Shown here: in pieces, positions 1 through 14,391 of the stretch | How the letters are laid out: each line of letters opens with the position of its first letter | Position numbering within the stretch: the first letter of the stretch is position 1 | Virus record (IMG/VR): IMGVR_UViG_3300028985_000084 | Coordinates: 1-14,391 of that record | Source of the DNA: a virus | Taxonomy: Duplodnaviria > Heunggongvirae > Uroviricota > Caudoviricetes | Strand: one strand, 5' to 3' | DNA: 14,391 bases | Program-made: the position numbers and the translations under genes | Notes under the pieces: model-generated | Told to the model about the DNA's origin: nothing | Databases searched by the model: none | The model's input: the letters and a program-made list of their open reading frames with translations, nothing else

Positions 1-1314
1 TTAACTTACTGATTTTAATAAGCCTCTGGTGTCACTTTGGTGACTATGGGGCATCATTGGGACATAATCTGTCAGCTTCTGATTCAGCATTGCGATCTGT
101 TCTGCATTACTGTCAGTCATCCATGCTCCGTATACATTGAATACCATCTGGGCACTTGCATGGCCCATCTGGCTGGCAATGAAGCTTGGGTTTGCTCCGG
201 CAGATAATGACCAGCACGCATAAGTGTGTCGTGACTGGTATGCTTTCCGGTGCCTGATGCCCGCACGCTTAACGGCTGTTTCCCATGAGTCGCCAATAGA
301 ATCTACCTTGTAGATAAAACCGACCTGTTTGCTTTTTCTAACCACCTGGGGGTTAAATACGAAAGTACATTCATGATTCACTGAGCGCCCATATTCACGT
401 AGTTGAACCTTGATGTGGTGCTGCTTACCCAGTCTTGTCATTTCAGCCTGATTTTTCAGGACACTGATAGCGGGCTGGATAAGATGCACAACCCTGTTTG
501 TACTTGCTTCAGTTTTAGGTAGAGTGAACTCACTGAGTTTCGTATAATTGCGCCTGATAGTAATAGTTCCTGCTTTCAGATCGATATCTTCCCAGGCCAG
601 GGAGACCAGTTCACCGTGACGCATTCCTGTGTACACAGCCAATGACCACAGGTTTTTCGTTTGCTGATGTCGGCAAGCATCTATCAGGCGAATAAATTCG
701 TCACGAGTTAGCGGATCTGGCTCTGCCCTGGCTCTTTTAAGAGGCTTAATTCCCTGGAAGGGATTTGCTTCTAAGTAACCGTGATCTGCAGCAAACTGAA
801 ACATTCCAGCGATTGTCGTCATGTAATAATTTACAGTAACGACGCTCCGTCCTTTTGCTGCTGCTTTGTTTTTCGTTGAATTCTGGTACCCGGTCAGCAA
901 ATCTTTCCTGATATACAGCAATTCCTCTTTAGTTACCGATGACACCAGTCTGCTGCCTCCAATTTTCGGAACCATCGTTCTTGCAACGGATTCATAGCGA
1001 TTGAATGCATTTGCAGAGATCTCCATTCGTTTCAGATCCAGCCACTTTTCTTCAAGTTCCTTCACCGTAATTTCTTTTTTACTTACCCCAAAAGCCTGAA
1101 GGTTAGGGGATTCAGGGAACTGTGCAGCATAATCAAAGCTTCCTGTGCGGATGGCAAAACATACCGATGTCCGCAGTTCCCCGGCGATCTTCCTGTTCTT
1201 GGCAGTGTCAGGGACACCAAGATTTTCCCTGACACGTTTACCTTTAAAATTAAACCAGATGCGTAATGTGCCGCCGTGGTTTTCGACGCCTGTTGGATAT
1301 TTGACTTTATCCAT
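1..1314 (-). CDS. int: Tyrosine-type site-specific integrase (phage integrase with N-terminal arm-type DNA-binding region)
   Basis: 437-aa ORF. ATG at 1314 preceded by GGAGG about 5 nt upstream. C-terminal region carries the tyrosine-recombinase pattern (RHRKAYQSRHTYACW ... GHASAQMVFNVYGAW, i.e. H-x-x-R and a terminal Tyr). Stop codon occupies window bases 1-3. Confidence 0.92.
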   Translation of the reverse strand: MDKVKYPTGVENHGGTLRIWFNFKGKRVRENLGVPDTAKNRKIAGELRTSVCFAIRTGSFDYAAQFPESPNLQAFGVSKKEITVKELEEKWLDLKRMEISANAFNRYESVARTMVPKIGGSRLVSSVTKEELLYIRKDLLTGYQNSTKNKAAAKGRSVVTVNYYMTTIAGMFQFAADHGYLEANPFQGIKPLKRARAEPDPLTRDEFIRLIDACRHQQTKNLWSLAVYTGMRHGELVSLAWEDIDLKAGTITIRRNYTKLSEFTLPKTEASTNRVVHLIQPAISVLKNQAEMTRLGKQHHIKVQLREYGRSVNHECTFVFNPQVVRKSKQVGFIYKVDSIGDSWETAVKRAGIRHRKAYQSRHTYACWSLSAGANPSFIASQMGHASAQMVFNVYGAWMTDSNAEQIAMLNQKLTDYVPMMPHSHQSDTRGLLKSVS

Positions 1315-1369
1315 TGATACCTCCAGACGCCCAAGAGCGATACGAGCTTACATACTTCATGGCATTAAA

Positions 1370-1606
1370 TCACCCAGGTTGTTTGTTTTTCATTGAAGCG
1401 ACCCAGGCATCTATTGCTTTTCTGTTATACATACATTCACTGGAAGGCTTTGGATTACCGTCTGGTGATACGTGAATATACTCTCTTCCAACCATCCAGC
1501 ATTCTTTCCGGGCCCGAAGAATTGTGCCTGGTTTGAGCCCGGTAATTGCGATTAGAACGCTTTCACAAACCCATTCATTGGGAGCCAGTTGAATCACATT
1601 GCCCAT
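1370..1606 (-). CDS. xis: Excisionase (Xis-like small DNA-binding protein)
   Basis: 78-aa ORF directly upstream of int in the same orientation (classic xis-int arrangement). Segment RARKECWMVGREYIHV resembles the lambda Xis core (VRRWVRECRI..DGREYLFH, from memory). GAGG SD upstream of the ATG. Confidence 0.7.
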   Translation of the reverse strand: MGNVIQLAPNEWVCESVLIAITGLKPGTILRARKECWMVGREYIHVSPDGNPKPSSECMYNRKAIDAWVASMKNKQPG

Positions 1607-1614
1607 GCATTACC

Positions 1615-1761
1615 TCACACAACACTCAGCCCACGGCAGTGGCACCACACTTCAAACATTCGTTTCACAATTTCACGACAGTAGAAACCGTCAACATCTC
1701 GTGTCAGGTCATAGCGATTGCCGTAACGCTGGTGGACCCATCGTTCAAATGCTTTATTCAT
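1615..1761 (-). CDS. Hypothetical small protein (48 aa, MNKAFERWVHQRYGNRYDLTRDVDGFYCREIVKRMFEVWCHCRGLSVV)
   Basis: Below the ORF-track size cut-off; found by hand. ATG at ~1761 preceded by AAAGGAAG; open frame to TGA at ~1615; fills the gap between two co-directional genes. Confidence 0.4.
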   Translation of the reverse strand: MNKAFERWVHQRYGNRYDLTRDVDGFYCREIVKRMFEVWCHCRGLSVV

Positions 1762-1764
1762 TCT

Positions 1765-2007
1765 TTACTTCCTTTTCATGGCCCGTAATTTTTTCAGATG
1801 AGCTTCCTGCTCTGTTTCTGCCAGAATTTTGCGGTACTCCTGGTGGTCAATATGTTCGAACAGGCAGTTTAACTCACCAATGCGTACCCGCCCGGATCGT
1901 CCGTCCATCCGTCGAAAGAACACTGAGTGCTCAGTGATGCGAGTAATCACCACGGGGTATCCGGCTCTGTCCGTGTATATCTGACTGCGTTGAATCAAAG
2001 CGAACAT
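1765..2007 (-). CDS. Hypothetical phage protein (80 aa from ATG; ORF track extends to a TTG at 2043)
   Basis: ORF track 1765..2043 begins with TTG and has no SD. The internal ATG (MFALIQRSQ...) at ~2007 has GGGGA 7 nt upstream. Stop lies 3 nt before the next downstream start. Confidence 0.5.
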   Translation of the reverse strand: MFALIQRSQIYTDRAGYPVVITRITEHSVFFRRMDGRSGRVRIGELNCLFEHIDHQEYRKILAETEQEAHLKKLRAMKRK

Positions 2008-2091
2008 GTGGTTATCCCCATCGACAAATCGAGAACACAACAAACGCTGCTGCGAATACCACCCCCAGAGTTACGATTGCATCACGCCAGC

Positions 2092-2925
2092 TCATTGATT
2101 CACCTCCTGCGGCGGTTCTGGCAGCGGCATCCAGTGGGTTACCTCCTTGAGATACAGGTCTTCGCCACCACCGTCATCCCAAGTGGGCTTGCCATCATTA
2201 AACCAGTCGCCATATACGCCGACCTGAGTGTTGGGGATGCTTGGTGGGTAGTTGTTTTTAAAGTCAGCAGCTAACACATAGCATTGTCGCTCTCCCATTT
2301 CTGGCATTCGCTCACTACAGCTTATCCAACTATCCGGAGTTACCGGAAGCGAGAACGGCAGCACATCTCTGTGAACAAGTTTTTGCTGTGACAGGTTATC
2401 CAGAACTTTCTGTACTGCTGCATCACCGAATACACCAAGCGCATCTGCCATAACTCCTACAACCTGATAAGCCTCAGCGCATACCGTGGATAAACCATCC
2501 GGAATTACCGGAGAGTTGCCGGGTTCTTTAATGTGCAAGCGAGGCTCACCATCTTTTGGCTCAGGCCACTGGCGCTCCATGTTGATCTTCAATTTATCTT
2601 CCATAGCAACGTTAATTTCAGCATCGCTGATGCCAGCACGGCGTTGTGCATCCCACAACAGAAACTGCATATCAGCCCACTCGCTAAGATCGTCTGGTTC
2701 GGCTGCGGCTTCCAGTGCCTCTTTTGAGAGGTGTTTCAGTGGACCAATGGGGCCAACGCAGCCAAATGTGGAGTCAGACCATTTGGCATGCTCGTGGCGA
2801 ATCTGTTCGCGTTCCAGTGATGCCAGTGCAATTCGTGCCAGTTCCATTTGTTCGCCACGGGTAAGCCCGTTTTCAAGCGGGTATTTAATGAACAATTCGA
2901 TACGTTCTTTAGTGATAGTGCTCAT
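2092..2925 (-). CDS. Two-domain phage protein: N-terminal MazG-like dATP/dGTP pyrophosphohydrolase-type domain (DUF550-like) fused to C-terminal DUF551-like domain
   Basis: 277-aa ORF; ATG at 2925 with AAGGAG 6 nt upstream. C-terminus (…WISCSERMPE…THWMPLPEPP) matches my recollection of DUF551 proteins; the N-terminal half resembles the prophage DUF550 family. Domain calls are from memory, not a search. Confidence 0.7.
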   Translation of the reverse strand: MSTITKERIELFIKYPLENGLTRGEQMELARIALASLEREQIRHEHAKWSDSTFGCVGPIGPLKHLSKEALEAAAEPDDLSEWADMQFLLWDAQRRAGISDAEINVAMEDKLKINMERQWPEPKDGEPRLHIKEPGNSPVIPDGLSTVCAEAYQVVGVMADALGVFGDAAVQKVLDNLSQQKLVHRDVLPFSLPVTPDSWISCSERMPEMGERQCYVLAADFKNNYPPSIPNTQVGVYGDWFNDGKPTWDDGGGEDLYLKEVTHWMPLPEPPQEVNQ

Positions 2926-2926
2926 A

Positions 2927-3676
2927 TCACTCTCCTTTGATGCGAATGTTTACAACCTGGCAGGCCTCTTTTAGCATCCAGTAAATAGCGTCTTTCCATG
3001 CTCCGGTTTCGGCTGGCGGATTCTCACGTTTTACCTGCTCATAGAAGCGCACAGCTTTAACCAGTCCTTCCGGCACTACTGGCGATGGCTGTTTAGCTTC
3101 TAAATCAGCAATTCTGTCAACCACGGCATCGACAGCATCTGAAAAGCCGAACCAGTTGCTCCACTCCGGCCTGTTACCGGTTGCTGCAAAGTACATATCA
3201 GCTAAAGCAGACTCAGCATGGTCACGCTCGTTAATGAGTTGCTCTTCGCTTTTCTCCAGTTCAGCAATACGCTTACTTCCATCCGAGATAACGCCCTCGT
3301 AATACTCACGCTGCTCGTTGAGTTGTGATTTTGTCTCCTCAAGTTCAGCAACCAGTTTTCGAAGCCCTTCAATCTCACCATTGCGAGCAATGAGGTCGCG
3401 GCACATGCTTTCGTTCTCATCCAGCAGTGCCAGCACGGTAGCCGGGTTAGCCTCTGCTATGAATTCAGCGTTTGCATAAGCCTGAGCATCTGTTTCAATC
3501 AGGCAGTTAACATGACATTCTGCAATCACGCCACCGGGTTCTCCTTTCCATTTTTGGCAAACAAAAACTCCTGTTAAATTGCCGTGCTGGTTAACAGATG
3601 TATGCCCTACGATGTAGCTTCCTTTAGTTGCTTTCTCTGCCGCCTCACGCAGTACCTGATAGTCAATCTTGCTCAC
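2927..3676 (-). CDS. Ead/Ea22-like prophage protein (coiled-coil rich)
   Basis: ORF track 2927..3709. Likely start is the GTG at ~3676 (VSKIDYQVL…), preceded by AAGGAGG and overlapping the upstream stop in a GTGA coupling arrangement. Central region (ANPATVLALLDENES…, heptad-like E/L/K) is typical of Ead/Ea22-like proteins. Confidence 0.7.
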   Translation of the reverse strand: MSKIDYQVLREAAEKATKGSYIVGHTSVNQHGNLTGVFVCQKWKGEPGGVIAECHVNCLIETDAQAYANAEFIAEANPATVLALLDENESMCRDLIARNGEIEGLRKLVAELEETKSQLNEQREYYEGVISDGSKRIAELEKSEEQLINERDHAESALADMYFAATGNRPEWSNWFGFSDAVDAVVDRIADLEAKQPSPVVPEGLVKAVRFYEQVKRENPPAETGAWKDAIYWMLKEACQVVNIRIKGE

Positions 3677-4023
3677 TGGTTGCCTCCTTTGCGAATCTGT
3701 TCCGCCCATTCTTCTAGGGATTTCTCCGCATATTCACCGGACAGGCCATCAATCGGGTGTGGTTCATTAGCCAACTCTTCTTTCGCTGACAGAATCATGC
3801 GTGTAACGTCGAAAACTTCACGTAAAGACTTATTGATAAATCCGTGATTGAAAGCCGCAGCAAGACGGCTTGCGGTATAGTTAATACCCTCGTTGCGAGC
3901 CTCAGCACGTACTTCATCGAATTTACGCACCAGATACTCAGCATTTGTTTCATTCACTTTCAGATCTCGTGGTACACATTTCCCGCGAAGAAACCCTTCC
4001 ATTTCGAAAACATTCATGCGCAT
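3673..4023 (-). CDS. Hypothetical early-left-operon protein (YfdS-like by position and size)
   Basis: 116-aa ORF; ATG at 4023 with GGAG 8 nt upstream; a second ATG at 4017 overlaps the upstream stop (ATGA). Confidence 0.6.
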   Translation of the reverse strand: MRMNVFEMEGFLRGKCVPRDLKVNETNAEYLVRKFDEVRAEARNEGINYTASRLAAAFNHGFINKSLREVFDVTRMILSAKEELANEPHPIDGLSGEYAEKSLEEWAEQIRKGGNQ

Positions 4024-4550
4024 TTGCGTAACTCCGATAACTCGTTAAAACGTTCCATAAACATCCCGTAGGCATGGCCTGGCGACAGTGGAATCACTTT
4101 GAACATCTCTGTTGCCGGGATACCTTCCAGTACAGGCCAGAAAGAGCTATCATCAAGCCCGAGATCGCGGCGTTCGGTTGCCAGCATGATGAGATCGGCA
4201 TATTTCACGGGCGTGCTCATAACCGGGGGTAACCCGTATTTCTCACGGATTACGGCGTCTATTTTTTCTTCCATCCGTTTATAGTCAGGAAGAAGGCGTT
4301 TCAGTGGAGCGGGAATATCCTGGCAATACGCTTCTGTTGCATCATGCATTAACGCTTCAAAAGCAAATTCCTGCGGCACCAGCTGGCTGCAAAGCACCGC
4401 ATGTTGGGCGACACTGTAGAAGTGAGAAAGATGACCGGCAAAGCGGCAGATATTTGAAAGGGAAACCGCGATATCGTTAATCACGATGTCGTCTTTATTT
4501 ATCCTGTCATAATAAAAATGCTTCCCGGAAAAAGTTTTAATAAATGACAT
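4014..4550 (-). CDS. yfdR: HD-domain phosphohydrolase, 5'-deoxynucleotidase YfdR-like
   Basis: ORF track 4014..4577. Preferred start is the ATG at 4550 (MSFIKTFSGKHFYY…) with GGAG 7 nt upstream, giving 178 aa. HD signature H…HD…D present (…HAVLCSQLV…EALMHDATEAY…). Follows a 274-aa yfdQ-like gene as in CPS-53. Confidence 0.8.
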   Translation of the reverse strand: MSFIKTFSGKHFYYDRINKDDIVINDIAVSLSNICRFAGHLSHFYSVAQHAVLCSQLVPQEFAFEALMHDATEAYCQDIPAPLKRLLPDYKRMEEKIDAVIREKYGLPPVMSTPVKYADLIMLATERRDLGLDDSSFWPVLEGIPATEMFKVIPLSPGHAYGMFMERFNELSELRKCA

Positions 4551-4643
4551 TTTGTTCTCCACGTATATGCGCTGCACCGCGCTGAGTTTGGGTAAAAGGA
4601 AGCCCTCACCATCCGGTGATTATTGAGTTAATTACGTTTCCAT

Positions 4644-4665
4644 AAATGCCCCCGCAGGGGCATTT
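4644..4665 (-). terminator. Intergenic GC hairpin (AAATGCCCC-loop-GGGGCATTT) between yfdQ-like and yfdR-like genes; possible attenuator or processing site
   Basis: Near-perfect 9-bp inverted repeat with 4-nt loop read from the sequence; only a weak U-tract follows on the minus strand. Confidence 0.3.
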
Positions 4666-4677
4666 GCAGTAATGAAA

Positions 4678-5502
4678 TCAGGCGGTGAAAGTACCAATAA
4701 AGGTTTCTACTTTGCTGTCTTTGAATTTCTCAACAAGCAGATCACGAAATTCGTTAGCCATATCTTCCTGCACCGCTTCCAGCTGAATAATGCGCATAAC
4801 CAGTACAGGACGATCGCCAGTGATAATGCTGAGGCGTAATTTAAACGGACGTTCTTTCAGACCTTCAAACGGAACGCATTTAAATTCAAATGTCACTGGC
4901 ATAATGTCTTTGGTCTTCGCTTCGACAGATTCCATCAGGGAGCGTTTGCCGCTGAAGTCATTGTCTTCAAAATCAGCGGTCTGGTTCGCTTCAATTGTGA
5001 TTTTACGGATCGCCGCAACCGCTTTGGTTGCCTGAATGGCGTCACCATTAGCATCAAAGCCCACAAGGTAGTCGGCCCAGTCTTCAATCCATTCTGCCAG
5101 TGACTTTTGGGAGTTACGCTCGCCATTAACAGACAACAGAGCAGAGAACGGTGCTGTCTTTTTCAGTTTGAGAGTGGCGGTGTTATCTGCGTGACCTGGT
5201 TCATCAATAGTACCCAGGTTAAGCACACTGACGGCACGCATATTATCGGCATCGATAAAGCAGCGGGTGCCTTCATCTGCAAGATCTTTAGAATAACGGG
5301 TAAAGTCATCGATGCTGGCAGTGGAAAGCGCACCACGGAAACGGAAGCGATTTAAATTAAATTTTTCCAGATCATGAATGCGGAAATTCTCAGGCAATGC
5401 CACAGCATCGGCACCAATCTTACTAATAATTTCATTAACACCCTGAGCAGAAATAAGGGCATGGATTTGATTAATTGCGGTTGCGTCTAAGTTCTGAGAC
5501 AT
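4678..5502 (-). CDS. yfdQ: YfdQ-like protein (DUF2303 family), function unknown
   Basis: 274-aa ORF; ATG at 5502 with GAGGA 6 nt upstream. Size and position between 120-aa and 178-aa HD genes match the CPS-53 yfdP-yfdQ-yfdR order. Confidence 0.75.
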
Positions 5503-5567
5503 AATAAGTCCTCACTATATAAAGATATTCAGTGATGAGATAAATAATCGGTTAATTAAGAACGATA

Positions 5568-5930
5568 TTAATGACCTGCTGCGCGGAGTTTTCCGTCAGG
5601 TTCACCGGCAAGAGTCAGTAATTGTCCCTGGTCTTCCTGCAGAATAGTCAGGCGACCACCTCGATTGACATACATCGGCGTTTCGGTGGTGTCTTCTTCG
5701 GAGATTTTCCCGCGGTTAGTCGGGCGAACATATGAGAGTTTGTGTTTGATTTTCACACGGTTCTCATCAAACGGTTCGATGTCCAGATTGACCGAGACTT
5801 TACCTTTGTTTTTCGTGTTCATCACACCGGAAGCGACTTCACTGAGAACTGCGCCGAGTTTGGTTTCAAATACGCCGCCGTCCAGTTCTACGATAAATAC
5901 CTGCACATCAGTACTGCGTACGCTAGCCAT
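5568..5930 (-). CDS. yfdP: YfdP-like small protein (120 aa), first gene of the leftward early cluster
   Basis: ORF track gives a 182-aa frame (5568..6116). The internal ATG at ~5930 (MASVRSTDVQ…) has GAGGAG 8 nt upstream and yields 120 aa; the 62-codon upstream extension has no SD. Confidence 0.6.
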   Translation of the reverse strand: MASVRSTDVQVFIVELDGGVFETKLGAVLSEVASGVMNTKNKGKVSVNLDIEPFDENRVKIKHKLSYVRPTNRGKISEEDTTETPMYVNRGGRLTILQEDQGQLLTLAGEPDGKLRAAGH

Positions 5931-5978
5931 TTTGCTGCTCCTCATCATACCGACCCTGCAAGGTCGGTTGGTTTCTCC

Positions 5979-6067
5979 ACAAAACAGAGAAGAACACCTG
6001 CGGTGACAGCCGCCCGGATGGATTGGGTTATGAGCCCGTCGTCCGGTGATGCTCTTCTCTGTTTTGT
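5979..6067. repeat. Perfect 15-bp inverted repeat (ACAAAACAGAGAAGA … TCTTCTCTGTTTTGT) separated by ~59 bp, in the leader upstream of the leftward cluster
   Basis: Read directly from the sequence; arms are exact reverse complements. A 15-bp perfect IR is very unlikely by chance in 14 kb. Confidence 0.8.
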
Positions 6068-6335
6068 AAAAAGAGCGGTACCAGCCGGAAGCAAGTGTAC
6101 AAACTGGTACCGCCAAAGCAGTGGCTGTTGTGGTGACCGGTGCTGATCTCCGGCTTGCGGTTATTTCAGACTCTCACGGGCGTTTAATTGCCCCGCCGAA
6201 CAGCTCTTTTCCGCAATAGCTGCAATGTCTTTCGCGCATCAGCCTGCGCATTCACCACAACGCTAAGGATTCTCTCTGGTTGAAAATACTTAGCTGTTAT
6301 GTGCCTGCTTTTAGCCACATCAGGCGAGGTGGACC

Positions 6336-6399
6336 TGGTTATTCCCCAACAACAAGGATTTGGTTATTATGTAACCCTCCCCAACAACGATAAGGATTT
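6336..6399 (+). repeat. Tandemly duplicated module TGGTTATT … CCCCAACAAC … AAGGATTT (two copies, second with short insertions)
   Basis: Direct repeat read from the sequence. Each copy ends in AAGGA followed by an ATG: copy 1 gives ATG-TAA (start-stop), copy 2 gives the ATG of mini-ORF P1. Confidence 0.7.
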
Positions 6400-6401
6400 A
6401 T

Positions 6402-6491
6402 ATGGATCTATGTGTAGATAAGTATGAGGAGAGGCATGTGCCGTTAAGACAAAAGCCTCCAGTTCCTCCAAAACCACCCAAGGAAAACTGA
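6402..6491 (+). CDS. Proline-rich mini-ORF P1 (29 aa, MDLCVDKYEERHVPLRQKPPVPPKPPKEN); possible leader peptide/uORF
   Basis: ATG with AAGGA 5 nt upstream; TGA stop 7 nt before the ATG of the downstream membrane-protein gene; paralogous to two further mini-ORFs downstream. Confidence 0.35.
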   Translation: MDLCVDKYEERHVPLRQKPPVPPKPPKEN

Positions 6492-6498
6492 GACTAAT

Positions 6499-6993
6499 AT
6501 GACCAGAGACGATTATAAATTTTATGTTCACTACTCTTATGTATTGGAGAAGATGAATTACACGTTGTTAACTCGCATTGATAAATTAATAACGTTGATG
6601 TTAATCGTTCTCGGTTTTTCAGTTTTCGCCCCGTACAGTAATTTATTTATTTTCGGTTTGTTTGTTGCCGTACTTTCGGTTCTTCAGTTGGTCTATCAGT
6701 TTGGCCAAGAGGCTGGAATGTCTAAAGAGCAAGCGAGGCATTACAAAAGACTGCTGATTGAGTCTGATACCCTTCCTGAAGATCAGTTGCAAGCTAGGTA
6801 TTTAAAAATCCAAGATACTGATAGTAATCCATGGAAATCACTTGAACGAGCGGCTTTCATTCGGGCCTGTATTTTTGCTGGTGTTCCAACTAAGTACGAT
6901 TTAACAACCAAAGAAAAATTTATAGCTTGGTGTGCGGGAGATCTACCTCTAGAGAATGAACTAACGGATATTAATGATGACCAACAAGCATAA
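6499..6993 (+). CDS. Small inner-membrane protein with two N-terminal TM helices and a ~95-aa soluble C-terminal domain; candidate superinfection-exclusion (SieB-like) or abortive-infection protein
   Basis: 164-aa ORF in an AT-rich segment. Hydrophobic stretches LITLMLIVLGFSVFAPY and LFIFGLFVAVLSVLQLVYQF. On the opposite strand to the early-left genes and convergent with the repressor, the position SieB-type genes occupy in lambdoid prophages. Functional call is positional inference only. Confidence 0.65.
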   Translation: MTRDDYKFYVHYSYVLEKMNYTLLTRIDKLITLMLIVLGFSVFAPYSNLFIFGLFVAVLSVLQLVYQFGQEAGMSKEQARHYKRLLIESDTLPEDQLQARYLKIQDTDSNPWKSLERAAFIRACIFAGVPTKYDLTTKEKFIAWCAGDLPLENELTDINDDQQA

Positions 6994-7048
6994 TCCAGTT
7001 CACGGACATGTACCTCCGAAGCCGAAACCACCGAAACCGAAGAAATGA
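6974..7048 (+). CDS. Proline-rich mini-ORF P3 (24 aa, MMTNKHNPVHGHVPPKPKPPKPKK), overlapping the 3' end of the membrane-protein gene
   Basis: Open frame from ATG ATG to TGA; no clear SD. Peptide shares the H-V-P-P-K-P-K-P-P motif with P1 and P2. Confidence 0.25.
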   Translation: MMTNKHNPVHGHVPPKPKPPKPKK

Positions 7049-7067
7049 GACATAATAGGATTGGATA

Positions 7068-7136
7068 ATGAGTCGACCAATAGAGCCTTTTCATATTCCA
7101 CCTCGTCCCAGGCCACCAGATCCAGGCCCAAAGTGA
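7068..7136 (+). CDS. Proline-rich mini-ORF P2 (22 aa, MSRPIEPFHIPPRPRPPDPGPK)
   Basis: ATG with AGGA ~7 nt upstream; followed ~25 nt later by an intrinsic terminator; paralogous to P1 and P3. Confidence 0.35.
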   Translation: MSRPIEPFHIPPRPRPPDPGPK

Positions 7137-7159
7137 GGGTTACTGATTTTTAAAGAGCG

Positions 7160-7184
7160 AAGCGTCCGGTAGGGCGCTTTTTTG
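7160..7184 (+). terminator. Rho-independent terminator closing the plus-strand insert operon
   Basis: 8-bp stem AAGCGTCC / GGGCGCTT (one G-U pair) with GGTA loop, followed by a 6-7 nt T-tract. Confidence 0.65.
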
Positions 7185-7298
7185 GTACTAACGAATCATC
7201 CTGGACTTCATATGCCCCAGGCGGCTACTTCGTGGGCGTCCTGCCTGTTCGTTATCTTTGATATAAAATCTAACTTAACTTAGTTTTAATGGCAAGAG

Positions 7299-7330
7299 AA
7301 AACACCAAACTTTTCTTAGTTCGGTGTTTT
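7299..7330 (-). terminator. Hairpin downstream of the repressor gene, candidate (bidirectional) terminator
   Basis: Inverted repeat AAAACACCAAAC … GTTCGGTGTTTT with 8-nt loop; on the minus strand the stem is followed by UUUUCUCUU; lies ~20-50 nt past the cI-type stop. Confidence 0.4.
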
Positions 7331-7349
7331 GGTTAGAGAAAAGGGGGGG

Positions 7350-7976
7350 CTAGAGTTCGTATTGAACTCCTTTGACTACACCAATGATGAGGCAATTACC
7401 ATTGATCGGGATGTTGGGGTACCGGGGATTTAATGGCACTAAAAACTTTTGAGGGCCATCGATAACTAATTTTTTTACTGTGGCTTCGTTTGTTCCATCA
7501 AGTCTAGCGATGACTATTTTTCCATGCCGGGGTTCTGCATCAGGATCTACAATCACTGTTGCGCCTTCTGGTATTGTTGGGAGGCCGTTAGGGTTAGTCA
7601 TGGAGTCGCCTTTAACCTCCAATGCAAATGAGTTATCACCAATCTTTAATGATGTATCTACCCACTTGTCTACTTCACTAAACACTTCTGCTGTCCTGCA
7701 CTCAGTAAACTGCCCAGCCTGAACCCACGAGATTACAGGAACTCTGCGCATGTTTGTGACGAGTTTGCCTTCAAACTCCGCACCATAAAGAATGTAATCT
7801 ATTGACGTATTGAAGAACTTCGCTAATTTTGAAAGTGCTTCCCCACCAGGGACATTGATGTCTTTCTCCCAGTACCCCACAGCAACGTCACTTACTCCAC
7901 AAAATTTACCCAATTCTTTCTGGGACGTTCTGGTAACTCTTCTCAGAGCTTTTATACGCTGACCAACCGTTTCCAT
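7350..7976 (-). CDS. cI: CI-type prophage repressor (N-terminal HTH, C-terminal S24 LexA-like autopeptidase domain)
   Basis: 208-aa ORF. N-terminal HTH (QKELGKFCGVSDVAVGYWE). C-terminal S24 signature including GDSM (catalytic Ser) and a downstream Lys. Divergent from a cro-like gene. Confidence 0.9.
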   Translation of the reverse strand: METVGQRIKALRRVTRTSQKELGKFCGVSDVAVGYWEKDINVPGGEALSKLAKFFNTSIDYILYGAEFEGKLVTNMRRVPVISWVQAGQFTECRTAEVFSEVDKWVDTSLKIGDNSFALEVKGDSMTNPNGLPTIPEGATVIVDPDAEPRHGKIVIARLDGTNEATVKKLVIDGPQKFLVPLNPRYPNIPINGNCLIIGVVKGVQYEL

Positions 7977-8073
7977 AGGAGCACCATTTCTTTAATTACT
8001 AAGTAATCTTAGTTTTTATTGACCTAAGATAGATTGATAATTAACATCTAATAAAACTTAGTTTGGAGGGCAT
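7977..8073. promoter_or_regulatory. Divergent immunity-region promoter/operator segment between cI-type repressor and cro (pRM/pR-like)
   Basis: AT-rich 97-bp spacer between divergent genes. Candidate rightward promoter TTGACC-17 nt-TAACAT ending ~20 nt before the cro ATG (SD GGAGG). Four CTAAG/CTTAG half-site-like motifs, including the palindromic ACTAAGTAATCTTAGT. Confidence 0.6.
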
Positions 8074-8274
8074 ATGACGACTGACGATATCGAAAGCTAC
8101 TTCGGCAGCATTGAGAAAGTTGCTGCTTTTTTCGGCATAACAACTGAAGCCGTTTATCAGTGGCGAAACCGTCCTGGCCAGTTAATTCCAAAAGGACGTG
8201 CAGCAGAGGCTGCATATAGAACTTGCGGACGGTTGCCATTTAAACCTGAGCTTTATGAAAAATCTAATGGATAA
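8074..8274 (+). CDS. cro: Cro-like HTH DNA-binding regulator
   Basis: 66-aa ORF; ATG at 8074 with GGAGG upstream; HTH segment IEKVAAFFGITTEAVYQW; divergent from the repressor. Confidence 0.8.
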   Translation: MTTDDIESYFGSIEKVAAFFGITTEAVYQWRNRPGQLIPKGRAAEAAYRTCGRLPFKPELYEKSNG

Positions 8275-8896
8275 ATCGATTTACAGAAACCACAGATATG
8301 AGGGCTTAAACGTGGGTAAAGAACCTGAATGGAAAGTTGATAAGCAACCAGCATGGCTGGTGGCAGCAATACGAAGAACGATTGCTGATTTACCTCATGG
8401 CTATGAGGAAGCAGCAGAAATTCTTGGTTTGTATAAATCTGATGATATCACCCCAGCAAAAGATCAATTGCATAACAGACTGCGTAGCGGTGGGGATCAA
8501 ATTTTTCCACTTGAGTGGGCCATGGTTTTACAGGATGCCAGTGGTACCAGGCATGTAACGGATGCAATAGCCCGTCGTAGTAATGGGGTGTTTGTGCCGC
8601 TGGTGGTCATTGATGACATTGACAATGGTGACATTAATCAGCGGCTGATGGAGTCAATAGAATGGATTGGCAAGCATTCCCAGTACTTACGCAAGGCAAC
8701 TGCTGATGGAGTTATTGACCAGGCTGAGCGTGAGCAAATCGAAGAGAACAGCTACCAAGTAATGGCGAAGTGGCAGGAGCATTTAACACTGTTATTTCGT
8801 GTTTTTTGTGCGCCGGAAAAGAGTAACGCCCGCGAGTGTGCAGCTCCGGGCGTCGTGGCGTCGATTGCTTCTGGTTGTGGAGAAACTAACGCATGA
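8255..8896 (+). CDS. YdaT/CII-like early regulatory protein (start uncertain)
   Basis: ORF track frame opens at a GTG (8198) inside cro. More likely starts are the ATGs at ~8255 or ~8267 (MKNLMDKS…). Immediately follows cro as ydaT/cII-type genes do; no strong SD, so the start is uncertain. Confidence 0.55.
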
Positions 8897-9231
8897 ACAG
8901 TTTAACAACACACTACCGTCGCTCGCAACTGATTGCGCTTCCTGTACCGGGTGGAAAAGCGAAGGTGGAGTATTGCTATGCAGTGAATGTACCAGGTGAC
9001 AGGGAAATTGTAACCCACAGCTTTGCAGAGTGGGCTGTGGGTGATTTCAACCGGCAGAAGGAGACAGTCCTTTGCGACAAGTTAACCGCTGGTTCAAAGA
9101 TCACCACGGAGTGCCCGTCAGAGTCATTCGTTGGGAGCCGGAAACACAACGGGTTATCTACCTCCGTGAAGGCTATGAACATGAATGCTTCAGCCCACTT
9201 GAGCATTTCAGGCAAAAGTTCAGGGAGATAA
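8893..9231 (+). CDS. Hypothetical protein, frame A (N-terminal ~55 aa protein-like, remainder low quality); possibly frameshifted or truncated
   Basis: ATG overlaps the upstream stop (ATGA) with GGAG ~10 nt upstream, but the C-terminal two-thirds overlap a better-looking gene in another frame. Confidence 0.3.
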
Positions 9232-9263
9232 GGGACGATCATGAGCAAACCAGTAATGATTGA
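9072..9263 (+). CDS. Hypothetical small phage protein (63 aa, DUF4222-like by recollection), TTG start
   Basis: TTG at 9072 preceded by AAGGAG with 9-nt spacer. Product (…[39 protein letters not shown]…) looks like a genuine globular small protein. Confidence 0.45.
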
Positions 9264-10095
9264 TTCTGCCATTCCGGGACGTTACACTGTTCAGGCACCT
9301 TATAAAGCGGGTGCCGGGATTGGCGTCCTGAAATTGTCAACGGCGATGTATGACGCGCCAGCGTCTTTTTTATCGTCCGCATTTGCTCACATCCAGATTA
9401 TGGTGGGCTGGGCGGGGGCACCGAAAGGTGCGCCGGTCTCCGTTGACGCCGGTTACGCCAACCCCGTCCAGTTCACCACCAGTGAAATTGGCGTTTCCGG
9501 TGGTGGAAGTTTTTCACTGTCAACGGAGGCTGCCATCATGGCTACGATCCCAGCCCTCACTCAACCTGAAATCACCATTGACAACGGCCAGGCCGTTACC
9601 ACTTCTTTGGCTGTTGCCAACTTCTTCTCCAAGCGTCACGACGATGTGCTGAAAAAGATCCGCACTCTGGATTGTTCCCCTGAGTTTTGTGCCCGCAATT
9701 TTGCGGAGACATCGATTTCGGTAAATCAACCGAACGGTGGTACACGCAAGCTCCTTTGCTATCAAATCACACGAGACGGTTTTGCGTTTCTTGCTATGGG
9801 TTTCACGGGTAAACGTGCTGCCCGGTTCAAAGAGGCATACATCAATGCCTTTAACCAGATGGAACAGGCGCTGATCGGAAAGGTTGATACTTCATGTGTC
9901 GCGCACAATGCCCACGTTGTTTACCTCTACATGGCTGAAATTCACCGCGTTTGGTTAGAACAACTTTATCCGATGCTGGTTTCAGTTCAGTCTCCGCTGG
10001 CTTCATCGCTCTACGACTACATCAACGATGGTGTATTCGTTGCCGGGCTGGTGGACTCGGAACTGAACGAAAAGCATAAGGAGGTGCGTAAGTGA
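9241..10095 (+). CDS. Rha-family phage regulatory protein with an unusual ~100-aa N-terminal extension
   Basis: 284-aa ORF. Residues ~105-200 (ITIDNGQAVTTSLAVANFFSKRHDDVLKKIRTL…) fit the Rha N-terminal domain. ATG at 9241 has AAGGGA upstream; an internal ATG at ~9538 has a strong GGAGG 8 nt upstream and would give a canonical ~186-aa Rha protein. Confidence 0.75.
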   Translation: MSKPVMIDSAIPGRYTVQAPYKAGAGIGVLKLSTAMYDAPASFLSSAFAHIQIMVGWAGAPKGAPVSVDAGYANPVQFTTSEIGVSGGGSFSLSTEAAIMATIPALTQPEITIDNGQAVTTSLAVANFFSKRHDDVLKKIRTLDCSPEFCARNFAETSISVNQPNGGTRKLLCYQITRDGFAFLAMGFTGKRAARFKEAYINAFNQMEQALIGKVDTSCVAHNAHVVYLYMAEIHRVWLEQLYPMLVSVQSPLASSLYDYINDGVFVAGLVDSELNEKHKEVRK

Positions 10096-11033
10096 GCACC
10101 AAATTAACCGGCTATGTATGGGATGGTTGCGCAGCGTCAGGCATGAAATTATCCAGTGTGGCAATTATGGCCCGTCTGGCTGATTTCAGTAATGACGAGG
10201 GTGTGTGCTGGCCATCAATTGAAACCATTGCCCGCCAGATTGGCGCGGGGATGAGTACCGTCAGAACGGCTATCGCACGGCTGGAAGCAGAAGGCTGGTT
10301 AACGCGTAAGGCGCGTCGCCAGGGTAACCGCAATGCGTCGAATGTTTATCAGCTTAACGTTGCGAAGCTTCAGGCTGCGGCATTTTCTCAACTGTCAGAT
10401 TCTGACCCGTCAAAATCTGACGCATCAAAATCTGACCCGTCAAAATTTGATGCGTCGAAATCTGGCAAAAAAGCGTGTTTTCACCCGTCAGAATCTGGCG
10501 GGGATCCGTCAGTAAAATCAAAACATGATCCGTCAGATAAAAAACCTTCTCGTCCGGACGCTTTGCAACCGGACACGCAGACGGCTGAACAGGATTTTTT
10601 AACTCGCCATCCTGATGCGGTTGTATTCAGCCCTAAAAAGCGCCAGTGGGGAACGCAGGATGATTTGACCTGCGCACAGTGGCTCTGGAAAAAAATCATC
10701 GCCCTGTACGAGCAGGCCGCCGAATGTGACGGCGAGGTGGTTCGTCCCAAAGAACCGAACTGGACAGCATGGGCAAACGAAATTCGCCTGATGTGTGTGC
10801 AGGATGGTCGTACTCACAAACAAATCTGCGAGATGTACAGCCGCGTCAGCCGTGATCCGTTCTGGTGCCGTAACGTGCTCAGCCCGTCGAAGTTGCGGGA
10901 AAAATGGGATGAGCTTTCCCTGCGCTTATCGCCGTCCGTCAGCACGCACACAGAAAAACGTGAAGACCCGTACTTCAAAGCCAGTTACGACAACGTGGAC
11001 TACAGCCAGATCCCGGCAGGATTCAGGGGGTGA
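10092..11033 (+). CDS. Replication initiator / replisome organiser (lambda O-like; N-terminal HTH, origin iterons inside the gene)
   Basis: 313-aa ORF; GTG start overlapping the upstream stop (GTGA) with AAGGAGG 8 nt upstream. N-terminal HTH (…CWPSIETIARQIGAGMSTVRTAIARLEAEGWL…). Internal 15-bp tandem repeats encode SKSDx pentapeptide repeats. Confidence 0.8.
   Translation: MSTKLTGYVWDGCAASGMKLSSVAIMARLADFSNDEGVCWPSIETIARQIGAGMSTVRTAIARLEAEGWLTRKARRQGNRNASNVYQLNVAKLQAAAFSQLSDSDPSKSDASKSDPSKFDASKSGKKACFHPSESGGDPSVKSKHDPSDKKPSRPDALQPDTQTAEQDFLTRHPDAVVFSPKKRQWGTQDDLTCAQWLWKKIIALYEQAAECDGEVVRPKEPNWTAWANEIRLMCVQDGRTHKQICEMYSRVSRDPFWCRNVLSPSKLREKWDELSLRLSPSVSTHTEKREDPYFKASYDNVDYSQIPAGFRG
10395..10510 (+). 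repeat. Origin-like iteron array: five contiguous 15-bp direct repeats (consensus TCAAAATCTGACNCR, ~10395-10469) plus two degenerate copies and an A-rich tract
   Basis: Read directly: TCAGATTCTGACCCG / TCAAAATCTGACGCA / TCAAAATCTGACCCG / TCAAAATTTGATGCG / TCGAAATCTGGCAAA. In-frame within the initiator gene, as lambda ori lies inside gene O. Confidence 0.7.
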
Positions 11034-11035
11034 TC

Positions 11036-11128
11036 ATGAGTCTGTTAAATGACGTTCAGAAATTCATTGAAGCCCATCCGGGCTGTACTTCCGGAGACAT
11101 TGCGGATGCTTTTTACGTGGGGGCTTAA
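11036..11128 (+). CDS. Hypothetical small protein (30 aa, MSLLNDVQKFIEAHPGCTSGDIADAFYVGA)
   Basis: Below ORF-track cut-off. ATG 2 nt after the initiator stop with AGGGGG 5 nt upstream; its TAA overlaps the next gene's ATG (TAATG). Confidence 0.35.
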   Translation: MSLLNDVQKFIEAHPGCTSGDIADAFYVGA

Positions 11129-11781
11129 TGAGTAATAAATATTGCCAGGCGCTGGTAGAACTGCGGAACAAACCAGCCCATGAACTGAAGGAAGTGGGCG
11201 ATCAGTGGCGCACGCCGGACAACATTTTCTGGGGAATTAACACCTTGTTTGGTCCGTTTGTTCTGGATCTGTTCACTGACGGTGATAACGCCAAATGTGC
11301 CGCGTATTACACGGCGGAAGACAACGCGCTGGCGCATGACTGGTCAGAACGTCTTGCGGAGCTTAAAGGTGCTGCCTTTGGTAATCCCCCATACAGCCGC
11401 GCCAGTCAGCATGAGGGGCAATACATCACCGGCATGCGTTACATCATGAAACATGCCAGTGCCATGCGTGATAAGGGCGGGCGCTATGTTTTCCTGATCA
11501 AAGCTGCCACCAGCGAAGTGTGGTGGCCGGAAGATGCGGACCATATTGCTTTTATTCGCGGGCGTATTGGTTTTGAACTGCCTGCCTGGTTTATACCGAA
11601 GGACGAGAAGCAGGTGCCGACAGGCGCTTTCTTCGCTGGTGCTATTGCTGTTTTCGACAAGACCTGGAAGGGACCGGCAATCAGCTACATCGGGCGCGAT
11701 GAACTTGAGGCATGTGGTGAGGCATTTCTGGCGCAGGTTCGCCAGCAGGCGGAAAAACTGGTCAGGGAGATGGTGGCATGA
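11128..11781 (+). CDS. Phage DNA N6-adenine methyltransferase (Dam-like)
   Basis: 217-aa ORF with the (D/N)PPY catalytic motif (GNPPYS) and an N-terminal W-R-T-P-type motif typical of phage Dam proteins. Confidence 0.85.
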   Translation: MSNKYCQALVELRNKPAHELKEVGDQWRTPDNIFWGINTLFGPFVLDLFTDGDNAKCAAYYTAEDNALAHDWSERLAELKGAAFGNPPYSRASQHEGQYITGMRYIMKHASAMRDKGGRYVFLIKAATSEVWWPEDADHIAFIRGRIGFELPAWFIPKDEKQVPTGAFFAGAIAVFDKTWKGPAISYIGRDELEACGEAFLAQVRQQAEKLVREMVA

Positions 11782-12167
11782 AGCTAATACTGCCTTTTCC
11801 GCCCAGCGTGAACACGTACTGGCGACACCCCAACAAAGGGGCATTTGCTGGTAAGAGCCTGATAAGCGAGGCGGGGCGAAAATTTCAGAGCGCGGCGTGT
11901 GCCGCCATCATTGAGCAGTTACGTCGTCTGCCGAAACCAACGTCGGCACCTGCTTCAGTGGAGATCGTGTTGTTTCCTCCGGATAACCGGATCCGCGATC
12001 TGGACAACTATAACAAGGCGCTGTTTGATGCCCTGACCCACGCGGGTGTGTGGGAAGACGACAGACAGGTGAAAAGAATGCTGGTGGAGTGGGGACCGGT
12101 TATCCCGAAAGGGAAGGTCGAGATCACTATCAGTAAGTATGAGAAACCGGCGGGTGCAGCCGCCTGA
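11778..12167 (+). CDS. rusA: RusA-family Holliday-junction resolvase
   Basis: 129-aa ORF; ATG overlaps the upstream stop (ATGA). Conserved RusA pattern (…LPFPPSVNTYW… DLDNYNKALFDALTHAGVWEDD…), comparable to E. coli RusA DLDN…FDALT as I recall it. Confidence 0.85.
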   Translation: MKLILPFPPSVNTYWRHPNKGAFAGKSLISEAGRKFQSAACAAIIEQLRRLPKPTSAPASVEIVLFPPDNRIRDLDNYNKALFDALTHAGVWEDDRQVKRMLVEWGPVIPKGKVEITISKYEKPAGAAA

Positions 12168-12186
12168 TTAAGAGGAGAAACGAAGT

Positions 12187-12996
12187 ATGAATAATCTGAT
12201 GGTCATTGATGGTATTGAAGTTCGTCGTGATGCTTATGGGCGTTACAGCCTGAACGATCTGCACAGGGCAGCCGGGGGAGAACAAAAAAACCGCCCGAAA
12301 TACTGGCTCTCCAATAAGCAAACCTGTGAATTGATTGAACAACTTTTCACCGAGGGGGGAATTCCGCCTCTGGAAAAGAATCAACCAGTTAGCGTTATCA
12401 ATGGCGGAAATAACCAGGGGACGTATGTCTGCAAAGAACTGGTGTATGCCTATGCAATGTGGATCAGTCCGTCATTCCATCTGAAGGTGATCCGTACTTT
12501 CGATACGGTAACCAGCGCACCGGAAAAATTATCCGGGCAGGCTGCTGACAAGATGCAGGCTGGTGTGATTCTGCTGGACTTTATGCGTCGGGAGTTAAAC
12601 CTGTCTAACTCATCTGTGCTTGGTGCCTGTCAGAAACTCCAGGAGGCTGTTGGCTTACCGAATCTGGCACCGCGCTATGCCATTGATGCTCCTGCCGATG
12701 CACCCGATGGCTCAAGTCGCCCCACGCTGTCGCTAAGTGCACTGCTGAAACAGTATGGTATCCGCCTGACGGCTAATCAGGCATATCACCAGATGGTGAA
12801 GCTGGGGATCGTCGAGCAGCGCGAACGATACAGCCGTACCGCGATTAACAACATCAAAAAATTCTGGTCGCTGACGGCGAAAGGCTGCATGTTCGGCAAG
12901 AACATCACCAGTCCTGCAAATCCGCGCGAGACGCAGCCGCACTTCTTCGAATCCCGATTCCCTGAGCTGTTAAAGCTGCTCGATACCGTTCATTGA
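12187..12996 (+). CDS. KilA-N domain protein (antirepressor-like, nin-region)
   Basis: 269-aa ORF; AGAGGAG 9 nt upstream of the ATG. N-terminal ~100 aa (…DGIEVRRDAYGRYSLNDLHRAAGG…YWLSNKQT…GTYVCKELVYAYAMWISPSFHLKVIRTF) fits the KilA-N fold pattern. Confidence 0.75.
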   Translation: MNNLMVIDGIEVRRDAYGRYSLNDLHRAAGGEQKNRPKYWLSNKQTCELIEQLFTEGGIPPLEKNQPVSVINGGNNQGTYVCKELVYAYAMWISPSFHLKVIRTFDTVTSAPEKLSGQAADKMQAGVILLDFMRRELNLSNSSVLGACQKLQEAVGLPNLAPRYAIDAPADAPDGSSRPTLSLSALLKQYGIRLTANQAYHQMVKLGIVEQRERYSRTAINNIKKFWSLTAKGCMFGKNITSPANPRETQPHFFESRFPELLKLLDTVH

Positions 12997-12997
12997 G

Positions 12998-13993
12998 GTG
13001 ACCGTGAGAGCACTACTGACCCCTGAAATTGCCCCGCGTATGGGGATCGTATTGTTCAGACCAGGTTCAGAGCTGATGCCCCTGTTTATGCAGGGGCGTG
13101 TCCTGCTGGAGCCTGAGCCGGAACGTTATTCATCTTTCGCCAGTGGTGCCGTTCCGGCGGCATCACAACCGCTGGCGGATGATCCTGCCGTTCGGGCCGT
13201 GTTCCGCAATGAGGCAGTGATCCGTCGTGCTGGTGGCGTGGAATGTCTTGAAAGCTGGTTACTTCGTGAAAAAGGCTGCCAGTGGGCTCATTCCGACTGG
13301 CACAGCGAGAACATGACCACAATGCGGCACGCTCCGGGCGCAATCCGTCTGTGCTGGCACTGCGATAACCAGCTGCGCGATCAGTTCACGGAACGGCTGG
13401 AATCAATGGCAACGGATAACTGTGCCCGCTGGGTGTTATCTGTTGTGCGCCGTGATCTCGGTTTTGATGACAGTCACGTTGTGACAATGCCGGAACTGTG
13501 CTGGTGGCTGGTTCGTAATGACCTGGCGGATGCCTTACCGGAAAGTGCAGCCCGTAAGGCACTGAGATTACCGAAGCCTGTTGTGCCGTCTGTCACCCGG
13601 GAGAGTGACCTTGTTCCTTCGGTTCCTGCCACCAGCATTATCCAGGATAAAGCGAAAAAGGTGCTGGCGCTGAAAGTGGATCCGGAGTCGCCGGAGTCTT
13701 TTATGTTACGCCCAAAACGTCGCCGCTGGGTTAATGAAAAGTACACGCGCTGGGTTAAGACACAGCCGTGTGCATGTTGTGGAAAGCCAGCTGATGATCC
13801 CCACCACCTGATAGGCCACGGTCAGGGGGGAATGGGTACAAAAGCGCATGACCTCTTTGTGTTGCCTTTGTGCAGAAAGCATCACGACGAGCTGCATGCG
13901 GATACCGTGGCATTTGAAGAGAAGTATGGCTCCCAGCTGGAGCTGATATTTCGTTTTATCGATCGTGCGCTGGCAATTGGCGTGCTGGCCTGA
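12998..13993 (+). CDS. DUF968-like protein with C-terminal HNH/His-Me-finger-like Cys/His cluster (NinG-like position); start uncertain
   Basis: 331-aa ORF from a GTG directly after the upstream stop. C-terminal motif QPCACCGKPADDPHHLIGHG…CRKHHDELH resembles HNH-type metal-binding nucleases; a second Cys/His cluster in the N-terminal half (CQWAHSDWH…CWHCDNQ). Lies just before Q. Confidence 0.7.
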   Translation: MTVRALLTPEIAPRMGIVLFRPGSELMPLFMQGRVLLEPEPERYSSFASGAVPAASQPLADDPAVRAVFRNEAVIRRAGGVECLESWLLREKGCQWAHSDWHSENMTTMRHAPGAIRLCWHCDNQLRDQFTERLESMATDNCARWVLSVVRRDLGFDDSHVVTMPELCWWLVRNDLADALPESAARKALRLPKPVVPSVTRESDLVPSVPATSIIQDKAKKVLALKVDPESPESFMLRPKRRRWVNEKYTRWVKTQPCACCGKPADDPHHLIGHGQGGMGTKAHDLFVLPLCRKHHDELHADTVAFEEKYGSQLELIFRFIDRALAIGVLA

Positions 13994-14010
13994 TTTTGTG
14001 GAGAAAGTTG

Positions 14011-14391
14011 ATGCGTGATATTCAGATGGTTCTTGAACGCTGGGGGGCATGGGCTGCAAGTGGTAACACCGGGGTGGACTATTCTCCGATCGCTGCCGGA
14101 TTCAAAGGACTTTTACCATCTGCCACTAAACCACGTCCGGCCTGCTGCGATGATGACGGACTTATCATTGAAAACTGTCTTGCTCGTCTGAAGCAGAAAA
14201 AACCTGAGGAGTATTCGCTTCTCATTGCTCATTATTTGTTGCGAATATCAAAAAGACAGATAGCCAGGACGAGAAAGAAAAGCGAAAAAGCAATACGAAT
14301 TGAGATGCAGATAGCCGAAGGGTTTATTGACGGATGTTTGTCTGTGCTGGGGGTAAGACTGGAGATGGACGACTGGCTGCTAAAAAAGTAA
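14011..14391 (+). CDS. Q: Late-gene antitermination protein Q (QuuD/phage-82-type Q family)
   Basis: ORF track frame opens at a TTG (13996); the ATG at ~14011 has GGAG 7 nt upstream and gives 126 aa starting MRDIQMVLERWGAWAA…, which closely matches my recollection of E. coli QuuD-type Q. TAA stop is the last three bases of the window. Confidence 0.85.
   Translation: MRDIQMVLERWGAWAASGNTGVDYSPIAAGFKGLLPSATKPRPACCDDDGLIIENCLARLKQKKPEEYSLLIAHYLLRISKRQIARTRKKSEKAIRIEMQIAEGFIDGCLSVLGVRLEMDDWLLKK

What the first reader, a model, noticed from the sequence alone, without database searches (positions are those of the whole stretch)
2092..5930. Early-left operon encodes two different nucleotide hydrolases in a yfdPQR-like cluster
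The leftward operon combines an HD-domain 5'-deoxynucleotidase (YfdR-like, 4014-4550) with a MazG-like dATP/dGTP pyrophosphohydrolase-type domain fused to DUF551 (2092-2925), plus the uncharacterised YfdQ-like DUF2303 protein. Sequentially these activities could convert dNTP to dNMP to deoxynucleoside, which suggests manipulation of host nucleotide pools or removal of nucleotide-derived defence signals. From memory, and not verifiable here, the CPS-53 yfdQRST cluster has been reported to inhibit chromosomal replication initiation, with YfdR binding DnaA. The operon shows tight translational coupling throughout (GTGA/ATGA overlaps).
Basis: partly seen in the sequence, partly recalled or inferred. 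Interest (0 to 1): 0.5.

Follow-up and report, generated by a model that had tools for sequence, protein, structure and literature searches.

The report
Known prophage genes, chance enzyme pairing
Both nucleotide-hydrolase genes are really there in this E. coli prophage, but they belong to separate, independently shuffled gene blocks that rarely occur together, so the proposed two-step nucleotide-degradation pathway is most likely a chance juxtaposition.

Summary
The gene calls hold. Window 2092-5930 (minus strand) encodes yfdP, yfdQ (DUF2303) and yfdR (HD hydrolase), 93-99% identical to E. coli K-12 CPS-53. They are followed by a 116-aa ORF, an Ea22-like gene and a P22-EaA-like protein (DUF550 + DUF551).

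YfdR keeps the HD metal ligands. The DUF550 domain aligns end to end with the crystallised (d)GTP pyrophosphohydrolase MazZ of cyanophage S-2L and keeps four of its five metal ligands.

The functional link is not supported. DUF550 occurs in 2 of 68 yfdR-centred viral loci. yfdR occurs in 5 of 61 DUF550-centred loci. DUF550 occurs in 4 of 68 species-level yfdQ loci. A mosaic breakpoint near 3917 separates the two genes, and DUF550 is one of several swappable middle modules of its gene.

"Tight coupling throughout" is wrong at two junctions. yfdP-yfdQ has a 65-nt gap. yfdQ-yfdR has a 127-nt spacer with three hairpins that are conserved, with compensatory changes, across Enterobacterales and match no Rfam family.

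The recalled yfdQRST/DnaA report is correct (PMC4776307). Overall this is an ordinary, already annotated lambdoid early-left region. The conserved spacer is the only uncharacterised feature.

The parts
5568..5930 (-). yfdP (120 aa, no known function)
   Evidence: 93% identical to K-12 YfdP. PHROG 204, unknown function. Sits directly upstream of yfdQ in 68/68 species-level loci.
5503..5567 (-). yfdP-yfdQ spacer, 65 nt, ordinary intergenic with a GAGGA ribosome-binding site
   Evidence: Sequence. In other species this spacer is 20-72 nt and not conserved.
4678..5502 (-). yfdQ (274 aa, DUF2303)
4551..4677 (-). Conserved structured yfdQ-3' spacer. P1 at 4644-4665 (9-bp GC-rich stem, tail UUUAU). 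P2 at 4606-4619. A short conserved 2-3-bp helix at 4590-4605. P3 at 4569-4582 with a conserved GGUGCA/GUGCAG loop. Ribosome-binding site GGAG at 4557-4560.
   Evidence: 25 sequences, 98.2% of cells paired against 90.0% in shuffles (0/500 reach it), 9 pairs with compensatory changes against 3.4, and slid controls at most 57% paired. Sense-strand G.U 28 against A.C 2. Identity 73.8%, against 50.3% at yfdQ third codon positions. No Rfam hit at E up to 1. Found after yfdQ whatever gene follows.
4014..4550 (-). yfdR (178 aa, HD-domain hydrolase annotated as 5'-deoxynucleotidase; the K-12 orthologue binds DnaA)
   Evidence: 97% identical to K-12 YfdR. PDB 2gz4 E 1.4e-13. H50, H69, D70, E73, D78 and D119 conserved. 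PHROG 318 E 1e-109. Below the Pfam and NCBIfam YfbR cut-offs.
3673..4023 (-). orf116, a mosaic gene. Its first 42 aa match the K-12 YfdS N-terminus and the rest is unrelated. The block boundary lies near 3917.
   Evidence: 88% over 42 aa. Similarity to K-12 and to phage mEp460 ends at 3915-3917.
2927..3676 (-). Ea22-like coiled-coil protein (249 aa from the GTG at 3676)
   Evidence: Pfam Ead_Ea22 E 2.3e-30. RefSeq annotates the same 750-nt CDS. GTGA overlap with the orf116 stop, with an AAAGGAGG ribosome-binding site.
2092..2925 (-). EaA-like protein (277 aa). Constant N-terminal leader at 2803-2925. DUF550 MazZ-like NTP pyrophosphohydrolase domain at 2515-2802. Optional linker at 2341-2505. 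Hypervariable DUF551 at 2107-2331.
   Evidence: Pfam. 45% identical to P22 EaA over 98% of its length. hhalign to S-2L MazZ and to the SH-Ab 15497 enzyme. E69, E72, E82, D85, D92, K111, N115, R118 and W120 are invariant in 150 representatives. Domain mosaic shown.
2012..2095 (-). 27-aa hydrophobic ORF (MSWRDAIVTLGVVFAAAFVVFSICRWG) overlapping the EaA stop by ATGA
   Evidence: Not annotated in RefSeq relatives. Whether it is a real gene was not tested.
1..2007 (-). Downstream end of the same leftward gene string: DUF4222 (1765-2007), orf48 (1615-1761), excisionase (1370-1606), integrase (1-1314)
   Evidence: Pfam and RefSeq annotation of relatives.
7264..7295 (-). Candidate pL promoter (TTGCCA-17-TAGATT) overlapping an OL-like operator copy; the presumed start of the leftward transcript
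   Evidence: Promoter scan. The 31-nt repeat is shared with two sites in the cI-cro intergenic region.

Best explanation
The stretch is the early-left accessory arm of an intact CPS-53/mEp460-type lambdoid prophage of E. coli. It is made of two evolutionarily separate blocks joined near position 3917.

Block 1 is yfdP, yfdQ, a structured spacer and yfdR. It is a conserved module. In K-12 its demonstrated activity is interference with host replication initiation: YfdR binds DnaA domain I (Phe46) and competes with DiaA and DnaB, and yfdQ is also required in vivo. YfdR keeps an intact HD active site, so a low-affinity 5'-deoxynucleotidase activity is likely retained.

Block 2 is a translationally coupled string of shuffled 'ea' cassettes: orf116, Ea22-like, EaA-like, a 27-aa ORF, DUF4222, orf48, xis and int. 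The EaA-like protein has three parts. The N-terminal leader is constant. The central module is swappable, and here it is DUF550, a MazZ-like all-alpha NTP pyrophosphohydrolase that most likely cleaves a purine (d)NTP, probably guanine, to (d)NMP plus pyrophosphate. The C-terminal DUF551 is hypervariable and portable.

The two hydrolases act independently. Their presence in one operon here is a product of mosaic recombination, not an evolved two-step pathway.

Shown here: gene identities, conservation of catalytic residues, independent assortment and the mosaic boundaries.
Taken from the literature for K-12: DnaA binding.
Inferred: substrates, transcription as one unit, and independence of function.
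For: Identity to K-12 yfdPQR is 93-99%, within 2037 nt of 97% nucleotide identity that ends at 3917. Sequenced phages (mEp460, vB_EcoS-569R4, PhiR29) share 3915/3917 to about 14080 and diverge to the left.

Module conservation across one genome per species:
- yfdP-yfdQ adjacent in 68/68 loci;
- yfdR follows in 51/68;
- DUF550 present in 4/68.

IMG/VR loci: DUF550 in 2/68 yfdR loci with enough downstream sequence, and yfdR in 5/61 DUF550 loci with enough upstream sequence.

E. coli complete genomes: yfdR in 2971/5426, this DUF550 in 513/5426, and the whole 3.8-kb arrangement at 80% coverage or more in 4.

The same N-terminal leader and DUF551 flank unrelated central modules in other prophages. 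In the family alignment DUF550 is nearly invariant, DUF551 is hypervariable and the linker is optional. DUF550 sits at variable positions in proteins of 111-457 aa, and only 20/150 representatives carry DUF551. P22 has EaA in the same position next to xis-int, with erf/abc instead of yfdPQR.

Catalytic competence:
- HD ligands are conserved.
- MazZ ligands E35, E38, E50 and D53 correspond to E69, E72, E82 and D85.
- The MazZ guanine-N2 contact D60 corresponds to D92.
- K76, N80, R83, W85 and H95 correspond to K111, N115, R118, W120 and H131.

DnaA binding and initiation inhibition come from PMC4776307.
Against: - The loci sampled are the 80 best matches per query and include many clonal copies, for example the vertically inherited CPS-53 remnant. 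The fractions are therefore not independent counts, and no phylogenetically corrected test was run.
- Co-occurrence does recur in at least four loci from different genomes (Kosakonia, Klebsiella, Scandinavium and L205), so some selective benefit of the pair is not excluded.
- Both genes are on the same strand downstream of the same candidate promoter. In Z-genome phages an HD enzyme (DatZ) and a DUF550/MazZ enzyme are true functional neighbours.
- MazZ ligand E34 aligns with K68, and the O6 determinant N20 with F54, so substrate and activity are uncertain.
- The AF2 model of EaA failed (pLDDT 34.5), so there is no direct fold evidence.
- The authors of the K-12 study themselves note that the overexpression phenotype could be an artefact.
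Confidence: 0.7

Rival explanations
1. First reader's model. EaA (DUF550) and YfdR work in sequence. The pyrophosphohydrolase makes dNMP from dATP/dGTP and the HD nucleotidase strips the phosphate. This drains host purine dNTP pools to stall host replication or starve a competitor.
For: Both enzymes look catalytically intact. They lie in the same leftward gene string. The product of one is formally a substrate class of the other. The pair recurs in a few other genera.
Against: Co-occurrence is only 3-8%. A mosaic boundary lies between the genes. DUF550 is a swappable cassette. EaA exists without yfdR in P22. YfdR is reported to have nucleotide affinities much lower than YfbR (PMC4776307, citing Zimmerman 2008). 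A phage that replicates with canonical dNTPs would harm itself by draining dATP and dGTP.
Confidence: 0.1
2. The EaA DUF550 domain is an anti-defence or host-takeover enzyme acting on a guanine nucleotide other than bulk dGTP. Candidates are (p)ppGpp, as for the phage MazG-like Atd1, or a defence-made nucleotide analogue. DUF551 would act as a variable targeting or decoy domain. YfdR plays no part.
For: A phage MazG-like pyrophosphatase (Atd1) depletes (p)ppGpp and protects against TIR effectors (bioRxiv 10.1101/2022.06.09.495361). DUF550 keeps the guanine-N2 contact D92. An invariant catalytic core next to a hypervariable DUF551 is the pattern expected of an arms-race gene. It sits in the early accessory region where anti-defence genes cluster.
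Against: Atd1 belongs to a different MazG subfamily: hhalign of DUF550 against E. coli MazG found nothing. No substrate data exist for any lambdoid DUF550. The only assayed relatives hydrolyse dGTP/dATP or (d)GTP (PMC8342488, PMC12884076).
Confidence: 0.15
3. The HD plus DUF550 pair is a remnant or variant of the Z-genome (2-aminoadenine) purine-pool toolkit, DatZ plus MazZ.
For: In Acinetobacter phage SH-Ab 15497 and cyanophage S-2L, a DUF550/MazZ gene lies next to an HD (YfbR-like) DatZ gene. Window YfdR is 30% identical to DatZ over 93 aa. Window DUF550 aligns with both MazZ types.
Against: No PurZ homologue in the window or in 2.95 Mb of related loci. The element is a prophage replicated by the host. 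According to PMC12884076, DUF550 proteins of Z-genome phages form their own monophyletic group. The two genes are unlinked in enterobacterial prophages.
Confidence: 0.02

Closest known systems
E. coli K-12 cryptic prophage CPS-53 (KpLE1) yfdP-yfdQ-yfdR-yfdS-yfdT cluster
   Same: yfdP, yfdQ and yfdR are 93%, 99% and 97% identical in the same order, with the same 127-nt yfdQ-yfdR spacer. The first 42 aa of YfdS are also present. K-12 yfdO, yfdN and yfdM match window 10325-11394.
   Different: The window is an intact early region with cI, cro, int and xis, whereas K-12 holds a rearranged remnant. There is no YfdT and no intact YfdS. Downstream of codon 42 of yfdS the window carries orf116, Ea22-like and EaA-like genes instead. 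DUF551 here is fused to DUF550 rather than forming YfdS.
Salmonella phage P22 EaA (DUF550 + DUF551) in the 'ea' region next to xis-int
   Same: 45% identity over 98% of the protein. Same domain order, and same position in the early-left arm a few genes before xis and int.
   Different: P22 has erf/arf/abc recombination genes and no yfdPQR. The function of P22 EaA is not given in the record.
MazZ / DUF550 dATP-dGTP pyrophosphohydrolases of Z-genome phages (S-2L MazZ, crystal structure; SH-Ab 15497 DUF5664-DUF550 fusion)
   Same: Homologous catalytic domain: hhalign probability 94.9% and 98.7%. Conserved metal and substrate residues. An HD enzyme is encoded nearby in those phages too.
   Different: No PurZ and no DUF5664 domain. 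In the SH-Ab enzyme the DUF5664 domain type has since been shown to be active on its own (PMC12884076), so the Pfam name for DUF550 rests partly on a two-domain protein. E34 is replaced by K68 and N20 by F54. The domain is fused to DUF551. The host phage is temperate with normal DNA.
YfbR / HD-domain 5'-deoxynucleotidases and DatZ
   Same: HD fold and H...HD...D ligands, plus R36, E73 and D78, which match YfbR R18, E72 and D77 (the YfbR numbering is from my own knowledge).
   Different: Scores fall below the YfbR family cut-offs. The closest solved relative is the uncharacterised Atu1052. YfdR is reported to have much lower nucleotide affinity and to bind DnaA (PMC4776307).
Atd1, phage MazG-like (p)ppGpp pyrophosphatase (anti-TIR defence)
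   Same: A phage-encoded all-alpha NTP-pyrophosphatase-superfamily accessory gene that acts on a guanine nucleotide.
   Different: Different subfamily, from a Pectobacterium phage. No sequence link was tested directly.
Lambda Ea22 and the portable DUF551 domain
   Same: The Ead_Ea22 N-terminal and coiled-coil region is present in the neighbouring gene. DUF551 is described as a portable domain in PMC10834534.
   Different: The C-terminal part of the window Ea22-like protein differs. Here DUF551 is on the next gene.

Membership tests
HD-domain phosphohydrolase superfamily (YfdR type) | H...HD...D metal-binding motif | tested here: met
   H50, H69-D70 and D119 are present and aligned with DatZ and with 2gz4.
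HD-domain phosphohydrolase superfamily (YfdR type) | Significant sequence homology to a solved HD protein | tested here: met
   PDB 2gz4 (Atu1052), E 1.4e-13 over residues 19-175.
YfbR 5'-deoxynucleotidase family (Pfam PF12917, NCBIfam PRK03826) | Score above the curated family cut-off | tested here: not met
   24.2 bits against 25.9, and 19.8 bits against 122. It is a YfdR orthologue (97% identical), not a YfbR orthologue.
YfdR 5'-deoxynucleotidase (EC 3.1.3.89) and DnaA binder | dNMP phosphatase activity and DnaA domain I binding | not testable with these tools
   Only the 97% identity to the K-12 protein that was assayed (PMC4776307, which cites Zimmerman 2008; that paper is not held).
PF04447 DUF550 / dATP-dGTP pyrophosphohydrolase | Pfam gathering score | tested here: met
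   139.9 bits against a cut-off of 23, covering 96 of 97 profile positions.
MazG-HisE all-alpha NTP pyrophosphohydrolase fold | Homology to a member with a solved structure | tested here: met
   hhalign against S-2L MazZ: probability 94.9%, E 1.1e-8, 99 columns. There was no hit to E. coli MazG, and no PDB hit by phmmer.
MazG-HisE all-alpha NTP pyrophosphohydrolase fold | Predicted 3-D fold | tested here: inconclusive
   The AF2 model has mean pLDDT 34.5 because the alignment has no diversity in the domain. It was not used for a fold search.
MazG-HisE all-alpha NTP pyrophosphohydrolase fold | Acidic metal ligands (MazZ E34, E35, E38, E50, D53) | tested here: met
   E69, E72, E82 and D85 are conserved and invariant in 150 representatives. 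E34 aligns with K68, so four of five are kept.
DUF551 (PF04448) | Pfam gathering score | tested here: met
   71.3 bits against a cut-off of 22.
DUF2303 / YfdQ family | Pfam gathering score and orthology to K-12 YfdQ | tested here: met
   309.7 bits and 99% identity.
Z-genome cluster (PurZ-DatZ-MazZ) | Presence of the PurZ adenylosuccinate-synthetase homologue | tested here: not met
   tblastn with SH-Ab 15497 PurZ found nothing in the window or in 2.95 Mb of related loci. The rest of the prophage was not seen.
Translationally coupled operon | Stop/start overlaps or gaps of a few nucleotides at every junction | tested here: not met
   Met from yfdR to xis. Not met at yfdP-yfdQ (65 nt) or yfdQ-yfdR (127 nt).
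Intrinsic terminator (for hairpin P1) | GC-rich stem followed by a U-tract of 5 or more | tested here: inconclusive
   The stem is a conserved 9 bp, but the tail is only UUUAU, and the consensus scan did not call it. In Morganella the tail is UUUUUAU.
Any Rfam RNA family (for the yfdQ-3' spacer) | Covariance-model match | tested here: not met
   No match at E up to 1 in 4548-4680.

The most novel reading that the evidence does not exclude
The 127-nt spacer after yfdQ (4551-4677) is an undescribed cis-acting RNA element of enterobacterial prophages. It has a terminator-like hairpin followed by two further conserved hairpins and conserved single-stranded blocks. It would set how much transcription or translation passes from the conserved yfdPQ pair into a swappable downstream gene slot. 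That slot holds yfdR in about 75% of species, and an LRR-repeat protein, an exonuclease-like protein or other genes elsewhere. It might respond to the phage antitermination state or to a ligand or protein. A second, weaker possibility: the constant-leader / swappable-module / DUF551 gene is a modular effector family in which DUF551 targets varied enzymatic cargo.
Probability: 0.35. Interest if true: 0.45.

Novelty: already known. Interest (0 to 1): 0.22.

Why it matters
If the two-enzyme pathway were real, it would be a compact phage tool for draining host purine dNTPs. The comparative data argue that it is not an evolved unit, so the finding mainly warns against reading function from gene adjacency in mosaic phage arms.

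Some useful results remain.
- The window shows the intact context of the much-studied K-12 yfdPQRST remnant.
- The core of that module is yfdP-yfdQ plus a conserved structured spacer. yfdR is only the commonest occupant of the next slot. This bears on how the DnaA-inhibition phenotype should be interpreted.
- The lambdoid DUF550 domain keeps the MazZ active site, which makes a simple substrate assay worthwhile.
- The Pfam name 'dATP/dGTP pyrophosphohydrolase' comes from a distant two-domain enzyme and should be applied with care.

Tried and rejected
- AlphaFold2 of the EaA-like protein gave pLDDT 34.5, because the available homologues are invariant in the DUF550 domain. No fold search was run on it.
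- phmmer of EaA against PDB sequences found nothing relevant.
- hhalign of the DUF550 profile against E. coli MazG found nothing (probability 0.05%). The link to the fold rests on S-2L MazZ.
- The search of 50%-identity representatives returned only domains at least 75% identical in the top 150, so it added no diversity.
- PADLOC gave nothing for seven of the eight proteins tested and one marginal hit for Ea22-like (DruC, E 0.0076, 12.8 bits), which I regard as chance.
- Rfam gave nothing in 2092-5930.
- BLASTP of K-12 YfdS against the window DUF551 found no similarity. The idea that yfdS arose by a simple deletion between orf116 and the EaA DUF551 was therefore dropped.
- The Zimmerman 2008 paper with YfdR kinetics is not held.
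- The nut-site reading of the spacer was rejected: it has no boxA-like GCTCTT. boxA-like strings do occur elsewhere (about 7146-7158 and 6063-6076).
- The literature on DUF2303 holds no functional data.

Full report
**What the window is.** The 14.4-kb window is the immunity and early region of an E. coli lambdoid prophage. Leftward genes run from a LexA-family repressor (7350-7976) down to excisionase (1370-1606) and integrase (1-1314). A cro-like gene and replication genes run rightward. In two RefSeq genomes the same arrangement sits next to cmoA-yecN and a DUF72 gene, and every gene of the finding is already annotated there. The 3.8-kb stretch matches parts of 4274 of 5426 complete E. coli genomes. 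Only four genomes carry at least 80% of it as one piece.

**Checking the observation.**
- ORF 2092-2925 (277 aa) matches PF04447 (dATP/dGTP pyrophosphohydrolase, formerly DUF550) at E 3.3e-41 over residues 42-137, and DUF551 at E 1.2e-19 over residues 199-273.
- ORF 4678-5502 is DUF2303 (E 2e-92).
- ORF 4014-4550 gives only sub-threshold hits to the YfbR family: 24.2 bits against 25.9 in Pfam, and 19.8 against 122 in NCBIfam.
- Compared with K-12 CPS-53, the three upstream genes are orthologues, not just look-alikes. YfdP is 93% identical, YfdQ 99% and YfdR 97%.
- The 116-aa ORF shares only its first 42 residues with YfdS.
- YfdR aligns with the HD protein Atu1052 (PDB 2gz4, E 1.4e-13). It keeps H50, H69-D70 and D119, plus R36, E73 and D78.

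**Translational coupling.** The claim of coupling "throughout" is only partly right.
- From yfdR to xis the junctions are tight. They are ATGCGCATGA, GTGA, TGAtATG, ATGA onto an unannotated 27-aa hydrophobic ORF, and then gaps of 3-8 nt.
- yfdP and yfdQ are 65 nt apart.
- yfdQ and yfdR are 127 nt apart.

**The literature memory.** It was correct. Noguchi and Katayama (PMC4776307) showed three things. Multicopy yfdQRS or yfdQRT inhibits initiation at oriC. YfdR binds DnaA in a Phe46-dependent way. YfdR competes moderately with DiaA and DnaB. They also relay that YfdR has much lower nucleotide affinity than YfbR, and they caution that the overexpression effect might be an artefact.

**Is DUF550 a MazG-like enzyme, and is it likely active?**
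- Direct structure prediction failed (mean pLDDT 34.5). Every accessible homologue is nearly invariant in this domain.
- I therefore compared a DUF550 profile with enzymes of known activity.
  - It aligns over 99 columns with S-2L MazZ, a crystallised (d)GTP-specific enzyme with the MazG-HisE fold (probability 94.9%, E 1.1e-8).
  - It aligns over 97 columns with the DUF550 part of the SH-Ab 15497 enzyme (probability 98.7%).
  - It does not align with E. coli MazG.
- I mapped the published MazZ residues (PMC8342488) onto the window protein.
  - Metal ligands E35, E38, E50 and D53 correspond to E69, E72, E82 and D85. E34 corresponds to K68.
  - The guanine N2 contact D60 corresponds to D92.
  - K76, N80, R83, W85 and H95 correspond to K111, N115, R118, W120 and H131.
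  - Apart from H131, which is conserved in at least 90% of them, these residues are invariant in 150 cluster representatives.
- The domain is therefore very probably an active purine-NTP pyrophosphohydrolase.
- One caveat concerns the Pfam name. It comes from the SH-Ab two-domain protein. That protein matches PF04447 far more weakly (33 bits) than the window protein does (140 bits). Its other domain type, DUF5664, has since been shown to hydrolyse dATP, dGTP and dUTP on its own (PMC12884076).

**Are the two hydrolases a functional pair?** Comparative genomics says no.
- Among 80 IMG/VR loci centred on yfdR, 68 had enough downstream sequence. Two of those carry DUF550.
- Among 80 loci centred on DUF550, 61 had enough upstream sequence. 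Five of those carry yfdR.
- In 68 yfdQ loci, each from a genome chosen as its species' representative, yfdP is adjacent in all 68. yfdR follows in 51. DUF550 occurs in 4.
- Nucleotide similarity to K-12 CPS-53 and to sequenced phages such as mEp460 and vB_EcoS-569R4 stops at 3915-3917, inside orf116. The two enzymes therefore lie in different mosaic blocks.
- The EaA-type gene is itself a mosaic.
  - The same roughly 40-aa N-terminal leader and a DUF551 C-terminus enclose unrelated central modules in other prophages.
  - The linker (residues 141-195) is optional, and DUF551 is hypervariable while DUF550 is invariant.
  - Only 20 of 150 DUF550 representatives carry DUF551.
- P22 EaA is 45% identical over 98% of the protein. 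It sits at the same place near xis-int in a left arm that has erf/abc and no yfdPQR.
- These samples are biased towards close relatives and contain clonal copies, so the fractions are descriptive only. Even so, they give no sign of linkage.
- The Z-genome analogy is attractive because DatZ (HD) and MazZ/DUF550 are neighbours there. It fails on the absence of PurZ and on biology, since this is a prophage replicated by the host.

**The yfdQ-yfdR spacer.** This part of the finding's interval turned out to be the least ordinary.
- *Structure.* Across Enterobacterales the spacer keeps three hairpins.
  - P1 lies 12-15 nt after the yfdQ stop. It has a 9-bp stem, and one pair switches between A-U and U-A 12:11.
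  - P2 is followed by an invariant GGG and a conserved AGGGAUUCGUGCAACCAAAA block.
  - P3 has a conserved GGUGCA/GUGCAG loop.
  - A ribosome-binding site follows.
- *Covariation.* On 25 distinct sequences, 98.2% of cells are paired against 90.0% in shuffles (0 of 500 reach that). Nine pairs have double changes against 3.4 expected. Slid controls reach at most 57% paired.
- *Which strand folds.* G.U pairs outnumber A.C 28 to 2 on the sense strand, which points to the mRNA strand folding.
- *Selection.* The spacer is as conserved as the flanking coding sequence: 73.8% against 73.2% and 68.5%. It is far more conserved than yfdQ third codon positions (50.3%). The yfdP-yfdQ spacer, by contrast, is variable and unstructured.
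- *Where it occurs.* A covariance model finds the element directly after yfdQ even where the next gene is not yfdR. In those loci the next gene is an LRR-repeat protein, an exonuclease-like protein or others. The element is therefore tied to yfdQ, and yfdR is only the commonest occupant of a variable slot.
- *What is known about it.* Rfam has no match. The E. coli sequence alone folds with z = -1.8. The U-tail of P1 is short (UUUAU). My best reading is a leaky terminator or 3' stabiliser for yfdPQ, plus a leader for the next gene. This is inference only.

**Other proteins.** YfdQ modelled reasonably (pLDDT 76) but has no informative solved relative. PHROGs lists YfdP, YfdQ, orf116 and the EaA-type families as unknown function. 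PADLOC gave only one marginal, probably chance hit, for Ea22-like. No functional literature exists for DUF2303. DUF551 is described only as a portable domain (PMC10834534). A phage MazG-like enzyme, Atd1, depletes (p)ppGpp as an anti-defence measure (bioRxiv 10.1101/2022.06.09.495361). That is a plausible alternative role for a guanine-directed DUF550, but it is untested.

**Verdict.** All genes are already annotated, three of them are K-12 genes with a published phenotype, and the pairing of the two hydrolases is best explained by mosaic shuffling. Interest is low. The conserved structured spacer after yfdQ is the one feature that deserves follow-up.

Noticed in passing
window 9295-9483 (+): Rfam finds isrK (9295-9371, 62 bits) and C4 antisense RNA (9396-9483, 81 bits), both above gathering score. 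They lie at the start of the Rha/antirepressor-like ORF 9241-10095. This looks like a P1/P7-type C4-controlled antirepressor module in the early-right arm.
   Followed up: no
window 7146-7330 (-): The cI stop is followed by a terminator-like hairpin at 7299-7330. Next comes a promoter-like site at 7295-7267, overlapping an operator copy (7264-7294) shared with two sites between cI and cro. A boxA-like CGCTCTTTAAAAA lies near 7146-7158. No N-like gene is evident downstream.
   Followed up: partly
window 6499-6993 (+): A 164-aa ORF with predicted membrane helices and 38% GC lies antisense to the presumed pL transcript. P22 sieB holds the same relative position and orientation. It has no Pfam or PADLOC match and falls in PHROG 6315, unknown function.
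   Followed up: partly
window 5931-6498 (-): The 570-nt region upstream of yfdP has no gene. It contains a 25-bp-arm inverted repeat (5979-6003 / 6043-6067) preceded by a boxA-like CGCTCTTTTTACAA. It also has three copies of a roughly 15-nt motif, AATCCTT(A/G)NCGTTGT, at 6257-6399. K-12 similarity starts only at 5952.
   Followed up: no
window 2012-2095 (-): A 27-aa hydrophobic ORF starts with ATGA on the EaA stop and ends 4 nt before the DUF4222 gene, filling an otherwise empty 84-nt gap. It is not annotated in RefSeq relatives.
   Followed up: no
L001 3857-4690 and L002 4001-4834 (RefSeq genomes): The NCBI pipeline splits the intact 277-codon EaA ORF into a 42-codon 'partial, missing C-terminus' pseudogene and a 218-aa CDS, although translation shows no stop or frameshift. 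This is an annotation artefact, probably caused by the mosaic N-terminal leader.
   Followed up: yes
L001 (E. coli AR_0013) 3857-7088: The Ea22-like plus DUF550 gene pair is present twice in tandem in this otherwise near-identical prophage. The second DUF550 copy is truncated.
   Followed up: no
window 10325-11394 versus K-12 yfdO/yfdN/yfdM: K-12 yfdO, the start of yfdN, and yfdM are 96-100% identical to parts of the window's replication-protein gene (10092-11033) and adenine methyltransferase gene (11128-11781). These K-12 'genes' are therefore fragments of a phage like this one.
   Followed up: partly
L172, L174, L177-L179, L181-L183, L186, L192 (just after the yfdQ-3' element): Where yfdR does not directly follow the element, the slot holds other genes. 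Examples are a leucine-rich-repeat-like protein with TGITSLPENLSVGGSLDL repeats, a DnaQ-like exonuclease-like protein, and small unknown ORFs.
   Followed up: partly
DUF550 family: The DUF550 core is at least 75% identical across 150 different 50%-identity clusters. Their flanks differ completely: proteins range from 111 to 457 aa and the domain starts anywhere from residue 1 to 312. This is unusually strong conservation of a small domain inside very fluid architectures.
   Followed up: partly

What the first reader, a model, noticed from the sequence alone, without database searches (positions are those of the whole stretch)
5979..6067. Perfect 15-bp inverted repeat with ~59-bp spacer in the leader of the leftward early operon
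ACAAAACAGAGAAGA (5979-5993) and its exact reverse complement TCTTCTCTGTTTTGT (6053-6067) flank a GC-rich spacer containing further short self-complementary stretches. It lies in the untranslated region upstream of the yfdP-like gene, where a pL-type promoter and antitermination signals would be expected. It could be a long RNA stem-loop (RNase III site, attenuator, or cis-acting antitermination RNA analogous to HK022 put), a pair of operator half-sites for a dimeric regulator, or the terminal inverted repeats of an ~89-bp MITE-like insertion.
Basis: seen in the sequence. Interest (0 to 1): 0.5.

Follow-up and report, generated by a model that had tools for sequence, protein, structure and literature searches.

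The report
tRNA-like structured RNA in prophage leader
The inverted repeat is the closing stem of a conserved, unannotated 89-nt folded RNA in the untranslated leader of a prophage early operon; one arm copies the anticodon arm of the initiator tRNA, and its function is unknown.

Summary
The arms 5979-5993 and 6053-6067 are a perfect 15-nt inverted repeat, the longest in the window (0/300 shuffles reach 15 nt).

The repeat is the outer part of a 20-bp helix (P1) that closes a three-way junction on the minus (transcribed) strand. Arm P2 is a 33-nt arm whose tip GGG-CUCAUAA-CCC matches the E. coli tRNA-fMet anticodon stem-loop over 14/14 nt. Arm P3 is a variable hairpin. Compensatory changes support all the helices: 95.5% of cells are paired against 38-51% in slid controls.

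The element is in 46% of complete E. coli genomes at 1-4 copies, and in prophages of at least 13 Enterobacterales genera. It always follows the terminator of an STnc100-like leader sRNA and precedes the first early-left gene, which varies. A short-stem version with an RCCA tail fills the last slot of tRNA gene arrays in Klebsiella phages.

It matches no Rfam family, is not called as a tRNA, and is not an HK022/HK639 put RNA. The evidence argues against an operator or a MITE.

Best reading: a tRNA-like RNA "cargo" held in a long processing stalk, probably cut by RNase III. The fold is shown; the processing and any trans role are inferred.

The parts
5979..6067 (-). The whole element, 89 nt: a three-way-junction RNA with helices P1, P2 and P3
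   Evidence: The covariance model R1 scores 108 bits on the minus strand. The fold is, and the covariation.
6048..6067 (-). P1 5' strand, ACAAAACAGAGAAGAGCAUC.
   Evidence: 20 pairs, 95.8% of cells paired, 6 pairs with changes on both sides.
5979..5998 (-). P1 3' strand, GGUGUUCUUCUCUGUUUUGU. It contains the other arm of the repeat.
   Evidence: The U.G pair at columns 19/96 is kept in 32/36 sequences and would be A.C on the other strand.
6014..6046 (-). P2: a 7-bp base (CCGGACG/CAUCCGG), an invariant asymmetric internal loop (AC / AAUC), a 3-bp tip and a 7-nt loop
   Evidence: the base helix covaries (GC/UA/AU at columns 10/38; AU/GC at columns 12/36). The inner 26 nt are nearly invariant.
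6025..6038 (-). CGGGCUCAUAACCC, identical to the anticodon stem-loop of E. coli initiator tRNA-fMet (metZ)
   Evidence: Alignment with metZ of MG1655. With the 13-nt tip left free in the search pattern, 22 species gave GGGCUCAU + AA (17 species), UA (1) or UC (4) + CCC.
6000..6013 (-). P3: a variable hairpin, GCGG-CUGUCA-CCGC here and 14 to about 45 nt in relatives
   Evidence: Pairs at columns 57/91 and 58/90 change on both sides.
6068..6113 (-). Intrinsic terminator directly upstream: GCGGUACCAG, 19-nt loop, CUGGUACCGC, then UCUUUUU. It is the 3' end of an STnc100-like leader sRNA.
   Evidence: Inverted repeat I6. A run of 5 or more T lies directly upstream of P1 in 131/134 leader-type copies. 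The terminal hairpin of Rfam STnc100 aligns to this hairpin in L177.
6114..6310 (-). Upstream structured leader domain closed by GUUGUGGUGA/UCACCACAAC (6261-6252 / 6136-6127). It is STnc100-like and its extent is tentative.
   Evidence: Inverted repeat I7. Rfam RF02076 gives sub-threshold matches at the same position in ST64B (35 bits) and L177 (41.9 bits, end-to-end). It is not detected in the window itself.
5970..5978 (-). Conserved linker GGAGAAACC. GGAGA can pair with the terminator U-tract and extend P1 by 5 pairs, 3 of them G.U.
   Evidence: Folds. GGAGA is invariant.
5949..5968 (-). P4: a hairpin, ACCGACC-UUGCAG-GGUCGGU, between the element and the Shine-Dalgarno sequence
   Evidence: The stem differs between lineages while pairing and the (U/G)GCAG loop are kept.
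5928..5943 (-). Shine-Dalgarno GAGGAG (5943-5938) and the ATG (5930-5928) of yfdP
   Evidence: Sequence. RefSeq CDS.
5568..5930 (-). The yfdP-family gene (120 aa), first gene of the early-left operon in this prophage
   Evidence: RefSeq annotation of the identical prophage.
7267..7295 (-). Candidate pL promoter (TTGCCA-17-TAGATT), which would drive the leader transcript
   Evidence: The equivalent position has promoter-like sequence in LLS, phiNP and ST64B.

Best explanation
The repeat is the closing helix of a conserved, non-coding, structured RNA domain in the leftward (pL) early transcript of a lambdoid prophage. The domain lies between the terminator of an STnc100-like leader sRNA and the first ORF.

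Shown: the domain folds as a three-way junction. P1 is 20 bp. P2 is an arm whose tip copies the initiator-tRNA anticodon stem-loop. P3 is a variable hairpin. The same P2/P3 core, with only a 6-bp P1 and an RCCA tail, occupies a tRNA slot in the tRNA arrays of Klebsiella phages.

Inferred: the conserved functional unit is the tRNA-like core, the "cargo". In the window's version the long P1 acts as a processing stalk. The model has three steps. First, antiterminated RNA polymerase reads through the terminator and P1 forms. Second, a double-strand-specific nuclease, most likely RNase III, cuts P1. Third, this cut separates the yfdP-operon mRNA from the long upstream leader and leaves the P4 hairpin near the new 5' end. 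The same cut releases a small, stable tRNA-like RNA of about 60-70 nt. This parallels RNase P and 3' trimming releasing the short-stem version from tRNA arrays.

What the released RNA binds is not known.
For: Structure and strand.
- MFE is -51.2 kcal/mol with z = -7.0.
- In 36 distinct sequences 95.5% of cells are paired, against 38-51% when partners are slid. Ten pairs change on both sides, and 0/500 shuffles reach the observed score.
- Leader and tRNA-array versions together give 95.4% paired.
- A U.G pair conserved in 32/36 sequences shows that the minus strand is the one that folds.

Conservation.
- The core is found in at least 119 IMG/VR contigs and in 22 species of at least 13 Enterobacterales genera.
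- It is in 2482/5426 complete E. coli genomes at 1-4 copies each.
- In 80 loci sampled through the YfdP protein, all 80 carry it and 77 have an identical core.

Independence from the downstream gene.
- YfdP, YfdR-like, RdgC-like and Xis-like genes all occur as the first gene.

tRNA likeness.
- The tip is identical over 14 nt to the metZ anticodon stem-loop.
- The tRNA-array version starts 8-9 nt after the preceding tRNA. That is the spacing seen between tRNAs in the same arrays.
- Its P1 is followed by R-CCA in all 11 distinct copies, while the sequence beyond that diverges.

Stalk idea.
- P1-like arms recur around other cargo. In phiNP they enclose T-arm-like hairpins, and a similar stem lies downstream of the array version.
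- P1 has the length of known RNase III substrates. That comparison rests on established knowledge of the lambda N leader, T7 R1.1 and rrn stalks.
Against: No processing data exist for this locus, and K-12 lacks the element, so published K-12 maps do not help. RNase III cleavage is inferred only from helix length.

The window's version has no CCA tail. ARAGORN, including its mitochondrial modes, and the Rfam tRNA model do not recognise either version. Loop position 37 is U in some lineages (CUCAUUA, CUCAUUC), which no tRNA tolerates. Strict anticodon-arm mimicry is therefore not universal.

The core was found with patterns that fix parts of it, so its invariance is partly due to ascertainment. 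The YfdP-anchored sample is unbiased but contains only close relatives.

A purely cis role in stability or translation of the first gene explains the leader version equally well.
Confidence: 0.4

Rival explanations
1. The element is purely a cis-acting processing and stability element. The long hairpin is an RNase III site, or a 5' protective structure, that tunes stability and translation of the first early-left gene, as the RNase III hairpin does in the lambda N leader. The inner arms are structural only and no RNA is released to act in trans.
For: The helix is 20-25 bp and sits 48 nt upstream of the start codon, in a pL leader. It always precedes the first ORF of the operon. A conserved hairpin and the Shine-Dalgarno sequence follow it.
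Against: This does not explain why 26 inner nucleotides are nearly invariant while P1 and P3 change freely. It also does not explain why the same core occurs with a 6-bp stem, too short for RNase III, in tRNA arrays far from any start codon.
Confidence: 0.22
2. The element is a cis-acting RNA that modifies RNA polymerase, a put- or EAR-like processive antiterminator or anti-pausing element, and acts on terminators further down the early-left operon.
For: These phages have no N homologue. A 2025 paper on phage LLS suggests put-type antitermination for this group (PMC12315714). The element is a conserved structured RNA near the start of both an early and a late antiterminated operon.
Against: The R1 model finds nothing in HK022 or HK639, including their annotated or known put regions. 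The fold is a three-way junction rather than two tandem stem-loops. The element lies downstream of the first terminator, 1.2 kb from pL. A segment right after pL (about 7258-7190) is the better put-like candidate.
Confidence: 0.1
3. The element is a C4-like antisense regulator. It would be excised from the leader, and its loops would pair with the ribosome-binding region of the downstream gene to control translation.
For: It has the same overall architecture as C4 RNA, a long closing stem around two hairpins in an operon leader (the C4 consensus structure is shown). The loop CUCAU is complementary to AUGAG, which lies at the start codon or the Shine-Dalgarno sequence in YfdP-type leaders.
Against: There is no Rfam C4-clan match at the element even at E = 10, whereas the true C4 in this window scores 81 bits. 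The complementarity is only 5 nt. It is absent from Kosakonia YfdP leaders and from RdgC-, YfdR- and Xis-type leaders. Loop variants are not matched by changes in the proposed target.
Confidence: 0.08
4. The element is a decaying relic of a phage tRNA gene, an ileZ-like or Met CAU tRNA, with no present function.
For: It has an anticodon-arm identity, it sits in tRNA arrays, and the Klebsiella version has an acceptor-like stem with RCCA.
Against: It is strongly conserved across genera, with compensatory changes in three helices. In E. coli prophages 77/80 copies have an identical core, while flanking sequence varies. A pseudogene would drift.
Confidence: 0.05
5. The feature acts at the DNA level, as operator half-sites for a dimeric regulator or as the terminal inverted repeats of a MITE-like insertion.
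For: It has perfect 15-bp arms and a unit of about 89 bp.
Against: The arms lie 59 to 84 bp apart. Conserved U.G pairs would be A.C on the other strand. The inner hairpins covary. The arms are unlike the operator-like words at pL/pR. There are 1-4 copies per genome, always at the same prophage position. Occupancy is 80/80 and no empty site was found. The flanks CTTTTT|AC..GT|GGAGAA are not a duplication.
Confidence: 0.03

Closest known systems
tRNA, specifically the anticodon arm of initiator tRNA-fMet, and D-arm-lacking tRNA-like RNAs
   Same: The tip of P2 is identical over 14 nt to the metZ anticodon stem-loop: three G-C pairs and the loop CUCAUAA. The Klebsiella-phage version sits in a tRNA slot. 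It has a 6-bp acceptor-like stem followed by RCCA. Its P1+P3 stack of about 12 bp is the length of an acceptor/T minihelix.
   Different: There is no D arm and no T-loop consensus. Neither ARAGORN nor the Rfam tRNA model calls it. The window's version has a 20-bp closing helix and no CCA. Some lineages have U at loop position 37.
RNase III processing stems: the lambda N-leader hairpin, T7 R1.1-type sites, and the rrn 16S/23S stalks
   Same: A long, nearly perfect helix of 20-25 bp lies in an untranslated leader just upstream of the first gene of a phage early operon. Like the rrn stalks, it is formed by sequences that flank a structured RNA.
   Different: Cleavage has not been shown. The helix encloses a strongly conserved three-way junction, which the lambda and T7 sites lack.
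C4 antisense RNA of P1/P7 (Rfam RF01695) and phi80 M3 RNA, which are phage small RNAs matured by RNase P
   Same: A long closing stem encloses two hairpins in the leader of an operon. The array version has an RCCA end, as RNase P substrates do.
   Different: There is no model match. No convincing target complementarity was found. A genuine C4 lies elsewhere in the same window (9396-9483).
HK022 / HK639 put antiterminator RNAs
   Same: A cis-encoded structured RNA in the pL operon of N-less lambdoid phages.
   Different: The sequence and fold differ, and the element lies after the first terminator. No R1 match was found in either phage.
STnc100 / PasD prophage sRNAs (Rfam RF02076)
   Same: This is the neighbour of the element. 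The STnc100-like domain and its terminator end exactly where the element begins. Both kinds of RNA occur in early and late phage leaders.
   Different: The element lies outside the STnc100 model and has no similarity to it.

Membership tests
tRNA (Rfam RF00005 / ARAGORN) | Cloverleaf with D arm and T arm, recognised by tRNA gene finders | tested here: not met
   ARAGORN finds no gene in the window. It also finds none in 97 element copies with standard, relaxed or mitochondrial settings, apart from 3 spurious calls. The Rfam tRNA model does not match the Klebsiella version even at E = 10.
tRNA (Rfam RF00005 / ARAGORN) | Anticodon arm: 7-nt loop with U33 and a purine at position 37 | tested here: inconclusive
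   The loop is CUCAUAA in most copies, identical to tRNA-fMet. It is CUCAUUA or CUCAUUC in ST64B, Klebsiella and Atlantibacter lineages, which places U at position 37.
tRNA (Rfam RF00005 / ARAGORN) | Acceptor stem followed by a discriminator base and CCA | tested here: not met
   In the window's version P1 is followed by GGAGAAAC. The feature is met only in the Klebsiella tRNA-array version, in all 11 distinct copies.
HK022-type put RNA | Sequence and structure similar to putL/putR: two tandem stem-loops of about 70 nt | tested here: not met
   R1 gives no significant match in the HK022 immunity region with filters off. It gives none in HK639, whose putL is annotated. The element is a three-way junction.
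HK022-type put RNA | Lies between the early promoter and the terminators it suppresses | tested here: not met
   The element lies about 1.2 kb from the pL candidate and directly downstream of a terminator.
HK022-type put RNA | Antitermination that depends on the beta' zinc-binding domain | not testable with these tools
   This needs read-through assays and rpoC mutants.
C4 antisense RNA clan (CL00128) | Match to the clan's covariance models | tested here: not met
   No match at 5500-6600 at E up to 10. The genuine C4 at 9396-9483 scores 81.4 bits.
C4 antisense RNA clan (CL00128) | Loops complementary to the ribosome-binding region downstream in the same mRNA | tested here: inconclusive
   The only match is the 5-nt CUCAU/AUGAG pairing in YfdP-type leaders. 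It is absent with other first genes.
RNase III processing site | Double-stranded helix of about two turns (about 20 bp or more) | tested here: met
   P1 has 20 pairs, up to 25 with the U-tract/GGAGA extension, and its length is kept across genera.
RNase III processing site | Cleavage in vivo that depends on rnc | not testable with these tools
   There are no data. K-12 lacks the element.
MITE / repetitive extragenic element | Many dispersed copies, target-site duplication, and presence/absence polymorphism | tested here: not met
   There are 1-4 copies per genome in 2482 genomes, median 1, and 30 of 72,556 plasmids carry it. Occupancy upstream of yfdP is 80/80. The flanks are not duplicated.
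Operator for a dimeric DNA-binding regulator | Two half-sites at a fixed short spacing that resemble the phage's other operators | tested here: not met
   The spacing varies from 59 to 84 bp. The arms are unlike the CTAAG..CTTAG words at pL and pR. G.U asymmetry is present.
Intrinsic terminator / attenuator | G+C-rich hairpin followed directly by a U-tract | tested here: not met
   P1 is followed by GGAGAAAC. The scan calls a terminator-type hairpin only upstream, at 6113-6068 by eye and, and not at the element.
STnc100 (RF02076) | Covered by the family model | tested here: not met
   In L177 the model aligns end-to-end and stops at the U-tract, 2 nt before P1.

The most novel reading that the evidence does not exclude
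Lambdoid phages of Enterobacterales encode a D-arm-less, tRNA-shaped small RNA that carries the initiator-tRNA anticodon arm. It would be excised either from the early-left leader, through a long RNase III stalk, or from late tRNA arrays, through RNase P. It would be made only once antitermination has begun. It would then act in trans as a decoy or competitor for factors that read the tRNA-fMet anticodon arm. Examples are VapC-type toxins, which cleave tRNA-fMet in the anticodon stem-loop in Salmonella and Shigella (reviewed in PMC7180214), MetRS, or the 30S P site. The effect would be to protect or reprogram translation initiation during lytic growth.
Probability: 0.12. Interest if true: 0.85.

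Novelty: new variant of a known kind. Interest (0 to 1): 0.6.

Why it matters
Nearly half of complete E. coli genomes carry this element, and it is unannotated or covered by spurious "hypothetical protein" calls. It is a covariation-supported RNA fold that matches no Rfam family.

It joins two topics usually treated apart. One is the long untranslated leaders of N-less lambdoid phages, whose early antitermination and processing are not understood. The other is phage tRNA arrays, now studied as counter-defence.

If the core is released as a tRNA-like RNA, it would be a new class of phage small RNA and a directly testable candidate for tRNA mimicry. If it is only a processing site, it still defines the 5' end and control region of a very common prophage operon (yfdPQRS). 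It would also improve annotation.

Tried and rejected
- Rfam at the gathering threshold and at E up to 10 found nothing at the element. The only matches were chance-level hammerhead and hairpin-ribozyme fragments next to it.
- The hammerhead idea was dropped. The CUGAUGA and GAAAC words are present, but stem III is missing, the score is 15 bits against a threshold of 37, and the words are not conserved.
- No tRNA gene was called by ARAGORN or by the Rfam tRNA model.
- There is no HK022 or HK639 put similarity.
- No N-like small basic ORF lies between pL and the element in LLS. The 103-aa minus-strand ORF at 6783-7094 has no credible family.
- The boxA likeness of CGCUCUUUUUACAA, at the junction of terminator and P1, was rejected because other lineages have CCGCCCUUUUU or CGUCCUUUUU there.
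- An alternative pairing of the terminator's 3' half with P1/P2 (inverted repeat I2) is not conserved in other lineages.
- Loop-to-RBS antisense pairing occurs only in YfdP-type leaders.
- K-12 was checked as a source of published transcript maps, but CPS-53 has lost the element.
- Literature searches (yfdP, ST64B sRNAs, STnc100, Pas sRNAs, initiator-tRNA mimics) found no description of the element.
- The King 2011 paper on HK639 put RNAs is not held.
- MFE folding of the pL-proximal put-like segment was not significant.

Full report
**1. The observation**

The two 15-nt arms are at the stated coordinates, 5979-5993 and 6053-6067, and are exact reverse complements separated by 59 nt.
- This is the longest perfect inverted repeat with a spacer of 100 nt or less in the window. 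None of 300 dinucleotide-preserving shuffles produced an arm of 15 nt or more.
- Read as the minus strand, which is the strand of the downstream genes, 5970-6075 folds at -51.2 kcal/mol. Shuffles average -26.1 kcal/mol (z = -7.0).

**2. Context**

An identical prophage in RefSeq, integrated next to yecE, gives the gene map.

| Feature | Window coordinates | Strand |
|---|---|---|
| int | 1-1314 | - |
| yfdR | 4014-4577 | - |
| yfdQ | 4678-5502 | - |
| yfdP | 5568-5930 | - |
| 164-aa ORF | 6499-6993 | + |
| CI-type repressor (HTH + S24) | 7350-7976 | - |
| cro | 8074-8274 | + |

- xis and further leftward genes lie between int and yfdR.
- The repeat lies 48 nt upstream of the yfdP ATG, in untranslated sequence.
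- The only sigma-70-type candidate for pL is at 7295-7267. The leader is therefore about 1.3 kb long in this prophage.
- Directly upstream of the repeat, on the minus strand, is an intrinsic terminator. It consists of GCGGUACCAG, a 19-nt loop, CUGGUACCGC and UCUUUUU (6113-6068).

**3. Anatomy**

The repeat is the outer three quarters of a 20-bp helix, P1, that closes a three-way junction.
- P2 (6046-6014) is a 33-nt arm. It has a 7-bp base, an asymmetric internal loop (AC opposite AAUC), three G-C pairs and the 7-nt loop CUCAUAA.
- P3 (6013-6000) is a short hairpin.
- Downstream follow the invariant linker GGAGA(AAC), a small hairpin P4 (5968-5949), the Shine-Dalgarno GAGGAG and the ATG.

**4. 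Relatives and covariation**

BLAST of the leader found the same arrangement upstream of yfdP homologues in several phages. These are mEp460, SfV, SfIV, cdtI and Stx2a/2c phages, Salmonella ST64B, Citrobacter phiNP, Escherichia phage LLS and Klebsiella Kp4866-6.

An exact-pattern scan with the P2 core returned at least 119 IMG/VR contigs.

On 36 distinct leader-type sequences (alignment A4), the three-way-junction structure gave the following:
- 95.5% of cells are paired, against 38-51% when the partners are slid by 1-3 columns.
- Ten pairs change on both sides, for example CG/AU at columns 4/111, GC/CG at 9/106 and GC/AU at 26/50.
- Zero of 500 shuffles reach the observed covariation score.
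- A U.G pair is kept in 32 of 36 sequences. It would be A.C on the other strand, so the leftward transcript is the strand that folds.

P3 ranges from 14 to about 45 nt. That range is hard to reconcile with a protein site that spans both arms on DNA.

**5. Distribution and copy number**

- The 89-nt unit is present in 2482 of 5426 complete E. coli genomes, at 1-4 copies (median 1). Nearly all copies are chromosomal and 95% identical or better.
- It is in only 30 of 72,556 plasmids.
- A scan of one genome per species left the 13-nt tip of P2 free. It found the element in 22 species: Escherichia, Shigella, Citrobacter, Enterobacter, Kosakonia, Leclercia, Atlantibacter, Buttiauxella, Pseudescherichia, Pseudocitrobacter, Klebsiella, Mixta and Erwinia. 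One hit was a MAG labelled Geobacteraceae, which I take to be mis-binned.
- In those 22 the tip is GGGCUCAU followed by AA (17 species), UA (1) or UC (4), then CCC.
- In 80 loci retrieved through the YfdP protein rather than through the RNA, all carry the element at the same distance from the ATG. Of these, 77 have an identical core and 3 have single-base changes. No empty site was seen.
- The first gene after the element is not always yfdP. YfdR-like, RdgC-like and Xis/AlpA-like genes also occur. In contrast, a run of five or more T directly precedes P1 in 131 of 134 copies.

The element therefore belongs to the leader, not to a particular gene.

**6. What lies upstream**

The upstream terminator is the 3' end of an STnc100-like RNA.
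- In one E. coli prophage leader, the Rfam model RF02076 aligns end-to-end (positions 1-206, 41.9 bits, threshold 47). Its terminal hairpin falls on this terminator and its last positions on UUUUUACA.
- ST64B gives 35 bits at the same place.
- The window's own copy is too diverged for the model. It keeps the closing stem GUUGUGGUGA/UCACCACAAC at 6261-6252 and 6136-6127.
- STnc100 is a known Hfq-associated prophage sRNA, related to PasD (bioRxiv 10.64898/2026.05.13.724894).

**7. The tRNA connection**

The weakest BLAST hits fell next to annotated tRNA genes in Klebsiella phages. In GZ7, Chronis and about ten IMG/VR contigs the same P2 core sits between Q and the lysis genes, as the last unit of an array of one to four tRNA genes.
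- It is flanked by a different P2 base (CCUGAUG/CAUCAGG), a different P3 and a P1 of only 6 bp (GGCCUG/CAGGCC).
- The unit starts 8-9 nt after the preceding tRNA, the same spacing as between the tRNAs.
- Its P1 is followed by R-CCA in all 11 distinct copies, although the sequence beyond that diverges.
- The covariance model built from leader-type sequences finds these copies at 36-42 bits.
- A joint alignment of both types is 95.4% paired, against 30-49% in slid controls.

The tip of P2 is identical over 14 nt (CGGGCUCAUAACCC) to the anticodon stem-loop of metZ, the initiator tRNA of MG1655.

Nevertheless neither version is a tRNA by any gene finder or model. There is no D arm and no T-loop consensus. 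Some lineages have U at loop position 37. I therefore call it tRNA-like and do not file it as a tRNA.

**8. The long stem as a module**

The R1 model also gave weak matches in which only the P1 arms align.
- In phiNP, Kp4866-6 and two genome loci there is a second long stem about 230-390 nt upstream in the same leader. Its arms are ACACAACGAUGAGAGCAUUG and CAGUGCUCUCUUCGUUGUGG.
- In phiNP this stem encloses two T-arm-like hairpins with UUCGAUU and UUCAAUU loops.
- In two Klebsiella-type loci a similar stem lies about 75-90 nt downstream of the tRNA-array version.

P1-like stems thus recur around different structured "cargo". That is the pattern expected of a processing stalk. I take the comparison from established knowledge of the rrn RNase III stalks and the lambda N-leader site.

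**9. Mechanism**

Shown:
- The element is a conserved, strand-specific RNA fold.
- Its core is shared between an early leader and late tRNA arrays.
- It lies downstream of the first terminator in both operons, so it is transcribed only by polymerase that has read through.

Inferred: the conserved unit is the tRNA-like core.
- In the array version it would be matured like a tRNA, with RNase P at the 5' end and trimming to CCA at the 3' end.
- In the window's version the 20-25 bp P1 would be cut by RNase III. That cut would free the core and also detach the yfdP-operon mRNA from its long structured leader.

I put 0.4 on this combined model. Of that, I am about 85% sure that it is a functional RNA structure on the minus strand, and much less sure about the nuclease and the release. 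The partner of the invariant arm is unknown. The rivals are listed with their evidence in the Rival explanations section.

**10. Known families**

There is no Rfam match. The element is not put, not C4, not STnc100 and not a tRNA. I found no description in the literature searched. [quoted passage not shown]

**11. Verdict**

The feature is real and it is an RNA structure. It is very common and, as far as I can tell, undescribed. I classify it as a new variant of known kinds, namely tRNA-like RNAs and phage leader processing structures. It is moderately to highly interesting because of the initiator-tRNA arm and the link to tRNA arrays. Its function remains inferred.

Noticed in passing
window 9295-9371 (+) and 9396-9483 (+): Rfam matches above threshold to isrK (62 bits) and C4 antisense RNA (81 bits). 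Both lie inside the RefSeq-annotated Rha-family CDS (9241-10098), so the start of that CDS is probably annotated too far upstream.
   Followed up: no
window about 7190-7258 (-), just downstream of the pL candidate at 7267-7295: This segment is conserved right after pL in phiNP and ST64B. It loosely resembles HK022/HK639 putL, sharing CGAAC.GGC and CAGGAUGA words. It is a better put-type candidate than the inverted repeat. MFE folding was not significant.
   Followed up: partly
window 6114-6310 (-): An STnc100-like structured domain is closed by GUUGUGGUGA/UCACCACAAC and ends in the terminator at 6113-6068. Rfam RF02076 matches the homologous position in L177 (41.9 bits) and ST64B (35 bits), but not in the window itself.
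   Followed up: partly
window 6499-6993 (+): A 164-aa ORF with a hydrophobic N-terminal half and no Pfam match. It is convergent with pL transcription and absent from many related prophages, so it is a moron inserted into the leader.
   Followed up: no
window about 7150-7159 (-) and 7125-7141 (+): A boxA-like CGCUCUUUAA is followed by a weak hairpin on the leftward strand. On the plus strand the same bases form a terminator-like site for the moron.
   Followed up: no
window 6257-6271, 6346-6360, 6384-6398: Three direct repeats ACAACGnTAAGGATT in the part of the leader shared with phages Kati and SfIV.
   Followed up: no
window 5949-5968 (-); P3 of many relatives; L134, L148 and L020 leaders: G+C-rich hairpins with the loop (U/G)GCAG recur. 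They appear as P3 in many variants, between the element and the Shine-Dalgarno sequence, and before the Shine-Dalgarno sequences of yfdR-type first genes. They may be a shared protein-binding hairpin.
   Followed up: partly
L007 (phiNP) 2788-2916 (-); also Kp4866-6, L144 and L151: A second long stem with P1-like arms. In phiNP it encloses two T-arm-like hairpins (GUCCGG-UUCGAUU-CCAGAC followed by ACCA, and GUCCG-UUCAAUU-CGGAC); the Kp4866-6 leader has the same hairpins.
   Followed up: partly
window 5945-5980 (-): An 11-codon ORF (GUG GAG AAA ... UGA) starts in the last bases of P1. The (A/G)UG-GAG-AA start is conserved in most but not all variants, and no Shine-Dalgarno sequence precedes it.
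   Followed up: no
L131 (E. coli K-12 CPS-53) 7248-7604: K-12 keeps yfdP with its Shine-Dalgarno sequence, but the whole structured leader has been replaced by a replication-gene remnant with GATTTTGACG repeats.
   Followed up: yes

What the first reader, a model, noticed from the sequence alone, without database searches (positions are those of the whole stretch)
6300..7190. AT-rich insert between the early-left cluster and the repressor: candidate single-gene superinfection-exclusion or abortive-infection module
The segment ~6300-7190 is markedly more AT-rich than flanking phage genes, is transcribed opposite to the early-left genes and convergent with cI, and ends in its own intrinsic terminator (~7160-7184). 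That is the signature of an independently expressed insert in the immunity region, where lambdoid phages carry sieB, rex and other exclusion genes. The only sizeable gene encodes a 164-aa protein with an N-terminal two-helix membrane hairpin and a ~95-aa cytoplasmic C-terminal domain that I cannot place in any family from memory. Its SieB-like assignment rests on position and topology only, so it may be a different, undescribed membrane-anchored defence effector.
Basis: inference. Interest (0 to 1): 0.7.

Follow-up and report, generated by a model that had tools for sequence, protein, structure and literature searches.

The report
Prophage membrane effector with proline micropeptides
The slot next to this prophage's repressor holds a four-gene operon, not one gene: a two-helix membrane protein distantly resembling SLATT pore-forming defence effectors, always accompanied by tiny unannotated proline-rich peptide genes of untested function.

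Summary
Window 6300-7190 has GC 0.415 against 0.486 for the whole window. It runs opposite to the early-left genes and convergent with cI, and ends in a hairpin plus U-run at 7159-7183. It encodes a 164-aa protein with two transmembrane helices.

The 'single-gene, SieB-like' reading needs correction in three ways.
- **Not SieB.** There is no Pfam, PADLOC or NCBIfam hit. The protein belongs to an uncharacterised family of about 150-aa proteins (221 cluster representatives) that is remotely SLATT-like. 48 of 112 members hit NCBIfam SLATT_4 below cutoff, and the top Foldseek matches are SLATT proteins.
- **Not single-gene.** Three conserved proline-rich micro-ORFs flank it: 6402-6491, 6974-7048 and 7068-7136. 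53 of 57 distinct family members have such an ORF ending 4-20 nt before the start codon, against 1.7% at random positions. The downstream ORFs show coding-type substitution (170 synonymous vs 66 non-synonymous codon differences). In 2.9 million viral contigs, both peptide motifs occur only beside this gene.
- **A cargo in a shared slot.** Other cargos use the same leader and terminator. The slot lies antisense, downstream of pL.

Defence function is inferred, not shown. My best model is a membrane effector whose synthesis is coupled to, and probably regulated by, the micropeptides.

The parts
6333..6401 (+). Conserved leader of the expression slot. It has two copies of TCCCCAACAAC..AAGGAT (6343-6359 and 6378-6397), the second providing the Shine-Dalgarno for the first cargo ORF. 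A possible weak promoter is TTCCCC(6342-6347)-17-TATTAT(6365-6370).
   Evidence: It is nearly invariant across loci whose coding sequences have diverged to 55% aa identity. The same leader drives the ECs1072-family cargo. The RNA is less structured than shuffles, z = +1.63. The promoter assignment is my reading only and falls below the scan threshold.
6402..6491 (+). uORF, 29 aa: MDLCVDKYEERHVPLRQKPPVPPKPPKEN. The stop codon lies 7 nt before the 2TM start.
   Evidence: 53 of 57 distinct family members have a Pro-rich ORF ending 4-20 nt upstream, against 1.7% at random positions. Its ATG sits at the position where the annotated start codons of alternative cargos sit. The YEE[RK]HMPP motif occurs in IMG/VR only upstream of family genes: 20 of 25 matches lie on contigs already fetched for the gene, and the other 5 were checked by HMM.
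6499..6993 (+). 164-aa two-TM, all-helical membrane protein (WP_001513551.1, 'hypothetical protein'), remote SLATT-like family.
6974..7048 (+). dORF1, 24 aa: MMTNKHNPVHGHVPPKPKPPKPKK. It overlaps the 3' end of the 2TM gene by 20 nt in another frame.
   Evidence: The homologous motif is fused in frame to the 2TM protein in Pectobacterium (P0013).
7068..7136 (+). dORF2, 22 aa: MSRPIEPFHIPPRPRPPDPGPK, with its own AGGA Shine-Dalgarno.
   Evidence: Variable sites by codon position are 10/12/40, with 170 synonymous vs 66 non-synonymous pairwise codon differences. All 18 IMG/VR occurrences of the motif lie on contigs that carry the 2TM gene.
7159..7183 (+). Intrinsic terminator of the cassette (hairpin 7159-7180 running into a U6 tract).
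   Evidence: The sequence is conserved in L099 and L002.
7264..7295 (-). Probable pL/oL: a promoter-like TTGCCA-17-TAGATT overlapping an operator copy. Leftward early transcription would therefore cross the cassette antisense.
   Evidence: promoter-like site 7295->7267. (7264-7294 is 77% and 68% identical to the two oR operator copies).
7299..7330 (-). cI terminator hairpin (context, not part of the cassette).
   Evidence: -15.6 kcal/mol, z = -4.6. (inverted repeat I6).

Best explanation
Shown:
- Window 6333-7183 is one cargo of a conserved 'moron slot' that lies between pL/oL and the early-left genes, antisense to pL transcription.
- The cargo is a compact operon: a 29-aa proline-rich uORF, then 7 nt later a 164-aa two-TM helical membrane protein, then two proline-rich micro-ORFs of 24 and 22 aa, then a terminator.
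- The peptides share the core H-[VIM]-P-P-x-P-[RK]-P-P, evolve under purifying selection, and in viral contigs are found only next to this gene.

Inferred:
- The operon is expressed in the lysogen, and shut off when pL fires across it.
- The membrane protein is a remote SLATT-type effector that can permeabilise the inner membrane. It would serve superinfection exclusion or abortive infection.
- Its synthesis is translationally coupled to, and throttled by, the uORF. In most relatives the uORF stop codon lies inside the effector's Shine-Dalgarno (UGAGGUG).
- The micropeptides act as its obligate regulators, most likely short-lived inhibitors.
- A drop in translation capacity during infection would then lower peptide supply and release the effector. 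Polyproline peptides are the first to suffer from such a drop.
For: - Anatomy and conservation.
- Coupling geometry: the gap is 4-20 nt (most often 8), and the stop overlaps the SD in most loci.
- Slot with shared leader and terminator and swappable cargo.
- pL/oL position.
- Fixed position beside diverse repressors, and antisense in the early operon of Fels-2.
- SLATT-like signal: UniRef names two homologues SLATT. NCBIfam SLATT_4 is hit by 48 of 112 family members and SLATT_1 by 15 of 112, best E = 2.2e-5. 5 of the top 8 Foldseek matches in BFVD are SLATT proteins.
- SLATT proteins are described as predicted pore-forming effectors of defence systems (DRT10 preprint).
- A natural in-frame fusion of a micropeptide motif to the membrane protein in Pectobacterium suggests a functional link.
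Against: - There is no experimental or expression evidence of any kind.
- The window protein itself hits no SLATT model at E <= 10. Family hits are below curated cutoffs, and the Foldseek E-values of 0.15-0.6 are not significant.
- There is no partner enzyme (SMODS, SLOG or RT) of the kind that accompanies known SLATT effectors.
- No PADLOC hit for this protein or for eight proteins from alternative cargos of the same slot. Guilt by association with defence is therefore absent.
- No clear sigma-70 promoter was found.
- The peptide-as-inhibitor step is pure inference. The fusion-protein model gave only pLDDT 55-63 for the tail.
- The uORF alone could be explained as a cis-acting leader.
Confidence: 0.4

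Rival explanations
1. Cis-only leader model. The proline-rich uORF is a ribosome-pausing leader peptide, either polyproline/EF-P-dependent or an intrinsic arrest sequence. Its only job is to set or condition translation of a toxic membrane protein through the overlapping stop/Shine-Dalgarno. The released peptides have no function. The downstream micro-ORFs are duplicated copies that tune mRNA stability or nothing.
For: - The uORF is the universal feature (53 of 57), with a fixed short gap and the stop inside the SD.
- The Pro-rich motif sits near the C-terminus, as in known arrest peptides. RAPP-type arrest peptides lie upstream of genes of many functions (PMC12992588).
- Peptides of 21-35 aa would lie almost wholly inside the exit tunnel (general knowledge, not tested here). 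Whole-length conservation is therefore compatible with tunnel contacts.
- Downstream micro-ORFs are confined mainly to the enterobacterial subfamily.
Against: - Downstream micro-ORFs cannot control translation of the upstream gene, yet they have their own SDs and a clear coding signature.
- They end 22 nt before the terminator hairpin, so they do not attenuate it.
- No conserved hairpin masks the effector's start.
- The invariant His and the N-terminal MS[KR]PIEPF block are not explained by polyproline pausing alone.
- The window's peptides contain no R-[AG]-P-P arrest motif.
Confidence: 0.25
2. Peptides-as-effectors model. The micropeptides are intracellular analogues of proline-rich antimicrobial peptides that bind the ribosome exit tunnel, or DnaK, and block translation or phage replication. 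The membrane protein is their partner as sensor, immunity factor or exporter.
For: - dORF2 reads HIPPRPRPP, against the oncocin core YLPRPRPP (oncocin sequence in a reference title of PMC4797290).
- PrAMPs block the exit tunnel through a common core.
- The peptides are obligately linked to the membrane protein.
Against: - The resemblance rests on a low-complexity Pro/Arg core with one extra Pro.
- Many family peptides are Lys-, Ala- or Glu-rich rather than Arg-rich.
- Constitutive intracellular translation inhibitors would harm the lysogen.
- There is no signal peptide or export machinery.
- Nothing was tested.
Confidence: 0.1
3. Non-defence cargo. The operon serves the prophage or host in another way, for example membrane or stress sensing that feeds into induction, lysis timing or lysogenic conversion. 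The SLATT-like look is only that of a generic helical hairpin.
For: - There are no defence HMM hits for any cargo of the slot.
- The SLATT signals are sub-threshold.
Against: - The position, antisense arrangement, AT-richness and cargo turnover are those of lysogeny-expressed accessory genes.
- Three independent weak signals all point to the same SLATT family.
- It is not located in a lysis cassette, and no holin or spanin PHROG matches.
Confidence: 0.2
4. It is a divergent SieB homologue acting like lambda or P22 SieB.
For: The resemblance is positional only. It is a membrane protein gene in the immunity region, opposite to early-left transcription.
Against: The protein has no match to any Pfam family, which includes SieB, at E <= 10. 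No exclusion-annotated PHROG matches. The weak relatives that do appear are SLATT families.
Confidence: 0.03

Closest known systems
[quoted passage not shown]
   Same: - Size of about 150 aa.
- An N-terminal helix, a two-TM hairpin and a helical cytoplasmic tail.
- Encoded on mobile or defence-type loci.
- Recurrent sub-threshold HMM hits and top-ranked structural matches.
- Two homologues are named SLATT by UniRef.
   Different: - The window protein reaches no SLATT model.
- No nucleotide-generating or reverse-transcriptase partner is present. Its only constant partners are proline-rich micro-ORFs.
- It sits in a prophage immunity-region slot.
SieB of lambda and P22 (superinfection exclusion B)
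   Same: It is a membrane protein gene in the immunity or early-left region, presumably expressed in the lysogen. The orientation of sieB is from my own recollection and was not tested here.
   Different: There is no sequence relationship, and the operon architecture with micropeptides is different.
Regulatory arrest or leader peptides upstream of a controlled gene (SecM, MifM, and RAPP-type ApdA/ApdP/ApcA)
   Same: A small uORF with a Pro-containing motif near its C-terminus sits immediately upstream of the controlled gene (PMC12992588).
   Different: - There is no R-[AG]-P-P motif.
- There is no N-terminal signal or TM segment.
- Paralogous peptide genes also lie downstream of the gene.
- No SD-masking hairpin was found.
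hok/mok-type coupling of a membrane toxin to an upstream reading frame (established knowledge, not tested here)
   Same: Translation of a potentially membrane-damaging protein is tied to a short upstream ORF, keeping basal synthesis low.
   Different: No antisense RNA partner was identified, although pL transcription would be antisense. The protein is three times larger. The uORF does not overlap the gene and is proline-rich.
Proline-rich antimicrobial peptides (oncocin, Bac7, apidaecin)
   Same: Peptides of about 20 aa with a [aromatic/His]-[aliphatic]-P-(P)-R-P-R-P-P core.
   Different: These peptides are bacterial or phage encoded and made inside the cell. They are obligately linked to a membrane protein. 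Many members are not Arg-rich. Ribosome binding is untested.

Membership tests
SieB (Pfam SieB family) | Sequence match to the SieB profile | tested here: not met
   No Pfam family at E <= 10 for the 164-aa protein. None among 112 family members at E <= 0.01.
SieB (Pfam SieB family) | Membrane protein gene in the immunity or early-left region, expressed independently of pL | tested here: inconclusive
   Position and strand fit. Expression was not tested and no clear promoter was found.
SLATT domain | Match to a SLATT HMM above the curated cutoff | tested here: not met
   The window protein has 0 hits in Pfam and NCBIfam. Where individual scores were shown they were far below the curated cutoff (SLATT_4 13.2 bits against 55 for P0032).
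SLATT domain | Remote homology at family level | tested here: inconclusive
   At E <= 1, SLATT_4 is hit by 48 of 112 members (best 2.2e-5), SLATT_1 by 15 and SLATT_fungal by 3. Unrelated families appear in 1-7 members. Pfam SLATT_4 is hit by only 2 of 112.
SLATT domain | Fold: helix, two-TM hairpin, helical tail | tested here: inconclusive
   The AF2 model fits this description. 5 of the top 8 BFVD Foldseek matches are SLATT proteins, but with E = 0.15-0.6. The PDB holds only generic hairpins.
SLATT domain | Genomic association with SMODS, SLOG, reverse transcriptase or another signal-generating partner | tested here: not met
   No such gene lies in the cassette, in the window or in the related loci. 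The neighbours are micro-ORFs and phage regulatory genes.
RAPP-type translation arrest peptides | R-[AG]-P-P (or RAGP) core near the C-terminus of a small uORF | tested here: not met
   The window peptides read RQKPPVPPKPPKEN, PPKPKPPKPKK and PPRPRPPDPGPK. No RAPP or RGPP occurs in the peptide alignments. The motif definition is from PMC12992588.
RAPP-type translation arrest peptides | Ribosome stalling that controls the downstream gene | not testable with these tools
   This needs toeprinting or reporter assays. The geometry is compatible.
Proline-rich antimicrobial peptides | Pro/Arg-rich core with PRP repeats | tested here: inconclusive
   dORF2 has PRPRPP. Other members are Lys-, Ala- or Glu-rich.
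Proline-rich antimicrobial peptides | Binding to the ribosome exit tunnel or DnaK with growth inhibition | not testable with these tools
   No computation here addresses binding.
Known anti-phage defence systems (PADLOC-DB v2) | Match to any defence-system HMM | tested here: not met
   0 families for the 164-aa protein at E <= 10. 0 families at E <= 0.01 for eight proteins from alternative cargos of the slot.
Holins / spanins | Family match and location in a lysis cassette | tested here: not met
   The only match is a chance-level Rz-like PHROG hit, E = 0.42. The gene lies in the immunity region.

The most novel reading that the evidence does not exclude
The micropeptides with the core H-[VIM]-P-P-x-P-[RK]-P-P are a new class of phage-encoded functional peptides. 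They would directly gate a SLATT-like membrane pore, or act on the ribosome that makes them. The result would be a minimal, enzyme-free sensor-effector module that reads out the cell's translation capacity and triggers exclusion or abortive infection. This would be a peptide-regulated SLATT system with no nucleotide signal.
Probability: 0.25. Interest if true: 0.8.

Novelty: new variant of a known kind. Interest (0 to 1): 0.62.

Why it matters
- SLATT-type two-TM effectors are known only as the killing arm of multi-gene systems whose sensor is an enzyme. How they are switched on is still an open question.
- Here a SLATT-like protein has, as its only constant partners, 21-35-aa proline-rich peptides that annotation pipelines miss. 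One of eight such peptides looked up was found in a 15-billion-protein collection.
- If the peptides regulate the membrane protein, this is a very small and experimentally tractable system for studying how such effectors are held in check.
- It would also add a family of conserved micropeptides to phage biology.
- It defines a reusable expression slot, with shared leader and terminator, beside the repressor of SfV-like and related prophages. The slot's diverse cargos are all uncharacterised.
- The exact 164-aa protein is on at least 1000 contigs. The full cassette is in 47 of 5426 complete E. coli genomes.

Tried and rejected
- **Family searches on the 164-aa protein.** Pfam, PADLOC and NCBIfam gave nothing. 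PHROGs gave only unknown-function families 6315 and 23697.
- **RNA families.** An Rfam scan of 5400-8400 at E <= 1 gave nothing.
- **Species-representative genomes.** The genome-contig scan returned no confirmed relative.
- **Broad alignments as queries.** Alignments A2 and A4 were too divergent for related-locus scans.
- **Natural fusion protein P0013.** Its AF2 model did not show a confident docked tail, pLDDT 55-63.
- **Hairpin at the uORF/2TM junction.** I looked for a conserved SD-masking hairpin and found none.
- **Promoter.** I looked for a canonical sigma-70 promoter for the cassette and found none above threshold.
- **Defence hotspot test.** None of eight proteins from alternative cargos matched a PADLOC model, and none gave an informative Pfam hit.
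- **Literature.** Searches for proline-rich small ORFs with SLATT or prophage defence found no description of this arrangement.
- **svsR.** This sRNA of SfV-like prophages maps to the 3' end of cI, not to this cassette.
- **Minus-strand reading.** I considered and rejected the reading that the Pro-rich stretches are really Gly-rich ORFs on the minus strand. On the + strand the peptides have conserved starts, SDs and stops, and third-position variation.
Full report
**What is there**

The window is an SfV/e14-like lambdoid prophage. It carries integrase, excisionase and early-left genes including yfdR, yfdQ and a yfdP-like gene on the minus strand. A LexA-type cI repressor lies at 7350..7976 (-) and cro at 8074..8274 (+), followed by replication and late-regulatory genes.

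The flagged segment behaves as described:
- GC is 0.415 for 6300-7190 and 0.378 for the main gene, against 0.486 for the window. That places it in the lowest 3% of equal-sized sliding windows. The repressor side is itself fairly AT-rich.
- The 164-aa ORF 6499..6993 is on the plus strand, opposite to the early-left genes and convergent with cI.
- A 9-bp hairpin at 7159-7180 (-14.2 kcal/mol) runs into a U-tract ending at 7183.
- The protein has two adjacent hydrophobic segments, at about residues 27-45 and 47-67.
- Its AF2 model (pLDDT 76.5) is a long helical hairpin followed by four short helices.

**Where it sits**

An operator copy at 7264-7294 is 77% and 68% identical to the two oR operators. 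It overlaps a promoter-like site on the minus strand, TTGCCA-17-TAGATT. So pL/oL lies just left of the cI terminator (hairpin 7299-7330), and the cassette lies downstream of pL but antisense to it. I infer that it can be expressed in the lysogen and is overrun by early-left transcription after induction.

**A shared slot with swappable cargo**

BLAST against phages and 5,426 complete E. coli genomes shows a consistent pattern.
- The flanks are widespread: window 6247-6332 on the left, and from 7190 to about 7253 or 7346 on the right. 2,420 genomes have some match.
- The interior is replaced by other sequences. Only 47 genomes and no isolated phage carry this cargo.
- In strain E19025 an ECs1072-family gene occupies the slot. 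It is driven by the same leader (ATTCCCCAACAACAAGGATT...CCCCAACAAC...AAGGA-ATG) and closed by the same terminator.
- Four further strains carry three other cargo types, unrelated hypothetical proteins of 91 or about 170 aa. In three of those strains the cargo's start codon is at the position of the window's 6402 ATG.
- The leader is nearly invariant across loci whose proteins have diverged to 55% identity. It is less structured than shuffled sequence.
- The same cargo sits 0.4-0.9 kb from cI-type repressors that are only 31-100% identical.

**The membrane protein**

The direct family searches gave little:
- It has no Pfam, PADLOC or NCBIfam hit.
- It falls in PHROG 6315, of unknown function.
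- RefSeq calls it a hypothetical protein. The exact sequence is on at least 1000 contigs.
- Word-indexed search finds 72 close homologues, all from Enterobacterales.
- A profile search of 1.84 billion representatives finds 221 clusters, nearly all 150-180 aa and matched full-length.

SieB is excluded at the sequence level. Three weak but concordant signals point to SLATT:
- UniRef names two homologues SLATT.
- 48 of 112 diverse family members hit NCBIfam SLATT_4 at E <= 1 (best 2.2e-5) and 15 hit SLATT_1. Unrelated families recur in at most 7 members.
- Five of the top eight Foldseek matches among viral predicted structures are SLATT proteins, with non-significant E-values of 0.15-0.6.

Against membership, the individual scores seen are far below the curated cutoff. 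Pfam's own SLATT models see almost nothing. The PDB offers only generic hairpins. The defining genomic partners (SMODS, SLOG, RT) are absent.

I therefore call it remotely SLATT-like, not a demonstrated member.

**The micro-ORFs, the main new finding**

Three small plus-strand ORFs lie within the finding's coordinates:

| ORF | Coordinates | Peptide |
|---|---|---|
| uORF | 6402-6491 | MDLCVDKYEERHVPLRQKPPVPPKPPKEN |
| dORF1 | 6974-7048 | MMTNKHNPVHGHVPPKPKPPKPKK |
| dORF2 | 7068-7136 | MSRPIEPFHIPPRPRPPDPGPK |

Their conservation across relatives is strong.
- In 46 of the 48 IMG/VR loci of close relatives where the upstream DNA is present, the gene is preceded by a Pro-rich ORF. Most of these carry ...YEE[RK]H[MVL]P...RP.PPKP with an acidic tail. 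In all but one of the 50 loci it is followed by one to three ORFs of the type M[ST][KR]P[IV][EI]P[FN]H[VIA]PP.P[RK]PP... These lie in different frames relative to the main gene.
- The upstream ORF persists in relatives of 33-44% identity from hosts with GC 0.43-0.61, and in Fels-2. There the whole unit is unannotated and an antisense ORF was called instead.
- Counting distinct proteins, 53 of 57 have a Pro-rich ORF ending 4-20 nt before the start codon, against 1.7% at random positions in the same loci. Shared ancestry inflates this contrast, but the proteins span less than 30% identity.
- Most have good Shine-Dalgarno sequences.
- For the commonest downstream type, variable sites fall 10/12/40 on codon positions 1/2/3. 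Pairwise codon differences are 170 synonymous against 66 non-synonymous. Identical peptides are encoded by up to six synonymous differences.
- A degenerate DNA pattern for ...PFH[VI]PP.PRPP matches 18 places in 2.9 million viral contigs, all on contigs that carry the membrane protein gene.
- A pattern for YEE.HMPP matches 25 places. Twenty lie on contigs already fetched for the gene. The other five were checked by HMM and each has a family gene just downstream.
- One of the eight peptide sequences looked up is present in a 15-billion-protein collection.
- In Pectobacterium the downstream peptide is fused in frame to the C-terminus of the membrane protein and still preceded by its own SD and ATG.

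So the unit is an operon of a membrane protein and obligate proline-rich micropeptides. The peptide alignments give nearly invariant H-x-P-P-x-P-x-P-P.

**How it may work**

*Shown.* The gene order, the tight uORF-gene spacing and, in most relatives, a uORF stop codon embedded in the effector's SD (UGAGGUG). In the window the equivalent sequence is a weaker UGAGAC. No conserved SD-masking hairpin exists.

*Inferred.*
- Effector synthesis is coupled to completion of a slow-to-translate uORF, which would keep it low.
- The peptides, being obligate and under selection over their whole length, probably also act as products.
- My preferred reading (confidence 0.4) is that they hold a SLATT-like pore inactive. 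Loss of peptide supply during infection would then release it, giving exclusion or abortive infection.

*Rivals.*
- A purely cis-acting leader (0.25). This is favoured by the universality of the uORF and by analogy with arrest peptides. It is weakened by the downstream paralogues and by the lack of a RAPP motif.
- Peptides as PrAMP-like effectors (0.1). This is suggested by HIPPRPRPP against the oncocin core YLPRPRPP.
- A non-defence role (0.2).
- SieB (0.03).

Nothing here demonstrates defence. No cargo protein of this slot that I tested matches a known defence model.

**Verdict**

It misses that the module is multi-gene.

I rate it a new variant of a known kind, namely a SLATT-like effector with micropeptide partners instead of an enzyme. 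Interest is moderate to high, because the micropeptide association is strong, unannotated and directly testable.

Noticed in passing
window 6150-6267: A 118-bp stretch is 98-100% identical to sequence in P1-like phages and plasmids, in many lambdoid prophages and in thousands of E. coli records. In phage JL22 it spans the 3' end of plp and the spacer before tRNA-Thr. It mostly carries no annotation there. It folds no better than shuffled sequence on either strand (z = -0.14 and -0.61), and its nature is unexplained.
   Followed up: partly
window 6342-6397: The slot leader contains two copies of TCCCCAACAAC..(A)AGGAT about 35 nt apart. The second overlaps the Shine-Dalgarno. The RNA is unusually unstructured. 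The two exposed A(N)GGA motifs look like a CsrA-type binding arrangement, which is my speculation and was not tested.
   Followed up: partly
window 6184-6318 (-): A 44-aa ORF (MAKSRHITAKYFQPERILSVVVNAQADARKTLQLLRKRAVRRGN) lies in the conserved left flank. Its relatives are annotated as a frameshifted hypothetical protein, or as YmfH in K-12 e14. It would be the first gene after the cassette on the pL transcript. Its function is unknown.
   Followed up: no
L100 (Fels-2, NC_010463.1 30200-30810): In Salmonella phage Fels-2 the uORF (…MSDSDNFHVLPRPAPAPKPEPGQDKK) and the 152-aa family member are not annotated. A 134-aa ORF on the opposite strand (STM2733.1) is annotated instead and is probably spurious.
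   Followed up: partly
L002, L003, L143-L147 (same slot in other E. coli prophages and SfV): Alternative cargos of the slot are all uncharacterised. They are an ECs1072-family protein plus a 68-aa antisense gene, hypothetical proteins of 91 aa and about 170 aa, and SfV orf33. None matches PADLOC, and none gives an informative Pfam hit.
   Followed up: partly
window 7264-7295 (-): A probable pL/oL lies immediately left of the cI terminator. No N-like antiterminator gene is evident between it and the early-left genes.
   Followed up: partly
cluster of the 164-aa protein: Some E. coli genomes carry truncated versions, for example a 91-aa C-terminal fragment on 28 contigs, which also defines PHROG 23697. 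This may reflect inactivation of the gene in some lineages.
   Followed up: no
window 7350-7430 (3' end of cI): A published sRNA, svsR, of SfV-like prophage NC-SV is reported on the strand opposite to the 3' end of cI (PMC12803456). I did not check whether this window encodes it.
   Followed up: no

What the first reader, a model, noticed from the sequence alone, without database searches (positions are those of the whole stretch)
6402..7136. Family of three paralogous proline-rich mini-proteins bracketing the membrane-protein gene
Three short ORFs, none in the ORF track, encode related peptides: P1 MDLCVDKYEERHVPLRQKPPVPPKPPKEN (6402-6491), P3 MMTNKHNPVHGHVPPKPKPPKPKK (6974-7048) and P2 MSRPIEPFHIPPRPRPPDPGPK (7068-7136). 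All share a core H-[VI]-P-x-[KR]-x-[KR]-P-P-x-P and a basic C-terminus. The proline codons differ between copies (cct/cca/ccg/ccc) while the amino acids are kept, which argues for selection on the peptide rather than a DNA-level repeat. P1 and P2 have AAGGA/AGGA SDs at good spacing; P1 stops 7 nt before the ATG of the 164-aa membrane protein (uORF-like coupling); P2 is followed by an intrinsic terminator. Two non-exclusive readings: (a) polyproline leader peptides whose ribosome stalling tunes expression of the membrane protein; (b) effector peptides in their own right, with composition (PRPRPP, PPKPKPP) reminiscent of proline-rich antimicrobial peptides that bind the ribosomal exit tunnel. 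Reading (b) is speculative. I am not aware of a described phage system of this kind.
Basis: partly seen in the sequence, partly recalled or inferred. Interest (0 to 1): 0.8.

Follow-up and report, generated by a model that had tools for sequence, protein, structure and literature searches.

The report
Polyproline micro-genes flanking a prophage membrane protein
Three unannotated 22-29-codon genes for positively charged, proline-rich peptides surround a small two-helix membrane protein gene in an E. coli prophage, and the same arrangement is kept under protein-level selection in prophages of many bacteria, which points to an undescribed small-protein/membrane-protein module of unknown function.

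Summary
P1 (6402-6491), P3 (6974-7048) and P2 (7068-7136) exist as written and share the core H-[VI]-P-x-[KR]-x-[KR]-P-P-x-P.

Comparative data show they are real genes. In 44 of 47 distinct Enterobacterales loci a Pro-rich ATG ORF with a Shine-Dalgarno site ends 6-20 nt (mode 8) before the membrane gene, and 1-3 more follow it. Synonymous sites are saturated while the peptides are kept (pN/pS 0.24-0.46 in frame, 1.2-2.2 out of frame). The motif occurs 113 times inside these modules and never in 241 kb of flanking six-frame translation. Partners only 22-33% identical, in genomes of 35-55% GC, mostly keep a Pro-rich upstream mini-ORF.

The module is an AT-rich cargo in the variable slot next to cI, and it ends at an intrinsic terminator.

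The mechanism is unresolved. I favour peptide partners of a toxic two-helix membrane effector, made by translational coupling (about 0.35). Rivals are cis-acting polyproline pause elements (0.25) and PrAMP-like ribosome or DnaK binders (0.15). The apidaecin resemblance is modest (z about 2.5) and the apidaecin and CreT defining features are not met. No Pfam, PADLOC, Rfam or PDB match and no paper describing it were found.

The parts
6402..6491 (+). Upstream micro-ORF P1 ('U' class), 29 aa, MDLCVDKYEERHVPLRQKPPVPPKPPKEN
   Evidence: ORF with AAGGA SD. Syntenic Pro-rich ATG ORF in 44 of 47 distinct loci, consensus ..DYEE[RK]H[MVL]P..[QK][RK]P..PPKP followed by an acidic tail. pN/pS 0.24-0.46 with pS up to 0.78-0.94.
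6480..6501 (+). Coupling junction: the end of P1, its stop codon (6489-6491), a 7-nt gap and the ATG of the membrane gene. The ribosome-binding region of the membrane gene lies inside the end of P1.
   Evidence: Sequence. The stop-to-ATG gap is 6-20 nt (mode 8) in 44 loci. In L061 the stop is embedded in a GAGGTG SD.
6499..6993 (+). 164-aa two-transmembrane-helix protein (phrog_6315, function unknown)
   Evidence: phrog_6315 at E = 9e-64; no Pfam, PADLOC or NCBIfam match. AF2 pLDDT 77, with a long helical hairpin H3-43/H47-88 plus four short helices. 72 close homologues and 222 profile homologues.
6974..7048 (+). Downstream micro-ORF P3, 24 aa, MMTNKHNPVHGHVPPKPKPPKPKK. Its start overlaps the last 20 nt of the membrane gene in another frame.
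   Evidence: Homologues include MTNRIPIIPNHVPPKPRPPSPKS.. (L005) and MSKPVPIIPNHVPPKPRPPAPKG (L018). An in-frame fusion to the membrane protein exists in Pectobacterium P0013.
7068..7136 (+). Downstream micro-ORF P2, 22 aa, MSRPIEPFHIPPRPRPPDPGPK
   Evidence: AGGA/TGGA SD. Near-identical peptides are encoded by diverged DNA in Klebsiella-type loci, e.g. MSRPIEPFHVPPRPRPPQPGK in L044 and L048, which differ only at synonymous sites.
7159..7183 (+). Intrinsic terminator closing the operon (9-bp stem, GGUA loop, U6)
   Evidence: RNA fold, -14.2 kcal/mol centroid. The same hairpin ends the slot in loci with other cargo.
6296..6395 (+). Conserved non-coding leader upstream of P1, holding two CCCCAACAAC..AAGGAT repeats. 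The second repeat supplies the P1 SD.
   Evidence: Nearly invariant from E. coli to Pectobacterium, and also present upstream of an unrelated cargo. No covariation and no sigma-70 consensus promoter found. Its role is unknown.
7267..7295 (-). Context: a leftward promoter-like site with an operator-like CTAACTTAACTTAG. If this is PL/OL, early-left transcription would run antisense through the module.
   Evidence: TTGCCA-17-TAGATT. Resembles the OR palindrome ACTAAGTAATCTTAGT at 7998-8013. This is an inference.

Best explanation
**What it is.** A four-gene operon carried as AT-rich cargo in the variable slot beside the prophage repressor gene. The order is micro-ORF, two-helix membrane protein, micro-ORF, micro-ORF, terminator.

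**Shown.**
- The three micro-ORFs are genuine protein-coding genes for 22-29-aa, mostly cationic polyproline peptides with a conserved core His-(Val/Ile/Met)-Pro-Pro-(Lys/Arg)-Pro-(Lys/Arg)-Pro-Pro.
- The pairing of such peptides with this membrane-protein family is old and specific.
- The upstream ORF terminates inside the ribosome-binding region of the membrane gene, a geometry that allows translational coupling. The first downstream ORF starts inside or just after the end of the membrane gene.

**Inferred, my favoured mechanism.**
- The peptides act as peptides. They are short linear polyproline-II ligands that bind and restrain, or otherwise regulate, the membrane protein.
- The membrane protein is a latent membrane-damaging effector, analogous to the two-helix effectors of defence systems.
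- The gene grammar matches toxin-antitoxin operons: a small partner first, coupled to the toxin, plus extra copies.
- Because every peptide needs several Pro-Pro bonds, its supply depends on EF-P and on ongoing translation.
- When an infecting phage shuts down host gene expression, the restraint would lapse and the membrane protein would stop the infection by exclusion or abortive infection.
- The prophage's own early-left transcription may run antisense through the operon and silence it on induction.
For: **Coding status.**
- ORF, start codon and SD are kept in 44 of 47 distinct loci.
- Third codon positions are near-saturated while first and second positions stay fixed.
- For the synteny-defined upstream ORF, pN/pS is 0.24-0.46, against 0.07-0.37 for the membrane gene.
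- Read out of frame, the same DNA gives pN/pS of 1.2-2.2.
- Pairs of identical peptides are encoded with up to 6 synonymous differences.

**Specificity of the association.**
- The motif occurs 113 times in modules and 0 times in 241 kb of flanks.
- All 8 IMG/VR contigs matching the degenerate DNA pattern carry the membrane gene.
- Of the nine remote family members examined (22-33% identity to the window protein), seven keep a Pro-rich upstream mini-ORF ending 1-17 nt before the ATG: L058, L064, L065, L067, L068, L071 and L073.

**Peptide-level function rather than stalling alone.**
- His, the aliphatic residue, the basic residues and the preceding YEE[RK] are all conserved.
- All four Pro codons are used: CCA 37%, CCT 33%, CCG 21%, CCC 9%.

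**Physical link with the membrane protein.**
- The coupling geometry is conserved.
- A natural in-frame fusion of the motif to the C-terminus of the membrane protein is stable in at least 3 Pectobacterium assemblies.
- Tandem fusion of two motifs in one 54-aa peptide is seen on 18 contigs.
- Motif copy number is flexible at 1-4, as expected for a multivalent ligand.

**Effector and defence context.**
- The module sits in the slot between the early-left genes and cI, which holds different cargo in other phages.
- Module GC is 40.7% against 48.6% for the window.
- Remote homologues of the membrane protein sit next to a nucleotidyltransferase or an RNase T2 gene instead of micro-ORFs.
- UniRef names two members SLATT.
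Against: - No experiment or structure shows binding. AF2 of the natural fusion leaves the tail unplaced (pLDDT 46-59).
- Toxicity of the membrane protein is only assumed. It matches no Pfam SLATT model, no PADLOC model and no solved fold.
- Pro-rich peptides are usually protease-resistant (my own knowledge, not tested here), which weakens a labile-antitoxin version of the model.
- The fusion in Pectobacterium keeps an internal ATG, so the tail could still be made separately.
- The core motif stays recognisable where the membrane partner has diverged to about 25% identity. That would fit a universal target such as the ribosome better than a fast-evolving partner.
- No promoter was identified, so expression in the lysogen is an assumption.
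Confidence: 0.35

Rival explanations
1. The micro-ORFs are cis-acting polyproline pause or arrest elements. Ribosomes slow down or arrest on the H-x-P-P-x-P-x-P-P nascent chain. For the upstream ORF this gates initiation of the membrane gene, whose ribosome-binding site lies under a ribosome terminating or pausing at the end of P1. Synthesis of a dangerous membrane protein would then depend on EF-P, proline supply or translation status. The released peptides would have no function of their own.
For: - The stop of the upstream ORF lies 6-20 nt from the membrane gene ATG in 44 of 47 loci, and 1-17 nt from it in remote homologues.
- Every copy has at least one Pro-Pro, often PPP, and L064 has seven consecutive Pro.
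- The ORFs are 20-35 codons long, so the whole nascent chain sits in the exit tunnel, as in known regulatory leader peptides (my knowledge of TnaC, SpeFL, MgtL and MgtP).
- Motif conservation despite strong divergence of the partner fits a constraint imposed by the ribosome.
- Fusions are tolerated.
- As a precedent that consecutive Pro codons in a mini-ORF can arrest translation, see bioRxiv 10.64898/2026.06.02.729485.
Against: - One to three copies lie downstream of the regulated gene, in front of a terminator, where a pause has no obvious target.
- No alternative RNA structure exists for a stalled ribosome to remodel (z = -0.59 and +0.24).
- The distance from the motif to the stop varies from 12 to 28 residues.
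- Conserved acidic and basic residues and the N-terminal MS[KR]PIEPF go beyond what Pro-Pro stalling needs.
- Many of the X-PP-X contexts (VPPK, RPPA) are, as far as I recall, not the strongest EF-P-dependent ones.
Confidence: 0.25
2. The micro-ORFs encode trans-acting, PrAMP-like inhibitors. Once released, the peptides would bind the ribosomal exit tunnel (or DnaK), as insect and mammalian proline-rich antimicrobial peptides do. They would throttle translation of an invading phage or of the cell, with the membrane protein as a partner, for example as a sink, an immunity factor or a second effector.
For: - The peptides meet the compositional PrAMP criteria quoted in PMC11678341: P2 is 41% Pro with net charge +2, and P3 is 29% Pro with net charge +6.
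- The downstream-class core PFHIPPRPRPPDP aligns with Bombus apidaecin PVYIPP-PRPPHP at z = 2.3-2.6 over composition-matched shuffles (10-12 of 500 shuffles reach the score).
- His is tolerated at Tyr6 of Onc112.
- Apidaecin variants expressed inside E. coli from an SD plus mini-gene are active (PMC11347161).
- Variable copy number fits a dosage or arms-race logic.
Against: - The C-terminal R17-L18 that is nearly immutable in apidaecin is absent. The peptides here end in PK, KK, GK or acidic residues.
- The upstream class shows no order-specific similarity, and one member has net charge -4.
- Motifs fused in tandem or to a membrane protein, and variable N- and C-terminal extensions, argue against a plug that depends on its termini.
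- A producer would poison its own ribosomes.
- The role of the membrane protein is left unexplained.
Confidence: 0.15
3. The micro-ORFs form a CreT-like 'proline-codon' RNA toxin. The transcript itself would be the toxin, made of an SD, a mini-ORF with consecutive Pro codons and a stabilising hairpin, and it would trap ribosomes or tRNA-Pro.
For: P2 has an SD, a Pro-rich mini-ORF and a terminator hairpin 22 nt downstream. This is the three-part layout described for P. aeruginosa CreT.
Against: - CreT needs two Pro codons immediately before the stop. None of the 65 unique micro-ORFs examined ends in Pro-Pro-stop among the common endings (PK, KK, GK, SD, ED...).
- Non-proline residues are conserved.
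- All four Pro codons are used, so no rare-codon sequestration is indicated.
- No CRISPR or CreA-like repressor context is present.
Confidence: 0.04
4. The three ORFs are not genes. They would be a chance pattern, a DNA- or RNA-level C-rich repeat (for example a Rho-loading or anti-SD sequence), or debris of a longer frameshifted gene or of programmed frameshifting onto the membrane protein.
For: - The segments are C-rich and G-poor, which is Rho-friendly, and some contain CCUCC.
- P3 overlaps the end of the membrane gene in another frame, and a fused version exists.
- Gene callers do not annotate these ORFs. Only 2 of 10 queried peptides are in a 15-billion-protein collection, and both are unnamed.
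Against: - Frames, ATGs and SDs are kept across synonymous saturation.
- DNA identity of the motif is low while peptide identity is high.
- The motif is absent from 241 kb of flanks.
- No Rfam hit and no significant fold were found.
- In many loci the first downstream ORF is separated from the membrane gene by 9-15 nt, so frameshifting cannot be general.
- Reverse-strand readings have no consistent ORFs.
Confidence: 0.02

Closest known systems
Proline-rich antimicrobial peptides of animals (apidaecin, oncocin, pyrrhocoricin, Bac7)
   Same: - Length of 15-35 aa, at least 25% Pro and a net positive charge.
- A core of aromatic or His residue, aliphatic residue, Pro, then (Pro/Arg)-Pro-Arg-Pro-Pro. 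P2 PFHIPPRPRPPDP compares with Bombus apidaecin PVYIPPPRPPHP.
   Different: - They are made inside a bacterium from a prophage operon, not secreted by an animal and imported.
- The apidaecin C-terminal Arg-Leu is missing, and the oncocin N-terminal register is not kept.
- Lys often replaces Arg.
- The upstream class is acidic at both ends.
- They are always linked to a two-helix membrane protein.
- Ribosome or DnaK binding is untested.
Regulatory leader or arrest peptides and polyproline uORFs (TnaC, SpeFL, MgtL/MgtP, toiL; named from my own knowledge)
   Same: - A short ORF of 20-35 codons lies immediately upstream of the regulated gene.
- It has conserved C-proximal residues and consecutive Pro codons that make transit EF-P-dependent.
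   Different: - There is no attenuator or SD-sequestering structure, and no room for a Rho site between the ORFs.
- Paralogous copies also sit downstream of the gene.
- The motif can be fused to the regulated protein.
CreT 'proline-codon toxin' of P. aeruginosa CRISPR-Cas loci (bioRxiv 10.64898/2026.06.02.729485)
   Same: An SD, a mini-ORF with consecutive Pro codons and a downstream hairpin, and a link to anti-phage conflict.
   Different: - CreT is a 15-nt ORF ending Pro-Pro-stop, and its toxicity does not depend on a peptide sequence.
- The ORFs here are 22-35 codons with conserved non-Pro residues, and none ends Pro-Pro-stop.
SLATT-type two-transmembrane effectors of conflict systems, and immunity-region cargo such as lambda rexAB
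   Same: - A small protein with an N-terminal helix, a TM hairpin and a helical cytoplasmic part.
- The gene sits beside the repressor, where prophages carry exclusion or defence cargo.
- Two members are called SLATT by UniRef.
   Different: - No Pfam SLATT model matches the window protein or 51 remote relatives.
- There is no nucleotide-signalling partner in this clade.
- The partners here are polyproline micro-proteins, which to my knowledge is not a described architecture.
Type II toxin-antitoxin operon grammar
   Same: A small gene comes first, is translationally coupled to a larger and presumably harmful gene, lies on a mobile element and has its own terminator.
   Different: - The 'antitoxin' would be a 22-35-aa unstructured polyproline peptide present in 2-4 paralogous copies on both sides of the gene.
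- No DNA-binding domain is present, and toxicity is not shown.

Membership tests
PrAMP (general criteria quoted in PMC11678341) | Proline content of at least 25% and net charge of at least +1 | tested here: met
   P2 is 41% Pro with charge +2, and P3 is 29% Pro with charge +6. P1 is borderline at 24% and +1. One upstream-class homologue has charge -4.
PrAMP (general criteria quoted in PMC11678341) | Antimicrobial activity through binding of the 70S ribosome and/or DnaK | not testable with these tools
   This needs cell-free translation, toeprinting, binding and growth assays.
Type II PrAMP (apidaecin-like, traps release factor) | The last 8 residues PRPPHPRL, in which P11, R12, R17 and L18 are almost immutable and the C-terminal carboxylate abuts the P-site tRNA | tested here: not met
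   A PRPP core is present, but the peptides end ..DPGPK..KPKK and ..PPKEN, with no Arg-Leu end. The distance from the motif to the C-terminus varies from 12 to 28 residues.
Type I PrAMP (oncocin/Bac7-like, blocks initiation) | The N-terminal segment reaches the peptidyl-transferase centre, and the Tyr6-Leu7-Pro-Arg-Pro core is in a fixed register from the N-terminus | tested here: inconclusive
   The H-[VI]-P-P-R-P-R-P-P core resembles Y-L-P-R-P-R-P-P with one extra Pro, and Tyr6His is tolerated in Onc112. However, the N-terminal length before the core varies from 8 to 20 or more residues. The alignment best-hit is apidaecin or oncocin, only at z = 1-2.6.
CreT proline-codon RNA toxin | A minimal ORF with two consecutive Pro codons immediately followed by the stop, plus an SD and a hairpin | tested here: not met
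   An SD and a hairpin are present for P2. The listed endings of the 65 unique micro-ORFs are PK, KK, GK, SD, ED and so on, not Pro-Pro-stop.
Leader-peptide attenuator (arrest peptide with RNA switch or Rho site) | A short ORF directly upstream of the regulated gene | tested here: met
   P1 ends 7 nt before the ATG. In 44 of 47 loci the gap is 6-20 nt.
Leader-peptide attenuator (arrest peptide with RNA switch or Rho site) | An alternative RNA structure or an untranslated Rho-loading spacer that a stalled ribosome masks | tested here: not met
   Folding of 6385-6520 gives z = -0.59. There is no Rfam hit. The gap is too short for a spacer.
Leader-peptide attenuator (arrest peptide with RNA switch or Rho site) | Ribosome stalling on the nascent peptide | not testable with these tools
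   This needs toeprinting or ribosome profiling with and without EF-P.
SLATT domain (SMODS- and SLOG-associating 2TM effector) | A match to a Pfam SLATT profile | tested here: not met
   The window protein has no Pfam hit at E up to 10. None of the 52 family members has a SLATT hit at E up to 0.01. No precomputed SLATT domain appears.
SLATT domain (SMODS- and SLOG-associating 2TM effector) | Two-TM helical hairpin architecture and association with conflict systems | tested here: inconclusive
   AF2 gives a hairpin H3-43/H47-88. Fold searches return only generic helical hairpins. UniRef labels two members SLATT. Remote members neighbour NTP_transf_8 or RNase T2 genes.
Known anti-phage defence systems (PADLOC-DB 2.0) | A profile match of any component | tested here: not met
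   No family matches the membrane protein, a 67%-identity-class homologue or the three peptides at E up to 10.
Protein-coding small gene (general) | ORF integrity, start codon and SD kept, and purifying selection in frame across diverged homologues | tested here: met
   In-frame pN/pS is 0.24-0.46, out-of-frame pN/pS is 1.2-2.2, and third-position entropy is about twice that of first and second positions.

The most novel reading that the evidence does not exclude
These would be the first phage- or bacterium-encoded counterparts of animal proline-rich antimicrobial peptides. Ribosome-exit-tunnel (or DnaK) ligands would be made inside the lysogen, either released to act in trans or acting on the ribosome that makes them. 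Together with a two-helix membrane partner they would form a new class of translation-targeting exclusion or abortive-infection system, spread across prophages of many bacterial groups.
Probability: 0.17. Interest if true: 0.9.

Novelty: new variant of a known kind. Interest (0 to 1): 0.74.

Why it matters
**A missed gene family.** Proteins of 20-35 aa are invisible to gene callers, and these peptides are essentially absent from a 15-billion-protein collection. They are nevertheless under clear purifying selection. They mark a widespread, unnamed two-component module (222 clusters of the membrane partner at 50% identity) that sits where prophages keep defence cargo.

**If the peptides regulate a membrane effector.** This would add a new logic, polyproline micro-protein partners whose supply reports on translation, to the toxin-antitoxin and abortive-infection repertoire.

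**If they bind the ribosome.** They would show that bacteria or phages arrived at the same solution as insect and mammalian PrAMPs. That would provide natural, genetically tractable tunnel-binding peptides.

**In either case.** The module offers a clean test bed for EF-P-dependent gene control, and it is a reminder that 'hypothetical membrane protein' loci may be multi-gene systems.

Tried and rejected
- **RNA-level element.** Rfam gave nothing at E up to 1 over 5800-7500. Folding of the P1 junction and of the P3-P2-terminator region is no better than shuffles. The conserved leader shows no covariation.
- **DNA repeat.** This is rejected because the DNA is not conserved while the peptide is.
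- **Reverse-strand Gly-rich reading.** The reverse-strand ORFs are inconsistent between copies.
- **Identity of the membrane protein.**
  - Pfam, PADLOC and NCBIfam gave nothing, and PHROGs gave only an unknown-function family.
  - Pfam on 52 remote relatives gave no SLATT match.
  - A second large protein search with the remote profile added nothing.
  - Foldseek against PDB gave a best E of 1.1.
  - The AFDB library was unavailable.
- **Docking of the peptide.** AF2 of the natural fusion P0013 left the tail at pLDDT 46-59, which is uninformative.
- **Collection scans.** The genome-contig scan returned no confirmed locus. The A2 profile was too diverse for the search for related loci. One remote protein had no recorded contig.
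- **Promoter.** No sigma-70 consensus was found upstream on the + strand in the window or in L005.
- **Shared operators.** No k-mer of 9 nt or longer is shared between OR and the left leader.
- **Literature.** Four searches combining proline-rich, PrAMP, polyproline, EF-P, SLATT, prophage and defence terms found no description of this module.
- **Programmed frameshifting onto P3.** This was considered and rejected as a general mechanism, because many loci have a gap between the genes.
Full report
**1. The observation**

- P1: 6402-6491, 29 aa.
- P3: 6974-7048, 24 aa. It starts 20 nt inside the end of the 164-aa ORF, in another frame.
- P2: 7068-7136, 22 aa.

All three carry H-[VI]-P-x-[KR]-x-[KR]-P-P-x-P. 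P1 stops 7 nt before the ATG at 6499. P1 and P2 have AAGGA/AGGA Shine-Dalgarno sites, while the P3 site is weak. A 9-bp hairpin with a U6 tail (7159-7183) follows P2.

In the six-frame translation of the whole window, the pattern 'H.P....P with at least 5 Pro in 12' occurs three times, and all three are these ORFs.

**2. Where it sits**

The window is a lambdoid prophage of the CPS-53/e14/SfV type. It carries integrase, excisionase, Ead/Ea22, YfdR, YfdQ and YfdP-like genes leftward. A cI-like S24/HTH repressor lies at 7350-7976 (minus strand), followed by Cro and CII-like genes rightward.

The finding lies in the slot between the early-left genes and cI. The two flanks of the slot are present in about 1,900 complete E. 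coli genomes and in phages such as SfV, SfII, SfIV and mEp460, but with different cargo between them. This particular cargo is in 51 E. coli genomes at 97.6% identity or more. A version about 67% identical is in 54 more. The module has 40.7% GC against 48.6% for the window. It is therefore a typical horizontally acquired cargo with its own terminator.

**3. Are the mini-ORFs genes?**

Yes. Several lines of evidence agree.

*ORFs are kept in diverged loci.*
- In the 67%-identity E. coli loci the ORFs are kept in place although the DNA has changed. L005 has MYVDSNEKFHVPVNQRPAPIPEPKPEM upstream. Downstream it has MTNRIPIIPNHVPPKPRPPSPKS... and MNAFIYTWKEDHIPLKPRPSPPEPKPKSR.
- The membrane protein has 72 close homologues across Escherichia, Enterobacter, Salmonella, Cronobacter, Klebsiella, Citrobacter, Leclercia, Pectobacterium, Brenneria and Sodalis.
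- An IMG/VR scan gave 50 loci.

*Counts across loci.*
- Of 47 distinct loci, 44 have a Pro-rich ATG ORF with an SD that ends 6-20 nt (mode 8) before the membrane gene.
- Of the three exceptions, one has a frameshifted membrane gene with the mini-ORF still present (L004).
- One to three further motif ORFs follow the gene, and some loci have four in all.

*Selection.*
- Motif-anchored codon columns have entropies of 0.8-0.9 and 0.7-0.8 bits at codon positions 1 and 2, against 1.4-1.65 at position 3.
- Pooled pN/pS is 0.41-0.42 in frame, against 1.2-2.2 in the two other frames. These sequences were picked by a peptide pattern, so I repeated the test on the upstream ORF defined by synteny alone. 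That gave pN/pS of 0.24-0.46, with pS saturated at 0.78-0.94. The membrane gene itself gives 0.07-0.37.
- Identical peptides are encoded with up to six synonymous differences.
- All four Pro codons are used.

*Specificity.*
- The motif never occurs in 241 kb of flanking six-frame translation of the same loci.
- The eight IMG/VR contigs (of 2.9 million) that match a degenerate DNA pattern for HVPPKP[R]PP are all contigs already found through the membrane protein.

*Annotation status.* These peptides are essentially unannotated. Eight of ten queried sequences are absent from a 15-billion-protein collection, and the other two carry no name.

**4. How deep the association goes**

A profile search found 222 clusters (at 50% identity) of stand-alone 150-180-aa relatives of the membrane protein. 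I looked at nine remote members, 22-33% identical to the window protein, from genomes of 35-61% GC. Seven have a Pro-rich mini-ORF ending 1-17 nt upstream. Examples:
- MNAPKPDAHKPINERPVPPPKPQRKS
- MEQYSLENYVPKKPPPPKPNPPKK
- MIRQNNEERGHILRKPTPPPRPPKK
- ...DHAPIYRTPPPPPPPRSD

Three of those seven also have a downstream copy, for example MTEPEPSFEHYVPKRPPPKPKK.

The two exceptions have other neighbours, a nucleotidyltransferase (NTP_transf_8) gene and an abutting RNase T2 gene.

**5. Anatomy that constrains the mechanism**

(a) The upstream ORF always ends within or next to the ribosome-binding site of the membrane gene. The first downstream ORF starts within about 30 nt of that gene's stop, on either side. 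This geometry allows translational coupling throughout the operon.

(b) More than proline is conserved. The conserved positions are an invariant His, an aliphatic residue, basic residues, a preceding YEE[RK] in the upstream class, and an MS[KR]PIEPF start in a downstream class.

(c) The number and packaging of motifs are flexible.
- There are one to four ORFs per locus.
- Two motifs can occur in one peptide (L003, L027, L044).
- The motif is fused in frame to the C-terminus of the membrane protein in Pectobacterium, stable in at least three assemblies, although an internal ATG remains.
- The distance from the motif to the C-terminus ranges from 12 to 28 residues.

(d) There is no RNA structure beyond chance, no Rfam family and no covariation.

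(e) The membrane protein is predicted as a long helical hairpin plus short cytoplasmic helices (pLDDT 77). It matches phrog_6315 (unknown function) but no Pfam, NCBIfam, PADLOC or PDB entry. UniRef calls two members SLATT, yet no Pfam SLATT model hits the protein or 51 remote relatives.

**6. What it most likely does**

Shown:
- A conserved, translated operon of polyproline micro-proteins and a two-helix membrane protein.
- It is carried as prophage cargo beside the repressor gene.

Inferred:
- I favour the micro-proteins acting as peptide partners of the membrane protein, as polyproline-II ligands that restrain or regulate a latent membrane effector.
- They would be produced in a fixed relation to it by coupling.
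- Their Pro-Pro content would make their supply sensitive to EF-P and to ongoing translation.
- The module would then behave like a toxin-antitoxin or abortive-infection unit.

This reading accounts for the coupling geometry, the conserved non-Pro residues, the multivalency, the fusions and the genomic slot. It is weakened by the lack of any interaction evidence, since AF2 of the natural fusion is uninformative. It is also weakened by the unproven toxicity of the membrane protein, and by the persistence of the motif where the partner has diverged strongly. I give it about 0.35.

**7. Rivals**

*Cis-acting polyproline pause or arrest elements (about 0.25).* This explains the upstream ORF well and fits a ribosome-imposed constraint. 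It does not explain the downstream copies or the missing RNA switch.

*Trans-acting PrAMP-like binders of the ribosome or DnaK (about 0.15).*
- The peptides meet the compositional criteria for PrAMPs.
- The downstream class aligns with the Bombus apidaecin core better than composition-matched shuffles (z = 2.3-2.6, with 10-12 of 500 shuffles reaching the score).
- Apidaecin genes expressed inside E. coli are active.
- Against this, the C-terminal Arg-Leu essential for apidaecin is missing, the upstream class shows no such similarity, and the fusions and variable termini argue against a terminus-dependent plug.

*CreT-like 'proline-codon' RNA toxin, about 0.04.* The defining Pro-Pro-stop is absent and non-Pro residues are conserved.

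*Non-coding or chance explanations (about 0.02).* These are effectively excluded by the comparative data.

**8. Novelty**

Four literature searches found no description of polyproline micro-ORFs linked to a prophage membrane protein, and no phage- or bacterium-encoded PrAMP-like peptides.

I classify the finding as a new variant of a known kind, namely a small-protein-plus-membrane-effector cargo of prophages with toxin-antitoxin-like grammar. There is a minority chance (about 0.17) that it is categorically new, as endogenous ribosome-tunnel peptides used in phage conflict.

**9. Limits**

- No promoter was identified.
- Expression in the lysogen, peptide stability, binding partners and any phenotype are all untested.
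- The dN/dS figures are pooled pairwise values on short, saturated alignments of related sequences. They indicate direction and are not precise estimates.

Noticed in passing
window 6296-6395: A roughly 100-nt non-coding stretch just upstream of P1 is almost invariant from E. coli to Klebsiella-type and Pectobacterium loci. It also precedes an unrelated cargo gene in phage vB_EcoM-689R6. It is better conserved than the coding DNA next to it. It holds two copies of CCCCAACAAC..AAGGAT, the second being the P1 SD. The ACAAGGAU units resemble the CsrA binding consensus as I recall it. No covariation was found, so conservation is at the sequence level.
   Followed up: partly
window 6369-6374: A minimal start-stop ORF (ATG TAA) lies 10 nt after the first AAGGA of the conserved leader. 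It may be chance or a regulatory start-stop element.
   Followed up: no
window 7260-7325 (minus strand): A promoter-like site TTGCCA-17-TAGATT (7295 to 7267) overlaps CTAACTTAACTTAG (7270-7283). That sequence resembles the OR palindrome ACTAAGTAATCTTAGT at 7998-8013. This looks like OL/PL, so early-left transcription would run antisense across the whole mini-ORF/membrane operon and could silence it on induction.
   Followed up: partly
window 7186-7253: The right flank of the slot is conserved in about 1,900 E. coli genomes and in Yersinia, Klebsiella and Shigella phages. It contains an imperfect inverted repeat (CAGGCGG...CCTGCCTG). It may be the 5' part of the early-left transcript.
   Followed up: no
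L002 3001-4010; L057 (SfV) 2500-3250: The same slot carries unrelated cargo in other phages: a 144-aa ORF with a convergent 73-aa ORF in one, and SfV orf33 on the opposite strand in another. It behaves as a hot spot for exchangeable cargo between fixed flanks.
   Followed up: partly
L069 1-1683; L072 11-971: Two remote homologues of the membrane protein lack a Pro-rich upstream ORF. One follows an NTP_transf_8 nucleotidyltransferase gene. The other abuts an RNase T2 gene, with 1 nt between them. This suggests the membrane protein is a shared effector used with different partners.
   Followed up: partly
L058 2143-2358: In one remote locus the gene downstream of the membrane protein encodes a 71-aa protein with two CxxC pairs (zinc-ribbon-like) instead of Pro-rich mini-ORFs.
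   Followed up: no
L004 2501-2976: In E. coli S1-KEN-03-A the membrane gene is frameshifted near its start, while all three mini-ORFs remain intact.
   Followed up: no
L017 622-1191; protein P0002: Loss of the stop codon makes gene callers extend the membrane ORF to 186-189 aa through the P3 DNA in the non-proline frame (...ESGSRTCSSEAETTETKE...). This annotation artefact hides P3.
   Followed up: yes
L006 3080-3302: E. coli AH02 is a recombinant. P1 and the membrane gene are of the window type, while the two downstream mini-ORFs are of the 67%-identity type, with the junction inside P3 (..HGHVG|HVPPKPRPPSPKS..). A BRCT-domain gene follows in place of the usual cI flank.
   Followed up: partly
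L001 1196-4427 versus window 2092-3709: E. coli AR_0013 carries a tandem duplication of the dATP/dGTP pyrophosphohydrolase and Ead/Ea22 gene pair, with pseudogene fragments. The window has a single copy.
   Followed up: no

What the first reader, a model, noticed from the sequence alone, without database searches (positions are those of the whole stretch)
10395..10510. Replication origin iterons embedded in the initiator gene and translated as SKSDx pentapeptide repeats
Five contiguous 15-bp direct repeats (TCAAAATCTGACNCR) plus degenerate copies and an A-rich tract lie inside the 313-aa HTH initiator ORF, in frame, producing …SDSDPSKSDASKSDPSKFDASKSG… in the linker between the N-terminal HTH and the C-terminal domain. 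This matches the lambda arrangement of ori inside gene O but with a different iteron sequence and period, so it probably defines this prophage's replicon specificity. The A-rich tract following the array is the likely unwinding element.
Basis: partly seen in the sequence, partly recalled or inferred. Interest (0 to 1): 0.45.

Follow-up and report, generated by a model that had tools for sequence, protein, structure and literature searches.

The report
Prophage replication origin inside initiator gene
A run of short DNA repeats inside a prophage's replication-initiator gene is very probably that phage's replication origin, built like phage lambda's but with its own repeat sequence; the arrangement is expected for this kind of phage, but this version is very common in E. 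coli and has not been annotated.

Summary
Five contiguous 15-bp repeats (10394-10466) and a sixth 33 bp further on (10487-10499) lie in frame inside the 313-aa initiator gene (10092-11033). Their core is a dyad, TCA-N5-TGA. The lambda-like origin reading is well supported by computation. (1) Relatives with the same N-terminal HTH_36 domain keep the same array even when the C-domain is swapped (phiNP). Relatives with the same C-domain but another N-domain carry a different array at the same place (mEp460). More distant HTH_36 initiators each have their own array. (2) Synonymous divergence falls from 53-66% in the DNA-binding-domain codons to 7-19% across ~10375-10590, although amino-acid identity is no higher there, so selection acts on the DNA. 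(3) The lowest-GC 40-mer of the gene (10509-10548) lies just right of the array, as in lambda. This is a new member of a known kind, present in about 29% of complete E. coli genomes. Side lead: no helicase loader is encoded between int and Q, and the initiator ends in IPAGFRG, the invariant C-terminal motif of host DnaT.

The parts
10092..11033 (+). Initiator gene (313 aa, GTG start overlapping the stop of the upstream Rha/Ash ORF), 98% identical to the 'replication/O/primosomal protein' of Shigella phages SfIV and SfII
10158..10301 (+). Codons 23-70: Pfam HTH_36 winged-helix match, the core of the N-terminal DNA-binding domain (about aa 1-95, 10092-10376)
   Evidence: E 4.3e-11; alignment of relatives
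10394..10406 (.). Iteron 1, GTCAGATTCTGAC (perfect 6+1+6 palindrome)
10409..10421 (.). Iteron 2, GTCAAAATCTGAC
10424..10436 (.). Iteron 3, ATCAAAATCTGAC
10439..10451 (.). Iteron 4, GTCAAAATTTGAT
10454..10466 (.). Iteron 5, GTCGAAATCTGGC
10467..10483 (.). A6...T4 spacer (AAAAAAGCGTGTTTTCA). The 33-bp offset it creates to iteron 6 is conserved in SfIV, phiNP, Eeyore and YeP2
10487..10499 (.). Iteron 6, GTCAGAATCTGGC; together with the next element it forms the most invariant block among relatives
10503..10517 (.). GATC element 1, GATCCGTCAGTAAAA (contains a Dam site); the same GAT-CCG-TCA codons are used in all relatives
   Evidence: (D3)
10518..10528 (.). Degenerate iteron-like unit, TCAAAACATGA
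10527..10541 (.). GATC element 2, GATCCGTCAGATAAA (contains a Dam site)
   Evidence: (D3)
10509..10548 (.). AT-rich stretch, the lowest-GC 40-mer of the gene (30% GC); candidate DNA-unwinding element
10549..10590 (.). GC-rich segment still inside the synonymous-constraint trough; contains the palindrome CGTCCGGACG (read directly from the sequence); relatives have GGTTGCG/CGCAACC here; the mosaic junctions lie here or just upstream
10644..10922 (+). Codons about 185-277: domain homologous to the C-terminal domain of lambda O
   Evidence: 36% identity, E 3e-25
10958..11033 (+). C-terminal tail module (…REDPYFKASYDNVDYSQIPAGFRG*). It is exchanged as a unit among otherwise unrelated initiators and ends in the DnaT-type motif IPxGFRG (11010-11030)

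Best explanation
Window ~10375-10590 is the replication origin of this lambdoid prophage (SfII/SfIV type), embedded in the linker-coding part of its own initiator gene. Inferred mechanism: dimers of the N-terminal HTH_36 winged-helix domain bind the dyad cores (TCA-N5-TGA) of six iterons, five of them packed at 15-bp spacing and a sixth 33 bp further on. The resulting nucleoprotein complex destabilises the adjacent AT-rich stretch (10509-10548), which carries two GATCCGTCAG elements with Dam sites. The C-terminal part of the initiator then brings in the host helicase. The iteron sequence matches the N-domain type and so sets replicon specificity. Shown by computation: the repeats, their dyad symmetry, their co-inheritance with the N-domain, selection on the DNA itself, and the lambda-like layout. 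Inferred: binding, unwinding, and helicase recruitment. No phage loader is encoded, so recruitment is presumably direct, possibly through the DnaT-like IPAGFRG tail.
For: (1) Non-random array: (0 of 200 shuffles). (2) Positive control: the same tool recovers lambda's four annotated iterons, and lambda's lowest-GC 40-mer lies directly right of iteron 4. (3) Co-variation with the N-domain. phiNP shares aa 1-160 (84%) and the same array but has an unrelated C-domain, Phg_2220_C. mEp460 shares the C-domain but has another N-domain and a different ~23-bp dyad array at the same position. Relatives with 80-87% N-domain identity (Kp4872-1, Eeyore, YeP2) keep the 15-bp TCARAATYTGA units and the 15x4+33 spacing. 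At 59% identity (Kp4866-6) the dyad arms change symmetrically to CTCA...TGAG. At 33-45% identity (Min27, LESphi3, ST15-VIM1phi2.1, Ayreon) the arrays are unrelated, with 17-24-bp periods. (4) Selection on the DNA. Codons for identical amino acids differ in 53-66% of cases in the DNA-binding domain but in only 7-19% across aa 98-150 (Fisher p = 1.7e-7, 9e-7, 8e-7 and 5e-4 in four comparisons). Amino-acid identity is not higher there. The trough is bounded at about aa 95-165. Codon choice is fixed within the array: Ser 15/15 TCN, Pro 5/5 CCG, Lys 9/9 AAA. (5) The AT-richest 40-mer lies directly right of the array in 9 of the 11 genes examined, including lambda. (6) No other repeat array lies in 7900-14391. 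(7) Literature: lambda, P22 and phage L initiators each bind their own iterons within their own coding regions (bioRxiv 10.1101/2020.10.05.325894).
Against: There are no experimental data for this phage type, and the SfIV genome paper does not mention an origin. The AT-rich stretch is modest (30% GC against 20% in lambda). The 15-bp centre-to-centre spacing is much tighter than lambda's 20-24 bp, so the geometry of any O-some-like complex is unclear. The register of a binding unit (TCA-N5-TGA within a unit, or TGAC-N2-GTCA across units) cannot be settled from sequence. Shared ancestry inflates the apparent independence of the close relatives. The synonymous test was not significant for the most distant 15-bp relative (Kp4866-6, p = 0.17). 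The single-sequence structure model was unusable.
Confidence: 0.8

Rival explanations
1. The repeats are initiator-binding sites but not the start site of replication. They would serve autoregulation, copy-number control (handcuffing), incompatibility or exclusion, with the true origin elsewhere.
For: Iterons in plasmids also act in control. Sequence analysis shows binding-site-like properties but cannot show initiation. No sigma-70-like promoter was found in 9900-11200, so promoter autoregulation at this spot has no support, but that scan is crude.
Against: The array is followed by the AT-richest segment of the gene, exactly as in lambda's proven origin. No other array exists between cI and Q. 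No DnaA box occurs anywhere in the window. The layout matches lambda, P22 and phage L, where the in-gene repeats are taken to be the origin.
Confidence: 0.08
2. The repeats are only a slippage-generated, low-complexity, disordered protein linker (SKSDx) with no function as DNA.
For: The period is a multiple of three. The peptide is S/D/K/P-rich. Copy number varies in whole units (Kp4872-1 has one extra). The poor AF2 model shows no regular structure at about aa 103-161 (low confidence).
Against: Synonymous change is suppressed three- to eight-fold in this region while amino-acid change is not, which is the opposite of what a merely tolerated linker would show. The units have dyad symmetry that a peptide has no reason to impose. 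In sister genes the arrays have periods of 17-24 bp, not multiples of three, so they are not peptide repeats yet occupy the same position.
Confidence: 0.04
3. The DNA-level constraint reflects something else that overlaps the gene: a second reading frame, a structured RNA, or a recombination hotspot that keeps the segment homogenised among phages.
For: ORFs exist in other frames (10333-10515 on the + strand, 10354-10521 on the - strand). Mosaic junctions lie at the right edge of the region (10534 and 10570). Dyad units could form small hairpins.
Against: The alternative frames are not conserved: the +1 frame has early stops in phiNP and YeP2, and the - frame is interrupted in Kp4872-1. Rfam finds nothing here. 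The hairpins would have only 3-4 bp stems. Homogenisation by recent exchange would also raise amino-acid identity, which is not observed.
Confidence: 0.04

Closest known systems
Phage lambda ori within gene O (four ~19-bp dyad iterons, then an AT-rich region; O N-domain binds the iterons, O C-domain binds P)
   Same: The origin is embedded in the initiator gene between the DNA-binding and C-terminal domains. There are multiple dyad-symmetric direct repeats, and the AT-richest segment lies immediately to their right. The C-terminal domain is homologous (36% identity, E 3e-25). The gene lies in the rightward early operon downstream of cro/cII.
   Different: The N-domain is HTH_36, not Phage_rep_O. 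The iteron sequence is unrelated. Five units are packed contiguously at 15 bp (in frame, giving a peptide repeat) instead of 20-24 bp. Conserved GATC-containing elements lie in the AT-rich part. There is no P gene. The protein carries a DnaT-like C-terminal tail that lambda O lacks.
Origins of other lambdoid phages inside their initiator genes (P22 gene 18, phage L gene 18; phi80-type gene 15 as in mEp237 and Pm34)
   Same: Each initiator type has its own iteron set within its own coding sequence (10.1101/2020.10.05.325894). mEp237 and Pm34 show their own 21- to 24-bp arrays at the same relative position.
   Different: Those initiators are paired with a helicase (P22 and L gp12) or a P-type loader; this one is not. 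The iteron sequence and spacing differ.
Other HTH_36-type phage initiators (Stx phage Min27 'O', Klebsiella ST15-VIM1phi2.1, Pseudomonas LESphi3, Escherichia phage Ayreon)
   Same: Same N-domain family and the same layout, with an array directly after the DNA-binding domain inside the gene.
   Different: Unrelated repeat sequences with 17-24-bp periods. Several are followed by a partner replication gene: a lambda-P homologue in ST15-VIM1phi2.1 and a Toprim protein in Min27.
Iteron-type plasmid origins (P1 oriR, F, R6K, pPS10; from established knowledge)
   Same: Arrays of initiator-binding direct repeats lie next to an AT-rich unwinding region, and the initiators are winged-helix proteins. From memory, P1 oriR also has GATC-containing short repeats in its AT-rich part and depends on Dam methylation.
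   Different: Plasmid origins are normally intergenic and include DnaA boxes; none is present in this window. This array is inside the coding sequence.
E. coli DnaT (primosomal protein I)
   Same: The extreme C-terminus SQIPAGFRG matches DnaT's SQIPPGFRG in 8 of 9 residues. IP[P/R]GFRG is invariant in DnaT of about 79 species.
   Different: There is no similarity beyond the tail, and the Pfam DnaT domain is not detected in the window protein. Record annotations such as 'primosomal protein I' therefore overstate the relationship.

Membership tests
Lambda-type phage origin (ori inside the initiator gene) | Several direct repeats with internal dyad symmetry lying within the initiator's coding sequence, between the N- and C-domain codons | tested here: met
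   Six units at 10394-10499 with core TCA-N5-TGA. The HTH_36 match ends at aa 70 and the lambda-O-like C-domain starts at about aa 185.
Lambda-type phage origin (ori inside the initiator gene) | AT-rich region immediately to the right of the iterons | tested here: met
   The lowest-GC 40-mer of the gene is 10509-10548 (30% GC), directly after iteron 6. Lambda, the control, has the same layout. It is weaker than lambda's (20% GC).
Lambda-type phage origin (ori inside the initiator gene) | Iteron sequence specific to the initiator's N-terminal domain (classically shown with hybrid phages) | tested here: met
   Natural mosaics: the array follows the N-domain (phiNP) and not the C-domain (mEp460), and the arrays diverge in step with N-domain divergence. 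This is correlative evidence, not a binding assay.
Lambda-type phage origin (ori inside the initiator gene) | The initiator binds the repeats, and the fragment supports initiator-dependent replication | not testable with these tools
   Needs EMSA or footprinting and a replication assay.
Lambda-type phage origin (ori inside the initiator gene) | Adjacent P-type (or DnaC- or DnaB-type) partner gene that delivers the helicase | tested here: not met
   No helicase, loader or primase Pfam domain occurs in any ORF from int (1-1314) to Q (13996 onward). The genes downstream are a PerC-like remnant, Dam and RusA.
Lambda O protein family (Pfam PF04492 / TIGR01610, N-terminal domain) | N-terminal Phage_rep_O domain | tested here: not met
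   The window protein matches HTH_36 instead. Lambda O, the control, matches PF04492 at 5.7e-36.
Lambda O protein family (C-terminal domain) | Homology to the lambda O C-terminal (P-interacting) domain | tested here: met
   BLASTP: 36% identity over 149 aa, E 3e-25. tblastn links it to O proteins of lambda, Stx and phi80-type phages.
HTH_36 phage/plasmid initiator N-domain (Pfam PF13730) | Match above the Pfam gathering threshold | tested here: met
   42.9 bits against a cut-off of 25, aa 23-70.
Iteron plasmid origin (RepA/pi/TrfA type) | DnaA box(es) next to the iterons | tested here: not met
   No TTWTNCACA on either strand anywhere in the window.
DnaT (primosomal protein I) | DnaT DNA-binding domain (PF17948) or full-length similarity | tested here: not met
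   Only the last 9 residues align with E. coli DnaT, and PF17948 is not hit by the window protein.
DnaT (primosomal protein I) | C-terminal IPxGFRG motif | tested here: met
   IPAGFRG at aa 307-313. The motif is invariant in 79 DnaT orthologues. The function of the motif is unknown.

The most novel reading that the evidence does not exclude
This prophage type is an 'initiator-only' replicon. It encodes no helicase loader. It would recruit the host DnaB-DnaC (or the PriA/PriB restart machinery) to its origin through a short C-terminal motif, IPxGFRG, copied from or convergent with the invariant tail of host DnaT. The tail behaves as an exchangeable module on at least three unrelated initiator C-domains. 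In this small sample it is present when no phage loader gene follows and absent when one does. If true, the phages would point to the still unknown way in which DnaT hands over to DnaB/DnaC.
Probability: 0.3. Interest if true: 0.65.

Novelty: new member of a known kind. Interest (0 to 1): 0.35.

Why it matters
The result assigns a probable origin and a specificity determinant to a replicon found in about 29% of complete E. coli genomes (1576 of 5426), where the gene is currently annotated only as 'helix-turn-helix domain-containing protein'. This helps in typing prophage replicons, predicting replication incompatibility or exclusion between co-resident lambdoid prophages (including Shigella serotype-converting phages and relatives of Stx phages), and designing ori-initiator pairs as orthogonal replication parts. 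The tightly packed 15-bp in-frame iterons are a clear example of one DNA segment serving both as protein-coding sequence and as protein-binding sites. Synonymous-site suppression marks the boundaries of such an origin without any experiment. The DnaT-like tail is a testable lead on helicase recruitment.

Tried and rejected
1. Structure: the single-sequence AlphaFold2 model had mean pLDDT 43.5 and could not be used for a fold search or to show linker disorder.
2. PDB sequence search: only weak MarR-type winged-helix matches (E about 0.008), and no solved relative.
3. NCBIfam: nothing specific for the window protein.
4. DnaA boxes: none in the window. Sigma-70 promoters: none in 9900-11200. Terminator-like sites: at background level.
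5. GATC enrichment over the window: none (57 observed, 56 expected). Only the two conserved sites inside the origin are notable.
6. 30-bp super-repeat (TRF period 30): the CCCG/CGCA alternation is not conserved in relatives, so I treat 15 bp as the unit.
7. Binding register: TCA-N5-TGA within a unit against TGAC-N2-GTCA across units. The conserved bases are the same in both, so this stays unresolved. The within-unit register gives half-sites about 8-9 bp apart, which suits an HTH dimer better (inference).
8. Overlapping ORFs as the cause of the constraint: rejected.
9. Plasmid records carrying the gene: they are chromosome-sized misassignments or phage-sized circles with poor sequence or annotation, so they are not informative about autonomous replication.
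10. Literature: no description found of this iteron set or of an origin in SfII/SfIV, and no paper on the function of DnaT's terminal IPPGFRG.
11. The large protein-database searches (search for homologous proteins, the search of protein representatives) were not used, because the phage and genome collections answered the question.

Full report
**Context.** The window is the complete early region of a lambdoid prophage. It runs from integrase (1-1314, minus strand) to antiterminator Q (13996 onward). In between lie a cI-type repressor (7350-7976, minus), cro (8074-8274), a cII-like gene (8198-8896), a Rha/Ash protein (9241-10095), the gene in question (10092-11033), Dam methylase (11128-11781), RusA, a KilA-N protein and DUF968. 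The gene is 98% identical to the 'replication / O / primosomal protein' of the Shigella serotype-converting phages SfIV and SfII and of several E. coli phages. At least 80% of it is present in 1576 of 5426 complete E. coli genomes, where PGAP names it only 'helix-turn-helix domain-containing protein'.

**Observation.**
- Tandem Repeats Finder reports a period-15 array at 10401-10464.
- The repeat finder places units at 10395, 10410, 10425, 10440 and 10455, with a sixth at 10488.
- The core pattern gives 10 matches in the window. Nine fall on six sites within 10394-10499 and one weak match lies elsewhere. The shuffle mean is 1.36, and none of 200 shuffles reaches 10.
- The units are in frame and read SDSDP-SKSDA-SKSDP-SKFDA-SKSGK...SESGG.

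Over 38 units from six phages the conserved core is T-C-A-R-A-A-T-Y-T-G-A, with C2 and G10 invariant, that is TCA-N5-TGA. The first unit, GTCAGATTCTGAC, is a perfect palindrome.

**What the protein is.** Residues 23-70 match the HTH_36 winged helix (E 4e-11), not the Phage_rep_O domain of lambda O. Residues ~131-277 align with the C-terminal part of lambda O at 36% identity (E 3e-25), with the conserved domain starting at about residue 185. The repeats therefore lie between a DNA-binding domain and a lambda-O-like C-domain, which is the position of lambda's origin in gene O. As a control, the same repeat tool recovered lambda's four annotated iterons.

**Test 1: does the array follow the DNA-binding domain?** Natural mosaics answer this.
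- Citrobacter phage phiNP shares residues 1-160 (84% identity) and the same 15-bp array, but has an unrelated C-domain, Phg_2220_C.
- Phage mEp460 shares the C-domain (about 97%) but has a different N-domain. At the same place in the gene it carries a different array: 4-5 dyad units of about 23 bp, CATCGGGTCAAAGTGACCTGATG.
- A tblastn search with the N-domain found 236 phage records. In a graded sample, every gene had an array directly after the DNA-binding domain.

| N-domain identity to the window | Phages | Array |
|---|---|---|
| 80-87% | Kp4872-1, Eeyore, YeP2 | Same TCARAATYTGA units; the 15,15,15,15,33 spacing is kept in Eeyore and YeP2, and Kp4872-1 has one extra 15-bp unit |
| 59% | Kp4866-6 | 15-bp units with both dyad arms changed (CTCA...TGAG) |
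| 33-45% | Min27, ST15-VIM1phi2.1, LESphi3, Ayreon | Unrelated arrays with 17-24-bp periods |

Phi80-type O genes (mEp237, Pm34) likewise have their own arrays. This is the computational counterpart of the classical hybrid-phage result that the N-terminal half of O sets origin specificity (established knowledge). It also agrees with the published view that lambda, P22 and phage L initiators each bind distinct iterons inside their own genes.

**Test 2: is the constraint on the DNA or on the peptide?** I compared codons that encode identical amino acids.
- In the DNA-binding-domain region (aa 2-95), 53-66% of such codons differ between the window and phiNP, Kp4872-1, Eeyore or YeP2.
- Across aa 98-150 only 7-19% differ (Fisher p = 1.7e-7, 9e-7, 8e-7 and 5e-4).
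- Amino-acid identity is no higher there.

Recent exchange would lower both kinds of change, and a merely tolerated linker would lower neither. The pattern indicates selection on the nucleotide sequence. A sliding profile against the full-length orthologue in Kp4872-1 shows a sharply bounded trough (0.07-0.2) from about residue 95 to 165, which is window ~10375-10590. The values on both sides are 0.4-0.7. Codon choice inside the array is fixed: Ser 15/15 TCN, Pro 5/5 CCG, Lys 9/9 AAA. Overlapping reading frames do not explain this, because they are interrupted in relatives. Rfam finds no RNA family here.

**Test 3: layout.** The lowest-GC 40-mer of the gene is 10509-10548 (30% GC, against 53% for the gene), directly right of iteron 6. 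In lambda the lowest-GC 40-mer lies directly right of iteron 4. The same holds in 9 of the 11 genes examined. Within this stretch are two copies of GATCCGTCAG (10503 and 10527). They are conserved with identical codons in all relatives, and there are three copies in Kp4866-6. The block formed by iteron 6 and the first GATC element is the most invariant part of the alignment. The phage's Dam methylase gene lies about 600 bp downstream, which suggests methylation-sensitive control as at oriC or P1 oriR; this is inference from memory and was not tested. No DnaA box occurs anywhere in the window, and no other repeat array lies between cI and Q.

**Mechanism.** The best-supported reading (confidence about 0.8) is a lambda-type origin spanning ~10375-10590. 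N-domain dimers would bind six dyad iterons, and the complex would open the adjacent AT-rich segment with its GATC elements. The differences from lambda are real:
- a different DNA-binding-domain family;
- five iterons abutting at 15 bp (about 1.4 helical turns), so neighbouring dimers would sit on nearly opposite faces of the helix rather than on one face;
- a period that is a multiple of three, which lets copy number change without breaking the frame (Kp4872-1 has an extra unit);
- no partner gene.

The register of a binding unit cannot be decided from sequence.

**Helicase delivery (side lead).** From int to Q no ORF has a helicase, loader or primase domain. The protein ends in ...DYSQIPAGFRG, and E. 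coli DnaT ends in ...DSQIPPGFRG (8 of 9 residues identical). In DnaT orthologues from about 79 species, IP[P/R]GFRG is invariant while the preceding residues vary. The tail occurs on three unrelated initiator C-domains:
- lambda-O-like: window, SfIV, mEp460, and a variant form in Kp4872-1;
- Phg_2220_C: Eeyore, Kp4866-6, and a variant form in phiNP;
- the Ayreon type.

The tail is also exchanged at the DNA level, with 98.7% identity over the last 76 bp in otherwise different genes. In this small sample, initiators with the tail lack a neighbouring loader gene. Those without the tail have one: lambda, mEp237 and Pm34 have P, ST15-VIM1phi2.1 has a P homologue, and Min27 has a Toprim protein. YeP2 and LESphi3 are unclear. 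Reviews and the 2026 preprimosome structure paper state that how DnaT recruits DnaB/DnaC is unknown, and they do not discuss the tail. I therefore give about 0.3 probability that the tail is a host-replisome recruitment motif.

**Verdict.** As an origin it is a new member of a well-known kind. I found no published description of this iteron set, but the arrangement is what a phage biologist would expect. Interest is moderate to low (0.35). It is raised somewhat by how common the replicon is, by the clean synonymous-constraint signature, and by the initiator-only and DnaT-tail lead.

Noticed in passing
window 11010-11030 (aa 307-313) and the tail module 10958-11033; L005 2479-3018 (E. coli dnaT); L017-L096: The initiator ends in IPAGFRG, the same terminal motif as host DnaT (IPPGFRG, invariant in about 79 species). 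The tail is found on three unrelated initiator C-domains and is exchanged as a DNA module. In this sample it is present when no phage helicase-loader gene follows.
   Followed up: partly
window 1-14391 (int to Q): No helicase, helicase-loader or primase domain is encoded anywhere in the early region, so the replicon appears to be initiator-only even though its C-domain is homologous to the P-binding domain of lambda O.
   Followed up: partly
window 10503-10506 and 10527-10530; Dam gene 11128-11781: Two GATC sites sit inside the conserved GATCCGTCAG elements of the AT-rich part of the origin (three copies in Kp4866-6, L009 1954-1989), and a phage Dam methylase gene lies just downstream. This hints at methylation-dependent control of initiation.
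   Followed up: partly
window 9295-9371 and 9396-9483 (+): Rfam matches above the gathering score to isrK (62 bits) and C4 antisense RNA (81 bits), inside the 5' part of the Ash/Rha ORF 9241-10095. This is a P1/P7-type antisense-controlled antirepressor module directly upstream of the initiator gene.
   Followed up: no
window 11037-11129: The PerC-like gene that follows the initiator in SfIV, mEp460 and Ayreon (about 162 aa) is reduced here to 30 codons by a clean in-frame deletion of about 395 bp relative to mEp460 (window 11113 joins L002 3083 to 3479).
   Followed up: yes
window 7992-8015 and 8041-8064: A pair of 24-bp direct repeats (TTAATTACTAAGTAATCTTAGTTT and TTAACATCTAATAAAACTTAGTTT) lies in the cI-cro intergenic region; they are probably the rightward operators.
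   Followed up: no
window 10534-10570; L001, L002: The mosaic junctions of phiNP (shared up to 10570) and mEp460 (shared from 10534) fall in the same short conserved segment at the right edge of the origin. This suggests a preferred crossover point for swapping the N-domain-plus-origin module against C-domain modules.
   Followed up: partly
L009 1954-1989; L013 1808-1848; L014 2131-2171: Several relatives have a second set of short 12-bp repeats just right of their iterons (GATCCGTCATTA x3 in Kp4866-6; GAACCAGTCACT-like x3 in ST15-VIM1phi2.1 and Ayreon), at the place of the window's GATCCGTCAG pair. This may be a common second origin element.
   Followed up: no
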